Source: an uncultured delta proteobacterium (GTDB lineage Bacteria; Desulfobacterota; Binatia; UBA9968). From it: a DNA stretch of 64,000 bases. Below, in pieces: positions 1 to 64,000 of this stretch (its first letter is position 1; every line of letters begins with the position of its first letter). The position numbers were made by a program, and so were the translations under genes. A model generated the notes under the pieces. It made no database searches. It had not been told where the DNA came from and saw only the letters and a program-made list of their open reading frames with translations. The stretch lies in the NCBI GenBank assembly GCA_963745835.1, contig CAVUZH010000016.1:480001-544000 (forward strand), written 5' to 3'.

Positions 1-370
1 CATTGATCGGCTCGAGGCGAGTGAATACCGTTGCGTCGGGAATCGCCACGCGTACATCGCGCTCTACTCGTTCGACCAGATCATGCCCGCGCTGAATGGA
101 AGGAAATAAACGACCGCACTCCCGCCTGCCGCGTGCGCAGCGTATGGCGGCATAGCAGTCGCGCTCCCGTCAATAAAATATTGACGGCGACACACAGCGC
201 GATCACCGCATCAAGACGCGTCCAGCCGGTCAGGGCGACAATCGCGATTGCGGCAACCACACCGGCTGAAGTCCAGACATCGGTCATTAGGTGATGGGCG
301 TCCGCTTCAAGTGTGATAGAGCGATACTGTTTGCTGCCGCTGAGCAAATGCCGGGCAACGAACAATTGAG
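1..370 (-). pseudogene. Cation diffusion facilitator (FieF-like) remnant, internally deleted, runs off window start
   Basis: ITLEADAHHLMTDVWTSAGVV..GWTRLDAVIAL (CDF TM5 HxxxD) joined directly to C-terminal pieces LRTRQAGVRSFISFH and SIQRGHDLVERVERDVRVAIPDATVFTRLEPI in another frame; the N-terminal TMs are missing. Confidence 0.75.
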
Positions 371-454
371 CGCCGCTGCTATAGCCGATTCCGCAAGACG
401 GTACCGACTTGCTCCAACGGCTGCGGCGTAAATCAATCGTGGCACCGCCGTCCA

Positions 455-595
455 GGCGATGCTCAGGCGACCAGTTTCCTGCCCGCCCCAAACGCCAGCG
501 GCGCAGTCGCAGCCTGTTTGTCACCGCGAAGTTTCAATCCTTTGCCTTGTCCAGTCGACTTCGGTCTCGTAGAGGTAAGTTTTCCTTTCCTCGTA
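455..595 (-). pseudogene. OsmC/Ohr-like protein N-terminal remnant
   Basis: Three frames join to give EERKTYLYETEVDWT / GLKLRGDKQAATAPLAF / GRAGNWSPEH, matching the OsmC-family pattern ppeFgG...WSPE; the rest of the gene is absent. Confidence 0.55.
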
Positions 596-827
596 ATAGT
601 TCCCCTGAGGCTTGGGTATCCATACCGCATGCCCTCCAGAGCTGACGCTGACGTGCGGAAACCATAAGAACATGGTAATCCGAGTGAAAAGACTGGTATG
701 GTGTTCTCGAATTGAGATGGGGCGAGCAGGCGCACTCAAACGACTTGGCGCCTACAGATCAAGACATGATGGTGCCGGCCTGTCCCTGCCAGGCAGGAAC
801 TTTGTATGACGATGGACGAAGTAAATC

Positions 828-2200
828 ATGAGCAGCGCTAAAGCCACATGCGCCTGGAGAAGAGCACTTCATTGTTTCAGTCTGCTGATTTTTTTGCACC
901 TGAGTGGGACAGCGTTCGCTCAGAAAACCCCAGTAGTTTACGTCGCGCCCATCGACGGCATGATAGATCTTGGGCTCGCGCCGTTTGTCGAGCGCGTTCT
1001 CCGCGAGGCCACCGATGCAGGCGCGGCAGCGGTTATTCTCGAGATCAACACTTTCGGCGGCAGGGTGGATGCGGCGGTTGTCATACGCGATGCGCTGCTC
1101 AACAGCCAGATTCAGACGGTGGCGTTTGTCAATAAGAGAGCAATTTCCGCAGGCGCGCTCATTGCCCTTGCGACTAAGAAAATCGTCATGGGCGACGGCG
1201 GAACCATCGGCGCCGCAACTCCGGTGCAAATGGGCCAGCCCGGCGCGCCAGCGCAGCCGGTGGAGGAAAAAACCGTTTCCTATGTAAGAAAAGAGTTTCG
1301 CGCCACGGCAGAAGCGCGCAAGCGCCCCCCGCTGATCGCCGAAGCCATGGTGGACGCCGACGTGGAGATCCCGGATCTAATTGAAAAAGGAAAGCTCTTG
1401 ACGCTTACGACCGACGAGGCGCTGAAGCACAAGATTGCCGAGTTTCGCGCCGACACCATGGCGGAGGTCCTGAACCAGTTGGGGCTTGCGGGGGCCGAGG
1501 TGCGGCGCGCATCTCCCAACTGGGCGGAGAACTTTGTTCGCTTTCTCACCCATCCGGTAGTTAGCTCACTTCTCATGACGATTGGTATCCTGGGAATTAT
1601 TCTGGAGATTCGATCGCCCGGCTTCGGAGTGCCGGGGATTCTCGGTATTGGCAGCCTGGCGCTTTTCTTCTGGGGGCATTGGTTGGTCCAGCTCGCCGGC
1701 TGGGAGGAGATCCTGCTCGTCGGTTTCCGGCGTTCGTCCTGCTTGCAGCTGAGATCTTTATCATTCCCGGCTTCGGTGTGGCCGGAGTCCTGGGCATAGG
1801 GGCGCTGCTTTCGGGCCTGAGTCTGAGCCTAATCGGCGGCGGCGCGACGTGGGATTTCATACTCAAAGCCGTAGGTCGAGTTATTTTTTCTTTGCTGCTC
1901 GCTTTGATTGGAAGTCTAGTGCTGTTGCGCTTTCTACCGCGATTGCCGTTCGGCAAGCGGTTGATTCTGGAAACCGGGCTTGCCGCGGGTGAGGGTTATG
2001 CTTCGCCGCCCGAGACCGATCGCAATTGGCTCGGTAAAGGCGGCACAACGGTTTCTCCGCTGCGGCCCTCCGGGATTGCCGATGTCGAAGGCGAGCGAGT
2101 GGATGTCGTCTCCGATGGCGAATTCATTGAGGCGGGAGCAGAAATTGTCGTGAGTCGCGTCGATGGCAACCGCATCGTGGTGCGGCGCCATCGCCCATAA
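828..2200 (+). CDS. nfeD: NfeD/YqeZ-like membrane-bound ClpP-class protease with C-terminal OB-fold (frameshift near 1725)
   Basis: Signal peptide; [29 protein letters not shown]; TM block with PGFGVPG; second ORF 1679-2200 supplies [23 protein letters not shown]. Confidence 0.9.
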
Positions 2201-2217
2201 TTGAAAGGGGTGGAAAA

Positions 2218-3198
2218 ATGTTCGGAGCCGAAACCGGTATAGCTGGAGGATTCGTGGTGCTCCTAGCGCTATTAGTGGCGATCGTCTTCGTATTGTATCT
2301 GGTTCCGATTCCGCTCTGGATTGCCGCCTGGGCCTCGGGTGCTTACGTGGGACTTCTCACGCTCATCGGCATGAGACTCCGGCGGGTGCCGCCGGGAACC
2401 GTCGTTACCGCGCGCATCAGCGCGGTCAAAGCCGGGCTGAATATTCCACTTAACGATCTCGAGGCGCATTTCCTCGCGGGCGGCAATGTCGTCAGGCTCG
2501 TCAACGCCATGATCTCGGCGGATAAGGCTAACATTCCACTGCCGTTCAAGCGCGCCGCCGCCATCGATCTGGCCGGGCGCGATGTGCTCGAAGCGGTTAA
2601 GATGTCGGTCATTCCGAAAGTCATCGAGACGCCGAAAATCGCCGCGGTCGCCAAAGACGGCATCCAGCTGATCGCGGTCTCTCGCGTCACGGTTCGCACC
2701 AACATCGACCGGCTGGTCGGCGGTGCCGGTGAGGAGACGGTCATCGCGCGCGTCGGCGAGGGCATGGTGAGCACCATCGGCTCGGCGGCGACGCACAAGG
2801 CGGTGCTGGAGAATCCCGATCACATTTCAAAGAATATCCTGAGCAAGGGGCTTGATGCCGGAACCGCCTACGAGATCCTTTCCATCGACATCGCCGATGT
2901 CGATGTCGGTCAGAACATCGGCGCGAAGCTGCAAATCGACCAGGCCGATGCCGACAAGCAGATCGCCCAGGCCAAGGCGGAAGAGCGCCGCGCTATGGCC
3001 GTAGCGTTGGAGCAGGAGATGCGCGCCCGGGTCGTCGAAGCCGAGGCGGAGGTGCCGCGCGCCATGGCCGAGGCGTTTCGCCAGGGGAATCTCGGCATCA
3101 TGGACTATTATAAAATGAAGAACGTTCAGGCCGACACGGCGATGCGTGACTCGATCGCCGAAACCGGCGAAGAACCTCCAGGCGGTCAAAGGAGATAG
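2218..3198 (+). CDS. floA: Flotillin-like protein FloA (YqfA, UPF0365)
   Basis: [65 protein letters not shown]; follows nfeD as in the Bacillus operon. Confidence 0.95.
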
Positions 3199-3208
3199 AG
3201 GAGAGGTT

Positions 3209-3571
3209 ATGCAGGATATCCCGTTCACACAGATTCTGGTCCTCCTCGCGTTCATCTTGTATCCGTTAATCAGCTGGCTGCTGCAACGAATGCAGCGCCG
3301 TTTCGAGAGCCGAGCTCCGAGGCGACTGCCTCCGCAACCTGCACCTCGGACATTCGCCAAACCGCCGCCCATAGAAGTCATCGCTTCGGCCAGGGAACCA
3401 GCGCCTCCTTCCAAACTATCCGGGAACTTACGGGCCAGGAGAAATCAATCCAGGAGATCACTTTTCCGCAGCCGTGGCGATCTGCGGCGCGCCATAATCT
3501 TGATGACTGTATTAGGACCCTGCCGCGCTAACGATTCGCTAGATGCCGAAGAGCGATCACTCAAAGAATAG
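3209..3571 (+). CDS. Small membrane-anchored hypothetical protein (YqfB position)
   Basis: GGAGAGG RBS then ATG 3209; N-terminal TM, Pro-rich linker, C-terminal LRRAIILMTVLGPCRA; third gene of the nfeD-floA operon. Confidence 0.65.
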   Translation: MQDIPFTQILVLLAFILYPLISWLLQRMQRRFESRAPRRLPPQPAPRTFAKPPPIEVIASAREPAPPSKLSGNLRARRNQSRRSLFRSRGDLRRAIILMTVLGPCRANDSLDAEERSLKE

Positions 3572-3814
3572 GCGCGGCCATCTTCCTGCGACCGAAGTTC
3601 GTAATCAACTCGGGACTACGCCTCCGTCATTCTCATTCCGGATAGCAATCGAGAGCGGGAGCCATGATAATCAAAATATGTGGGAGCTGCCCTATCAGTC
3701 GGCCTTTATGAACCGATTTACCTAGCAAGATCGTGACAACCCGCAAAAAAAATCACGCCGGGGTGGATAATAGACGAAGGGCAAATCCGATTGTTCTGAT
3801 GATCGCGCAGCGCT

Positions 3815-3931
3815 GGGCGTACAGAACTGCCATACGTTTTACTGGGCAGTGTGGCTGAACACGTCCTTCGGAAAGTGTCTTACGACATCTTGGTGGCACG
3901 ATCCGGCTCTTTAGCTTTTGAACTCCCGTAG
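3815..3931 (+). pseudogene. Universal stress protein C-terminal remnant
   Basis: GRTELPYVLLGSVAEHVLRKVSYDILVAR matches the USP G-x-x-G...LLGSVA..VL...CDVLV motif; no intact 5' part. Confidence 0.7.
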
Positions 3932-4116
3932 AAATATCGCTATGCCTACGCAGAGGATGGAACGAGTCACGATGCGCTTAGCCTCTAATGGAGAAGCGAC
4001 AACAAGCGAGTACTGTGGAAAGTACCGGCATAATAGGCGACCGCTGCCGAATTTAAAGTTCAGCCTCTCGCGGGATTATTCATGAGCCGTTCCGGACGGC
4101 GCAGAGGTCGGATTGC

Positions 4117-4303
4117 ATGTCGACCGCTCTTTTAGAATTCTTAGCTTCTGCGACCATCATTGTCGTGAGCGGGATCGGCATGGCCCGTATGTCTGATGCC
4201 ATTTCTTGCGTGACGGCGGCTGGGCCACTTGCTCGGTGGTGCTCTTCTTGTCGCGACCGCGACCTCACTGCCGGATTTACTCGTGGGTATCAACGCGGTC
4301 CGC
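4117..4303 (+). pseudogene. Na+/Ca2+ exchanger (YrbG-like) N-terminal remnant
   Basis: MSTALLEFLASATIIVVSGIGMARMSDAIS, then in a shifted frame GGALLVATATSLPDLLVGINAVR (alpha-1 repeat TSLPE); truncated. Confidence 0.7.
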
Positions 4304-4445
4304 ACTTACGATTCGGAGCCCCGGGAGGTAGGCGAATCCCGAATGGCCTGTCCGGAACGCCACATAATGGAAACGACCGCTGTACGGATAGGCAGACGCC
4401 GGCGGCGATAGAGACTTAAGCGGCGGCGTCATGAAGGTTGGAAAA

Positions 4446-5804
4446 TTATAGGGCAGGCGAATCGGGGCGGGACTTTCGCTCTCGAATCACCTGCAGCATC
4501 TGGTCATCGGTGATGAATTTGAAATCCCAGGTTTTTCTGTTGCGGGCTTCCTCGTGTTCAACACTCTCAAGGATCTCGACGTCTTCTTTGGTCACGACGG
4601 AAACTCCCTTCTTTTCGAGTATGTCGAAAATGGCTTCGATCTTGGCTTCCATCTCGCCGGACGTAAATCCTTCCTTGGCGCTCAAGTACGCGTTAACCAC
4701 TTTCATACCTCTCTCCGCGTCCTGCTTAGCGACGCCGACCAGGCCGACGCTGGCATTGCGCGACCAACCGGCAACATAAATGCCCTCGAGCACTCTCGCC
4801 GCTTCAGGATCATAGGGCTGGTACGCCGCCGGGTTAGGATCGGCGGGAAGTTTTCCAGGATTAGTCACGAAAACGCCGCGCGAGAACGGCAGACCGAGCG
4901 ACGCGTCGACTTGATCACCGATCGCGTAAATGACGCAATCGACTTCGATCTGAGCATGTTTACCGGTTCCTTTCGCGACCGTACGGCCATCCTGAAGTAT
5001 CAACTCGTTCTCTTCGACTTCAAGCGCGGCGACGCGGCCGCGATCATCGGCGATAACTTTCGTAGGTGAACACAGATAACGGAATTGCAACCTGCGCCCT
5101 TCGGCAGGCTCTCCCTGTTTGACGAATTTTTCGATGATCTGATCAATGTTCTGTCCCACCGCCGTAAGCTGCGGCCGGATGCGCTCAATCTCATTTTTCA
5201 TTTCAGAGTTATCGAGATATTGTTCAATCACCTCAAATTCGCCGTCATCGTAGGCCTTCTCGAGCGGCCCGCGCCGCGCTACCACGACGACTTGATCGAT
5301 CTTCTTGTGATTCAACAACCAGTTACCGATATCGACCATGACGTTACCCATGCCGATGATGGCAACTCTGCGCCCAATTTCGAAATGTCGTTGGCTAAAC
5401 GGCGGCAACGAATTGTAGTGGTAAACGACATCTTTCGCGTGATAAACACCAACGCTTTCTTCCCCGGGAATGCCGAGTTTCTTGGTCCCCTGCGCTCCTG
5501 CCGTCACAACGATGGCGCTAAGACCAATTTGGTTGAGATCGGCTAGCGAAAGCGCCTGATCATGTCCGACGCTGACATGGCCAAGATAAAAAACTTTTGG
5601 GTCACCGAGGATTTTCTTGAACTGTTTACGCAGGCCGGTTTTCATCTTCTCCTTGTCCACGAAGATCCCGTATTCCGCCAAACCGCCTGGCTTAATATCG
5701 CGATTCAACAGAACAACACGATGCCCTGCCTCTGCAAGCTTGCGAGTGCCATAAATACCAGCGGGCCCAGCGCCGATAACTGCCACCAAGTGCTGCTTGC
5801 TCAT
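4446..5804 (-). CDS. Ferredoxin-NADP+ reductase, adrenodoxin-reductase/FprA type
   Basis: VIGAGPAG FAD motif, GGLAEYG, IIGMGNVMVD NADP motif, ARRGP, YVAGWSR..GLVG. Confidence 0.85.
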   Translation of the reverse strand: MSKQHLVAVIGAGPAGIYGTRKLAEAGHRVVLLNRDIKPGGLAEYGIFVDKEKMKTGLRKQFKKILGDPKVFYLGHVSVGHDQALSLADLNQIGLSAIVVTAGAQGTKKLGIPGEESVGVYHAKDVVYHYNSLPPFSQRHFEIGRRVAIIGMGNVMVDIGNWLLNHKKIDQVVVVARRGPLEKAYDDGEFEVIEQYLDNSEMKNEIERIRPQLTAVGQNIDQIIEKFVKQGEPAEGRRLQFRYLCSPTKVIADDRGRVAALEVEENELILQDGRTVAKGTGKHAQIEVDCVIYAIGDQVDASLGLPFSRGVFVTNPGKLPADPNPAAYQPYDPEAARVLEGIYVAGWSRNASVGLVGVAKQDAERGMKVVNAYLSAKEGFTSGEMEAKIEAIFDILEKKGVSVVTKEDVEILESVEHEEARNRKTWDFKFITDDQMLQVIRERKSRPDSPAL

Positions 5805-5963
5805 CGAGTGAAGTCCCTTGTCAGAGTTTTAGGGGTATTAAGAAGATTGATAGCTTCGTTGATTCGAGCGCGTCGCGCGTCGTGTTTGCGGGCAAGGGGA
5901 GTAACCGGCGGGGATAACTTCAATCGGCCGACTGGAACTGAGTCACGGCCGGAAGCGATGCCG

Positions 5964-6233
5964 TTACTGAAGCTCCCGTTTTCCCTCGTATTCGAGCTCG
6001 GTGCCCCGCGAGTCTTTGTGCGTAAAGGATACTAGTTCCCAAGAGCCATCTTCTAACGGCCCCTTGAGAATATATGAGTTCTCATCGCTACCCACAACAC
6101 GATAATAACAGGCTTGCTCGCCGTACCACCGATCTGCCACGGCTTGAATCTCGATGGTTCGGATGCCCAACATAAATCGGGACGGCGTTTCCTGTCCTTT
6201 AGCATCGGAAATCGATTCCACTTTAATTTTCAC
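5964..6233 (-). CDS. Small hypothetical protein
   Basis: 89-aa ORF with GTG start after AAGAGAG; beta-rich pattern DRWYG..YYRV..YIL. Confidence 0.65.
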   Translation of the reverse strand: MKIKVESISDAKGQETPSRFMLGIRTIEIQAVADRWYGEQACYYRVVGSDENSYILKGPLEDGSWELVSFTHKDSRGTELEYEGKRELQ

Positions 6234-6304
6234 GGCGGCTCTCTTTTACTAAAAGTTTGATCACCGTAATATACGTCAATATTCTCCCAAATTAAAGGAG
6301 CTTT

Positions 6305-7001
6305 ATGGGACCGGACCTGGAGCAATTGAAGAAAGACGTGGTCAGCGCCTGTCGTATCCTTTCGCGGCAAAAATTGGTTGAAGGATTTGGCCACGTCAGC
6401 GCCCGCATCATCGATTCAGATCGATTTATCATCACACCCAGGATTAGCCTCGCTCTGGTCACCGAAGCCGAGCTGCTAACCATGAATTTGAATGGCGAAG
6501 TAGTTGCCGGCAACTCATCCTGCTCCGTTTGAGGCGGCGCTCCACGCTAGCATCATGAAGATCAAGCCGCGGATCAATGCAATTACCCGAATCCACGCTC
6601 GTGTAGCCAATATTTTCTCGGTGACGGACCGGAAGTTAGAGCCGGTCCATAATCACGGCAGTTTTTTTGCCGGCGGTGTTCCGGTATTTTATGTGCCTGA
6701 CCTTATTTCTACGGCAGAACTCGGCGAACAGGTCGCAAGCACGATGGGTGACCAACCGGCCGTTTTGCTCAGAGGTAATGGCCAGGTGACCGTCGGCAGG
6801 ACAGTAGCCGAGGCGGTGATGATGGCGATCTATTTGGAGGAAGCAGCAGAGATTCTGCACGGCGCGCTGCAAATCGGCACGCCAATTCCGCTGACTACTG
6901 ATGAGGCGGCTAAACGTCAGGTCGAGGCATTACCGCCGGTCGATCTGGAAAGAGCGTGGAACTACTTCAAGGACCAAGTCGGTGTTAAACAAATTGGTTG
7001 A
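6305..7001 (+). CDS. Class II aldolase/adducin family protein (frameshift near 6510)
   Basis: AAGGAG RBS; EGFGHVSAR, FIITP, EAALH..I, AVLLRGNG; two ORFs join. Confidence 0.85.
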
Positions 7002-7021
7002 AGTGGGGGCAAGCGCAAGCG

Positions 7022-7053
7022 AAAAAAACGGCGCTCCTGTGGGAGCGCCGTTT
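7022..7053 (-). terminator. Rho-independent terminator of the bc-complex operon (possibly bidirectional)
   Basis: Perfect 12-bp stem AAACGGCGCTCC / GGAGCGCCGTTT with 4-nt loop and a T7 tract on the minus strand, between convergent genes. Confidence 0.9.
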
Positions 7054-7075
7054 CAGAACGATTAAACCCAAGAGG

Positions 7076-7790
7076 TTACTTGCCTGCTACCTCGAAGCTA
7101 ACCTTCGCATCCTCTTTCGCTTTGACAGTGACCTTCTGGGTATTCTTGCCAAGCTTCTCGTGCCAAACTTCCATCGTATAAGAGCCAGCCGGCACGTCAG
7201 TCAGCTTGAAATTCCCCGAGTTATCCGTAACCGCAACATAAGGAGATTCGGTGGCTACCAACCAACCGTGCATCCAGCCATGCACATCGCACTTGACTTC
7301 GATGGCTTCCGGTTTGTCGATCTTGACATCCAAAGTCTTCTTGAATTTCGGCTGCGCCATATTAAACGGGCTGTTTGCTTTGCTGTAAGAGTGAACGTTG
7401 TGAAGAATGCCGTCCGGATTCAGAATCTCCACAGTAGTCCCGACCGGAAAGGCAAGCACATGAGGCTGATACTCACATCCCTTTTGATCGAGCGTTACTT
7501 TTTTGGCATCGATCTTCTTACCGGTTTTGATATCGGTAATCGTCACCACTGCGTTGGCGAGATTGCCATTATTTACAACTAACGACTGATCAACCTTTGG
7601 GGTTTTTACCACAAACCTCTTTGTCCTTACTGACCTCGAGCTTCTTCGGCGCTGGCGCGGTACCTTTGAATTTGACGGTACCGGAGATCGAGCCGCCATC
7701 CTTTACATCTCCGCCTTTATACTGGGCCATGCTGGTTGCGGGTAAAGCGAATATTGCGGCTGATAGAACTATGGATCCAAACTTCGTCAT
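7076..7790 (-). CDS. Exported cupredoxin-like / carboxypeptidase-regulatory-like domain protein (frameshift near 7600)
   Basis: AAGGAGG RBS and Sec signal peptide; DQKGCEYQPHV, ILHNVH and KCDVHGWM (type-1 Cu-like His...Cys-x2-His-x2-Met); C-terminal TDNSGNFKLTDVPAGSY..WHE. Confidence 0.8.
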
Positions 7791-7846
7791 ACTATCCTCC
7801 TTGTTAGTTGTCGTTAATTAATTAGACGAAAAGCAAACTTTCGTAT

Positions 7847-10547
7847 TCAGCGCTTGACCGCTTTTGCTCGATTCTCCTCGCCGGCGGCTGCAGCCGTTGC
7901 AGCGGTCGCGCCGCCACTTCTTCCTAAGCTCATCACATAATCGCGTAGCGCTTCAATCTGTCTGTCATCTTTTCCGCCCAGGATATCGTCGGGGCCTCCC
8001 GGATAAAAAGACGGCATTTTCGTGCCCGGTTGAATCTTCTGCGGATCCTGTATCCATTTGATAATCCAGTTGGGATTCAACCGCTGCCGGGCCATAGCTA
8101 GGTCGGGAGCCCATCCTTCAGGCGGACCCTCCGGATTCTTGCCGCCGCGCACGTGACAACTGAAACAATTGAAATATTCCTCGGAGACCAGCTTGCGAGC
8201 GGCGTCTAAATGGTCGGGTGGAACCATTCTTTCATCGAAGTACGCAAACGGGTTTTCGACTCTTGAGAGCCCATTGAAATAATTGATCAACTGCGTCGTA
8301 TGCTGGTCCGACAATCCAAACGTGGGCATTCTTATGTCCAACCACGGCCTCAAGGTAAACGGCGCCTTGAGAAAACCGAATAGCCATTGCGATTGAACCT
8401 TCTCGCCTTCGCCGTTTAGCTGCGGCGGAGCCGCCGCCGTGTTTTCGCCGTAGTATTTCTTAACAAACCCGCCTCGATTTTCAATCTCATGGCAGCCGAC
8501 GCAGTTATACTGCTGCATCAATCTTCGGCCTTCGACCACTTGGGTGACGCGCTGTCCCTGGTCCGCCAGGTAGCGCTGCCCCACTTTTCGTTCTCTGAAA
8601 CCACTCAGTAAAACTCGCAGCGCGTTAATGTCCTCGTCGGCCAAATTGAATTGCGGCATGAGCTGTTCGACTCGCTCGGTGGCATAGCCGCGGGGTGTTT
8701 TTATTTTGTGGAACGTCCAATCATCCCAAGTATGGGGTACATCAGTACGATTACCGAACGCCAACTCTTCCACCGTCTTCGAACCAAAGGTGGTCAGTTC
8801 AACACCGATGCGGGACTCCTTTTCCATGCCTTTTATATCGTGGCAGCCAGGGCAGCCATACTTGCGAACCAGCGCTTCACCGCGTTTTATATTGTTGGCA
8901 TCGGCAAGTTTTTCTTCGATCCCAGGGATGGTTTCGCCCTTCGCGCCTAGAGTCGTCAAGTAGGTCGTGATCGCTCGCGCTTCCTCATCGCTGAGCCGCA
9001 AGCTGGGCATCTTCGTCTCAGGCTCAAAACCGCGGGGATTTTTAATCCAATGGAAAATCCACTGCGGCCCGGTCTTGGCAGCGATATCCTTGAGGTTGGG
9101 TATAAGATCTTTAGTTTTACCGAGCGGGGTGCTGAACTCGCCTTCGGCAAAGCCGTGGCAGCCTTTGCAACCGATGGTTTCCACCAGCTTCTTGCCCCGA
9201 GCGGCCTCATTGTTATCTCCCTCGCGAATACCCGCAGGAAGCGGATTTTCCTTGAGCCACGTTTCACTCTCTTCCTTGGACTGTGACCAGATATAAGCCG
9301 AGATCGCCAGCGCTTCGTCCGGCTTGAATTCGAAATTCGGCATGCGCGTGCGCGGCCGGAATTTGTGCGGGTTTTCCACCCACCGCACCATCCAGTTCGG
9401 GTCGACCTTCGCGCTGATCTTCTTCAGGCTCGGCGCGATCTTTGGAATGTCCTCGTATCCTTGAACCAAATGACACCCGGTGCAGCCGACTTGTTCAAAT
9501 AAGCGTTGGCCTTCCGTCAGCAGCGGGACGTCTTGAAGCTTTTGCACATCCAGATGGCAAGACGTGCAGCTTGATTGGCTTTTCGCTCCGCGCAATAACG
9601 GGAACTCCCAGAGATGAACCTCGCCATGCGCTTGCTTGACGCCGTTAACCATGACGCCCTGCCCTTCATGGCAACCGGTGCAACCGAACTTTTCAGGCGG
9701 ATGGGCGCTGTCGGCCAATAAGACCTCGCGTCGCGGGTGGGTTTTGAACGGATGAGGCTCGTTTTCGAAACCAGCGCGGTTGATCGCCAAATGGCAAGTT
9801 TGACAGCGGTCGACCCGCGCAATCGGCTGATCGAAGCGATTACGGTCGAATTCCTCCATTACGGTTTGTTGGATCTTGGGAATTTTGTAGAAAGACAATG
9901 GACCGAGCTTGAAGGTCGCGTTCTCCTTCACCCGTTGCCATCGATCGCGGTCGGCGCTTAATTTGGTGAGTTCAGTCTGAATCTCCTTATTGCTCGAATT
10001 GATCTTCTTGATCTCTTCTCTGAGGTGATCGCGCTTTTGGCGCGCGGCTTCCAACTGCGGATCGAGTTTCGCTTTCTCTTTTTCAAGCTCCTGAATATGC
10101 TGCTGCGTAAGGCTTGGGGTCTCGTCTTTGCTGAATCGCGTGATCGTGTTCGTACCAGGCTTCTTCGAGCTCGCTCTTGATGAATTTCACCTCCTGATCG
10201 ATTTCTCCGAATCGAACGGTGGCTTCGGTTTCCTGCCTCTCCAAGGTTGCAAGCTTTTCGCCCAACTCGCCGTCCTCGATGCTGGCCTGGAAAGCGGCTA
10301 ATTTCTTGGTTAGCTCCTGGTAGGCGGGATCGGCCTGAAGCTTCTTATTTTCTTCCTCCTACGCCGCTTTGGCTTTGTTATAATCGAGCCGAAAAAACTG
10401 CGACTGAAAAGCTTTCCACGGTCGACGCGTGATATTGTCATCCCAAAACGCCCAGATCGACAAAGCCACGAGTAAGGCTATGCCGAGTAAAAATACGCTG
10501 CCGTAGGATTTCTTTTCTTCCTGTGGGTCGATTCCTCGTTCCGCCAT
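7847..10547 (-). CDS. Membrane-anchored octaheme cytochrome c (frameshifts near 10360, 10265 and 10090)
   Basis: N-terminal TM (ORF 10359-10547), coiled-coil spacer, then eight CxxCH motifs: CQTCH, CTGCH, CTSCH, CTGCH, CKGCH, CPGCH, CVGCH, CFSCH. Confidence 0.9.
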
Positions 10548-10557
10548 CGCGACTCCC

Positions 10558-10725
10558 TCAAGCGACCTTGCGCTCTAGCGCGCGGCCCAAAGAAAAAACC
10601 CCAAGGCCGATCAGTGCCAAAACAATTTCTTCGGCCATCGATGAATTCTTCATAATACCCGTAAGCAAGGCATAGCCCACATCTGCCAGACCCAGCGCTT
10701 GCAGAATCTTAGCAACATAGAACAT
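10558..10725 (-). CDS. 55-aa two-helix membrane protein, putative small subunit of the bc complex (not in the ORF track)
   Basis: MFYVAKILQALGLADVGYALLTGIMKNSSMAEEIVLALIGLGVFSLGRALERKVA*; its ATG overlaps the upstream TAA (TAATG) and it fills the intergenic gap. Confidence 0.75.
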   Translation of the reverse strand: MFYVAKILQALGLADVGYALLTGIMKNSSMAEEIVLALIGLGVFSLGRALERKVA

Positions 10726-11492
10726 TAAATATTAATCCAGGGGGTAACTAGAATATATTTTACGTTGAAGACTAACCGCAGAAACATTTTGGCGGGGAGC
10801 GAAAGCATCAACACGAATATCACCGCGGTCAGGGTAAACCGCACCATACCCCAGCGTTCGAGAAACTCTCTTCCTTTGAGTTTGAGAACCCAGTAGTAAA
10901 AGGCAATCAAGCCGAAGACGAAGTAGGCGCCGATGACCATCAACCCGAAAATCGCCGACCACCAGTAGTCGCGAAACCCGAATAGATAAGGCAGGTCCAC
11001 ATTGGTCAATGCGACGACCTTGTGCGCGTCCCAGTGTTGCCAAGGCCAGAACAAGTTCCATCCCGGCCCGCGGAAAAACGTGCCGATGATGATGGTGACG
11101 ATCCACAACACGTGGAATCCCAAAAAAAACGTCATAATTTCATATTTGCGATCTTTGAAACAATAATAGCCGTTTCCCTTGGGATTGATGTCGATATAGG
11201 GAATGATCATCAGGCCGACAATAATCAAGGTCGGCAGCACCACCCCGGCATGCCACGGATCGAAATAGACCAGCATCTCCTGCAAACCGAGGAAATACCA
11301 TGGAGCTTTTGAAGGATTGGGCGTCCGGGTCGGGTTAGCCGGCTCTTCAAGAGGCGCGTCGACCATCATCGCCCACAGAGTTAAAGCGACGGTGACAAAC
11401 AGCGCGACCAGAAACTCCATGCGCACGAGATGCGGCCAGGTATGGATCTTATCGTCAACCGGAAGTCTTCTCTCTCGAATGGCTTCTGCCAT
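10725..11492 (-). CDS. Cytochrome b6f subunit IV / QcrC-like (C-terminal half of split cytochrome b)
   Basis: GAGGAG RBS, ATG 11492; WPHLV, APLEEPANP.RTPNPSKAPWYFLGLQE, PYID; extra C-terminal TMs. Confidence 0.9.
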   Translation of the reverse strand: MAEAIRERRLPVDDKIHTWPHLVRMEFLVALFVTVALTLWAMMVDAPLEEPANPTRTPNPSKAPWYFLGLQEMLVYFDPWHAGVVLPTLIIVGLMIIPYIDINPKGNGYYCFKDRKYEIMTFFLGFHVLWIVTIIIGTFFRGPGWNLFWPWQHWDAHKVVALTNVDLPYLFGFRDYWWSAIFGLMVIGAYFVFGLIAFYYWVLKLKGREFLERWGMVRFTLTAVIFVLMLSLPAKMFLRLVFNVKYILVTPWINI

Positions 11493-11518
11493 TGTACTCC
11501 TCTTAGGTAAACTGCTTA

Positions 11519-12289
11519 TTATAAGGAAGGACCTGAGAAACCATCGCGGCGAATCCGCCAGAAATGCACCGCCATCAAGATGCTGGCAACCAAAGGAATG
11601 AAGATGCAATGCAGAATGTAAAATCGCAATAAGGTATGGGGACCGATCTCGCCGCCGCCGAATAGGAACGCCCGCGCATCGTAGATCGGATTGGCGCCGA
11701 CAAAGTCGGCAAACGGACCTTCATAGCCCAATAACGGCGTCGCGCGTGCCATGTTCGAACCTACCGTGACCGCCCAGATAGCAAGCTGATCCCAGGGCAG
11801 CAGATAACCGGTGAAGCTCAGCAATAGCGTCAGCACCAGCAGCAACACACCGACAATCCAGTTAAACTCCCGCGGCGGTTTGTAAGAGCCGGTCAGGAAT
11901 ACGCGAAACATATGCAGCCACACGAAAACGATCATGGCGTGCGCGGCCCATCGATGCATGTTGCGCATGAGCATGCCGAACGGCATGTCGGTCTCCAGGT
12001 ACTTCATATCCGCATAAGCGTACTCGGCGACCGGACGGTAATAGAACATTAAATAAACCCCGGTTATCACAGTCATCAAAAACATTAAGAAAGTCAGCCC
12101 GCCCATGCACCAGGTAAAGCGCATTCTGACGGCATGGCGGCGCACCTTTGCGGGATGAAGATGAAGAAAAACGTTTGAGGTAACCATCATCACGCGGTTT
12201 CGCGGGGTATCTTCATAGCCATGACGAAAGATCGACTTCCAGACGTGGCTCTCTACGATATCGCTTTTGATCTTTTCTAAAAGACTCAT
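11519..12289 (-). CDS. petB: Cytochrome b6-like (N-terminal half of split cytochrome b)
   Basis: WCMGG (heme ci Cys), [49 protein letters not shown]. Confidence 0.92.
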
Positions 12290-12301
12290 GTTTCCTATCC
12301 G

Positions 12302-12820
12302 TTAAACTTTCAAAATGCTTTCTGCATGCTGCTCATCCGGCTCCCCGCCCGGCCCCATTTTGAATACCTTGCTTTTGTCGACCACAAGTTGACCATCGTC
12401 ACCGAGGGTAATTTGAAAACGGTCCAAAGGCCGCGGCGCCGGACCTTCGAAATTCAATCCGGATTTAAAGAACCCGCTGCCGTGACAGGGGCATTTGAAT
12501 TTGGCTTCAGTGGCGAGCCAGCGCGGCGTGCAGCCGAGATGAGTGCATTTGGCGAAGATCGCGTAAATTCCAGTGTCTTCCCGAATAATCCATACGCGCT
12601 GATCCTGCTTGTATTTTTCGCTGACTTCGCCGATGGCATAGTCCGAAGGCGAGCCTGCTTTGAAAGTAGATGGTGGCTGGAACAACACACGCGGAAACGC
12701 GGAACGAAGAAAACCTAACAGGCTCAAGCCGCCGAATATTCCAAATCCGCCCCAACCCAGGCGTGTGAAAAAGTCTCTCCGGGACCAGATACCGCGCTTT
12801 TTCTTTTCCTCTTCTGGCAT
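12302..12820 (-). CDS. Rieske 2Fe-2S subunit
   Basis: Tat motif SRRDFF plus TM anchor; CTHLGC and CPCHGS; GPAPRPL. Confidence 0.95.
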   Translation of the reverse strand: MPEEEKKKRGIWSRRDFFTRLGWGGFGIFGGLSLLGFLRSAFPRVLFQPPSTFKAGSPSDYAIGEVSEKYKQDQRVWIIREDTGIYAIFAKCTHLGCTPRWLATEAKFKCPCHGSGFFKSGLNFEGPAPRPLDRFQITLGDDGQLVVDKSKVFKMGPGGEPDEQHAESILKV

Positions 12821-12827
12821 ACTGCTC

Positions 12828-13175
12828 TTATCCTTTGATCCAACTGATGACTGCTCCCCAGGTTACAAAGATCACGCCGGCCAACATCAGAACCAAACCG
12901 ACCGGTCCAAAAATAAACGACAGACCTGCGCCCACACAAAAAATCAAAATCCCTGTTCCCAACGGATTGAATGGCGCCGGAGCTGACCCTGGTTGGCTCT
13001 CTTGGTCCTCAGCCTTGTGGATGAACTCCTCTCGGATGAGGGCAAATGCCAGCTCTTTAAGATCGTTGCGCTGCTCAGGGTCGGCGCCCTGAATCAGACG
13101 GCCAAGCTCTTGAGCTACCTTTTCGATCTCTTGTTCACGCGCTTGCGGCGCTAGGTTGGGCAGATTAGAAATCAC
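12828..13175 (-). CDS. Hypothetical protein with two C-terminal TM helices, first gene of the bc operon
   Basis: 115-aa ORF ending 7 nt before the Rieske start; hydrophobic hairpin at the C-terminus. Confidence 0.65.
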   Translation of the reverse strand: MISNLPNLAPQAREQEIEKVAQELGRLIQGADPEQRNDLKELAFALIREEFIHKAEDQESQPGSAPAPFNPLGTGILIFCVGAGLSFIFGPVGLVLMLAGVIFVTWGAVISWIKG

Positions 13176-13189
13176 TTAAGATCAGAGCA

Positions 13190-13220
13190 GTTGATTAATA
13201 TAGAAAAAAAAACTTGTCAA
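13190..13220 (-). promoter_or_regulatory. Putative sigma70 promoter of the bc operon
   Basis: TTGACA followed by a T-run and AT-rich TATTAATC; spacing uncertain because of the homopolymer. Confidence 0.45.
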
Positions 13221-13241
13221 CCATTTGGCCCCTTAGAGACA

Positions 13242-13724
13242 TTATCGCGCCAATAAAACCACCGCGGTCGCGGCCATACCTTCTCCCTTTCCAGCCCATC
13301 CGAGTTCTTCGGTCGTGCTGGCTTTAATGTTGATCCTATTTTTGTCGACTTTAAAGTATCCTGCCACGTTTGTTCTTATTGCCGCGTAATGAGGCGCCAG
13401 CCTGGGTTCCTGCGCCACCAGCGTGACATCGGCGTTGATTAGTTTAAAGCGCTTGCGGCGCATCATCGCAAGAACCTCCGCCAAGAGTTTGGCGCTTTCG
13501 ATATTCTTGTAACGCGGATCGCTGTCGGGGAAGTGCGTGCCGATATCTCCTTCCGCCATCGCGCCAAGCAGCGCGTTCATCAAAGCGTGCAACAAGACAT
13601 CCGCATCGGAATGACCGATCAGCCCAAGCTTATGCGGTATCTCAACACCGCCCAGGATCAGTTTACGACCGCGCCGGAATCGATGCACGTCGAAGCCATG
13701 TCCGATGCGTATCTCCGCTGCCAT
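13242..13724 (-). CDS. ispF: 2-C-methyl-D-erythritol 2,4-cyclodiphosphate synthase
   Basis: RIGHGFDVH, LGGVEIP, GHSDADVLLHA, GDIGTHFPD, KASTTEELG. Confidence 0.97.
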   Translation of the reverse strand: MAAEIRIGHGFDVHRFRRGRKLILGGVEIPHKLGLIGHSDADVLLHALMNALLGAMAEGDIGTHFPDSDPRYKNIESAKLLAEVLAMMRRKRFKLINADVTLVAQEPRLAPHYAAIRTNVAGYFKVDKNRINIKASTTEELGWAGKGEGMAATAVVLLAR

Positions 13725-13982
13725 GGTTGGGAAATCTATCCTGGCTTGCAAGCGATCACAAGAATGCCGAACTTTGAAACCCGGGAAGAATTCTGACGCC
13801 CTTGACTCGATATCAGCCGATTTGTGAGTTCCTATCGTCTCCGTGGCTCCGTAGAATGTGAAATCTGTTTACACGCGCTCAGAAGACTCAGAAGCCGCGC
13901 AGCCAAGCCTATGCCGCTTTGTCGGGGACGGCTAGCATTGGCCTATATTGATGGTTATACTCTCCCTCTGGTAAAGACCGCG

Positions 13983-14720
13983 ATGATTCTAATTTTTTCT
14001 CTGTTGTTTGTTTTGGGGCTTCCGCTCTACACGGTTCTTTCAGGACAGGTTCCCTTGGGCAGAGACTATCGAACCGCGGACCGTTCGAGTTCTGGGATTG
14101 CGCCGCCGGCGGAGACCACGCCCGAAGCGGTCGTACAAGTCTATGGCGCTCGCGCGCTTAACTGGCGCGGCATTTTTGGTGTGCATACGTGGATCGCCAC
14201 CAAGCCGCCTGATGCGACTCAATATACAATCCATCATGTTATCGGTTGGCGGGCATACCGAAATTTACCCGTGATCGTTTCCGCGCCGGGTATTCCCGAC
14301 GGACGCTGGTTTGGCAACGAGCCCGAGCTTCTCCTGGATATCCGCGGCGATGTCGCCGCCGCGGCAATCCCAAAAATTGTCCAGGCCACTGCGACTTATC
14401 CCTACGCCGATGAGTATCAACTTTGGCCAGGCCCTAACAGCAACACTTTTATGGCTTACGTCGGCCGGCAAGTGCCGGAACTAAAAATGGACCTTCCCGC
14501 CACCGCCATCGGCAAGGACTATCCGATCAACGGCTCGATGATCGATCGGGCGCCCAGCGGAACTGGTTATCAGCTTTCACTATTGGGAGTGTTTGGAATC
14601 ATGTTGGCGTGCGAAGAAGGCATCGAATTGAATCTGCTTGGCCTGAGTTTCGGCGTTGACATTCTCAAGCCCGCGCTGAAGCTACCATTCATTGGCCGCC
14701 TCGGCGTCAGCGAATTGTAG
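13983..14720 (+). CDS. DUF3750 family protein
   Basis: ADRSSSGIAP, AVVQVYGARA..WRGIFGVHTW, PDGRWFG, YQLWPGPNSNTF, LPATAIGKDY; start approximate. Confidence 0.85.
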   Translation: MILIFSLLFVLGLPLYTVLSGQVPLGRDYRTADRSSSGIAPPAETTPEAVVQVYGARALNWRGIFGVHTWIATKPPDATQYTIHHVIGWRAYRNLPVIVSAPGIPDGRWFGNEPELLLDIRGDVAAAAIPKIVQATATYPYADEYQLWPGPNSNTFMAYVGRQVPELKMDLPATAIGKDYPINGSMIDRAPSGTGYQLSLLGVFGIMLACEEGIELNLLGLSFGVDILKPALKLPFIGRLGVSEL

Positions 14721-16203
14721 AGGCGCGCGCCGGCTTCGACCGATTATTCTCCACCGATAACGCGCTAATCACCGCGCCGACAACACAGAGCGCAGCCCCA
14801 GTCAAAAAGGCATAACGGAATCCTTCCATAAAGGCCGGCAGGACCGCTCCGGCGCCGATGCTTGTGGCGTTCTTCAGATCATCGACTGCATTTCTTCCGG
14901 TAACCGCGACCAGCCGCGCGCTGATAATTGCGGTGGCCAACGCCGTCCCGGCAGAATGACCCAGACTACGGACGACTGACAAGAAAGATGATCCCACTCC
15001 CAGCCGTTCTCTGGGAATCGAGCTCATCAGCGAATTGTTGTTCGGAGTTTGAAAGATTCCCAACCCCAATCCTAAGAGTCCTAATCTTAGAACTAAGTCA
15101 AAAGAAGACGCGTTAACCGAAACATAAGCCAGGAGAACGCAGGCAATTGCCTTGAGCGTTAAACCCACCGCCGTAAGCAAGCGAGCCGAAACCTTCTCCG
15201 AAAGCCATCCTGCTAGCGGCGCCAGCAATGCCAACGCTAATGGCGTCGGCGCGACGAGCAGCCCCGCCTGCAGCGGATCCAAGCCCATGGCGAGCTGCAA
15301 AAAGAACGGCATGACTAGATTATTTAGGCTAATAACCATGAAGCTGATCAAACGAGCGATGTTGCCATGGGTAAATGCGCGAATCTGAAAAAGTCGCAAA
15401 TCAAGCAGAGGAAAGCGGCTGCCCGCCTCCCACCAAATGAAAAAAGCTAATGTGGCCAGACCAAGACCGAGTTCGCTTAGGATCAGAACGCTGCTCCAAC
15501 CCGCACTCTGCCCTGCCGTTAGCCCCAGCAGCAAGGCGCATATAGCCAACGCGAAACTCACCGCGCCGGCAAAGTCGAAGGACTCTTTCGCGCCCCGCCG
15601 TGCCGGCTCATCGGCGTCATCGCGCAGCAGATAACACGCCGCCGCAAAACCGATAAACGACAGCAGCGAAGTCAGAAAAAAGTTGGACCGCCAGCCCAGC
15701 GCATAAGTGAGTAGCCCGCCAATCACCGGGCCCAAGGTATAGCCGAGCGCTGAAACCGTGCCGCCGGCGATTCCCATAGCGCGACCGCGCTCCTCCGGCG
15801 GAAAAATCGCCGCCACCATCGCGAAGCTGTTCGTCATAATCAGTGCGCTGCCGATCGCCTGCAGCCCGCGCAAGAAAATCAATTGCCAAGCGTCCTGCGC
15901 AAAACCGGCGATCAGCGAAGTCCCCGCATAGAGAAAGAATCCTACCCGGTAAACCTTGGCCCGGCCGATCATGTCCGAGAGTCTGCCGCAGGGAAGATAG
16001 AGGGACGCCGTCACCAGCGCATAGATCAACGCGATCCAGCCGGCCAAAGCCAGGTCGGCGTGCAAATCGGTGATAATCACCGGAAGCGCAATGCTGAGCA
16101 GCCCGATATCGGTGGTCACCATAAACGTTCCTAATGACACAACCGCCAACGACCACCACCGATGGCGCTGCGTGATCGGTTCATGACCGTGGGACGAAAT
16201 CAT
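14707..16203 (-). CDS. MFS transporter, DHA2 (EmrB/QacA) family
   Basis: About 14 TMs; GRLSDMIGR, LRGLQAIG, GPVIGG, FDFAGA, PLLDLRLF. Confidence 0.9.
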   Translation of the reverse strand: MISSHGHEPITQRHRWWSLAVVSLGTFMVTTDIGLLSIALPVIITDLHADLALAGWIALIYALVTASLYLPCGRLSDMIGRAKVYRVGFFLYAGTSLIAGFAQDAWQLIFLRGLQAIGSALIMTNSFAMVAAIFPPEERGRAMGIAGGTVSALGYTLGPVIGGLLTYALGWRSNFFLTSLLSFIGFAAACYLLRDDADEPARRGAKESFDFAGAVSFALAICALLLGLTAGQSAGWSSVLILSELGLGLATLAFFIWWEAGSRFPLLDLRLFQIRAFTHGNIARLISFMVISLNNLVMPFFLQLAMGLDPLQAGLLVAPTPLALALLAPLAGWLSEKVSARLLTAVGLTLKAIACVLLAYVSVNASSFDLVLRLGLLGLGLGIFQTPNNNSLMSSIPRERLGVGSSFLSVVRSLGHSAGTALATAIISARLVAVTGRNAVDDLKNATSIGAGAVLPAFMEGFRYAFLTGAALCVVGAVISALSVENNRSKPARASTIR

Positions 16204-16458
16204 GGGCGTAAAGAATGTGATGTGACTAAGGCGTTCCGGATGATTAACCGTGTGGTACTAAAAGGCCAGCCCATCGGTTAGAGTTGGACTTCTGCCTCGA
16301 TACTCCGGTGCAAGGTGATTTTCTACACTGACGGCTGAGGCGCGAGCTTCGGACCGGCGCAGTGGAGCTATTCACTGCCATTACTTCACTCTCCCGCGTC
16401 GCCGTAGAATCGCTCACAGCTTTGTTTTGTGGGATCGATAACGATCGCAACGCCGCGG

Positions 16459-17253
16459 TCATTGGACAACCGGCCAGCAACGCCCTTTCCTTTTCATGAT
16501 GTTCAAGGATACACCGTAGAGCTCCCGCAAAATATTGCCCTTCAGCACGCGATCCGTATTGCCACAATGAACTACCCGGCCGTCTTTCAAGATGAGAGTT
16601 TTTTTGAAGATTGGCAGAATTTCTTCGACATGATGGGTGACATAGATCAGAGCCGGGATTTTTGCCTGGCGGGCGATTCGTCCAAGCGTCGCCAAAAAGT
16701 TTTCACGCGCGCCCGGATCCATGCCGGCGCACGGCTCATCCAACACAATCAGGTAGGGCCGTGTCATGCGGGCGCGCGCGATCAATACCTTCTGCTGCTC
16801 ACCCTGAGATAAAACCCCAAACTCCTGATCGCGCAGATGATCGCAATCCATCTCGGACAAGTAGCGCCGCGCGGCGGCGTAATCCCTTTTGCCGGCGTCG
16901 CCGCCAAATTGTTCGAGAAGGCCGATCTGCGCGAACCTTCCCGATACCACAGTTCTAATGACTCTTTCGTGATTCGGTATTTGCGCCGTCAAAGTTGATG
17001 TTACCCAGCCGATGCTCTTGCGCAGTTCAGGAAGATTCGTCAGCAATCTCCCTCGCCGATACACTTGGCCGCCGGCGTTAGGCCAGATATAGCCACAAGC
17101 AATCTTTAACAGTGTGGTCTTGCCGGAACCATTGGGACCCAGAATGGCCCAATGCTCGCCGGATCGAACCGACCAGTTGATCTTCCGGAGAATTGTTTTG
17201 CCGTTGCCGACGTATGAAACATCGCGAAGTTCGAGCGCAGGAATTTCTATCAC
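16459..17253 (-). CDS. ABC ATPase (ModF/YlmA-like)
   Basis: GEHWAILGPNGSGKTT, LSQGEQQ, LDEPCAGMD, YVTHHVEEI. Confidence 0.9.
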   Translation of the reverse strand: MIEIPALELRDVSYVGNGKTILRKINWSVRSGEHWAILGPNGSGKTTLLKIACGYIWPNAGGQVYRRGRLLTNLPELRKSIGWVTSTLTAQIPNHERVIRTVVSGRFAQIGLLEQFGGDAGKRDYAAARRYLSEMDCDHLRDQEFGVLSQGEQQKVLIARARMTRPYLIVLDEPCAGMDPGARENFLATLGRIARQAKIPALIYVTHHVEEILPIFKKTLILKDGRVVHCGNTDRVLKGNILRELYGVSLNIMKRKGRCWPVVQ

Positions 17254-17434
17254 GCGGGTTAAACCTCGACACAGAACTAATGCACTTTTGCTCAAAGTAA
17301 AAGCATTCCGCATTAGCCTTGGTTTTTCTTGAGCCTGCAGTTATGTCTGCGGTAATGCTGAAGCGGTGCCGGAAGACCAACGCGAGGCAGCGTTTTTCAG
17401 TAGCCGTGGAGATTAATAGGTAAGGGAGGCATAG

Positions 17435-18715
17435 ATGACTGGTTCAACGACGGAGCAGGACGCGGTTCTCAAATTAATCGATGAACAGGAGTTGGTCGAA
17501 TTGGCTGTGGCGATGGGAAATATCAAGGCGCCATCTGGCTACGAGCAACCGATGGCGGATTTCGTGCTGCGATGGCTCAAAGCAAATGGTTTTGACAACT
17601 CCTACCAGCAACTGGTTTCCGAAGGGCGCTCAAATACGATCGGCATACTGCGCGGCACGGGCCTGGGTAAGAGTTTGATCTTCAACAGCCATATGGATTC
17701 CGAACAAGGCATGCCGATGCGCATCGATGAGGAACCTCCACCTGGCCCCACCGCTTCAGTAGATCAGGATAAGAAAAGAATCTTTGGCCTGGCGGTGCAA
17801 AACGATCGCGGCCCAATGGCGGCCTTCATGATCGCCACCAAAGCCATCAAAAACAGCGGCATTGGTTTGGCAGGCGATATCCTCATGACGATGGTAGTCG
17901 GCGAGATCGGCATGGGGCCTGTGGATGAATTCCGCGGCGCGAAATTCATCGGCAAAGGTTATGGCAGCCGGCATGCAGTGACCCACGGCATCAACGGAAA
18001 TTTCGCTTTGATCGCCGAAACCACCGATTTTGGCGTCACCTGGATCGAGGCAGGCGCCGCCTATTTTAAAGTGACGGTGGACGGTAAAAGTTTTTATACA
18101 CCTAGAATACCCGAACGGGGTGAGCTCAAAGACAATCCCAATGCCCTGATCAAAATGATTGCGGTGATCGAAGCCATCGAGAAGTGGGCCGTAGAATATG
18201 AGAGAAAACACACGATCGAATATCCGGTTGGCAAAATGGTGCCCAAAGTCAGTATCGGCGCGATTCGCGCCGGCGCGCCGTACAAGCCCAGCACCACACC
18301 GAAAAGTTGCAGCATCTATGTTGACGTGCGGGTGCCGCCGCCGCTGGAGTTCAATCTGGTGGAGCGGGAACTCCGCGATGTTGTCCAATCGGTGGGACTG
18401 GGCGGAACGGTCGAATGTTTCATGGCGCGCAAAGGCTACGAAGGCAAGAATGTTGAGCCTTTGATCGATGCGATTCGCAATGCGCATTCGCTCGTGAGAG
18501 GCGCTCCACCGCCGCCCGTAAGCACGGCTGAAACCAGTATGTGGCGCGACATCAATATTTTTAACGAAGTGGGAATTCCCGCGGCGACTTTTGGTATGCC
18601 GCGCAAGAGCGCGCCGGACGCAGTTGAGCGATTCGTCGAAATAAAGGACATCGTCGATGCCGCCAAGATGTATGCACTCGTGGCGCTGGAGGTTTGCAGT
18701 GGACGGCAGAGTTGA
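17435..18715 (+). CDS. M20/ArgE-DapE-like metallo-hydrolase with divergent metal ligands
   Basis: APSGYE, KSLIFNSHMD, NDRG, VVGEIG, IAETT; dimerisation domain; GGGAGG RBS. Confidence 0.85.
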   Translation: MTGSTTEQDAVLKLIDEQELVELAVAMGNIKAPSGYEQPMADFVLRWLKANGFDNSYQQLVSEGRSNTIGILRGTGLGKSLIFNSHMDSEQGMPMRIDEEPPPGPTASVDQDKKRIFGLAVQNDRGPMAAFMIATKAIKNSGIGLAGDILMTMVVGEIGMGPVDEFRGAKFIGKGYGSRHAVTHGINGNFALIAETTDFGVTWIEAGAAYFKVTVDGKSFYTPRIPERGELKDNPNALIKMIAVIEAIEKWAVEYERKHTIEYPVGKMVPKVSIGAIRAGAPYKPSTTPKSCSIYVDVRVPPPLEFNLVERELRDVVQSVGLGGTVECFMARKGYEGKNVEPLIDAIRNAHSLVRGAPPPPVSTAETSMWRDINIFNEVGIPAATFGMPRKSAPDAVERFVEIKDIVDAAKMYALVALEVCSGRQS

Positions 18716-18886
18716 CGGAAAAGAACGAAGAAGCTCGCACGATGGAGTCCGGAATCTCTTGCTCGTTCATCTCTGCGGCCGCTAGCGACGGGATACTTCG
18801 AAACACGATACGATGCGGTAAGCAGCCCGCACAGAATACAAGACAGTCAGTTGACAAGCCCATTCGACCATAGTAAGCCGCGACCC

Positions 18887-21301
18887 ATGAGCGACATGAT
18901 TTCGGTTGCCGAACAAACCAACAGCAATCACTCGGTACGCGGCTACTGCGCGTTGTGCACGGCACACTGTGCCACTATCGCCACGGTGGAAAACGGCCGG
19001 GTCGTCGCTCTCGATGCCGATCACGATCACCCCAATGGCGGCGTCATATGCGTCAAAGGCAAGGCCGCCCCGGAGCTGGTTTATCATCCCGATCGACTCA
19101 ATCATCCGCTCAAGCGCACCAGGCCCAAGGGCGATGCCGATGCGGGCTGGCAGCCAGTGAGCTGGGAAGACGCCCTGGATGATATCGCAAGTCGCCTCAG
19201 CGCGATCCGTAATCAGTATGGCGCTAAGGCATTGGCGCTGGGTAAAGGGACCCGAAGCGGCACTTCAGTGGCTGATGTCGAGCGCTGGTTGGGCCGCTTT
19301 CTCTATTTGTTCGGCAGCCCCAATTGGGTATCGACAACGCATGTCTGCAACTGGCACAAAGACACCGGTTTCAGTTACACCTTCGGCAGCGGCATTCCAA
19401 CGCCGGACCTGGCGCACAGCAAAAGCTTTCTTCTATGGGGCCACAATCCAAGCTCGACGTCATTAATCCTCGCCCACGATATCGTCACTGCGCGCAGGCG
19501 CGGCATGAAAACTGTCGTGATCGATCCGCGCCGCGTCGGCATCGGCAGTCAAGCCGACATGCTGTTGCAACCGCGGCCCGGCACGGACGGCGCGCTCGCG
19601 TTGGCTTTAATCCATTGCCTTATGGAGGAGAGCTGGTACGACGCCGGCTTTGCGCGTCAATGGACCAACGGCTCCTTTCTTTTAGATACCGCCACCAACA
19701 AAGTCGTCCGCGAAGCCGACCTTGTCGCGAATGGCGCGGCGAATCGATATCTCGTATGGGATGAAATAAAAAATCAAGCCGTCATCTATGATCCGAGCAC
19801 CGGCGGCTACGAACGCGACAATATCCAGCCCGCGCTGTTCGGCCGGCGGGCATTGAAAGGAAAATCCGGCGAAGAAATCGCATGCATGCCGGTTTTTGAA
19901 AAACTCGGCGAGATCGCTTCGGCGTATGCGCCCGAACGCTCGGAAAAGATCACCTGGGTGCCGGCGAAAAACGTTTGGCGCACCGCTTTGCTACTGGCGC
20001 ACAATCGACCGGTCAGCATGTACATGTGGAACGGGCTTGGGCAGCATACCAATGCGACGCAGACCAGCCGCGCCATCGCATCGCTCTATGCGCTTCTCGG
20101 CGACTACGATCGCCAGGGAGGTAACGTTATTTTCCCTGGCTTGAAGGTCAATGATGTCGGCGGTAAGGAATTTTTACCGAAGGATATGGCCGCCATTCGC
20201 ATCGGCCGCGAGAAAAAACCGCTTGGCCCGCCGGCCAAGCCCGGCAACTGCACGGCATACGATATTTTCACAGCGATCCTCGAACAGCAGCCTTACCCGG
20301 TCAAAGCGTTTCTGAACTTCGGCTCCAACACGGTCCTCTCCACCGCGGACTCGAGGCGCGCCCGGGAGGCGATGATGGCCCTCGAACTCGGCGTCGCAGC
20401 CGATCTCTTTATGACGCCGACAGCGGAGCTTTGCGATTACGTGCTGCCGGCCACGAGTTTCCTGGAGATGGCAAGTATCACGACGAGCTTTGAACACCGC
20501 GCGGCGGGCAAGACTCACATGCAGTACCGGCCAGCGGTGGTGCAACCGCCGGGCGAGCGGCGCTCCGATACCTGGATCATTTTCGAATTGGCCAAACGGC
20601 TCGGCTTCGGCGAAAAATTCTGGGACGGTGATGTCGAAGCCGGTTACGCCTACGAGCTCGAACCCACCGGAGTGACTTTAACGCAACTCAAGCAGTCTGT
20701 CGGCGGGATCTCACTTCCAGCGCAGCCGGCCTACCAGAAATACGCTGCGACCAGCAAAGACGGCGCGGTGCGTGGTTTTGCCACACCTTCGAAGAAGGTT
20801 GAGCTTTACTGCGGGACCTTTGCCGCGCACGGCTATCCGGCGCTGCCGGAATACATCGAGCCAGCGTTGAGTCCGGTCAGTCGGCCGGACATCGCCGCGG
20901 AATATCCGCTTGTGCTGACCAACGCCAAGTTCACAACCTTCATTCATAGCCAGCAACGCGCGCTGCCGGGTTTGCGTAAAATATCGCCGCAGCCTACCGC
21001 CGATATTCATCCCGAAACGGCTGCGCTCTATGGGATTACCAACAAAGAGTGGATGATTGTCGAAAGCCCGCGTGGCGCGATCAAAGTGAAGGCGCGAGTA
21101 ACCACGAACATCGTCCCCGGCGTGATCTGTTGCCAGCACGGCTGGTGGCAGGATTGCAAAGAGCTGGAGCTGCCCGGTTATAATCCCTACAACAGCAACG
21201 GCGCCAATCCGTCCACTCTCATCGGCACGGACATCGCCGACCCTGTCAGCGGCTCACTGCCGCACCGTTCTTATCTTTGCCGCGTACGTCCGGCGGCTTA
21301 A
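18887..21301 (+). CDS. Mo/W-bisPGD oxidoreductase, acetylene-hydratase-like subfamily
   Basis: CALCTAHC..CVKG 4Fe-4S site, HPDRLNHPLKR, THVCNW metal Cys, PRPGTDGALAL, DLFMTPTAELCDYVLPA, C-terminal FIHSQ..IHPETA; no Tat signal. Confidence 0.9.
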   Translation: MSDMISVAEQTNSNHSVRGYCALCTAHCATIATVENGRVVALDADHDHPNGGVICVKGKAAPELVYHPDRLNHPLKRTRPKGDADAGWQPVSWEDALDDIASRLSAIRNQYGAKALALGKGTRSGTSVADVERWLGRFLYLFGSPNWVSTTHVCNWHKDTGFSYTFGSGIPTPDLAHSKSFLLWGHNPSSTSLILAHDIVTARRRGMKTVVIDPRRVGIGSQADMLLQPRPGTDGALALALIHCLMEESWYDAGFARQWTNGSFLLDTATNKVVREADLVANGAANRYLVWDEIKNQAVIYDPSTGGYERDNIQPALFGRRALKGKSGEEIACMPVFEKLGEIASAYAPERSEKITWVPAKNVWRTALLLAHNRPVSMYMWNGLGQHTNATQTSRAIASLYALLGDYDRQGGNVIFPGLKVNDVGGKEFLPKDMAAIRIGREKKPLGPPAKPGNCTAYDIFTAILEQQPYPVKAFLNFGSNTVLSTADSRRAREAMMALELGVAADLFMTPTAELCDYVLPATSFLEMASITTSFEHRAAGKTHMQYRPAVVQPPGERRSDTWIIFELAKRLGFGEKFWDGDVEAGYAYELEPTGVTLTQLKQSVGGISLPAQPAYQKYAATSKDGAVRGFATPSKKVELYCGTFAAHGYPALPEYIEPALSPVSRPDIAAEYPLVLTNAKFTTFIHSQQRALPGLRKISPQPTADIHPETAALYGITNKEWMIVESPRGAIKVKARVTTNIVPGVICCQHGWWQDCKELELPGYNPYNSNGANPSTLIGTDIADPVSGSLPHRSYLCRVRPAA

Positions 21302-21451
21302 GCGAAAAATATTAGCCACTGTGCACACTGAAATAAGAATCGTGTCTAGCGATGATCTCCTTCGTGAACTTTGCTTCAAGACCTCGAATGTTTCGAAACA
21401 GCAAGAAAAACTAGTATCACTGCGGCAGCGGCATTTAGGAGGGTCCTTTCA

Positions 21452-22478
21452 ATGAGCGTCATCGGGAAATACATCCAGAGGAGCGTCTTTACGCTCGTCT
21501 TTGTTCTTTTTGCTTCTTCTGCTTGGGCACAGTCAGCAAGTATGGACGAGCTTTACAAGAAAGCGCTGAAGGAAGGCGGTACATTAAATTTCTATGGGAC
21601 GTTGGCGCAGATCAGCGCTGACAAAGTTCTGCCGGTAGTTCGAAAAACGCTTCCCCGGCATCAAGATCAATCATGTGGATGCCACTTCCGACAAAATGGT
21701 TGCGCGGGCCATCGCCGAAGCGCGCGGGCGGTAAAACGATAGGCGACGTATTACAAATCAACTTGGACGATACGGTTCATGCGTACGAGCAAAAGTCTAT
21801 TAGCGGAAGTTCGCTATTCCTGAGGCCAGGAATATCCCGACGGCATGAAGGGAAGCTTCTGGATCCCGTCCGACATGGACATTTTACATTGCCGGCTGGA
21901 ACACCAACCTGGTCAAGAAAGAGGAGGAGCCAAAGGAATTCGACGACTTTGCCGACCCTAAATGGAAAAACCGATTGATTGCCGAGCCAACCGACGAGGA
22001 AGTGCTGATTGGTTTGGCCAAGTATAAGTTCAAAAGCGATGAAAAGGCAATTGCATCTGATGAAGAAAATCGCCGCCAACAATCCGGAATTTCACAAGGG
22101 TCATTCCCAGTTGGCCGAACTTCTGAGCTCCGGGCAAGCCGCAGCTTGCTTTACCTGCTTTTCACAGCACTTTCCAGCCCGAATACAAAAAGGGTGCTCC
22201 GCTGAATTATATGCTGACAGAAGGCGTTGCGTCGATTGGCGCAACGGCGGTATTCAAGAACGCGCCCCATCCAAACACGGCCCTGTTGTTCGTCCGCTGG
22301 ATATCCAGCCAGGAGGGACAAAAAATGATGGCAGATCGCTGGGCGAACCCCTGCGCACCCAAAGGTTGAGCCGGTGAACAAGACCAGGACGGAGAAAATC
22401 TACCCTATCAGCGTCGCTGACATAAAAGAGTATCCCAAGTACGAAAAAATCTGGAAAGACATATTTAAGCTGCGCTAA
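21452..22478 (+). CDS. ABC substrate-binding protein, Fe3+/AfuA-like (several frameshifts)
   Basis: AGGAGG RBS and signal peptide; ALKEGGTLNFYG, WNTNLVK..PK.FDDF.DPKWK, KNAPHPNTALLFVRW..SQEGQ spread over shifting frames. Confidence 0.75.
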
Positions 22479-22594
22479 GACTTACGTCGATTTATTCGCT
22501 GGTGGCGGATCGGACGATAATAGGCGTCGAGGTAACACCACAGCGCGACCGCGCTCTTTTGAAACCGGCACAAGAGAATTTTAGGTCTCGCTAC

Positions 22595-23880
22595 TTACAA
22601 TTCATCTTGACTGCGATTGCTTCCGGGTCCGAGCTGACCTGCTTTGACCGATTCAACAATCGTTTGCTTTCTTAAGTCGATCACCACCACTTCATCGCTG
22701 CTCTCGCAGCCGACAAAGCGCATTCGTTATCCGGGCTGAAGGCCAGGTGCGCCGGCGCTGGACCGACTTGCAGCCTTGCTCGTATTTCGTGCTGGCGAGC
22801 ATCGATGATGCAGACGCTGGACTCGCCGGTGTTCGAGACCACAAGCCAATCGCCGTCCGTGCTAAACGCGAAGAAGTGCGGATAGATACCTACCGGGATA
22901 CTGGCGATGACATGATGGTTGTGACAATTCCACACCGTCAGATTATCGGATGCAAAATTGGCGACGTATCCGTAACGCCCATCCGGACTAATCACCGGAA
23001 GATGCGCCCCTCGCCCGGCCGGTATCGATAGGACGACCTCATGACTTCCGACATCGATAACCGTCACGTCATCCGATACGGTGTTCGCCACATAGGCGAA
23101 GCGGTTCTCTTGATCGAAGACGATATGCCCCGGGCCCAGACCAACTTTAATCTCGCCGGCAACGGAATAGTTCCGGCCATCGATGACCGTGACCGTATGC
23201 GAAGCCGAATTGGGCTGATAAGCCCAGCGGCTGTCCGGAGAAACCGCGATGTCGTGTGGCGCGATGCCAACCGCAACCCTTGCGCGAAGCTCGCCATCGG
23301 CGCCGAGCACTGTGACCGCCCGTTCCGGCCCGCTCGGCAAATAAACGGCGTTCCCGTTCGAAGCGACGCAGGGAAGCAGTGGACGCTTGCCCGTTGAGAC
23401 TGTCGTCAGCACTTGATCCGCGGTCGTGTCGATGATCGTCACGTCGTTCGAGCCGCTGTTAGCGACGTAAAGTCGTTTCCCGTCGCCGGACAATTCCAGA
23501 TGCGATGGATCGTCGCCGGTAGGAATGTGTTTTTTCAAACGCCGCGTCGCGCCATCGATGACCGCGACCCGATTGTCAGTCGTATTTGCATAAACACGGC
23601 CGTCGTCATGGCTCACGACTGAGTGCGCGCCTCGAAGTCCTGTGCGCGGAGTCGATCCATCGGGATCGAGGGTCAAGGTAAAACCGCCGCCCTCTTGCTC
23701 CAATCCGACCCGGTAGCCGCGCTCCAGCAGAGAGATGTACTGCCGCACGGGCAATTCATGCACCCGGGCTCGCACTAAGGCGCGTTTGCCGCGCAGAAAT
23801 ACGTGTTGCTCTTTCAAGCGAGCTACCTGCTGATCTGCGGTCAATTCGGCGAGATCAAGATGAACCGTTTGCAAAGACAT
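22595..23880 (-). CDS. YVTN-type beta-propeller protein with small N-terminal domain (frameshift near 22720)
   Basis: Repeated blades YVANSGSNDVTIID, YVANTVSDDVTVID, YVANFASDNLTVW; last blade VGCESSDEVVVID lies in the shifted frame and ends at the TAA at 22595; no signal peptide. Confidence 0.85.
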
Positions 23881-23904
23881 GGGAATGCTTCCTCCCTCAT
23901 CACT

Positions 23905-25227
23905 TCATGAGTTTGCTTGTTCGGGGATTTTCTTCATCGGCGGCCGCAACATCAGGCTGAGAAACGCCGATGTAATCAGTGCCGCGCCGAAAAGCATGAA
24001 AGAAAGATCGTAGGCGCCGGTGAGATCGAACAGGAACCCGAAGAAAGGCGGACCCAAAGCGGCCACAGTCTGTGAAATGAGCAGACCCAGGCCGCGAACT
24101 TTTCCGAGTGAACGACGGCCAAAGTAGTCTGCCCAGAGAATATCGGGAAGAACCATGTTGCCTCCCAAGCCAATGCCGTAAAGAAGAAATCCGGCATAGA
24201 GGCAGAAGAGATTGTCGGTCATGACCGCCAGTCCGAGACCGATCCCCTGTACAATGAACCGCAATGTGGCCGCAAAGCGCGTGTCGATTCGTTCGGCGAG
24301 AATCCCCCAGGCTATCGGCGAGGCAAGCTGCATCGATGCGATCACGCTCATCACAGTGGCGGCGACAACCGGCGGATGACCCAAATCATTTACGTACGGG
24401 AACACGTGCAGATTCAAGCCCGTCACTCCGATGCTGGAAATCCCGAAGGTAACCACGAGCAGCCAAAACGCCTGAGTGTGTAGCGCTTCATTTCGTGTCC
24501 ATTCGACATCGTCGCGGAGCGCTTGGGATGTGATCGAAGGAGTCTTGGCTGTGTGGGTGACCGGCTCATCTTTCGGAGCCGCTGACAAAGCACCGTCGGG
24601 ATTGAGCCCCATGTCTTCCGGCGAACGGCGCACGATCAGCAGGGCCGGTCCGACTACCAGAACCAACGTGACAATCCCGAATACCAGCCAAGTCTGGCGC
24701 CATCCAAGCCAAACGATCAATGATGCCGCCAGCACAGGCATGCCCACCTTGGCAAAACCGATACCCATGCTGGTAAGCGCCAGCGCCCGGCCGCGCTTGC
24801 GCAAAAACCAATGGGCAATCGCCAGATTGATTACGATATAGCCCATGAACGAATCGCCTATGGTGATGAGACTCAAGCGCACGATGCTAAACTGGACAAA
24901 ATTATCGACGTGGCTGAGCACAATGTAGCCGAGGCTGGCGATGATCGCGCCTAAGACCATCAGCCAGCGACCGCCATAACGATCCATCAACGTGCCGATC
25001 ACCGGCGCCAGAAATGCCGCAATCAGCCCTTCGCCCGAACGGAGCAAAGAGAAAACGCCGCGCGAGACGCCCAGATCGGCAGTCAAAGGTTTCAGAAACA
25101 CGCTCATGGTGCTGGCGAGAGAAAAAGCCGAGGCAACGTTGGCGAGAAAACCGACGCCGACGATGTACCAACCGTAGAAGAACTTCTGTTTGGCTGCGGG
25201 ATGCGCCTGCTCGATGGTCGATTCCAC
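23905..25227 (-). CDS. MFS transporter (OFA-like)
   Basis: FFYGWYIV, GTLMDRYGGR, WFLRKRGRAL, PEDMGLNPDG, ADYFGRRSLG; 12 TMs. Confidence 0.9.
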   Translation of the reverse strand: MESTIEQAHPAAKQKFFYGWYIVGVGFLANVASAFSLASTMSVFLKPLTADLGVSRGVFSLLRSGEGLIAAFLAPVIGTLMDRYGGRWLMVLGAIIASLGYIVLSHVDNFVQFSIVRLSLITIGDSFMGYIVINLAIAHWFLRKRGRALALTSMGIGFAKVGMPVLAASLIVWLGWRQTWLVFGIVTLVLVVGPALLIVRRSPEDMGLNPDGALSAAPKDEPVTHTAKTPSITSQALRDDVEWTRNEALHTQAFWLLVVTFGISSIGVTGLNLHVFPYVNDLGHPPVVAATVMSVIASMQLASPIAWGILAERIDTRFAATLRFIVQGIGLGLAVMTDNLFCLYAGFLLYGIGLGGNMVLPDILWADYFGRRSLGKVRGLGLLISQTVAALGPPFFGFLFDLTGAYDLSFMLFGAALITSAFLSLMLRPPMKKIPEQANS

Positions 25228-25469
25228 ATCTAGCCTTTAACAGGAATCAAACTGGACATCCAATTAACAACTGATTTGTTAAATTTGCAAGCAAGCGCGG
25301 CGTAAACTTTGCTCGGTAGGTTACTCAACGCAAACCTAAAAAGATCAGGAACCGCAATGCCATTGGCTATCAGGCTCGCCGGAGATTGTCGCAGCAGGGC
25401 GAGTGACTGCTGGCGGCGCTCCCGTTTATGCGATAGCCTCGTTTAAGATCTGTAAAGGACCGATCTCAC

Positions 25470-26183
25470 ATGAATCTATCAATACTTATAATAAGTCTCC
25501 TTCTGCTGGGATCGAGCGTCCACGCGCAAGAAAATACCGGCATCAGACCGCCGTCAGTCACCGCCCAAGGCGAAGCAGTCATCACCGCGGAGCCAGACCA
25601 GGCGCAAATCGACATCGGGGTCCTCACCCAGGCGCGCAATGCCCCGGATGCAGCCAAAGAAAACGCCGAGAAGCTTAGCCGTGTGCTGGCGCAGATCAAG
25701 AAGATCCTCGGCAAAGGCGACGAGGTTAAAACGACCGGATATTCGTTAAATCCCAATTACCGTTATCCCCAAGGTGGCAAGCCGGAAATAACCGGCTACA
25801 CAGCCGCTAATGTTTTGCAGATCAGAACGGGGAATTTGGCAGAGGTCGGCAAGCTAATCGACGCAGGCATGCAATCCGGCGCCAATCAGATCAACCGCCT
25901 TGTTTTCACATTGAAAGATGATCATTCAGCGCAAGTTCAGGCGCTGCGCATGGCAGCGCAGAAGGCGCAATCGAAGGCGGAAGAAATGGCCGGTTCCCTA
26001 GGGTTAAAAGTCGTTAGGGTCCTTTCTCTGACGGAAAATGAACGAGGAGTTCGCCCGATTATAGCGCAGACACGCGGCATGCAAGCGGAAGCACTTTCGT
26101 CCGCCGCACCGACACCGGTCGAGGCCGGCACCATTGAGGTGCGCTCGTCAGTGATCCTGAGCGCCGAGATCGGTCCGCGCTAA
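25470..26183 (+). CDS. SIMPL domain (DUF541/YggE/BP26) periplasmic protein
   Basis: Signal peptide; VTAQGEA..AEPD, YSLNPNY, ITGYTAAN, GANQI, PVEAGTIEV. Confidence 0.9.
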   Translation: MNLSILIISLLLLGSSVHAQENTGIRPPSVTAQGEAVITAEPDQAQIDIGVLTQARNAPDAAKENAEKLSRVLAQIKKILGKGDEVKTTGYSLNPNYRYPQGGKPEITGYTAANVLQIRTGNLAEVGKLIDAGMQSGANQINRLVFTLKDDHSAQVQALRMAAQKAQSKAEEMAGSLGLKVVRVLSLTENERGVRPIIAQTRGMQAEALSSAAPTPVEAGTIEVRSSVILSAEIGPR

Positions 26184-26223
26184 GCGCTGACATTTTCCGC
26201 AACAGCAGCACTCAGTCTTTCCC

Positions 26224-26308
26224 TGAAACGGTTTGAACGTTTTGAATGACTTGAACTGCTTAAACCTCTTTGCCTCAGCTCTGATTTTGAACCGTGGAAC
26301 GGTTGAAC
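26224..26308. repeat. Short-period TTGAAC tandem repeat
   Basis: TTGAAC-like cores at 26224, 26233, 26242, 26251, 26260 (9-nt period) and at 26287, 26295, 26303 (8-nt period). Confidence 0.75.
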
Positions 26309-26314
26309 GATTGC

Positions 26315-27760
26315 CTATCGAAACTCCGGCCTATCTTTTAAATAATGCTCACGCATCTTCGGCCGGTACCGTTCCATCAAATCTCGATTCAAATCCAGCG
26401 GCGGTTTTTGGTCCGGCGGCAGTAAAGGTCGATACTCGACGTCGCCGATTTCTTGCTTGAAGGTTTCCTTGGCTTTGACAACAATTTGCGGATCCAGCAA
26501 CAAATCGATGGCCGATGCCGCCATAGCCTTAGCTCCGGCCACCGCGCCTTTGTGCGCGATCGACGTCGCCAGAGACACGCCGGCGGACCAGTGATGGTAC
26601 GACACGCCGGGGATATTCGAGGGAAAGCTGATCAGCCCCGTCGGCACCACCCACGAGACCTCGCCCGAATCGTTGGCCGAAACCGATTGCACACATTCTT
26701 TGAGCGGCGCAACCTTGGTGGGCATGCCAGTTGGCTTTGCCTTTACTTTGGTCTGAACCTCATGGACTAACTTCTGCTCGCCGTCTGTCCACTGCGGCAT
26801 GCCGATCTCTTCTATGTTTCGTTGAATTACCTCCGCAAGCGTTCGATTGGCCCGGGTCGGCCAGACCGCGCTGAGGACGTTCACATCGTAGGAGGTCTCG
26901 GTCATCATCGCCGCGCCTTGGGCAACACGCTTGGCTTTTTCAAACAGCGCGCGGGTCTTCTCAGCCGTGGCTTCACGGAAAAACCACCAGATCGTCGATC
27001 GATTGGGAATGACATTGGGCTGATCGCCGCCGTTGGTGATCACCCGATGGCTGCGCTGAGTCGGCTCCAAATGCTCTCGCAGCTTATCCCAGCCGATATC
27101 CATCAGCACCGCCGCATCCAAAGCATCGCGGGCGTTCCACGGCGCCGTGGCGGCATGGGCGCTCTGTCCTTTGAAAGTGAACTCAGCGGAAATGAGCGCA
27201 TACTGTCGCAAGCCGTAAACGGTGCCAAGCTCTTTGCCGATATGATCATGCAGCGCCACATCGACATCTTTGAAATAGCCATCGCGGACAAAATACGGCC
27301 GGCTGACCAGTTGCTCTTCCGCGGGGGCCCCGAAAACTTTCAGTGTGCCTTTGAGGCCGAACTCATCGATGGTCTTTTTGATCGCCAACGCCGCGCCGAT
27401 CATCACCGCGCCATTGACGTTGTGTCCCTCGGTATGGCCCGGCGCGCCATCGACAATCGGCGTCGGCTCCGCCACACCGGGCGCCTGGGAGCACCCCGGA
27501 GTCGCATCGAATTCCGTGTGCAGCGCAATCACCGGTTTGCCAGACCCGTAACTGGCTATGAACCCCGTCGGCATTCCGGATGGATTGCGCTCGATGGTGA
27601 ATCCGGCTTTCTCGAGGATCTGCATCATCAATCCGGAGGTCTCGAACTCCTGCATGCCGAGCTCGGCAAAGTAAAAGATGTTGTCGCACAAGAGCGCAAT
27701 CGGTTCACTGTTGCGCTCGATGTTTTCCACGGCAAACTTCTTTGCTCGACCACCTTCCAT
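26315..27760 (-). CDS. M20D amidohydrolase, AbgB (p-aminobenzoyl-glutamate hydrolase B)-like
   Basis: FAELGMQEFETS, GSGKPVIAL.TEFDA.PG, GHTEGHN, PAEE, GQSAHAA.APW, GGDQPNVIP, HHW..AHKG. Confidence 0.9.
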   Translation of the reverse strand: MEGGRAKKFAVENIERNSEPIALLCDNIFYFAELGMQEFETSGLMMQILEKAGFTIERNPSGMPTGFIASYGSGKPVIALHTEFDATPGCSQAPGVAEPTPIVDGAPGHTEGHNVNGAVMIGAALAIKKTIDEFGLKGTLKVFGAPAEEQLVSRPYFVRDGYFKDVDVALHDHIGKELGTVYGLRQYALISAEFTFKGQSAHAATAPWNARDALDAAVLMDIGWDKLREHLEPTQRSHRVITNGGDQPNVIPNRSTIWWFFREATAEKTRALFEKAKRVAQGAAMMTETSYDVNVLSAVWPTRANRTLAEVIQRNIEEIGMPQWTDGEQKLVHEVQTKVKAKPTGMPTKVAPLKECVQSVSANDSGEVSWVVPTGLISFPSNIPGVSYHHWSAGVSLATSIAHKGAVAGAKAMAASAIDLLLDPQIVVKAKETFKQEIGDVEYRPLLPPDQKPPLDLNRDLMERYRPKMREHYLKDRPEFR

Positions 27761-28005
27761 AATCGGTCTCCTATCCAATAAACGTGCTCTATTTCGATGG
27801 ATATCACGGAGCGTGCAACAAGTTAAAGTCGACCCTTACTCTACTCGAGTATCTCGACCATTTCGCCGCGTCACACAATCAAACCGGTTACATGATGCCG
27901 ACGAGCGTCACAGGGCTAGCTAAACGGCTTAGAGGAGTTAGAATTTGTAATATCACTACGCTCAAGGCGCACTAAACCTACCATTTTACTATCGAAGTAG
28001 AATCA

Positions 28006-28561
28006 ATGAATAAAAACATAACCCGCGAAGCTGGCGACATGGCCGACGTCGTTGAGAGAAACATTCAAGCCTTACTGTCCCGGCGTAACCAGGAGGAAAA
28101 GACAAAAGGCGTTCAAGACCGAATAGCGGATGCGAATAAGCCGCTTTGCCGGCAGCATGATTTTTGTCTACATACACCTAATCGTTTTTGGCGTTTGGAT
28201 CATTGTTAATCTCGGATGGACACCGTTACCAACCTTTGACCCCACCTTCGTGGTTTTGGCGATGTTCGCATCTGTAGAAGCGATTTTTCTTTCGACTTTC
28301 GTGCTGATCACGCAGAATCGAATGGCGGCGCAGGCCGACCGTCGCGCCGACCTCGACCTGCACATCAGTCTTTTGGCTGAACACGAAGTAACCCGGTTGA
28401 TCAGCCTCGTCACCACCATAGCCGAGCGCATGGGAATAGAACCGGCATCCGACCACCCGGAGTTGGCGGAATTGGAGAAAGATGTTGATCCGGAAAAGGT
28501 CTTGGAGAAAATCGAAGAGACAGAGTCAAATATGACTAAGAAAGCTTTGGATCAACTTTAA
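28006..28561 (+). CDS. DUF1003 membrane protein (frameshift near 28135)
   Basis: QDRIAD + ISRFAGSMIFVYIH, FDPTF..SVEAIFLSTFVLITQNR, SLLAEHE. Confidence 0.85.
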
Positions 28562-28620
28562 GCACGCTTGCGGATCCACGCCAAACCCCCGACACATCAG
28601 GTGCACCCTCGACCGCAATC

Positions 28621-29500
28621 CTAAGCCAATTTTCCCGGATCTTTGTAATAGTTCTTATAATACCACTCGGCGATTTCTCCACTGGTTGTGCGCCAGACGC
28701 CGTCATGAGAGCAAATGTAGTCGAGCGCCTTCTCCAGATAGGAAATTCGAAACGGCAGGCCGATGACGAACGGATGCAGCGGCAGGCAAAGCACCCGGCC
28801 GCCGGAAAGGCTGTCTCGGTAAAGCGTGTCAAAGTGATCGCACACCATCCGGTAATATTGTTCGGCCGTGTGGTTCTCGCGATTGAAGACCCGGATGTCG
28901 TTAACACCGAGCTCATAGGGCACGACGATCATTCTTCCTGTCTTCACCCGCATCGGTGTGGGCTGCTCGTCGTTGCCCCAATCGCAAACGTATTCGAATC
29001 CTTCGGCGGCGAGATGATCCGGCGTGTCGAATGTCTCGCCCAGTCCGGGACCTAGCCAGCCTTTCGGCTCTTTGCCCGTCGATGCAGTGATAATCTCTTT
29101 AACCTTGTGGATGATGCCACGCTCTTCATCAACCGAGTAATCGAGCATCGACACGCTGTTGGTCAAACCGTGTCCGAGCCATTCCCAGTTCCGTTTATTG
29201 CCTTCTGCAATAATCTCGGGATGGTGTTCGCAAACCTCGGCATTGAGCAGAACGCTGGCACGTATTCCGAATTTATCGAGCACATTCATGATCCGGAATA
29301 CGCCCACCCGTGATCCATAGTCGCGCAGAGTATAGCCCGGCACGTCCGGCTTATGATTGCTGCCTGAGCCGCGAATCGGCATGTCGAAATGAAAGTATTC
29401 AATATTGGGCGCCACCCAGAGGGCGATGCGGCCATTGTCGGGCCAGGCGATTTTTTCTCGACCGGATGATCGGACTGTAATCGTAGCGCGGATTTTTCAT
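28621..29500 (-). CDS. Polysaccharide deacetylase / PuuE-like hydrolase (frameshift near 29465)
   Basis: AAGGAG RBS; MKNPRYDYSPI..WPDNGRIALWVAPNIE, DYGSRVG, EWLGHG, GWLGPG, DWGNDEQP, LPLHPF. Confidence 0.85.
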
Positions 29501-29596
29501 TGATCGCTTACTCCTTCGCGATAACTAATTAGTCTGGTTAGAAAGTAAAGTACGTCATTCACAGATACTTGTCGCGGTTCTTCTACAAATATTCAT

Positions 29597-29626
29597 TTGA
29601 CACATCATTGCGGCGTTTGCTACAAG
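29597..29626 (+). promoter_or_regulatory. Putative sigma70 promoter for the actP-like operon
   Basis: TTGACA-N18-TACAAG with TGn extended -10. Confidence 0.5.
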
Positions 29627-29807
29627 CCGTCCAGAGCCCGTTCACTGCGTTTCGCATGGCCATCTCTAAAAGCTGTGGCGCAGTGATGATCCCCACCCCA
29701 AAGCGTGGCGGCCCGGTGCAGGCGCACGCTTTGAAAGGCTTACATCTGCCGCTATGACCGGTTTGGCTTCAAGGTGACAGGAAACGATTAGCATCGAGGA
29801 GGTGCTC

Positions 29808-30078
29808 ATGGCCGATCTCACAGAGGAGCAGCGAAAGTCGTATTGGCGTTACAACATCAAACTCACCACCATTCTCCTGGTCATTTGGTTCGTCGTGACC
29901 TACCTTATCTCCGGACTCTGGGCGGGTTGGCTCAATCAGTTCTCGTTTCCTAGGATTCCCACTCGGCTACTACATGGCGGCGCAGGGATCGCTGGCGATC
30001 TTCGTCATCGAGATCGCGGTGTATGCCTATCTGATGAACAAGCTCGACAAAGAGTACGGCATTGTGGAGGGAGATTGA
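29808..30078 (+). CDS. DUF4212 small membrane partner of solute symporter (frameshift near 29950)
   Basis: GGAGG RBS; YWRYNIKLT..LVIWFVV + PLGYYMAAQGS..MNKLDKEYG. Confidence 0.85.
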
Positions 30079-30080
30079 CC

Positions 30081-32010
30081 ATGAGCCTGGCAAAAATCTT
30101 CACTTATTACACCATCGGATTTATTGGCGTAACGATTCTGATCGGCATTGCCGAACAGTTGTTTGGTTTGCCGCCTAATTGGATCGGTTGGATCTTTATG
30201 GGCCTGTCGCTGGGTATCTATATCGTTATCGGAATCGTCACCCGCACTTCCAACCCCGACCAATACTATGTCGCTGGACGGGGCGTTCCCTCCGTCTTTA
30301 ACGGCATGGCCACCGGTTCCGATTGGATGTCGGCCGCTTCTTTTATCTCGATGGCCGGGGCGCTTTCGGCACAAGGCTTCGCCGGTCTCGCTTACGTCAT
30401 GGGTTGGACCGGCGGTTATTTATTACTCGCTGTCTTTCTCGGCCCTTACTTGCGCCAGTTCGGCGCCTATACCATTCCGGATTTTCTCGGCGCGCGTTAC
30501 GGCGGCAATTTCGCCAGAATCATCGGCGTCGTCGCCGCGATCGCCTGCTCGTTTACCTACCTGATCGCCCAGGTGACCGGCGTCGGCCTGATTGTCTCGC
30601 GCTTTATCGGCTTGGATTTCAATATCGGCGTGTTCGTCGGCCTGATCGGCGTCTTGTTTTGTTCGGTTTTAGGCGGCATGAAGTCCGTGACTTGGACCCA
30701 GGTCGCTCAGTACATCATTCTGATCGTTTCCTATCTGGTGCCGGTAGTCTATCTGTCATACCAGCTTTTCGCGATTCCGATACCCGAGCTGACTTACGGC
30801 CGGCGTGCTGCAGACCAATAATGCCAAAGCCATCGAGATCACCCGGGATGCCAGGGAGAAGGAGACCCGTGCGCTGTGGGCAAAGGAGGCGGAGCAGGCC
30901 AATGCCAAGCTCAAGGCAGGCAACGTCGATGAAGCGACCGCCGAGAAACTCAAGGCGGACGCAAAAATTGCAACCCAGCAGGCGACCGCCCCCGCAGCCA
31001 GCGACGATGCCACGATCGGTCGTTATCTGACAGTGCCAACCGGCGTCGGCATGTGGAATTTTCTGGCCTTGACCTTTTGTCTGATGGTAGGCACCGCCGG
31101 CCTGCCCCATATTCTCACTCGTTATTACACAACGCCGTCCGTGCGCCAGGCGCGGACATCGGTGGCGTGGTCGCTGTTCTTTATTTTCCTGCTCTATTTC
31201 ACTGCGCCGGCCTATGCGGCTTTCGCCCGGTTTGTCATTTACGCGCGCTTGGTCGGAACGCAGATTGCCGAGTTACCGCGTTGGGTAACGCTTTGGCAGC
31301 CCGCCGGTCTTTTCGAGGTCATCGATAAAAACGGCGATGGCATCGTTCAGTGGGCGGACTTCGTGGTCAAATCCACCGACTTCGTCGTCTTGTCGATGCC
31401 GGAGGTCGCCGGCCTGCCGTTTGTCATCACCGGCCTGGTGATGGCCGGCGGCCTGGCGGCGGCGCTGTCTACGGCAGACGGCTTGCTGTTGACCATCGCC
31501 AACGCCTTCTCACACGATCTCTACTATAACGTCATCGATCCCCAAGCGTCGCTGGCCAAAAGGCTCATGATCACCAAGGTTTTGCTGGTAATAACCGCGC
31601 TGGTAGCGGCTTGGGTGTCAACTTTCCGTGTCGCCATCATAGTCGAGCTGGTCGCGTGGGCTTTTAGTTTGGCGGGCGCATCCTTCTTTCCCGCTCTGGT
31701 CATGGGCATCTGGTGGCGTCGCGCCAACAAGGCCGGGGCTTGCGCCGGCATGATCGCGGGTCTCGCGGTGACCGCCTATTATATGATCGGCAGCCGCTTC
31801 TACGGCATTTCATGGTTTGGCACTCAGACCATTGCCTCGGCGGTTTTCGGACTACCGGTAGGTTTCCTGACGATCTGGATCGTGTCGCTCTTGACCGAGG
31901 CGCCACCCAAGCCTGTTCAGGATCTGGTGGCAAGCGTTCGTTATCCCAAATCCGGGCAGGCTATAACCTCCGATCCATTAGGCCGCGGGGTACCGATCGG
32001 CGCGCGCTAG
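30081..32010 (+). CDS. actP: Sodium/solute symporter, ActP/VC_2705-like (frameshift near 30800)
   Basis: YYVAGR, NGMATGSDWMSAASF, GWTGG, FGAYTIPDF, GGMKSVTWTQVAQY, GTAGLPHIL, GGLAAALSTADGLL. Confidence 0.88.
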
Positions 32011-32055
32011 AGTTGTGTCCACGCGAGGGACGAGGAGACCTCGCGTGGACTTTTT

Positions 32056-32352
32056 ATGAACGGATTTGTCTTGCAGCTGGTCGTCCTCCTGCGCTTTATC
32101 TGTTTCATCGCCCTATTCTATTTGATGCTGCATATCCTGGTGTCGCGGATCATCAAAAGACCCGAACACAAAGTTCTTTGGTTTTTCTCGGTATTGACCG
32201 GGCCGCTTACTCGACCCGTCAGAGTTTGGCTTTCGGGCGACGTGCCTGAACAGCGATTGCGATGGATAGCCTTGATGTTCTACGGAGTGCTGTGGCTGGT
32301 TGCCGTCGCGCTGACCAGACTGTTATCCGGTTCATCGCCACAGTCGCTTTAA
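32056..32352 (+). CDS. Small membrane protein (YggT-like)
   Basis: Two TMs flanking FFSVLTGPLTRPVR; lies within the actP operon. Confidence 0.65.
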   Translation: MNGFVLQLVVLLRFICFIALFYLMLHILVSRIIKRPEHKVLWFFSVLTGPLTRPVRVWLSGDVPEQRLRWIALMFYGVLWLVAVALTRLLSGSSPQSL

Positions 32353-32361
32353 GCCGATTGA

Positions 32362-33768
32362 ATGTCCGCCTCTCTCCTCACCGATTCCGCGTATAATTTA
32401 AACCTGCCCGTCAAGCATCTGATCAAGCGCGCGCCGGTCTTCATCGATGCCGATGCGTCCGTGGCAGCGGCGGCCTCGACGATGCAACAAGCCGGAATCG
32501 GCTCGGTACTGATCGCAGGCGATTTGCCCGGGATTATCACCGATCGCGATCTCCGCGGCCGCGTGTTGGCGGCAGGCCTCGGTCCGGATGCGCGTGTCAG
32601 TCAAGTGATGTCACGGCCGGTGAAGACAATCGATGCCAACGCGCCGATCTTTGCCGCTTTACAACTCATGCTGGAGAATAACATTCACCACTTGGCCGTC
32701 GTCGATGCGGCATCGATTACCGGGGTTATCAGCGGCACCGATCTTCTGCGTCACCAGATCAACAATCCGCTGTACCTCCGGCGCACCTTGGATCAACTCC
32801 AAGAACCGTCGGCACTGGGTAATTATGCGAGCGAGATTGCAGCATTGGTCGAAAAGCTTTTCACCGGCGGTGTGTCGGCCACTGAGATCGGCCGGATCGT
32901 CTCCAGCCTCAATGATGCTCTGGTGAGGCGGTTGGTCTATCTTGGCGAACAGAGTCTTGGCGCGCCACCGGCGCCATTTGCATGGATCGTCTTCGGCTCT
33001 GAAGGACGATTGGAACAAGCCTTACTGACTGACCAGGACAATGCGTTGGTCTATGAGAGCGAATCTGCAGCGGCGCAAAATTACTTCACAGCCTTGGCGA
33101 AATATATTGTGGAGGCGCTGATCCAAGTCGGCTTTCCGCCTTGCGCGGGAGGCTACATGGCAACCAAATGGTGCAAGCCGTTAAACGAATGGCAAGGGCT
33201 TTTTATCCGCAATATACAAACCCCCGAACCGCAAGCGCTGTTAGAGAGCGCGATTTTCTTCGACTTCCGCGCGGTAGCCGGTGATCTCTCTTTGACACCT
33301 TTGGAAAAAACACTTGCGGGCGCGCGCCATGAAAAGCTCTTCTTATCGCACATGATTCGCGGAGCCCTTGAACTTCGCCCGCCACTGGGCTTCTTCAACA
33401 GAATTCGCGCTGAGAACGGCAAAGTGGATCTGAAAAAAGGCGGCATCGGACCGATCGTGGCTTTGGCACGCGCCGCTGCGCTGTGCGCCGGTTCACATGA
33501 GCGTCCCACGCTCGCGAGATTGGAAGCAGCCGGCGCGACGGGCTCACTCCTCAATGACGAAAACGCTCGCACGCTGAGCGAGATATTTTCTTTTCTCCTG
33601 CACCTGCGGCTGCGCCGGCAACTCACTGCTTATCGTCATAAACAGCCCCTTGATCATGCGATCATCCTAGCAGAGCTATCGACTTTGGAGCGGCGCCATT
33701 TGCAAGAAGCATTTGTCATGATCAAGCGGATCCAGGACGCGCTTATGCTTGACAGTGCGTATCCATGA
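32362..33768 (+). CDS. CBS-pair + DUF294 nucleotidyltransferase-like protein
   Basis: GIITDRDLR, IHHLAV; FGSEGRLEQ..TDQDNAL, CAGGYMA, IFFDFR, DLKKGG; usual actP neighbour. Confidence 0.9.
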   Translation: MSASLLTDSAYNLNLPVKHLIKRAPVFIDADASVAAAASTMQQAGIGSVLIAGDLPGIITDRDLRGRVLAAGLGPDARVSQVMSRPVKTIDANAPIFAALQLMLENNIHHLAVVDAASITGVISGTDLLRHQINNPLYLRRTLDQLQEPSALGNYASEIAALVEKLFTGGVSATEIGRIVSSLNDALVRRLVYLGEQSLGAPPAPFAWIVFGSEGRLEQALLTDQDNALVYESESAAAQNYFTALAKYIVEALIQVGFPPCAGGYMATKWCKPLNEWQGLFIRNIQTPEPQALLESAIFFDFRAVAGDLSLTPLEKTLAGARHEKLFLSHMIRGALELRPPLGFFNRIRAENGKVDLKKGGIGPIVALARAAALCAGSHERPTLARLEAAGATGSLLNDENARTLSEIFSFLLHLRLRRQLTAYRHKQPLDHAIILAELSTLERRHLQEAFVMIKRIQDALMLDSAYP

Positions 33769-33828
33769 CAATAGATTCGATGACCACGAACAAAGGAGCC
33801 GCCTACGTCCAAGCAGCAACAAGAGTCG

Positions 33829-34647
33829 TTGAAAGTCGTGCCCATCGATGAGGCGCATCCGCCGAGCTCGAACTTGTGGCTGGCGCGCTTGCGTGAGATT
33901 GCATCCAACTGGCTTGGAATCATCGGCATCTTAGTATTTTTTCTAGCTTGGGAAATCGCAACCCGCACCCACATTCTCAATCCGTTTTACTTTCCGCCAT
34001 TTTCGCAGATCCTCGCCAAAGGCTATGAGCTGTTCGCCAACGGATCGATCTGGGAGCACATGCGCTTCAGCCTGACCAATTTCTCCATCGGTTTTCTGAT
34101 TTCGGTGATACTCGGAGTCGTCATCGGCGTTCCAATGGGCTGGTATCGCAACCTCAGCAAGGCTTTTGATCCGCTGCTCTCGGGTATTTACGCCACTCCG
34201 CTGATTGCCTTGCTACCCTTGATCATCATGGTTTTCGGCCTGGGCCCGATATCGAAAATCATCATGACGATTCTTGCCGCAGTGTTTCCGATCCTGATCA
34301 ATACCATGGTGGGCATCGCCAACACGGACCATCGTCTGATTACGATGGCGCGTGCCTTCGGCGCCAAGGACAGCACCATCTTTCTCAAAGTCTCGGTTCC
34401 GGGATCGCTTCCTTACATTGTCGCCGGCATGCGCGTGGCCCTGGGCCGCGCCTTGGTCTACATCGTCGTCGCCGAGCAATACGGCGCGGCAACCGGTCTC
34501 GGCTATCTGAGCTCAGTGGCGGCGCAACGTTTTCAGATGTCGGCGATGTTCGTTCCCATCGTTATTATCGCGGTTCTCGGCGCCACTTTGAACGAGCTGC
34601 TCAAAGCATTCGAGCAGCGTCTGGAAAAGTGGAAGCCGCAAAAGTAA
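33829..34647 (+). CDS. ABC permease, NitT/TauC/SsuC family (true start probably near 33765)
   Basis: FPPFSQI, ATPLIALLP, FPILINT, MARAFGA..PGSLPYI, VVAE..ATGLGY. Confidence 0.9.
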   Translation: MKVVPIDEAHPPSSNLWLARLREIASNWLGIIGILVFFLAWEIATRTHILNPFYFPPFSQILAKGYELFANGSIWEHMRFSLTNFSIGFLISVILGVVIGVPMGWYRNLSKAFDPLLSGIYATPLIALLPLIIMVFGLGPISKIIMTILAAVFPILINTMVGIANTDHRLITMARAFGAKDSTIFLKVSVPGSLPYIVAGMRVALGRALVYIVVAEQYGAATGLGYLSSVAAQRFQMSAMFVPIVIIAVLGATLNELLKAFEQRLEKWKPQK

Positions 34648-34683
34648 GCGGCGTGCTCGCGGATTCAACGCAGGAGGAAATCG

Positions 34684-35679
34684 ATGAATGCAGCTAGGAT
34701 TTCATTACAAACGTTGATGCTGACTCTCTTGATCCTGACATTTGGGATTTCGCAGGGCTTGGCTCAGGGAGCGAAAATGAATGTCGGCCAGGCGGGGGTC
34801 AATCCGGGCGCCGGCCTTTTCGTCATCGCCGAGAAAGAAAACCTGTATAAGAAGCACGGGCTCGATGTCAGCATCGTTAAGACCAATACTACAGCCGCGG
34901 TTCAGGCAATGCTCGGCGGGAGCATGCAGATGGCGACCGGCGCAGGCGCCGCGGCTTTTGTCACCGCGACACTGGAAGGCGCTCCGCCGTTCGTGCTGGT
35001 CGGCTCATGGGTCAATGTTTTTCCTTATAAGATCATGGCGCAGAAAGACATCAAGAAAATCGCCGATCTGAAAGGCAAGACCGGCCATGTCGGCGCGCCG
35101 TTCGGTACCATCCCCGACACCGCTCTGAGATTTGCGTTGAACCGATTGAAGATCGATCCGGAAAAGGATGTAAAGCTGGTTCAGCATTCCAGCGCCGACC
35201 CCGCGAGTATTCTTGCCGCGATGGAAAAGGGCGATGTGCAGTTCGGCATCTTCGCCCCGCCCTTCGATCTCATCGCCGAAAAACGCGGTTATGAAATGCT
35301 GCTCGCGCTACCGGGATTGGGCATCCCATGGCAACAGAACGGGGAGCTCCTGCCACGCTCGTATTTGAAGACCAACCGCGACAACGTTGTGCGCTTCATG
35401 AGAGCCACGACTGAGGCGATGAGGTTCTTTTTCGAACAGAAAGAAAAAAGTATCAATTACATGGCGCCCTATTTGGGCCGCAGCCGCGAAGAAACCGAAT
35501 ACGCTTATAACATGTATAGAAACTGGGTCGATGTCAGTCCTCGCCCGAAGATCGAAACGATTCGCACCACATTGGAAGCCATCAAAAAGAATACTCCGAA
35601 AGCGGCAAACGCAGACCCGGCCTCCTTTATCGATACCAGTATTGTCGATCAGCTGGTCAAAGAAGGTTATGTGAAGTAG
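34684..35679 (+). CDS. ABC substrate-binding protein, NMT1/THI5/TauA-like
   Basis: AGGAGG RBS, signal peptide; KKHGLDV, IADLKGK, IDPEKDV, FIDTSIVDQL. Confidence 0.88.
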   Translation: MNAARISLQTLMLTLLILTFGISQGLAQGAKMNVGQAGVNPGAGLFVIAEKENLYKKHGLDVSIVKTNTTAAVQAMLGGSMQMATGAGAAAFVTATLEGAPPFVLVGSWVNVFPYKIMAQKDIKKIADLKGKTGHVGAPFGTIPDTALRFALNRLKIDPEKDVKLVQHSSADPASILAAMEKGDVQFGIFAPPFDLIAEKRGYEMLLALPGLGIPWQQNGELLPRSYLKTNRDNVVRFMRATTEAMRFFFEQKEKSINYMAPYLGRSREETEYAYNMYRNWVDVSPRPKIETIRTTLEAIKKNTPKAANADPASFIDTSIVDQLVKEGYVK

Positions 35680-35730
35680 AGTTCCGTTCCCATTGCCGTA
35701 GACTGTATCATCAGAGTGTTAAACTCTCTC

Positions 35731-35865
35731 ACAGGCTGCTCAAAAAGACTCAAATGCAAGGCGCGCGATCTGAATTATGAAGAATGACATCTGAAAACAA
35801 ACTCCGGCAGAAGTCTTGTTTAATTTTTCCGCTTTCATCCTTCCGTTGTCGCTTGAGCAGCCTGT
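35731..35865. mobile_element. MITE-like element
   Basis: Perfect 13-bp terminal inverted repeats ACAGGCTGCTCAA / TTGAGCAGCCTGT; left end CAGGCTGCTCAAAAAG...AGGCGCGCGA shared with 53721. Confidence 0.7.
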
Positions 35866-35871
35866 CCTGGT

Positions 35872-35900
35872 TTGACGCTCTTGGGGTGCAGTGTTAGCAT
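35872..35900 (+). promoter_or_regulatory. Sigma70 promoter of the LLM gene
   Basis: TTGACG-N17-TAGCAT with TGn extended -10. Confidence 0.65.
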
Positions 35901-35931
35901 CCGAGAGTTGCCCTAAGGAGAAAATGAAGAC

Positions 35932-37068
35932 GTGAAGCTATATAATTTCGATCTCCTCGCCTATCCCCACGTTCCCAAAGACGCTCCGCGCACGCCGGTG
36001 CCAAGCAATTTTTTCGATCCGATAAAAGGCGCCGCCAACTATGCCGAACACCTCGACGAGATGACCTACTGTGAAGAGCTTGGCCTCGACGGCGTTGTTT
36101 TCAATGAGCATCACTATAGTTCCTACGGCACCATGCCGTCGCCAAATCTTATCGCCGCTGCTTTGAGCCAGAGAACCAAGAAAATCAAAATCGGCGTGCT
36201 CGGAAACATTCTTCCGCTGCGCGATCACCCGGTGCGCGTTGCCGAAGAATACGCGATGATCGACTGCCTTTCGAAGGGCCGGTTGATCGCTGGGTTCGTG
36301 CGCGGCATTCCTGCGGAGTATGTATGGTACGGAGTAAATCCGGAAGAATCCCGCGGGCGATTTCAAGAAGCTTATGATCTGATCATGACCGCTTGGACCA
36401 ATTCGGTCTGGAGCTTCGAGGGAGAATTTTACAAGCTCAAAGATTGCGCCATCTGGCCTCGCCCGGTCCAGCAACCCCACCCGCCCATTTGGATTGCTGC
36501 GCGTAGCGCGGAGTCCATCGAGTGGTGCGTTAAGCGGCACCTGCCGTGCGCGCAGGTGTACCAGACCACGGGTCAGATCGAAGATACCTTCAACTACTAC
36601 CGTAGCAAGGCGAAGGAGGATGGATGGGAAGCCCAGCCGGACGATTTTATTCTATGCCGTCACATCTATATCGATGATTCGAACAAGAAAGCTCAAGAGA
36701 TCGCCGAGCCGGCAATGCGGTATTTTTTCTCCGTCTACAATCGGGGCTTTAACGATGCCATTAACCAAGCAGCGGCGGATCAACAGAAACTCCTGGCCAA
36801 GCTCACCAGCGAACGCTCTTTCAACTACTTCCGCGAAGGCAATCGTTCACGGATCGATTTTTCAACGCTTGGCTGGGACGATTTGGTAAAGAGCGGTTAT
36901 ATGATCGCCGGCGACCCCGACAGCGTTGCGCGCCAGATTCACGATCAGATGAAGCAAATCGGCGCGGACCACTTCATGGGCATGTTCCACATCGGTAATC
37001 TCGCTCATGAGAAAGTCATTTCTTCTCTCAATCTCTTCAAGAAAGAAATCATGCCAAGACTGAACTGA
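35932..37068 (+). CDS. LLM-class (luciferase-like) flavin-dependent oxidoreductase
   Basis: FNEHH, PSPNL, PVRVAEEYAMID, GFVRG, PRPVQQPHPPIW, IAGDPD. Confidence 0.92.
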   Translation: MKLYNFDLLAYPHVPKDAPRTPVPSNFFDPIKGAANYAEHLDEMTYCEELGLDGVVFNEHHYSSYGTMPSPNLIAAALSQRTKKIKIGVLGNILPLRDHPVRVAEEYAMIDCLSKGRLIAGFVRGIPAEYVWYGVNPEESRGRFQEAYDLIMTAWTNSVWSFEGEFYKLKDCAIWPRPVQQPHPPIWIAARSAESIEWCVKRHLPCAQVYQTTGQIEDTFNYYRSKAKEDGWEAQPDDFILCRHIYIDDSNKKAQEIAEPAMRYFFSVYNRGFNDAINQAAADQQKLLAKLTSERSFNYFREGNRSRIDFSTLGWDDLVKSGYMIAGDPDSVARQIHDQMKQIGADHFMGMFHIGNLAHEKVISSLNLFKKEIMPRLN

Positions 37069-37146
37069 CGGCAGAGTCGACCCACTTTCATTATTCGAAG
37101 CGTAATGCCTGTGCTCAGTCCCAGGTTTCAACCGGAAGGAGTTAAG

Positions 37147-38127
37147 ATGAAGCTCTCTTCGATTCTGGTTTCAGCGTTGACGCTCGTGTCGATGCTGATC
37201 AGCAGCCCACAAGCAGCGGAGAAGCTCGTCGCCGACTATGGCGGACTCTCCGGCTTTCAAAGCACTGTGTGGGTGGCAAAGGATCTAAAGATATTCGATA
37301 AGCACGGCCTGGATGTCGATGTAATCATGATCAACGGCAGTGCTCGTTCAGTGGCCGCCCTGCTGGGCGGCAGCACCCAGTTTGCCACAGGCTCGGCAAC
37401 CGGTCCGATCGTAGCCGCAGCTCGCGGCGCCGACCTAAAAGTCATCGCCGCTTCGTACAACAAATTTCCTTACGCCTTTATCGTAAAGCCCGAGATTCGC
37501 ACACCCAAGGATTTGCGCGGCAAGAAAGTTAACATTCTCAACTTTGGCGGTTCCAATGATCTTGCCCTTCAGCTGGCGTTGAAGGAATGGGGTTTGAAGC
37601 TGCCGGATATTCAAGTCATGATCGGCGGCGATGCGCCTACCCGTCTCGCATCGCTGATGACGGGCCGAACTGACGCCACGATACTTTCACCGCCGCATCT
37701 GACGAAGGCGGTTCAGGCGGGCTATCGGGTATTAGCCGATATGGGCGAGATGAGCGCTAACTTCACGCAGTCCTCTCTCTACATCAAAGGCAGTTTTCTT
37801 CGGGAAGACCGCGATCGGGTGAAGCGTTTCGTGCGGGCCTACTCGGAAGCCGTCCACGCGATGAAGAATGACCGGGAGAGAACCTTGAAGGTGTTTGCCA
37901 AACGCATGCGCATTGATGATGCGGAAACGCTTCACTCCACCTATAATTATTTCGCGCCGCGTTTTTCACTGCCGCCGCGGGTCGACTTATCCGGTGTGCG
38001 GGATACGATCAGATTCTATGCCGAACATAATCCAGAACTAAAGAACCGCACTGCGGAGGAGTTCATCGATCATTCGCTGCTCGATGAGATTGAAAAAGAG
38101 GGATTCTTCAAGAAGCTGGGCGGCTAG
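37147..38127 (+). CDS. ABC substrate-binding protein, NMT1/THI5/TauA-like
   Basis: Signal peptide; WVAKD..KHGLDV, ALLGG, DLRGKK, FGGSND, FIDHSLLDE. Confidence 0.9.
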   Translation: MKLSSILVSALTLVSMLISSPQAAEKLVADYGGLSGFQSTVWVAKDLKIFDKHGLDVDVIMINGSARSVAALLGGSTQFATGSATGPIVAAARGADLKVIAASYNKFPYAFIVKPEIRTPKDLRGKKVNILNFGGSNDLALQLALKEWGLKLPDIQVMIGGDAPTRLASLMTGRTDATILSPPHLTKAVQAGYRVLADMGEMSANFTQSSLYIKGSFLREDRDRVKRFVRAYSEAVHAMKNDRERTLKVFAKRMRIDDAETLHSTYNYFAPRFSLPPRVDLSGVRDTIRFYAEHNPELKNRTAEEFIDHSLLDEIEKEGFFKKLGG

Positions 38128-38190
38128 CGCGCATTACTCACACAACAAAGAAACCCAAGAACGCTTTAGGACAAACTGTCCGCGCACGCA

Positions 38191-38359
38191 GAGCGGTGAG
38201 GCTGGAGAGGCAAAGGCACGCGAACGTAAAAGTGCAAAGACCTCTTGGACGCTTGGCCGAAACTTTCAAAGCCTTTTCCTGCGGTCGCTCCTTTACTGGC
38301 AAGTCACGGGCCTCCTCAAGGCACAGACCATTGCCGTAGCCTTGGAAGCCTCGCCGCTC
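38191..38359 (+). repeat. Structured ~170-nt intergenic element, copy A (candidate ncRNA or MITE)
   Basis: Ends pair: GAGCGGTGAGGCT / AGCCTCGCCGCTC, then AGGC/GCCT and GGCA/TGCC; homologous to 53487-53659 (minus strand), including an exact 15-mer GGTGAGGCTGGAGAG. Confidence 0.7.
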
Positions 38360-38395
38360 GGCAACATATGCACCGCCTTCATAAAGACTGATCCG

Positions 38396-39370
38396 TCAGC
38401 GAATCTTTAATTCCGCTTGTGCTTTTTTTGCAAAGCTCCAGTCGACGACGTCGGACAAACCCAAATCATCCTTGGACTTTCGCGTGTCGCGCACCAGTTG
38501 AATAACGTTCTTCATTGTCTCATCCGAGGCGACGCCGTTTCGAGTGTAGATCCCGACGATATCGCGGTAAATGCCCTCGCGCACGTCGGCCTCTTTGATA
38601 CCCCATTTGCTTGCCATAATTGAAAGGATCTCGGCTTGGTTGTTTCGAATATAATTAACCCCTTTTAGCATGGCCTTGATCATCCTGACGATTTCATCGG
38701 GTTTTTCTTTCATTCTTTGGGTGTGAACGGTCAGGCCACCCAGCGGGATGCTCATAATCTCATTAAAAGAAAGAATCTCGTTGAATCCTCTTTTCGCGGC
38801 CAGCTTGTTGAAAGGCGGCACCAGCATCGCGGCGTCGATGGAACCGCTGTCCAATGCCGCATAACGGGAAGAACTGCCGCCGATCTGGAGAAACGTAACA
38901 TCCTTTTCCGGATTCATGCCGTACTTCCGGAGAATCATGACTGCTTCGCTGTGCGGAGTGCCGCCAAAACTGCTGATACCGAATTTTTTGCCCTTGAGAT
39001 CTTCAACCCTTTTGATGTTCGGGCTCGTCACCAGGTAATGGTCCGAGCCATCCATCACCGCCATCACGATGCGCACGGGAAGGCCCGAAAGAGCCGCTCC
39101 AACGAAATTCGAGAAGGTCCCGCCATAATCGACCTGGCGAGCGACAACGCCATTGACCACGACTTGGTTCTGCATCACAACCGAAACCGCGTTCAGGCCT
39201 TCGCTTTTGAAGAATCCTTTCTCTTCCGCAATTACGAACGGTAGGCCAGTGCTGCCGGTCTTGGTCGTGATCCCGAGACTGATACGATCCTGCGCTCTTG
39301 TTTCCTGCGCGGCCGCGAGCAGCAAGGTTAATGCAAGAAAGATCGCAAATCGACTTCTGTTCATTGCCAC
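38396..39370 (-). CDS. ABC substrate-binding protein, NMT1/THI5/TauA-like
   Basis: GGAGG RBS, signal peptide; EKGFFKSEGL, DLKGKKFGISSFG, MNPEKDV, VDWSF. Confidence 0.9.
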   Translation of the reverse strand: MAMNRSRFAIFLALTLLLAAAQETRAQDRISLGITTKTGSTGLPFVIAEEKGFFKSEGLNAVSVVMQNQVVVNGVVARQVDYGGTFSNFVGAALSGLPVRIVMAVMDGSDHYLVTSPNIKRVEDLKGKKFGISSFGGTPHSEAVMILRKYGMNPEKDVTFLQIGGSSSRYAALDSGSIDAAMLVPPFNKLAAKRGFNEILSFNEIMSIPLGGLTVHTQRMKEKPDEIVRMIKAMLKGVNYIRNNQAEILSIMASKWGIKEADVREGIYRDIVGIYTRNGVASDETMKNVIQLVRDTRKSKDDLGLSDVVDWSFAKKAQAELKIR

Positions 39371-39449
39371 CTCCGAAAGGATCTCGAGGTTATCTCTTCG
39401 GCGCAGCCACCCGCCTGCGGTTACGCCTGCCGTTCATCGTTGCGGTTCA

Positions 39450-39478
39450 CGCTTAAATGAGCGCTGGCATCCTGTCAA
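39450..39478 (-). promoter_or_regulatory. Putative sigma70 promoter
   Basis: TTGACA-N17-TAAGCG upstream of the 39370 start. Confidence 0.45.
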
Positions 39479-39831
39479 GACCGGCCGCCAGCAGGACTGC
39501 CGTAAGTTTAACGAGCTTTGCGAGAACCCTTACGCGGAGCTTTTAGGACTTTACAGTCGGAATCTCTCGCTGGTGTGCCTCTGTCGTTTCTCACGAGCCA
39601 ATGGCAACCAGCGCTGTTGATAGAGGCCTGTGAATGAACCGAATAACTGCACTTAGAGAGCAATGTCTTGTCCTCCTTACTGGTGTAAGTAGCATAATCA
39701 CAACAGATGCGGCGGCTGATGGACCGGAGGCGTCGGCGTGGGCGATTATATGTCCTGTATGTCTTCTCATATCCGCGTCGCATTCCTTCCACACGCAAAT
39801 ATCTGATCAAAAGTGTTGCAGGAGGGTAGTC

Positions 39832-39865
39832 TTGACAGTCATTTCATTTCGTTTATTCTAGAAAT
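39832..39865 (+). promoter_or_regulatory. ars promoter with overlapping ArsR operator
   Basis: TTGACA-N16-TATTCT ending 6 nt before the ATG; inverted repeat ATTTC-N10-GAAAT covers the -10 box. Confidence 0.7.
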
Positions 39866-40252
39866 ATGGAAATAAGGGAAGCGGTGCCAGCACTGGCCGC
39901 ACTCGCGCAGGAAACGCGGCTGGGAATTTTTCGTCTGCTCATCGAGGCAGGGCCCGAGGGCCTTTCGGTTGGACGGATCGGCGAGAAGCTTAAAGTGCCA
40001 GGAGCGACGCTCTCGTTTCATCTCAAGGAGTTGGCGCGCGCCGGCCTCATCACCGCGCGTCACGAAAAACAGTTCTTTTATTACGCTGTCGATTTTGTGC
40101 GCATGGCGGCGCTGATGACTTTTCTCACACAGAACTGCTGCCAGGGAATGCCGGAGGATTGTTTAAGTGGCGTCGAGAGTGCCCTCAGCCGATGCTGCGC
40201 GCCATCTTCAACCAGAACAAAGAAACCCAAAAGAAAAAGGAGTTGTTCATGA
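39866..40252 (+). CDS. arsR: ArsR/SmtB regulator with C-terminal CC-x6-C As(III) site
   Basis: LAALAQETRL.IFRLL, TLSFHLKEL, FLTQNCCQG...C. Confidence 0.92.
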   Translation: MEIREAVPALAALAQETRLGIFRLLIEAGPEGLSVGRIGEKLKVPGATLSFHLKELARAGLITARHEKQFFYYAVDFVRMAALMTFLTQNCCQGMPEDCLSGVESALSRCCAPSSTRTKKPKRKRSCS

Positions 40253-40707
40253 AAAGATTTCACGTGCATGTCTCGGTCGACAATCTTGCGGCCAGCGTTC
40301 GATTTTATTCGACTGTTTTTGGAACGTCGCCGACGGTTCTTAAAGACGATTACGCCAAATGGATGGTCGACGACCCGCGCGTCAACTTCGCGATATCGCG
40401 GCGCGGAACAAAATCCGGGCTGGATCATCTCGGCTTGCAAGTCGAGTCGGACGCAGAGCTGACTGAACTCCGTGAGCAAGTGGCGGCAGCGGAGCTAGCC
40501 GCGCTCGACCAGCCCAACGCAGAGTGCTGCTATGTGCGTTCCGACAAATACTGGACCACCGATCCGCAGGGCATTGCATGGGAAACTTTCCACACACTCG
40601 AATCAATCCCGGTGTATAGCGAGAGCGACCCGGTGGCGCCGAAAGCATGCTGCGCGCCCGCGTCGAAGGATTCAAACCTCGCCAAGGCCGAAACCTGTTG
40701 CGGGTAA
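40249..40707 (+). CDS. arsI: ArsI/CadI VOC-fold protein (C-As lyase-like)
   Basis: MKRFHVH, DYAKW..DDPRVNFAIS, LDHLG, CCYVRSDKYW..DPQG..WETF; ATGA overlap with arsR. Confidence 0.88.
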   Translation: MKRFHVHVSVDNLAASVRFYSTVFGTSPTVLKDDYAKWMVDDPRVNFAISRRGTKSGLDHLGLQVESDAELTELREQVAAAELAALDQPNAECCYVRSDKYWTTDPQGIAWETFHTLESIPVYSESDPVAPKACCAPASKDSNLAKAETCCG

Positions 40708-40716
40708 GGAGGGTTT

Positions 40717-41214
40717 ATGGCGGACGAACTGTTTAACGTTCTGTTCTTATGCTCGGGCAATTCATCGCGGAGCATCATGGCAGAAGGAATCCTCAACAGC
40801 ATCGGAAGGGGAAAGTTCCACGCGTTCAGCGCGGGAAGTCATCCGACCGGGCGCATTAATCCATTTGCGTTGGAACTGCTGGAAAAGAACCGCATTCCTA
40901 CCCAGGGCTTCCATAGCAAGGACTGGGGCCAGTTTTCACAACCAGGTGCCCCACCGATGCACTTTGTATTCACCGTTTGCGATCAAACGGCTGGTGAAAC
41001 CTGTCCTGTGTGGCCAGGGCAGCCGATGACTGCGCATTGGGGTATTTCCGATCCAGCCGCGGTCGACGGAACAGAGGACGAGAGGCGGAAAGCGTTCCTC
41101 AAAGCCTACACGGAACTTTATAAACGTATATCGCTGTTTACTTGTTTGCCATTCAAAACTTTGAGTAATCTCGCTCTCAAGCAAAAACTCGATGAAATTG
41201 GCCGTACCCAATGA
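40717..41214 (+). CDS. arsC: Arsenate reductase, LMW-PTP type
   Basis: FLCSGNSSRS, SAGS, TVCD..GETCPVWPG, HWGISDPA. Confidence 0.92.
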   Translation: MADELFNVLFLCSGNSSRSIMAEGILNSIGRGKFHAFSAGSHPTGRINPFALELLEKNRIPTQGFHSKDWGQFSQPGAPPMHFVFTVCDQTAGETCPVWPGQPMTAHWGISDPAAVDGTEDERRKAFLKAYTELYKRISLFTCLPFKTLSNLALKQKLDEIGRTQ

Positions 41215-41885
41215 CGCTCGGCAGAAAGGCCGCCGCCGAGGCGATCGGGACGGCGTTGCTGCTAGCCATCGTTGTGGGGTCGGGCATTATGGGTGAGCGC
41301 CTGGCTCAAGGGAATCTGGCCGTGGCTCTTTTGGCCAATTCTATTGCCACCGGGGCGGGACTCTATGGGCTGATCGTTATCTTCGCACCTATATCCGGTG
41401 CTCACTTCAATCCAGTGGTCTCTGCTGTGAGCGCGTGGAGAGGACAACTATACGCGTCCGATTGCGGTGTCTATGTAATGGCACAAGTGTCTGGAGCTTT
41501 CGCCGGAGTCGGCGCAGCGCACGCAATGTTCGGATTACCGATTTTACAGATTTCCGCCCATGCCCGGCCCACGCTCGGAGAGGGCTTGGGTGAAATCGTC
41601 GCGACCTTCGGCTTGATTCTGGTGATTTCGCTTGCAGGAAAATTCCGCGCCGAAGCGATTCCCATCGCAGTCGCCGCCTTCATTACCAGCGCATACTGGT
41701 TTACCTCTTCTACTTCCTTTGCCAATCCTGCTGTCACGTTCGCGCGGGCTATGACGGATACTTTCTCCGGAATATCTCCGCAAAGTGTGCCGCTGTTCGT
41801 CTGCGGCCAGCTGGTTGGTGGAGCGATCGCAATGATATTTGCGAGCTGGCTGCTCAGACGGGAGAAAGCAGCACCGGCCGGCTAG
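41211..41885 (+). CDS. MIP/aquaporin family arsenite channel (AqpS-like)
   Basis: VGSGIMGE, ISGAHFNPVV, AYWFTSSTSFANPAVT; within the ars operon. Confidence 0.9.
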   Translation: MTLGRKAAAEAIGTALLLAIVVGSGIMGERLAQGNLAVALLANSIATGAGLYGLIVIFAPISGAHFNPVVSAVSAWRGQLYASDCGVYVMAQVSGAFAGVGAAHAMFGLPILQISAHARPTLGEGLGEIVATFGLILVISLAGKFRAEAIPIAVAAFITSAYWFTSSTSFANPAVTFARAMTDTFSGISPQSVPLFVCGQLVGGAIAMIFASWLLRREKAAPAG

Positions 41886-41914
41886 TCACCGGCATCTTCT
41901 CCCATAACACCTTC

Positions 41915-44761
41915 CCACTACGTCGACGGCGCGTTGGTTCATGCTCTGCGCGTGCCTTTCGGCTATTGGGAAGCCAAGGACGAGAAGGACGATCTCGACG
42001 ACGAGATCGAGATCAAGAAACGCCGCGGCTATCCGCAAGACAACATCATCTTCGAGGATTCAAACCGAGCGGTTTTAGTACAGGAGAAGCGAGGAGGTTT
42101 ACCGCTGCCCGGTCGATGACGTCAGAGCGCCTGGAAAAACTACTCGACCTCTTCTTTGACTAAGAGCGGACGGAGATCGCCGAGTTTCGCAAGGCCGTCG
42201 AGCAGTTCAAAACCGACCTGCCGATGGTGCTTGAAGCTCTACGCTCGATGATCGAGCCGCCCACAAACGCGAACCGCGATTTCAGGAAAGCCGCCGAGGA
42301 ATTTCTCAAGCACGCCCAGGAGGCGATCAATCCTAGCCTAACCGAAGCCGACGTGCGCGAGATGCTGATCCAGCATATCTTAACCGAGGATGTTTTCGCC
42401 GCCGTGTTTCCCGGTACGCCGACTTTCATCAGGACAACAACGTCGCCGCGAGCTTTACAAACTGGAAGCGACTTTCTTCAAGGGCGATACAAAGTACCAG
42501 ACGCTAAAGGCGCATGGCGCCATACTACGCGGCGGTCCGTTCCGCCGCCGCGCAGATCGCCACGCATCACGAGAAGCAGACGTTTCTAAAAGTCATCTAC
42601 GAAAACTTCTACAAGGTATACAGTGCCAAAGCGCGGCAAGCGGATCAGCCCACCACAAGCCGAACAGAAAGTTCGCTCCATGATGAGAGGCCGACTACTT
42701 TGGAAAAGCACGGGTGAATCCTGAAGGTCACAGACGTAGAGTTTCTGGACCCAGCCGCCGGCACCGGAACATTCGTGTGCGAAATGCTCGAACACTTCCG
42801 CGGCCAGCCTGCGAAGCTAAAGCACAAGTATTTAGGAAGAACTCCACGCCAACGAAGTTGCGATCCTGCCCTATTACGTCGCTAACCTGAACATCGAAGC
42901 GACGTACGCGGCGATCACGGGCGAGTATCTGGAATACCCCAATTTTTGCTTCGGCTCGTAACGCACGACAACACCTACGCGCTGCGCAAATACCGCGGCC
43001 ACATGGACGACCTCTTCGGTTCCCTCAGCGATGACAACGTCCGGCGCATTCGCCGCCAGAACAGCCGCAAGATCAGCGTGATCATCGGCAACCCGCCTTA
43101 CAATGCGTGGCAAGAAAACTTTAACTTTCGCAATCCGAATCGCCCATACAAAGAGATCGACAAGCGCATCAAGGAAACTTATGTCGAAAGTGGAACTGCT
43201 CAAAATCAGATCGCACTTTACGACATGTATGTGCGATTCTTTCGGTGGGCGAGCGATCGCCTAGGTGAGAATGGTATCGTCGCCTTCGTCACCAATCGAA
43301 GTTTCTTGGATAGCCATACCTTCGATGGGTTTCGAAAGATTATCGCAGGCAATTTTGCTGAAACACGGGTTATCGATCTTGGCGGTGACATCCGGGAAAA
43401 TCCAAAACTTTCCGGAACTAAGCATAATTTTTTCGGCATACAGACCGGTGTGTCATTAGTTTCTTCAGAAAGCGTGCAAAGTCAAACTGTCATATCACCA
43501 CGGCGCTGGCGACGAATCGAGGGAGATGAGAAACTCGCGGTGGTTTCTTGAAGGTTACTGGAAAATAACTCGAGTAGAGTTGATACCGACTGAAGAAGCA
43601 ACTGGATCGAGCAAGGCGATAGCGAGTTTGATAGTTTGCTGCCATTCGTTTGATCAAGATTCAAAGGAATTCAGAAATCAGACCGATCCAAAACTGATCT
43701 TTTGGATGTTTTCTTCCGGCTCTTACCAGTCAACGCGATGAATGGGTTTATGGCCTTTCTCAGCCAAACACTGGAAAGTAAGATGCGCTTCTTTGTGGAT
43801 GCTTATGAGACCGCCAGGACGCGGATCCGGTTCCGAACGGGCACCACAGAATCAAGTGGGATCCTGATTTGGAGCGTCATCGTAGATCGAGGAATTAAGA
43901 AGATGTAACACCGCTAGTACGAAGAATCGTAATTCACGACAAGATTGTGGCGCCTTTTTCTTTCGATCGCCGTTTTATTGGCAGGCAATACCAAATGCCC
44001 GCTCTTTTTCTTGACGGCGCTGCGGAAAATACTGTGATGGTTTTGAGTGATAGAGGCGCTAGATCAGGATTTAACGTCCTAGCGACTCGCTACATTCCTG
44101 AAGCACATCTATGTGCGAGTACAGATAGATTTCAGGTAGTATCTAAGTTGATCTATGAGGGTACGCCCCCGCAACCACGAAGAAAACATCAGCGACTGGG
44201 CATACAACAAGTTCTCGCACACAGTATCAGATCGCGAAGAGGAAAGGGGCGCGCTCACTAAAGCGCTCTCTTCATACTTTAATCCTGCCATTCTGTCTAC
44301 GCAAAAAAGCGCTCATATCAATATCGGAATTTCCGCGTATTCCGTTTTACAAAGACTTCTGGCAGTGGGCGGAGTGGGGCAAGGAGTTAATGGAATTGCA
44401 CATCGGCTACGAATCGGTGACGCCAGCTAAGCTGAAGCGGATCGACATGCAAGACGAGAAGGCACTCAAAGCCGGACTCCCGCAATGCAAGTAAAGCCAA
44501 AGAAGGCTGTCGGATCATCGTCGACAGCGAAACGACCTAACCGGTATCCGGCCGAAGCCGGGAATACAGAGGCAACCACTTCCCGCTCCAATATTCTCAC
44601 AGACAAAGAAAAGAAACCAAAGCCCCAACCGCCGCGAGAAGTTTAACAGGTACCGATTCGCCGATTACAAGGAAAAGGTAATCGATTTACTGAGGCGGGT
44701 GACGACGGTGAGTGTGCGGACGGTTGCAGTGGTTGAAGCGATGAGAAAAGCCGCTCGGTAA
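41915..44761 (+). pseudogene. Type ISP-related / IIG restriction-modification enzyme (nuclease-N6-MTase-TRD), decayed
   Basis: YVDG..GYWEAKD (PD-ExK), DPAAGTGTF (motif I), IIGNPPY (motif IV), DMYVRFFRWASDR, C-terminal RFADYKEKVIDLL; no 5' end, in-frame TAA at 42161, many frameshifts and deletions. Confidence 0.85.
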
Positions 44762-44838
44762 AAGAACCCACACCAAACTATCGGAGCCATTTGCGGCCAC
44801 GGCCTGGCGAGACTTTTTAAGCATAGATTCCCAACACG

Positions 44839-45480
44839 ATGGATTCTGCTCAACTCGTTCTCCTGTCATTTGCAATCGCGCTCGTTGCCTTTCTTTACTC
44901 CTCGGTAGGCCACGCGGGCGCATCGGGTTATATTGCCACGATGACGCTGGTTCGTTTAGCAGTCCTGTTAATGAAGCCAGCATTAGATCAATCAATTCTG
45001 CAGAACTTATAGTCTGGTTACGGGACGGGCTGGAGTATGTCGGCGTTGGCGGCCTCCATATTTGCTGCTAAGTCTTCTACGATCTGCGCGCGCATCTAAC
45101 TTTGGGAGGGCTTTTGCCTTCGTCCATCATTTTCATCACGTACACGCGTGAGGTCACACCGCCGGCATTGCCGACGCCCTGAGCGTCGGAGCGGGGATTG
45201 GGTTGCTATCGGGCCTGACCGGCACTGGCGGCGGCATTTTTCTAACTCCTTTGTTGCTGTTCTGCCGCTGGGCACATACACGCCCCGCTGCTGCCATTTC
45301 CGCGCTGTTCATTCTCGCTAATTCGATTGCGGGTCTAGTCGGCTATGCTTCCAGTGGTCAGCCGATTCCGCCGTTTGCGTGGACATTGGCGGTCTCGGCA
45401 GTTGCAGATGCCTCAAGCAAGGTCTCATTCGATGAAGCACCGGTTTCATCGGCATCGTATCCGTGCTGCTCGCCATATTG
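44839..45480 (+). pseudogene. TauE/SafE (TSUP) permease, interrupted
   Basis: VAFLYSSVGHAGASGYIA, then about 230 nt without recognisable TSUP sequence, then GLLSGLTGTGGGIFLTPLL..ANSIAGL. Confidence 0.8.
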
Positions 45481-45656
45481 TCCATTGAAATATCAAGACT
45501 GATTGCTGAGTATGGCCCTCGGAGCCGCCGCCGCAATAACAGGTTAGAAGATTATACTTGAGGGTATCGCGATTGACGATTGCGAGAAAGACCCCAAAAA
45601 TTCACAGAAATGAGTAGGCGACGCACTGAGTTGGGCTAACAGCCCACGGCATTGCG

Positions 45657-46203
45657 TCATGGTTGCCCAGCTGCCAACGATCGCTCGCGACGGGCCGCAA
45701 TATACACCTCTCGCGCCGCGTCCAGGTTCATGAGGAAAATCCCCAGTCCGACAAGAAGGTCGGGCCAGGCCGATAGGCTAACTATCGTTACTAGGCCGGC
45801 TCCAATGATGCCGATATTCGCGAGCGCATCGTTGCGAGCGGAAAGAAATGCAGCTCTCGTCAAGCTGCCGCTGTGGGTACGAAAACGAGCGAGAAGGCCG
45901 GCGCAGAACAGGTTTACCGATACGCTTCCAGCGAACCTCGGGTCGGAGCCGTTGGAAGCGGCGCAAAATACTTTCCGAAGCTAACTTGTAGCTAAACCCG
46001 GAGCGAGCAAAATAGCCGCGAGCGCCATACCGACCAATGAACGTCGATGAGGATTCCAGTTCAGAGCGATGAGAATGAGACCGTTGACCGCCGCATCCTC
46101 GAGGAAGTCTATGGAGTCGGCGAAGAGTGAGACGGAGCCAATCGCCAGAGCCACCCCGATACTCACGCCGCTTCAAATAGCCTTGGTTCAGCGTAATTGC
46201 CAT
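45657..46203 (-). pseudogene. Short CDF-like cation efflux protein, frameshifted
   Basis: AIGSVSLFADSIDFLEDA.VN and SLTRAAFLSARNDALAN..WPDLLVG in different frames. Confidence 0.75.
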
Positions 46204-46302
46204 GATACCCGCAGGCTAACAGCGTCGTGAGACAATAGCGGTATTTTCATTCAACACTCTCCATTAATACTTTCAGTTGGCTTGCGAAGGCCGGGGTTTT
46301 AG

Positions 46303-46638
46303 TTATCTTGGCCAATACATCATGATGCCGACGCCGAGTAAGCTCACCGTGCCGCCGATCAAATCCAAGTGGTCGGGCTTATTTCCATCCAAGACCCAAC
46401 CCCACAGGAGAGACAACACAATGAAAAAGCCACCGTATGCGGCATAAACGCGGCCGAAGTGGGCTGCTTGGAAAGTCGGAACTACACCGTAAAGAACCAA
46501 GAGCACTGCCCCAAATAAACCCCAGCTCCAAGGCCGAGACTCTTTCAGCCACTGCCAGACCATCCATCCTCCCGCAATCTCGCATAAGCCAGCCAAGATG
46601 AATAAGCCCAGGGAAAAACCTATCGCAGATGCCAACAT
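46303..46638 (-). CDS. ynfA: YnfA (UPF0060) SMR-like membrane protein
   Basis: LAGLCEIAGG, FGRVYAAYGGFFI..W..DG.KPD; GGAGGGG RBS. Confidence 0.92.
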   Translation of the reverse strand: MLASAIGFSLGLFILAGLCEIAGGWMVWQWLKESRPWSWGLFGAVLLVLYGVVPTFQAAHFGRVYAAYGGFFIVLSLLWGWVLDGNKPDHLDLIGGTVSLLGVGIMMYWPR

Positions 46639-46670
46639 TTGACCCCTCCGTGAGTTGCAATGCGAGCGGA

Positions 46671-46916
46671 TCAAGTACGTTCCCGTCGGGCAGTTAGTTC
46701 CTCAAGCCGCTTGCGATCGAAGCCAATGACAACCTCGCGGTCGATGACAATCACCGGCGTCGTCATGGTACCTAGCCGTTCAAGCTCATCAACTGCCGCC
46801 GGATCTTTTGTTATGTCCTTCTCTTCGAAAGCAACACCCCGTTGCGAAAGGAACTCCTTCGCCCTGTTACAGAAGAGTCAGCCCGGCTGGCTATAGACCA
46901 TCACTCTTTTAGCCAT
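46671..46916 (-). CDS. Selenocysteine-containing glutaredoxin/NrdH-redoxin (UxxC), 81 aa; not in the ORF track
   Basis: AAGGAG RBS; MAKRVMVYSQPG-TGA-LFCNRAKEFLSQRGVAFEEKDI...TTPVIVID..VIGFD; the in-frame TGA (46878-46880) sits at the first Cys of CxxC. Confidence 0.88.
46844..46862 (-). promoter_or_regulatory. Putative bacterial SECIS hairpin
   Basis: GCGAAGG-AGUU-CC(U)UUCGC stem-loop; apical loop 22 nt after the UGA, with GU in the loop. Confidence 0.6.
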
Positions 46917-47025
46917 TGCAGTACTCCTTGCTAGAAGCGTCGATAGGTTAAGAAACCATTGTTAGTGAGTCTATTGATATACGGAAAAAGGTCATCTCAC
47001 GACCAGATTAAGAACCTACGCCTGC

Positions 47026-47655
47026 TTACAGCGCGGCTGGTTCGGCCTCAATCAAATGAAATACTCCGAAGAAGTTTCGCCGCGCACTAACTACTTTCAA
47101 GCCCGCCTGTGCAGCGAGCTCAAGTGGTTCGCGGTTCCAGTGACAGCCAGCCGGCTTGGCAAATTTATCTGCATGCCGATCCTGCCAACGTCCAAGCCGT
47201 TCACGGTCGCTGCGGCCATGCTCCAGTAAAAGGATCTTCCCATCCGTTCGACAAACGCGCGCCATTTCCCGAAAGGCATTCGCCGGATTCGGAAACGTGC
47301 AGGCGCTAAGCGAGGAAACAATGGTATCAAAGCAGTGATCGCGAAACGGCAGATATTCCGCGTCCGCTAGAGAGAAGGAAACATCCATGGATAATTTTGC
47401 GGCTCGTGTTCGGGCGACGTTTAACATCTCGCTGCTAATATCCATGGCGGTAATTTGGCAACCACGAGGGTAGTCGGGAAAGTTCTTCCCGGTACCTACG
47501 GCAACTTCTAGCACTCTTCCCGACGCACGCTCCAGCAAGCTGCGGCGAAGGCTCCTCACTCCCAGCAGGTCTGGAATGCCTTCAACCCAGTCGTACCAAC
47601 GAGCGAAATGATCGTATTTCTCAGATATCTCTCGTGATGCAAATTCTACAGCCAT
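47026..47655 (-). CDS. Class I SAM-dependent methyltransferase (UbiE/PmtA-like)
   Basis: VLEVAVGTG, DISSEML, DAEYLPF..FDTIV, LLLEHGRS, GCHWNR. Confidence 0.9.
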   Translation of the reverse strand: MAVEFASREISEKYDHFARWYDWVEGIPDLLGVRSLRRSLLERASGRVLEVAVGTGKNFPDYPRGCQITAMDISSEMLNVARTRAAKLSMDVSFSLADAEYLPFRDHCFDTIVSSLSACTFPNPANAFREMARVCRTDGKILLLEHGRSDRERLGRWQDRHADKFAKPAGCHWNREPLELAAQAGLKVVSARRNFFGVFHLIEAEPAAL

Positions 47656-47692
47656 CTAAGATGCTGCATGATTTTTAATGTTCGGGCGCCGG

Positions 47693-47941
47693 TTACTTCT
47701 TGTCGGTCATCATCCGCATCATGAGATACATGCCGAGCGGACAAGCCAACAGCGCGACAATGCTGAGCCAACCGCTTCCCACAGCATCGTATGAACCAAA
47801 AGTGAAACCAAGAAAAGGGATAGCAGACAAGACAAGGAGCGGAGCGGCGCAGCATATGGCCATCATGAGCATCCCTTTGAGCGTCGTTTTCTTTTGCGCT
47901 GGAGCTGTGTCAGGCGCCTCAACTGTCACCCTCTTATACAA
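47693..47941 (-). CDS. Small Cys/Met-rich membrane protein (DUF2933/MerF-like)
   Basis: MLMMAICCAAPLL..LLACPLGMYLMMRMM; start uncertain. Confidence 0.7.
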   Translation of the reverse strand: MYKRVTVEAPDTAPAQKKTTLKGMLMMAICCAAPLLVLSAIPFLGFTFGSYDAVGSGWLSIVALLACPLGMYLMMRMMTDKK

Positions 47942-48001
47942 ACCTATTCGGGCTGCTGGTCGCAGACGCTGCTACGTGAGATATATTTCAGGCGATATAA
48001 C

Positions 48002-50243
48002 CTAAGCAATTCGCGTATCCCACAGAACCGGCTCGCCACCCAAACTCGGGCTATACAAATCCACCTGCAGCTGCGTGGCGCAACCCGGGCATGCGTAGAT
48101 GTGGTATTCGCCGATGTAACGCTCCCCCGTCGGCAGCGGCGGCATGGAGTCGTTGAGATCCAAAATGCGATGGAGCGCGTAATGTTTGTAGTTTTCATCG
48201 GCCTTGCAGTAGAGATGACCGCAGCGGCTGCATCGAATGGCTTTTTTCTTGCCGTTGCCGATAATCTCCAAAGCCGCATGAAAGCGCAGCAGTTGTCGTG
48301 AGTCACTACTAACGGCAGCGGCTTGATCGCTGGAGTTCTGCGAGATGGGCGCGCCTTGCGTTGCGTGCTTCGCGAATTCGGCGGCGGCAATCTTCGCTGG
48401 CGGCGCTGTCGACAGCCTTGCCGTTGTCGGCGAAGACAACGCCGTAAATTCTTTCCGCAATCTCCCGGCTCACCCAGCCGTAGCCGAAGTCTTTCAAGAC
48501 GGCGCCTGGATCCCGATCAATGGGATCGCCAAATCCACCACCCCCGGCGACATAGTCGACCAACAAAGTGCCTTCCGGCAACGGCACTCGCTCGGGCACG
48601 CCCGCCGGTAAGATTGATTTGCCCCACTTCCCCGCGCGCATCGCGCCCACCGTGGGATATTCGCCTGCTTTGACCCGGCCGAGCATTTCGAGACCGGCTT
48701 CGATCATCACCCGGGTTGCGCCGATGCCGGTAGGATAACCGCCGGCAAGACCAAAGCCACCCTGAGCGACGCCGCCATAGGGTTTGTAATCGACGCTGCA
48801 ATCTTTCGAACCATAGATCAGATAGATGCGATAGCTGCCGAGGCCGCCGCGGTACTGCCCAAAGCCGCTGCCGTCCGGGTTGTGCGAGCGGGTGAAATAA
48901 AGAAACGGATACTGCATTTCGATGCGCTCGATGTCCGATATGCCGGCCGATGGAATATTCATATGCCCGCCGGTATTGACACCGTCACCATGCGGCCTGG
49001 CGCCCATTCCCGCTCCATGAATGTCGTAGAGTCCTTGAGCAACGGCGATGCCTTCGCGCGTGTGGCCGCCGTAGAAGTATCCAGGGCCGCCGACAAATTC
49101 CAAATTTCCCGTGGTCGATGCGTTGACGTCGTCGTAGCGGCCGGAAGCGTAGATCATTTTTGCTACCGCCTCGCATACCGTCGACACGAGCACGTTGCCG
49201 ATGCGCGGGCCGGCGCCGCAGGCCGCAGGATATTTGCAATTGAGAATGGATCCTTCCGGCACATGGACCTTGACCGGACGCATCTTGCCATCGCTCCAGG
49301 GCACGTCCCAGAAAAGAGTATTGGTCAGCGCCAGCGCCAGATGAGCCACCGTGCTGGGCAAGGTCGAATTGTGGTCGGTATCGGTCTGCGGGCTCGTGCC
49401 GGTGAAGTCAAAAAGCAACTCGTCGCGCTTCTTGGTCATCGTGCAGTAGAGTTGTTGCGCCACCGATTTGCGCGTCTTGCGATCCAAGGTAGTGACGTAT
49501 TGCCGGGTCACCCAGGTGCCGTCGGGCATCGATCTAAGTTTTGCGCGCGCCTTGCTCTCGGAATCGGCAATCATTTTTTCGCCGGCCAACTGCACGAACT
49601 TGAGCCCGAATTTTTCCACCAAGCCCAGATATCGTTTGGCGCAGATATTATTCCCCGCGATCATCGCCTTGAGATCCAGGCCTACGTACTGGGGATCACG
49701 GCACTGCCCCGTCAGAGTTTGAAACACATCCTCGCGGAATTCATTCTTCTCGACGATTTTCAATCCCGGTATGCAAATACCCTCGTGGAAGATCTCGTAG
49801 GCGCCGCCGCGGAGTACGCCGCCCGTGTCGGCGGTGTGCGTGCTGGTCGCCGTCCAGCCGATCAACTCGCCGCGGAAGAAAATCGGTTTGACAATCATCA
49901 TGTCGTAAGTGTGCGAGCCGGCGACATACGGATCGTTGAAAAAAAACTGGTCGCCATCGTGAAAGCCAGGAGTTTTGCTGAAGCGCTGCATCAGATTGCG
50001 GATAGCATCCGAAGTGGCGGCGGCAAAGCGCAGGTGACCCGAGCAGGCAAGAACCATCGTGCCGGTCTCGTCATAGAAGGAGCTCATGCACTCGCCTCCT
50101 TGAGAGACAATCGGCGAGGCGGTCACTCGTTGCAGGGTCATGCGTCCTTCTTCACCGATGGCCCAGAGGCGATGGAGAAACATTTCATAGCGAATCGGAT
50201 CGATGGTCTGTCTTTGTTTTCTCATTTTGGCTCCTGAGTTCAT
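48002..50243 (-). CDS. Hydantoinase B/oxoprolinase subunit with probable fused acetone-carboxylase gamma-like domain (frameshift near 48360)
   Basis: NDPYVAGSHTYD, HTADTGG, EIFHEG, GQYRGG, GGGGFGDP.DRD; downstream frame carries CSRCGH...ENYK...CPGCATQLQVD. Confidence 0.85.
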
Positions 50244-51253
50244 TTCTTCGGAATGTCAGCGCTGGTTTTGACCAATTCGTCGAGGAGGGAATTATCGACA
50301 AAATCTTTGGGGTGAGCTTGCTTAGCTTTTGGTTCTTTTTCCGCCAGAAAGTCCAGTGTCGATTGAATGCCTTCCAGTGTCGGATACGGCGGCGCCCTGA
50401 ACAGAGGCGCCGCGGCGTTATAGCTGTACTCCAACACGTCGCTGTCGGTGGTCCGCATATGTTTCGAGATTGTTTTCATGGTGAAAGCCTTGTCGGCTTT
50501 GATGCGTTCGATAGCGACGACGTAGGCTCGCAATACCTTAACCAGAGTGGCACGGTTCCGTTCGATATATCTGCGCGTGGTCGCGAGTGTGGTGTGTTGA
50601 AACGAAATTCCGGCCTGTGGCAGGTATGATAATTCTTTAAACCCCGCCTTGATCGCCACCATGTTGGTCGGTGGCGAAAGAATACCCGCATCAATGGCTT
50701 TTGCCTGGAGCGCTCCCAGAATTTCTGGCACACCGCGCATCTGTAGTAAATTGATTTCGGTGTCGGCCTTGAGTCCCCACTTCTTGAGCGCTAGCCGCAG
50801 GGCTAGGTCGGTAGCCGAGCCGAAAGTGGTGATGCCGATGCGCTTGCCGCGAAGATCTTCCATTTTGTTGATACTAGCAGTGCTAACGATGGAGAAAACC
50901 GGTTGGTTCACTAGCCCGGCGATGATAACAGCATCCGCGCCGGTAAAGCGCGCCGAGAGTACCGGTGCGCTATAGACCTGAACGATGTGCACGTCACCGC
51001 CGATCAGGGCGGAAAAAGTCTGCGGCCCGCCGCGAATGTAAATCTGCTCAACGGGCACGCCCTCGCGCGTAAAATAACCGCCGTCCTGGGCCACCCAGGT
51101 GGGCAATGTCGCGATGCTTGCCGCGCCCACCGCGATGCGTAGCGGCTCGGCGACTGAGGCCGAGCAGAGCACCATCATAAAGGCGCAGGTATGGACAAAA
51201 ACGCAGAGCGCTCGCTGCATCATCTGACGGTCCTCCTTTTGCCCTTGCTCCAT
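50240..51253 (-). CDS. ABC substrate-binding protein, NMT1/THI5/TauA-like
   Basis: WVAQD.GYF.REG, DLRGKRIGITTFGSATD, PYPTLEGIQ, FVDNSLLDEL. Confidence 0.9.
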   Translation of the reverse strand: MEQGQKEDRQMMQRALCVFVHTCAFMMVLCSASVAEPLRIAVGAASIATLPTWVAQDGGYFTREGVPVEQIYIRGGPQTFSALIGGDVHIVQVYSAPVLSARFTGADAVIIAGLVNQPVFSIVSTASINKMEDLRGKRIGITTFGSATDLALRLALKKWGLKADTEINLLQMRGVPEILGALQAKAIDAGILSPPTNMVAIKAGFKELSYLPQAGISFQHTTLATTRRYIERNRATLVKVLRAYVVAIERIKADKAFTMKTISKHMRTTDSDVLEYSYNAAAPLFRAPPYPTLEGIQSTLDFLAEKEPKAKQAHPKDFVDNSLLDELVKTSADIPKK

Positions 51254-51272
51254 CGTTCAACTGCTCGGCGTC

Positions 51273-53385
51273 TCAGGGCACTTCCATTACCAGATTCAAA
51301 TACGGGTCAATGCTCACCCTGTGCTCCGGTGGCACCAAGGCAGTAGTAAACGGCAGCTCGATGACGGCGGGGCCGCGCACGATGGCACCAACGCCAAGTC
51401 GCTCGTAATCGTAAACTGGAGTATCGATGAATTTACGTTCGGGTCGGGTAAAAAATATTTCGCGTTTGCCTTTGCGCGCCGAGCGGGTGTCGCGGTTGCT
51501 CTTCCGCTTTGCCGTCAGCTTCGGCTTGGCCACCTTGCCCACTGCATCGACGCGGATTTCACTGATTTCGATGCCCGCCTTGGCATAACCCGAACCGACG
51601 CCGTACAGCTCTTCATATTTTTTCTCAAACGCGCTCTGCATTTCGGTCATGCGCTTAGGATTGAACCGATCCCAAGCTGACCGGCATTTCAACCCCGGCA
51701 CTTTGCCGGCGATAGCGAATCGTGAAGAAACGGCGGAATTCCACCCGGCCCGGCTTGAACCCTTCACGGTTCATGTCGGCGCTCATCTCTTTTTCGATGC
51801 CGTCAAGTCGCTGGTTTATGACGACCGGATCCGCCGGTAAAATATACTGGCAGCTCATCACGCGCGTGCGGATGACATCGGCAGCGGCTGCCCCGAAAGC
51901 GGAAAAAACCGGCGAAGTGGCGAAAATATAGATGTGCTTGATCCCCAACTCAGCGGCGAACCCTGAAGCGTGCACCGCTCCCGCGCCGCCAAATGCGTAT
52001 ATGACGAATTCTTCCGGAAGATAACCGGTGCGAACCACTTGCCGGCGAATCAGATCGGACATTTTGGCATTGACGATATCGTGAACTCCGGCAGCGGCTT
52101 CATGAACTTTTAATTTTAGAGGTTGCGCAATCTTCTCCTCGATAAGCTTAAGCGCCTTGTCCTTATTCAAAGACTTTCTACCGCCGAGAAAATAATTGGG
52201 ATCGATGATGCCGAGAGCTAGATCGGCGTCGGTAACCGTCACTTGATCGCCGCCGGCGTCGTAACAAACCGGTCCGGGACTGGCGCCGGCGCTGCGCGGG
52301 CCGACCAGCAAGCGGCCGGTTTCGATTTCTACCTGGGCGATGGTGCCGCCGCCTGCGCCGATCGATTCGATATCGATGATCGGCTGCAACATGCGAAATC
52401 GTTCGACGATCGGTTCTTGCGCATAGCGCCAATAGCCTTCGGTGATAAGGCCGACATCGAAGCTGGTTCCGCCCATGTCAGTGGTAATGACATTCTCGTG
52501 TTCGAGGAGACTGGCAATGTAAGCCGAAGCAATCATGCCACCGGCCGGACCCGATTGGAGGTTGGCAATCGCACTGACGTGCTCGCGATGCGCCACGCCG
52601 CCGTTACCTTGCATGATCAGCAGCGGTCCTTTGAGACCGCCGCTGGCAAGTTTGTCCTCCAAGCCTTTCAAGTAGCGCTCCACCGTGGGTCCGAGATAGC
52701 TATTCAAAATCGCCGTATTGGCGCGCGCATACTCGCCGGCTACTTGGGACAACGAACTACCGAAAGACCAATAAACTTTTCGGTGCGGGTCCGCTTCGGC
52801 CGTCAAAGCGCGAATTTCGTTCTCGTGTTGCGGATTTACCCATGCATGCATGAGACTGACGGCAATGGCGTCGACCTTATCGTCTTCGATAAGCCGGCGA
52901 ATCGCCTCCATGACATCATCCCAATTGAGCGTAACGATTTCGTTGCCCTGGTAGTCGATGCGCTCGCGCACACCGATGACCCGTTCCCTGGGCACGAACG
53001 GTTCTGGTTTGGTGATCCAGGTGACGTGTTTGATCTCGTCATCCGACAAACCGTCAACCCGGCCGATCGCGCGCATGATCTCGGTGGTATCTTCGAACCC
53101 CCGAGTCGTAATCAGACCCACCTTGACGCCGCTGCGCGTGATCAACGCGTTGGTTGCGACCGTGCTGCCGTGCTTAAACAGTGTCGTGCGACCGAGAAGA
53201 TCCGAACTCTCAACTCCCATGATCTGCGCGGCTTCGCCGACCGCATCCATCACCCCACGGGAAAAATCGTCCGGCGTGGTCGAAGCCTTTGCTGTCCAAA
53301 CTTCGCCCGTGTCCGCCAAGACGACAACATCGGTAAACGTGCCGCCGGTATCGACGCCGATAATGTAGTTTCTCTTTGCCGCCAT
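51273..53385 (-). CDS. Hydantoinase A/oxoprolinase ATP-binding subunit (frameshift near 51680)
   Basis: GVDTGGTFTD, HGSTVATN, SGPAGG, DMGGTSFD, IGAGGG, SAGASPGP, FGGAG; C-terminal GPAVIE. Confidence 0.92.
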
Positions 53386-53414
53386 GAAATTCCTTCCGAA
53401 GTGAATTGCTTGCA

Positions 53415-53443
53415 GAAATATGAGCCCAAGCCTGGCTTGTCAA
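53415..53443 (-). promoter_or_regulatory. Putative sigma70 promoter of the hydantoinase operon
   Basis: TTGACA-N17-TATTTC. Confidence 0.55.
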
Positions 53444-53486
53444 GTGTGAGTGAACCCAGAATTGCGCAGTTCGAAGAGACACGGCA

Positions 53487-53659
53487 ATTGAGCGGCGAGC
53501 CCTCCGGAGCAAAGGCAATGGGCCTCTGGTTGATAGCGGTCCGCAAGCTCCAGTCTTTAGCGGACGCCTGAAAAAATGTGTCAGCCCAGGACCAAGCACC
53601 ATACACGGCATTGAAATTGTTCGCTTCTGTGTCTTCGCTCTCCAGCCTCACCTCTCAAT
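53487..53659 (-). repeat. Structured ~170-nt intergenic element, copy B
   Basis: Ends pair ATTGAGAGGTGAG / CTCGCCGCTCAAT; internal GTCCGC/GCGGAC hairpin; homologous to 38191-38359. Confidence 0.7.
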
Positions 53660-53720
53660 CGATACGAAGTTGCCCATCTACTACGGAATCCGGGTTGAAT
53701 GAAGCGCGCAGCTAATAGGC

Positions 53721-53845
53721 GCAGGCTGCTCAAAAAGTCGCAGGCGAGGCGCGCGAAAAATCGACGAGCGCAGGCGTAGTTATGCGCTACGTTGGAGCGA
53801 GTCGATCGAGCGCAACAAAGCATGTGAGGTTTTTCAGCAGCCTGC
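53721..53845. mobile_element. MITE-like element
   Basis: TIRs GCAGGCTGCTCAAAAA / TTTTTCAGCAGCCTGC (1 mismatch); nested TCGAC..CGTAG/CTACG..GTCGA palindrome; abuts the livF TAG. Confidence 0.75.
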
Positions 53846-54546
53846 TAGCCGCCGAGATACGCCTGTCGCACCAGATCATTACCGGCCAAATCGCTGGACG
53901 CGCCGCTAAGAATCACTTGGCCGGTCTCGAGCACGTAACCGCGATGCGAGATCGCCAGGGCCATCGCGGCATTTTGCTCGACCAGCAGAACCGTGACACC
54001 GGATTGGTTGATCGCGCGAATGTTCTCCAAAATCTGCTCGACGATTTTTGGCGCCAGCCCCATCGATGGCTCATCCAGCAGCAATAATTTCGGCTTGGCC
54101 ATCAAGGCTCGGCCGATCGCCAGCATCTGCTGCTCGCCTCCAGACAGGGTGCCTGCATATTGCTTCTGCCGTTCGTGCAAGCGTGGAAACATGCGATAAA
54201 CAAAGTCGAGATCAGGCGCAAGCGACTTGATGCTGCGGCTGTACCCGCCGACCTGCAAATTCTCAAGCACCGTGAAACGAGGAAAAACTTTCCGGCCTTC
54301 CGGCACATGAGCTACCCCGCGCCGGACGATCTCGTGGGCGTCGATTTCATCTAGAGCGCAGCCTTCCAGTTCGATGTTACCGCGGCGTGGACGCAGCAGT
54401 CCGGAAATTGTTTTCAGGGTAGTCGTCTTGCCAGCGCCATTGCCGCCCAGAAGGGTGACGAGTTCGCCGGGCTCGACGGAAAACGTAACTCCCTTCAGCG
54501 CGTGAATGGCGTCGTAATAAACGTGGATCTCGTTAACTCTGAGCAT
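53845..54546 (-). CDS. livF: Branched-chain amino acid ABC ATPase
   Basis: GGNGAGKTT, HVPEGR, AGTLSGGEQQMLA, LDEPSMGLAP, VEQN. Confidence 0.95.
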   Translation of the reverse strand: MLRVNEIHVYYDAIHALKGVTFSVEPGELVTLLGGNGAGKTTTLKTISGLLRPRRGNIELEGCALDEIDAHEIVRRGVAHVPEGRKVFPRFTVLENLQVGGYSRSIKSLAPDLDFVYRMFPRLHERQKQYAGTLSGGEQQMLAIGRALMAKPKLLLLDEPSMGLAPKIVEQILENIRAINQSGVTVLLVEQNAAMALAISHRGYVLETGQVILSGASSDLAGNDLVRQAYLGG

Positions 54547-55312
54547 TCTCCGCCCATGCGCCAAGGTAGGCCTCGATCACCCGCGGATTTTGGCGCACTT
54601 CGTCCGGATGGCCTTCGGCGATCTTTTCACCGTAGTCGAGAACATGGACCCAATGCGACACGCCCATGACCACGCGCATATTGTGCTCGATGAGCAGAAT
54701 CGCTTCGACATATCTACCGACCAAATCTTTGAACAAGGTAACCAGCGACTGCGCTTCCGTGGAATTCATTCCCGCAGTCGGCTCATCGAGCAGCAGCAGC
54801 TTCGGGGCTGCGGCCAAGGCCCGCGCGATCTCGAGCCGGCGTTGTTCTCCGTAGGAGAGCTGGTGCGCCCACTCGCCTTGACGGCCGCCGAGGCCGGTCA
54901 GTTCGATCAGCTCCATTGCCCGGCTGCGCGCGCCGTTTTCGCGATTGTGGAAGTTCTGGGTGCGCAGCAGGATTTCAGCGAAACTGGTGTGCATGCGCGA
55001 ATGCATTCCGACTAACACGTTGTCCAGGACCGTCATGTGCGAGAACAGGCGGATATTTTGGAACGTGCGGCTGATACCCGCCTTGGTGATTCTCTCCGGC
55101 TTTAAACCCATCAACGGCCGGTCGAGAAAACGGATTTCGCCGCCATCCGGCTGATAGACTCCGGTAAGGATGTTGAACAGTGTCGTCTTGCCCGCGCCGT
55201 TAGGGCCGATAAGCGAGGCGATGGTGCCGGATTCAATGTCGAGGTTGACTCGCGCCAAAGCCTGCAATCCGCCGAACCGTTTGGAAATATCCCGCAGCTC
55301 TAGCAGCGCCAT
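54533..55312 (-). CDS. livG: Branched-chain amino acid ABC ATPase
   Basis: FGGLQAL, GPNGAGKTT, RTFQNIRLF, LSYGEQRRLEIARALA, VIEAYLG. Confidence 0.95.
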   Translation of the reverse strand: MALLELRDISKRFGGLQALARVNLDIESGTIASLIGPNGAGKTTLFNILTGVYQPDGGEIRFLDRPLMGLKPERITKAGISRTFQNIRLFSHMTVLDNVLVGMHSRMHTSFAEILLRTQNFHNRENGARSRAMELIELTGLGGRQGEWAHQLSYGEQRRLEIARALAAAPKLLLLDEPTAGMNSTEAQSLVTLFKDLVGRYVEAILLIEHNMRVVMGVSHWVHVLDYGEKIAEGHPDEVRQNPRVIEAYLGAWAENAQS

Positions 55313-56560
55313 TTAAGTTCGCCGGTCACGCCGCGGCGGCAAAATACCTTGCGGCCGGAAAATCATCATCAGAATCAAAATCAGACCGAAAACCATTCGT
55401 TCGTATTTTGCCGGCTCGAACTGGGCCGGCAACTGGCTCAACGAATAGCTTCCCAACAGCGGCAACGTCAATTCAGCGCCTGACTGGCGCAGGCCGTTGA
55501 GCCATAGCGATAACCCCTTGAGCAATTGGAGGTTGAGAATCGTCACACCGGTAGCGCCGAGAATGGCGCCTGGAATCGAGCCCATGCCGCCGAGGATCAC
55601 CATCGCCAGAACTCCGATGGATTCCATGAAGGTAAAGCTCTCGGGATTGATGAAAACCTGCTTGGCGGCAAACAACACTCCCACGGCCGAAGCGAAGGAC
55701 GCGCCCACCGCGAATGCGAACAGCTTCATGCGCACTACCGGAACACCCATTGCCGACGCTGCCAATTCGTCTTCGCGGATCGCCTTCCAGGCCCGCCCGA
55801 CGCGCGAGTCTTCGAGTCGGCGTGTGATGAGAATGATGAGCAGCGCCATCAGAAGCACGAGAAAGTAAAAATACAGCGGGTACAATGTCGAATCGGCGAT
55901 TTCCAACCCGACGAATTCCAGCCACGGTTTGAAAAAAAGCGGCGGTTTAACGATCGGGGAGATGCCTTTTGGACCATTGGTAATGTTGATCGGCTTATCG
56001 AGGTTGTTGACTACCGCGCGCACCACCTCGGCAAACCCCAGGGTGACGATAGCCAGATAATCGCCGCGCAAACGCAGCACTGGCAGCCCCAGCAACGTTC
56101 CCGTCAGCGCCCCGGCAGCGATGCTGAAAATAAGAAAGATAAAAAACCAATTTGCCGACAATGGAAAGAATCCGCCGGGAATAAATTCATTGGCTTGCGG
56201 CGAACCGAAGATCGCCCATAGGTAGGCGCCGATGGCATAAAAGGCAACGAAGCCGAGATTGAGCAGGCCGACAAAGCCGACGACGATATTCAACCCCAGA
56301 GCAAGCGCGACATAGATGCCGATCTGAATGGCAACTTCCAGATAGTAACCGTTAAACGTCCCCAGGAAGGGAATCAGGATTAGCAGCACCAAAGCAGCCA
56401 AGTATATTTTTATTTTAAGCGGCGCCGAGACGTAGCAGAGCAACAGCAATGAAGCTTCGACCAGGAGAAAGGCCAAGACAGATTGGGGGAAGACAAAGGC
56501 CAGCACGGAGCTTGCAGCGATGTATGCCAACAAGCCCAACGACGGTAGCGAACCACTCAC
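55313..56560 (-). CDS. livM: Branched-chain amino acid ABC permease
   Basis: GLNIVVG..GLL.LG, LRLRGDYLAIVTLGFAE, IREDELAA, ILGGMGS. Confidence 0.93.
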   Translation of the reverse strand: MSGSLPSLGLLAYIAASSVLAFVFPQSVLAFLLVEASLLLLCYVSAPLKIKIYLAALVLLILIPFLGTFNGYYLEVAIQIGIYVALALGLNIVVGFVGLLNLGFVAFYAIGAYLWAIFGSPQANEFIPGGFFPLSANWFFIFLIFSIAAGALTGTLLGLPVLRLRGDYLAIVTLGFAEVVRAVVNNLDKPINITNGPKGISPIVKPPLFFKPWLEFVGLEIADSTLYPLYFYFLVLLMALLIILITRRLEDSRVGRAWKAIREDELAASAMGVPVVRMKLFAFAVGASFASAVGVLFAAKQVFINPESFTFMESIGVLAMVILGGMGSIPGAILGATGVTILNLQLLKGLSLWLNGLRQSGAELTLPLLGSYSLSQLPAQFEPAKYERMVFGLILILMMIFRPQGILPPRRDRRT

Positions 56561-57525
56561 GCCCGGCCCTCGCGCACGGTCTCACCAAGCAACCCTCTGG
56601 GACGAAAAATCAAGATCATGATCAGTACAAGAAAGGCGAAGACATCCTTATATTCGGCGCCGAAGGCGCCGTCGGTAAGAATCGACAGATAAGAAGCGGC
56701 GAATGCCTCCAACAAACCGAGTACCATGCCACCTAGCATTGCACCCGGAATATTGCCGATGCCGCCCAGGACCGCCGCGGTGAAAGCCTTCAGCCCCGGC
56801 GCAAATCCGCTGTAGGGATTGACCAGGCTATAGTGAAGGCCAAACAGAACCCCAGCCAAACCTCCCATCGCGCCGCCGACAAAAAATGTTAGCGCAATGA
56901 CGCGATTGACCGGAATCCCCATCAGCGAGGCGGTTTCCGGATCCTGCGCGACCGCGCGGATCGCCGTGCCGATGCGCGTCCGATTCACGAAGTAATAGAG
57001 GCCGCCCAGGCTAAGCAGTGAGGTGGCAATGACCATCAGGGACTTCACCGGCACGACAAGATTAGTTGCCAAGGGTAAAACCTCATCGAGCACATCCAGA
57101 GTCGGATAATTGAGGTAAAAGGTGTTGCGCCAGAGACTTTCGAACAAACGCAGCGCATCTTGGAGAAAAAATGACGCGCCGATGGCGGAGATCAGCGCGA
57201 CCAGACGCGGACCACCCTGAAGCGGACGATATGCCACACGCTCCAGCGCCATGGCGGCCAGGCCGCTGATCAACATGCCGGCAGCAATCACCAGCGACAA
57301 GACGAAAGCCGGATGTAAGACCGCCAGTTGTCCGGCGTCCTGGAGCCAAAAGAGAACTTCGACACCGACAAACGCGCCGAGGACGAAAATTTCACTGTGA
57401 GCAAAGTTGATAAACTCCAGGACACCATAAACCATGGTATAGCCGAGAGCGATCAAAGCGTACATGAATCCTAGTACGAGACCCTCCAACAATACCTGTG
57501 GGAGAATTTCCAGCGCCAAATCCAA
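56557..57525 (-). CDS. livH: Branched-chain amino acid ABC permease
   Basis: YALIALGYTMVYGV..INFAH, ERVAYRPL, KAFTAAVLGGIG, RPRGLLG. Confidence 0.95.
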   Translation of the reverse strand: MDLALEILPQVLLEGLVLGFMYALIALGYTMVYGVLEFINFAHSEIFVLGAFVGVEVLFWLQDAGQLAVLHPAFVLSLVIAAGMLISGLAAMALERVAYRPLQGGPRLVALISAIGASFFLQDALRLFESLWRNTFYLNYPTLDVLDEVLPLATNLVVPVKSLMVIATSLLSLGGLYYFVNRTRIGTAIRAVAQDPETASLMGIPVNRVIALTFFVGGAMGGLAGVLFGLHYSLVNPYSGFAPGLKAFTAAVLGGIGNIPGAMLGGMVLGLLEAFAASYLSILTDGAFGAEYKDVFAFLVLIMILIFRPRGLLGETVREGRA

Positions 57526-57713
57526 TATGACAGCGACCTTTCGAAGTTTGTTACCCTAACAAATACTGCCCTTGGTGGCTACTCTAGGCAACGACTTAAG
57601 TACGGTTGCCAGCATTGAATCCGGACTGCGATCCGTATAATGTCCCGGCAAATGACGACACCGAAGCAAGTGAACTGCCTTAGAATTTGGGCGATCGAGC
57701 CGGAGGCGATCCT

Positions 57714-59234
57714 GTGAAGAAAGCCTTGATCGCCGGCGCGACTGTTCTTGCTCTGGTGATTGCAGCAGTTATCAGTTTGCCCACGTTTGTCGATCTCGGC
57801 CGCTTCAAAAGCATTTACTTGCCGTTGATCGAAGAAACTCTACAGCGGCGCGTTGACCTGGACGAGGTACGGCTAAGTCTGGTGCCAAAACCTTCGATCA
57901 GACTATCGAACCTGAACATCTCGGCTAACTCGACTTCTCCCGCCGAAAGCTTCTTCACCGCGCAAGAGGTTCAACTGCGCCTCAAGTTATGGCCGCTGCT
58001 AAGCGGGCGCTTTGAAATCACTGAGTTTGTGCTGGACAAGCCTGTGTTTACGCTGCAAAAGGCATCCAAGCGTAGCTCTAGTTCCAGTATCCTGGCGGAC
58101 AAACAAATTCCGGTAAACAGCGGAGCCGAATCAAACAAGCTCGCGCCGAAACCTAAACAGCCGGACAGCGCCGCTATCGCTTTGACAATTCCGCGCCGGC
58201 TGCGCATCAAAAACGGGCAGTTAAACATTATCACCGCAGAACCAACCCCCGTGCGCATCCATGGCATCGAACTCCTCATGGAGGAGTTCTCAAGCGAAGG
58301 ACCTTTCCCATATCGCGCGACCTTCAATTATCCGGGCTTAAAGACGGTTACATTAGCAGGACAGCTCGATTACCAGGATGAACAAACAAAACTTATCCTT
58401 AACGACAATCACCTAACAGTGCAGAACTTGACTCTGCCGCTGGAGGGAAGCATCAGCAATCTGGCCACTGCGCCGCGCTTCAACTTGGTTTTGGCAGACG
58501 AGAACGTGGATGCTGGGACGCTGATGCAGATCCTCGCAGTGTTTGGTTTAGCGCCAGCAGAGATCGACATTTCAGGGCCGATTGGCTTGCGCATTGCGGT
58601 GAGCGGCCCGGCGAGCAATCTGATGACACAGATCCAAAGCGAGTTCAAAAATGTAAGGCTATATGGCAAACGGGCGATCAAGGGAAATCTAAACGGCGCA
58701 GTTACGCTTCGTTTAGGTGCCGGCGGCGGCTCCGAGCCGACCAAGCGATTGCAAGGCAATGGCAAACTATCGGCGCGCGAGGGCGAATTGACCAACCTTG
58801 ATCTGATAAGAAAAATTCAACGCGCCACCGGCGCCATCGGCTTCTCCGAGAAACAACGTCGCGAAGCAACCACATTTAAGACTCTGGATACGGAATTTAC
58901 TTTGAGCAACGGTGTCGTCGACTTCTCACGCATTCACCTGGTAAACCCGCAGCTGGAACTTCAAGGCGGCGGAACCATGACCCTGGCGCATCAGGCGCTA
59001 AATGTCGGGATCGACGCAACTCTTTCGCCTCAGGCTTCCAGTAAAGCCAGCCGTGGTAGAACCAGTCAACTGTTCAAGAACCAGCGCGGCCAGCTGGTGG
59101 TGCCGCTCACGGTTACCGGCAGTGCGCAGAATCCGGCGGTAGATCTGGACAGCGGGAAATTGGCGCGGCGCGGCGCCCCGCGGTCCATGGAAAACAGTTT
59201 GGCAACCTTTTTCCGGCAGCTCTTCCGCCGCTGA
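57714..59234 (+). CDS. AsmA family protein
   Basis: GGAGG RBS and GTG start; N-terminal anchor, LKLWPLLSG, beta-rich body, C-terminal VPLTVTGS..NP.V. Confidence 0.8.
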   Translation: MKKALIAGATVLALVIAAVISLPTFVDLGRFKSIYLPLIEETLQRRVDLDEVRLSLVPKPSIRLSNLNISANSTSPAESFFTAQEVQLRLKLWPLLSGRFEITEFVLDKPVFTLQKASKRSSSSSILADKQIPVNSGAESNKLAPKPKQPDSAAIALTIPRRLRIKNGQLNIITAEPTPVRIHGIELLMEEFSSEGPFPYRATFNYPGLKTVTLAGQLDYQDEQTKLILNDNHLTVQNLTLPLEGSISNLATAPRFNLVLADENVDAGTLMQILAVFGLAPAEIDISGPIGLRIAVSGPASNLMTQIQSEFKNVRLYGKRAIKGNLNGAVTLRLGAGGGSEPTKRLQGNGKLSAREGELTNLDLIRKIQRATGAIGFSEKQRREATTFKTLDTEFTLSNGVVDFSRIHLVNPQLELQGGGTMTLAHQALNVGIDATLSPQASSKASRGRTSQLFKNQRGQLVVPLTVTGSAQNPAVDLDSGKLARRGAPRSMENSLATFFRQLFRR

Positions 59235-59255
59235 CAGCGCGAGCTAATCGGCAGT

Positions 59256-60623
59256 TTAGGTAACGGCCGTAATCGATTCTTGACGAACGATTAAGCTCTG
59301 CAGGGTTATACCATCGAGTGTCGCGGCAACAGATTGGTCGACCGCAAGCAGCAGTTCATCGATACCATCAGGCTCTCTGAGATAAATACCAGTGCCTTTG
59401 GTAGGACCTCCGGCAGTTCTGACGCAATCCAAAATCTCTTTGATCCTGATTCTTTCGGCAGCGCGGCCGAGCACAAACCTTTCTTCGTCGGCCAACGGCA
59501 ACACCAGTCGGGATTGCTGAAACATGTCCAAAAAATCTTTAACCAAAGCCGCCGGCAATTGCAGCCGATTCGCCAGATCCGTAATACTCATCGGACTGAA
59601 TCCTTGCTGGAAATTCCGCCCTATCAGGAGCAGCAACTGCAACGCAAGCTTCTCCCGTCCCGCCGGGCTCCGCGCCAGGTTCTCATGCTCACCGTAATAG
59701 AAACCTATGTGCTGATGCGCATGGGATACTTGTGCTCCTAACAAGACAATCAGCCAGCCGACATACAGCCAGAGGAGAAACAGCAGTAGGATGGCAAAGC
59801 TGGAGTAGATAGCATAGTAACGCGTCGATGAGGCCACAAATGTGGCAAATCCCCAACCAATTGTCTGCCAAAGTAACGCGGCCACGACACCGCCGACCAG
59901 CGCCGAACGCAATCTGACTCGGGTGTTCGGGATAAAGAGGTAAGAAAGTGTGAATGCTCCCCATAGAGTGACATAGGGGACCAGGCGAAGCAGCGTCAGC
60001 ATGACTGTTCCGAATGGTTCCAGCGCAAGCAAATTACGAACGAAAGAATTGCTCTGCAATGTAGCCGTAATCGTCAGCGCCGCGAACACCAGCACCGGAC
60101 CGACTAAAAGGACACTCAAGTAATCGCTGAATCTCCGCGCAAGCTTTCTCGGAAATCTGACCCGCCAAATAGTGTTGAAGGCCTGTTCAATGGTGCCCAT
60201 CAGAGACAACACGGTAATGAAGAGGGTCACTAGGCCCACGCTGCCGAGGGCTCCTGCGCTCATCTTGTCAACGAAACCGATCAAATGGCTGGTGACCTCT
60301 TGGGCTTTGTCACCTAACGGAGCGAGCGCTTCGGCGAGAACGGGCTCGATGCGGTTGTGGACCCCAAAACCCTTCAAGATAGAAAAGATGACGGCGAGCA
60401 GGGGTGCAATCGAAAGCAACGTTTTGAAGGCCAACGCCATCGCCTGGAGTTTGACGAGATTCTCAATAAAATCTCGTCCGACCAGAAAAACGATCTTGAT
60501 GAAGAAACTGAGCAGTCTTTTCACCCAGGTGAGATCGGCAGGTTCAGCTTGCCAAAGCGGGTCGAGCACCCTGCTCCTAAAAGCTCGCATGGACTGTATC
60601 TTTTCATGGGCAGTTGTTTTCAT
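59256..60623 (-). CDS. YihY/BrkB family membrane protein with C-terminal wHTH
   Basis: AMALAFKTLLSIAP, IEQAFNTIW, IPNTRV, IYSSFA..LWLY..VLLGA. Confidence 0.9.
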   Translation of the reverse strand: MKTTAHEKIQSMRAFRSRVLDPLWQAEPADLTWVKRLLSFFIKIVFLVGRDFIENLVKLQAMALAFKTLLSIAPLLAVIFSILKGFGVHNRIEPVLAEALAPLGDKAQEVTSHLIGFVDKMSAGALGSVGLVTLFITVLSLMGTIEQAFNTIWRVRFPRKLARRFSDYLSVLLVGPVLVFAALTITATLQSNSFVRNLLALEPFGTVMLTLLRLVPYVTLWGAFTLSYLFIPNTRVRLRSALVGGVVAALLWQTIGWGFATFVASSTRYYAIYSSFAILLLFLLWLYVGWLIVLLGAQVSHAHQHIGFYYGEHENLARSPAGREKLALQLLLLIGRNFQQGFSPMSITDLANRLQLPAALVKDFLDMFQQSRLVLPLADEERFVLGRAAERIRIKEILDCVRTAGGPTKGTGIYLREPDGIDELLLAVDQSVAATLDGITLQSLIVRQESITAVT

Positions 60624-60813
60624 CGGTTTTAAGTCTTACTCGGCGCCAGATCTCGAAACAGTTTCCCGTCTGCGACGGCAGTGCTGCAACAATTCAGCGT
60701 TCCCTTTTTTTCCGGCCAGACCACATGGGTGGCGATTGACAGCCGTCATAGAAGAAGAGTCGTTTGAACGCAAGAAAAAAGGGCTTGATTCCCAATCGCA
60801 CGAGCTAGCGGTC

Positions 60814-61458
60814 CTAACCGGGCGGGCAAATCCCGGCGATATTGTCGACCTCTTCGGTAATCTTATTAATCGCCGCAGCAATTTTTGTTAGCGCGGCTTC
60901 CTCCGATAACTCAGAACCGATCGGGAATGGCTCGCCGTACGATATAAAGTTGCGCGAGAAAGGTTTGGGAACAAGATGGCGATCCCACGATCTAAGAAAC
61001 AATGGCCATGAGCTTGAAAAACTGACAGGTAGAATCCAAGCACCGGTTAATCGCGCGAGGCGCACGACTCCTGGCTGCACAACCCGAACCGGGCCTTTGG
61101 GACCGTCAACCGTCAAAGCTCCGTTGCGACCCGCCCGCATGAGATAGACCATGCGGCGCAAAGCCTCGCTCCCGCCGCGTGTGGTCGAGCCTCGGACTAC
61201 CGCATAACCGTTGTTTTCCAGCCAGCCAGCGATGATGTCGCCGTCGTTAGACTTCGAAGCCATAGTGACAAATCCCTGCCCGCGGTGCGCATCGGTAATG
61301 AGAAACATCCGGCCATGCCAAAGTGCCAGAAGAATCGGAACACGGCGGCTCTGCAGATCGGCGAAGTACTCGCCATGAAGTACTTCCACTCGCATCGTGG
61401 CGCGCAGGAGCGCGATTGCGCCGCGCAGCGACGGCATCAAAATTGTCGAGCCTCTCAT
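60814..61458 (-). CDS. DUF374 / lysophospholipid acyltransferase-like protein
   Basis: LWHG, SKSNDGD, VRGSTTRGG, TVDGPKGP, SWDR..PKPF. Confidence 0.88.
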   Translation of the reverse strand: MRGSTILMPSLRGAIALLRATMRVEVLHGEYFADLQSRRVPILLALWHGRMFLITDAHRGQGFVTMASKSNDGDIIAGWLENNGYAVVRGSTTRGGSEALRRMVYLMRAGRNGALTVDGPKGPVRVVQPGVVRLARLTGAWILPVSFSSSWPLFLRSWDRHLVPKPFSRNFISYGEPFPIGSELSEEAALTKIAAAINKITEEVDNIAGICPPG

Positions 61459-61655
61459 GATTTTGGCTCTTTAACACCGAGTTGTGCGAAAACAATTCGG
61501 TAAATCACCCGAAGCGCGCGAAATATCCGGACCAGACTGTGGTTATAGATTGCAGTCGTTGCAGCGCCATTGGCTCATAATAAATGCAATTTAGTCGCTC
61601 GAAAAGTGGCAATTTCCGAATTATCAACGCACAAGTATTGCTAAGATCGCTTACT

Positions 61656-61683
61656 TTGACTGAAAGTCTACTTTCGCTATAAT
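61656..61683 (+). promoter_or_regulatory. Sigma70 promoter of glmUS
   Basis: TTGACT-N16-TATAAT ending 11 nt before the glmU ATG. Confidence 0.7.
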
Positions 61684-61694
61684 CGATAATCATC

Positions 61695-63089
61695 ATGAAC
61701 GATATCGGCGTCATTGTTTTAGCGGCTGGACAAGGTACCCGGATGAAATCGGACATTCCTAAGGTGCTTCATCGCCTGGGCGGCTCGCCGTTATTTCTGC
61801 ACGCTTTACGGGCTGCGCAGCAATTAGAACCGTCCCGGATTGCGGTTATAGTCGGACATGGCGCCGCCGCTGTTCAACAGGCCTATTCGGGCGACGATCT
61901 ATCGTGGGTGATCCAGGAAAAACAGCTCGGCACCGCTCATGCGGTGCTGTGCGCCAAACCAACATTTCTTGGGTTTACAGGGGATATTCTAATCCTCAGC
62001 GGCGATGTTCCTTTGATCCATGAGAACACGTTAAAGCGACTGGTCGATCAGCACCGCGGGCAACAAGCAGCGGTAACGTTATTAACCGCAAAGCTAGAGG
62101 ATCCGAAAGGCTACGGCCGAATCGTACGGGATAATAAGCAACAGATTGCCCGTATCGTTGAAGAGAAAGACGCTTCGGATTTGCAAAAACAGATTCGTGA
62201 AGTGAACGCCGGGATCTATGTCGCTGCCGCGCCATTTCTTTTTCCTGCGTTGTCGCGCGTCAGCGATCACAATCGCCAGCGGGAGTACTATCTGCCCGAT
62301 ATCGTCGCGATCGCCTTGAGCGAAGGTCAAACCGTGGCAAACCTACAGGTCGATGATGCTCGTGAGATGATGGGCATCAACACTAGGGAGGAGCTCGCCC
62401 GCATGGAGAAGAGCTTACAAGAAGAGATAAACCGCAAATGGATGGCCCAAGGAGTCACCTTAAAGGACCCGACGACCACCTACATCGAACAGGGCGCGAC
62501 CATCGGCAAAGACACGGTCATCGGCCCGAACACTCATCTCTGCGGCACGACCTTGATCGGTGAGCGATGCCGTATTGACGGCAGCGCATATCTGACCGAC
62601 GCGCAGTTGGGTGACGAAGTTCATTTGCGTTTTTCCGTCGTCCTAACCAGCTGTCGAGTCGCTAACGGCGCAATCATTGGCCCGTTTGCCCATTTGCGTC
62701 CGGGCACGGACTTGGGCCGCAACGTTCATATCGGCAATTTCGTGGAAGCTAAAGAAGCCAGGCTCGGCGATGGCACCAAGGCTAATCATCTGACTTATCT
62801 CGGTGATGTGACGATAGGCCGCGATAGCAATATCGGCGCTGGCACGATCACCTGCAACTATGATGGATTTCAAAAATATAAAAGCAAAATCGGCGATCGC
62901 GTTCAGGTCGGTAGCGATTCGACGTTGGTCGCGCCGATCACTTTGGGTGATGACGTCTATGTCGCCACTGCGACCACGGTTCGTCATGACGTTCCCGACG
63001 GAGCTCTGGTCTTTAACGACAGGCAAGAGCGGCTTCGCGAAGGCTGGACCGAGCAAAAGCGCATGAAAATGAAAGGAACCAAAAAATAA
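61695..63089 (+). CDS. glmU: Bifunctional UDP-GlcNAc pyrophosphorylase / GlcN-1-P acetyltransferase
   Basis: LAAGQGTRMKS..PKVLH, QLGTAHA, GYGRIVR, EYYL.D, GPFAHLRP, GNFVE.K, GAGTITCNYDG. Confidence 0.98.
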   Translation: MNDIGVIVLAAGQGTRMKSDIPKVLHRLGGSPLFLHALRAAQQLEPSRIAVIVGHGAAAVQQAYSGDDLSWVIQEKQLGTAHAVLCAKPTFLGFTGDILILSGDVPLIHENTLKRLVDQHRGQQAAVTLLTAKLEDPKGYGRIVRDNKQQIARIVEEKDASDLQKQIREVNAGIYVAAAPFLFPALSRVSDHNRQREYYLPDIVAIALSEGQTVANLQVDDAREMMGINTREELARMEKSLQEEINRKWMAQGVTLKDPTTTYIEQGATIGKDTVIGPNTHLCGTTLIGERCRIDGSAYLTDAQLGDEVHLRFSVVLTSCRVANGAIIGPFAHLRPGTDLGRNVHIGNFVEAKEARLGDGTKANHLTYLGDVTIGRDSNIGAGTITCNYDGFQKYKSKIGDRVQVGSDSTLVAPITLGDDVYVATATTVRHDVPDGALVFNDRQERLREGWTEQKRMKMKGTKK

Positions 63090-64000
63090 TGTGCGGTATT
63101 GTCGGATATATCGGCAGTCGCGACGCGGCGCCATTGATTTTGGAAAGCCTTCGAAAGCTCGAGTACCGGGGTTACGATTCGGCTGGCATTGCGGTTCTCA
63201 ACCACGGTGAGGTGGCGATTCGCCGCTGCGAAGGCAAACTGACCAATCTGGCAACCCTGCTCGGCCGGCAACCTATGTCGGGCCCGGTCGGCATCGGTCA
63301 TACACGCTGGGCAACTCACGGCCGTCCTTCAGAAACCAACGCTCACCCGCATCGCGCCGGGGACGTGGTCGTCGTTCATAACGGCATCATCGAGAATTAC
63401 TTGGAACTGAAAGAGCAGCTGACGAAGAGAGGAACTCACTTCAGTTCGGAAACCGACAGCGAAATCGTCGCTCATCTGGTCAGCGAAAAAATCGACAGGG
63501 GAATGGATTTCCTGGACGCGGTGCGCCGTACTTTGCGCGAAATCCGCGGCTCCTACGCCTTGCTGTTTCTCAATCGTCGAGATCCGCAGCGGCTCATCGT
63601 CGCGAAGAACTCCACGCCGATTGTTATTGGTTGGGGCGATGGCGAAACGTTCATCGCCTCCGACATCCCCGCGCTACTCGACTACACTCGCAAGGTGACG
63701 TTCCTGGAAGATGGGGAGATCGGCGAAGTGACCGTCGGTTCGTATCGTCTCTTTAACGGCACTGGTAAAGCCATTCGCCGTCCGGTCAAAGAGATCACCT
63801 GGGATGCGGTGGCGGCACGCAAGGGCGGCTACGCTCACTTCATGCTCAAGGAAATTCACGATCAGCCGAGGGCTTTAGCAGACACATTTCGCGGCCGCAT
63901 CTCATTGAAGAATGGTGACGTTTCTCTCGAGGGAATTCAATTAACTCAGAGCCAGGTGAAGGCCATCAAAAGAATTCATCTGGTTGCCTGCGGCACAGCC
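63089..64000 (+). CDS. glmS: Glutamine-fructose-6-phosphate transaminase, 5' part (runs off the window)
   Basis: MCGIVGY, LEYRGYDSAG, GHTRWATHG, NAHPH, VHNGIIENY, SETDSE, KGGY.HFMLKEI; TAATG coupling to glmU. Confidence 0.97.
   Translation, partial: MCGIVGYIGSRDAAPLILESLRKLEYRGYDSAGIAVLNHGEVAIRRCEGKLTNLATLLGRQPMSGPVGIGHTRWATHGRPSETNAHPHRAGDVVVVHNGIIENYLELKEQLTKRGTHFSSETDSEIVAHLVSEKIDRGMDFLDAVRRTLREIRGSYALLFLNRRDPQRLIVAKNSTPIVIGWGDGETFIASDIPALLDYTRKVTFLEDGEIGEVTVGSYRLFNGTGKAIRRPVKEITWDAVAARKGGYAHFMLKEIHDQPRALADTFRGRISLKNGDVSLEGIQLTQSQVKAIKRIHLVACGTA

Follow-up and report, generated by a model that had tools for sequence, protein, structure and literature searches.

A candidate MITE-like mobile element of approximately 168 bp in two diverged intergenic copies

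Two intergenic spacers in the 64-kb stretch of DNA that was analysed (the window) each carry one copy of a short repeat, designated family 1. Copy 1 sits 3' of an NMT1-type binding-protein gene, in the spacer that separates it from a convergent gene of the same type; copy 2 occupies the 459-nt spacer that leads from an ABC ATPase gene to a hydantoinase A gene. The same two regions also hold an unrelated second repeat family whose ends are likewise inverted repeats. The genes and repeats at the two loci are as follows:

35732-35864, + strand: second repeat family, copy A, with inverted-repeat ends CAGGCTGCTCAAAAAG...GAGCAGCCTG
37105-38127, + strand: NMT1-type binding-protein gene upstream of copy 1
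38191-38359, + strand: family-1 copy 1 (169 nt, GC 0.58, 189 bits with the covariance model)
38396-39370, - strand: NMT1-type binding-protein gene beyond copy 1
51655-53385, - strand: hydantoinase A gene following copy 2
53490-53656, - strand: family-1 copy 2 (167 nt, GC 0.57, 179 bits with the covariance model)
53722-53844, + strand: second repeat family, copy B, separated from family-1 copy 2 by 65 nt and directly adjoining the ABC ATPase stop codon
53845-54564, - strand: ABC ATPase gene preceding copy 2

As described in the initial annotation, both copies occupy spacers and share the sense of an ABC-transport gene that lies upstream of them, with the caveat that copy 1 sits between convergent genes. 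No promoter-like sites were found at either copy in the promoter scan, and the terminator-like sites detected at the copies in the terminator scan were at or below the count expected from shuffles.

The initial annotation had proposed two diverged copies 15 kb apart, and both sequences were present where it had placed them. For copy 2 the locus was correct, and the bounds of 53659 to 53487 were found to include an additional ATT and AAT, which can pair with each other in copy 2 only; the core shared with copy 1 runs from 53656 to 53490 on the minus strand. The first 19 nt of the copies were identical at 18 of 19 positions, reading GAG[C/A]GGTGAGGCTGGAGAG, and the last 16 nt, terminating in CTCGCCGCTC, were identical at 14 of 16. 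CCATTGCC and all of the colinear blocks named previously were also found in both copies. When copy 1 was aligned globally with copy 2, 115 of 174 columns were identical and the score was 44 (z 9.7), a value attained by none of 1000 dinucleotide shuffles (mean -15.4, sd 6.1, maximum 8). In a blastn comparison within the 12.2 kb of intergenic DNA, the copies matched over 172 columns with 64.5% identity (E 1e-9). The core alone was also homologous between the copies (z 4.7, with 0/1000 shuffles as high). The boundaries of homology were sharp at GAG...CTC in both copies and the flanks did not align. Identity was higher in the termini (31/35 columns) than in the core (84/139 columns; Fisher p 0.0013). 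These findings show that the two intergenic stretches of approximately 168 bases are genuine diverged copies of one repeat with inverted ends.

Each copy consists of an imperfect terminal inverted repeat of approximately 28 nt flanking a 113-nt core, and short direct repeats lie at the outer edges. The positions of the arms in copy 1 and of the putative target-site duplications are as follows:

38191-38218, + strand: copy 1, 5' terminal inverted-repeat arm (outer 13 nt near-perfect, then GGA in an internal loop, then an inner imperfect stretch)
38332-38359, + strand: copy 1, 3' terminal inverted-repeat arm
38188-38190, + strand: putative target-site duplication of copy 1, left, GCA (recognized post hoc)
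38361-38363, + strand: putative target-site duplication of copy 1, right, GCA, one base (38360) past the ...CTC end
53657-53659, - strand: copy 2, left repeat of the putative target-site duplication (minus-strand ATT)
53486-53488, - strand: copy 2, right repeat of the putative target-site duplication (minus-strand ATT), one base (53489) past the ...CTC end

The terminal stem with a GGA-opposite-GGA loop, as drawn previously, was present in both copies, with 39 of 44 cells paired compared to 32-48% when the partner was slid. As putative target-site duplications, 3-bp repeats (GCA and ATT) occur in the same register in both copies; they were recognized post hoc, and this register requires one extra base on the 3' side. 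Across the registers tried, the Monte Carlo probability of such repeats was 0.0058, a post hoc value from n=2. The core itself was not self-complementary (self-reverse-complement z -1.8 and -0.8). Two known classes of repeat did not fit. The attC sites have RYYYAAC...GTTRRRY core sites at their ends and an integron context; the ends found here read GAGCGGT... and ...GCCGCTC, and no integrase family was among the Pfam matches. REP/BIME sequences are palindromic units of approximately 20-40 nt, and the unit here measures approximately 168 nt, its 113-nt core not being palindromic.

It is extremely improbable that the repeats are what is left of a single protein-coding gene family, or that they represent a gene for a small protein. 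An open reading frame of 108 aa does run through copy 1 (38084-38410, + strand), and it has a 103-aa predicted protein, P0001, as its counterpart elsewhere. In contrast, a six-frame comparison found no open frame with similar residues common to the two copies, the best BLOSUM score being 45 and between different frames, and P0001 tracked the window DNA through four frame changes in a frameshift-aware mapping. Moreover, Pfam searches of 145 stop-to-stop ORFs from the spacers and of the spurious 108-aa ORF matched no family for the ORFs across either copy. Protein-database searches gave no match for the 80-aa ORF that crosses copy 2 (53581-53823), nor for the ORFs across the copies in the 'shorter' variant of the search. 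The 108-aa ORF served to find, through P0001, an orthologous locus that is occupied by the element; it is the one such locus and the sole outside relative seen. Two further proteins from an exhaustive protein search, P0002 and P0003, were rejected as chance matches. Both are long and internally repetitive, and their scores add up six near-identical stretches; P0002 matched neither P0001 nor the copy-2 ORF.

Also unlikely is a structured RNA specific to the lineage that would work through the terminal stem with its conserved GGA/GGA loop, be it an sRNA or a cis-regulatory element in a 3'-UTR or between cistrons. Such a role would be consistent with the sense orientation of both copies downstream of ABC-transport genes, with the retention of the terminal stem and its two GGA triplets, with a T/G position kept in both copies that yields a sense-strand G-U pair, and with a copy 1 fold that was better than its shuffles (z -2.58). 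In contrast, copy 2 folded no better than its own shuffles (z -0.44 as RNA and -0.37 as DNA), and the earlier description of the element as 'rod-like' was not borne out by this fold or by the core, which has no self-complementarity. No terminal-stem pair showed changes on both sides (0/22), and 16 of the 22 were invariant. The adjacent helix had been said to stay paired despite sequence change; 6 of its 9 pairs were invariant, the other three differed via unpaired cells only, and in register no compensatory change was found at any pair of this helix. The pair that positions 18 and 152 form in copy 1 would be lost in the orthologue, where the codons predict a change to G at both.

The RNAalifold consensus of the interior was likewise no better than that of interior-column shuffles (-21.25 compared to a mean of -22.31, z +0.38), in a test whose power is low with two sequences. 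A total of 188 of 300 column shuffles were at least as low as this consensus, and at least eight 'compensatory' pairs appeared by chance in 24 of 300. That no known RNA family could be recognized was confirmed with Rfam, in which 0 of 4227 families reached the gathering score over the window; around each copy, at E values up to 10, the sole match was a snoRNA with 15 bits against a gathering score of 49 bits. Family 1 resembles Rfam structured RNA families in its similar length and long closing stem, but differs from them in having no family match and no covariation. The results of the promoter and terminator scans also count against a structured RNA. For the ncRNA reading offered by the initial annotation, the terminal inverted repeat was the sole positive support, and covariation, a consensus fold better than that of column shuffles, an Rfam match and a promoter signal were all lacking.

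Further copies were sought in the 64-kb window with nhmmer (--max) and with cmsearch with filters off, and none were found beyond the two; a third cmsearch match, with 24.5 bits, was copy 1 read on its opposite strand. No relative was found among the PLSDB plasmids in a distant blastn search with both copies as query, or among phage sequences searched with family 1. Genome contigs were scanned for loci with the exact 19-nt terminal pattern, and the window's own loci were absent from the matches. The 63 loci obtained were attributed to chance, as the alignment never reached past the pattern. The search of PLSDB for a parent IS with the arms alone returned 18 records per arm, all attributed to chance, with E of at least 0.1 and none at a transposase; the best of these matches, a Salinibacter locus, was without the 3' end and was rejected. 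Over these 64 sources (the 63 loci and the Salinibacter locus) the covariance model gave 23.9 bits at most, compared to 179-189 bits for the true copies. No transposase was found in the window by gene annotation and Pfam. The terminal sequence strings were found in the literature only in unrelated papers that carry them by chance, and the available text of PMC3196728 and PMC7371123 held no data on IS-family ends or duplications.

According to the available text of PMC10969869, prokaryotic MITEs are shorter than 500 bp in total, contain no transposase gene, and have terminal inverted repeats of approximately 4-30 bp. They are described there as intergenic, with multiple dispersed copies and flanking direct repeats from target duplication, and as typically, not obligatorily, AT-rich; they can be mobilised in trans by a related autonomous IS, and their transcripts form a thermodynamically stable stem-loop (PMC10969869). 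The family-1 copies are 169 and 167 nt long without a transposase gene, have terminal inverted repeats of approximately 28 nt, and are intergenic. Neither copy is AT-rich as is typical of MITEs (GC 0.58 and 0.57 compared to 0.547 window-wide), and two copies were seen in the 64-kb window, compared to the multiple dispersed copies per genome expected of a MITE.

The mobile-element reading in the initial annotation agrees with the discrete boundaries, the terminal inverted repeat, the conserved termini, the possible 3-bp duplication, the non-coding character and the presence of a second family. Several observations speak against a MITE-like element: there are two copies only in 64 kb, and the outside searches yielded no family member other than the P0001 locus; the window holds no transposase, and the searches revealed no IS that shares the family-1 ends; the direct repeats are offset by one base and were recognized post hoc; the copies are not AT-rich; and the sole orthologous locus seen is occupied. 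Taken together, family 1 is probably an old MITE-like non-autonomous transposon of approximately 168 bp and not a new structured RNA, and we regard it as a candidate mobile element. It most likely represents a new family of an ordinary kind, the MITE-like elements.

There is a low probability that family 1 is instead a dispersed intergenic DNA repeat that needs no transposase, such as a palindromic module bound by a protein or a sequence spread by recombination or gene conversion. The failure to find either a transposase or a clear canonical target duplication would fit such a repeat, as would the concentration of conservation at the two termini and the sharing of the same two regions by families 1 and 2. 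Against it, sharp termini at the inverted repeat together with 3-bp flanking repeats in both copies are traces expected of transposition, and we know of no non-transposed repeat class with a 113-nt homologous core, which also counts against this explanation.

If family 1 is MITE-like, a DDE-type transposase encoded elsewhere would have recognized the termini and inserted copies into the spacers, and a 3-bp staggered cut would have left the GCA and ATT repeats. Multiplication would have been limited to copies with intact ends, and the ends may have stayed alike while the cores drifted because only such copies could multiply. By now the copies are probably passengers that no longer move and are co-transcribed with the neighbouring transport genes, and in the RNA the arms could pair into an interrupted stem of approximately 22 bp.

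In the IS1031 group of the IS5 family, duplications are 3 bp and ends are GAG (ISfinder family table). Family 1, with its GAG...CTC ends and putative 3-bp duplication, is similar in these features, a likeness to generally known traits of the group that is a lead only; it differs in that no transposase or full-length IS with family-1 ends was found. The Correia and ERIC families occur in many copies per genome. As described in the available text of PMC10969869, the Correia elements of Neisseria and the ERIC elements of enterobacteria are short repeats bounded by inverted repeats and co-transcribed with their neighbours, with arms that pair in the mRNA; RNase III cuts Correia-containing transcripts at the terminal inverted repeats, and ERIC elements at the 3' ends of genes change mRNA decay. 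Family 1 resembles them in its inverted-repeat bounds and in the position of copy 1 at a 3' gene end and of copy 2 between two genes, here known from sequence alone, and differs in belonging to another lineage. By analogy with these elements, the arm stem could serve as an RNase target or as a 3' stabiliser. The closest layout is that of QMITE2 of Coxiella burnetii, whose terminal inverted repeats are 23-29 bp and whose core is 113-145 bp (PMC10969869, Figure 2 legend). Family 1 is likewise short, non-coding and intergenic, with a terminal inverted repeat of approximately 28 bp, a core of 113 bp and putative flanking direct repeats; the comparison is one of layout. In contrast to the 7-9 bp direct repeats given for QMITE2 (PMC10969869), those of family 1 are putative and 3 bp; two copies were seen here, and the element is not AT-rich.

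It is very unlikely that family 1 has been exapted as a transcribed element of ABC-transport operons, in which the terminal stem with its conserved, asymmetric GGA-opposite-GGA loop would be a protein-binding or RNase III site. Exaptation of the stem would account for the sense orientation of both copies and for the kept G-U position, and the putative site would then govern how stable the mRNA of the upstream transporter is, or would uncouple this mRNA from the genes downstream. Wider importance would follow only if a genome-wide orientation bias together with covariation indicated that the repeat had been co-opted as an RNA signal of transport operons. If family 1 is a MITE-like element, it adds one more lineage-specific MITE family and raises no new question; for annotation, it would account for two long spacers and the spurious 108-aa ORF, and it would be usable as a strain marker.

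Two diverged repeats of about 168 nt (family 1) were compared with each other and with their surroundings.

38191-38359, + strand: copy 1, intergenic
53656..53490, - strand: copy 2, intergenic
37105-38127, + strand: gene for an NMT1-type substrate-binding protein, on one side of copy 1
38396-39370, - strand: gene for an NMT1-type substrate-binding protein, on the other side of copy 1
53845-54564, - strand: ABC ATPase gene bordering the copy-2 spacer
51655-53385, - strand: hydantoinase A gene bordering the copy-2 spacer

Global alignment of copy 1 and copy 2 gave 115 identical columns of 174 and a score of 44 (z 9.7), compared to a mean of -15.4, a standard deviation of 6.1 and a maximum of 8 in 1000 dinucleotide shuffles. 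Within the window's 12.2 kb of intergenic DNA, the copies aligned end to end over 172 columns with 64.5% identity (E 1e-9), and the 113-nt core was homologous on its own (z 4.7; score reached by 0 of 1000 shuffles). The first 19 nt and last 16 nt were identical at 18 of 19 and 14 of 16 positions, respectively, and when 20-nt flanks were added the edges of similarity fell at GAG... and ...CTC. These findings clearly show that the homologous pair reported in the initial annotation is real and well above chance, and all of the shared colinear blocks listed there were found in both copies. Its span for copy 1 (+) was retained; that for copy 2 (-) was three bases too long at each end, and the additional ATT and AAT are paired in this copy alone.

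The two 28-nt ends formed an imperfect inverted repeat, the 5' end aligning with the reverse complement of the 3' end. The outer 13 nt were near-perfect; next to them lay a stretch in which GGA was read in the same direction on both arms, and an inner imperfect part followed. In a 22-pair model of this terminal stem 39 of 44 cells paired, compared to 32-48% when the partner was slid by 1-3 columns. No self-complementarity was found in the core (self-reverse-complement z -1.8 and -0.8 for the two copies), indicating that the element is a terminal inverted repeat (TIR) around a core and not the rod originally described. The termini were more conserved than the core (31/35 versus 84/139 identical columns, Fisher p 0.0013). 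A 3-bp direct repeat was present at both copies in one common register when the element is defined as GAG...CTC plus one base; the Monte Carlo P of 0.0058 over the 25 registers tried is post hoc and comes from two copies.

38188-38190 and 38361-38363: direct repeat GCA, copy 1
53659-53657 and 53488-53486: direct repeat ATT, copy 2

In section 2.1 of PMC10969869, prokaryotic MITEs (miniature transposons without a transposase gene) are defined as intergenic, under 500 bp and bearing TIRs of 4-30 bp; direct repeats flank younger copies, and an IS mobilises them in trans. In length, TIRs and intergenic position the layout of family 1 matches this definition, the 3-bp repeats at its flanks being putative target duplications, and it resembles the TIR-plus-core layout of QMITE2 in a figure legend of that article. 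On this MITE-like layout, the best reading of family 1, and a reasonably probable one, is the old non-autonomous mobile element that had been offered as one of two options. Its mobility is putative: two copies were found, and neither a parent IS nor an empty site; that family 1 is another kind of DNA repeat is considered unlikely. Transposase families were absent from the window (8 flanking proteins, 52 further ORFs and 145 stop-to-stop spacer ORFs).

No third copy was found in the window by nhmmer --max (two hits with E below 1e-45, next E 5.2) or by cmsearch without filters, which gave 189 and 179 bits for the copies, 24.5 bits for the reverse strand of copy 1 and 15.3 bits or less for the rest. 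PLSDB and phages held no copies of family 1. Scanning of genome contigs for the 19-nt terminal pattern yielded 63 loci from unrelated phyla, with one match each, where similarity never reached past the pattern. The window's own loci were not among the 63, so the scan covered other genomes only; a covariance model scored at most 23.9 bits on these and a Salinibacter locus (64 sources).

For the other option, a rod-like structured RNA, the fold z-scores of copy 1 were -2.58 as RNA and -2.99 as DNA in the sense orientation and -1.77 as RNA in antisense; the values for copy 2 were -0.44, -0.37 and +0.04, respectively. RNAalifold on the two copies proposed 33 pairs, eight of them with both sides changed. 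At least eight such pairs also appeared in 24 of 300 shuffles of interior alignment columns, and the consensus was not better than this null (-21.25 versus a mean of -22.31, with an equal or lower value in 188 of 300 shuffles). The 22 terminal-stem pairs comprised 16 that were invariant, one with a one-sided change and five differing only through unpaired cells; none was changed on both sides, and the claim of a helix that keeps its pairing despite a changed sequence came from a one-base offset between copies. Rfam gave no match at gathering score across the window; at E up to 10 there was no match near copy 1, and the sole match near copy 2, to a snoRNA, scored 15 bits where the threshold is 49 bits. 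Promoter-like sites were not found at either copy in the scan, and the single terminator-like site, located where the minus-strand gene stops, at its stop codon, was within expectation. The Rfam, covariation and consensus-fold tests thus left the structured-RNA proposal unsupported, and a functional structured RNA is improbable. According to section 4.1 of PMC10969869, RNase III cleaves Correia-containing transcripts at the TIRs, and decay of ERIC-containing 3' ends is altered; by analogy, an effect on transcript cleavage or decay would be the likeliest kind of side effect here.

An ORF of 108 aa without a Pfam family crosses copy 1 (38084-38410, + strand), and used as a query it retrieved a single predicted protein, P0001 (103 aa, E 8.5e-9). 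Residues 66-103 of P0001 were identical to the translation of 38385-38498, indicating a close relative's orthologous locus as the origin of P0001. In frameshift-aware mapping, P0001 tracked the window DNA while shifting frame four times, by one base each; three of these shifts lay within the element, as did five residue-changing substitutions. The ORF therefore does not represent a conserved protein. No open frame with similar residues was common to both copies, and two more protein searches with ORFs across the copies gave no match. A coding remnant is thus very improbable. The repeat probably gave rise to spurious gene calls in both the ORF and P0001, the latter being listed as a "hypothetical protein" in a public collection. 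In the relative, as read through P0001, the element occupies the same site and is about 3 nt shorter; judging from codons, positions 18 and 152, paired in copy 1, would both be G. The change rate did not differ between element and adjacent spacer (8 events/169 nt versus 4/36 nt, p 0.23).

An exhaustive protein search also returned two long repetitive proteins, P0002 and P0003, which were rejected as chance, their scores being the sum of six near-identical stretches; neither matched P0001 or the copy-2 ORF. The similarity of P0002 to the 108-aa ORF, confined to one frame, was judged to be chance. This protein (803 aa, from the protein library and outside the window) consists of tandem 67-aa units and evidently arose by translation of DNA of other origin in which about 201 nt are repeated in tandem.

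Copy 1 sits between the two convergent NMT1-type genes and copy 2 in a 459-nt spacer running from the ABC ATPase gene to the hydantoinase A gene. The flanking gene positions bear out the initial annotation in that each copy follows a transport gene in the sense orientation. Copy 1 just as much follows the minus-strand gene, in antisense. Apparently broken genes were seen at 828-2197, 6296-7001, 29802-32010, 42224-44491 and 45203-45502: NfeD, class II aldolase and SSF symporter were each split between two frames that overlap, at least four fragments of a type ISP restriction enzyme were seen, and a TauE fragment was also present. Genome decay and assembly indel errors are the two candidate causes, and such errors would be relevant to the one-base indels relative to P0001 too.

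A further repeat family, unrelated to family 1 but likewise with inverted ends (CAGGCTGCTCAAAAAG... / ...AGCAGCCTG), was found in the same spacers, so that two or more kinds of short inverted-end repeat are present there.

35732-35864, + strand: second family, copy A, 133 nt
53722-53844, + strand: second family, copy B, 123 nt

Each family occurs exactly once in the NMT1/ABC cluster (34.7-39.4 kb) and once in the 459-nt spacer (53386-53844), where the two stand 65 nt apart. Simple segmental duplication fails to explain this pairing because the relative orientation of the families differs between the two regions. A PLSDB search gave no match for the second family, and a clear target duplication was not seen. 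Its 5' 37 nt were 84% identical between copies (E 5e-5 among intergenic DNA), its RNA fold z ranged from -1.9 to -4.9, and copy B directly adjoins the ABC ATPase gene at its TAG stop codon.
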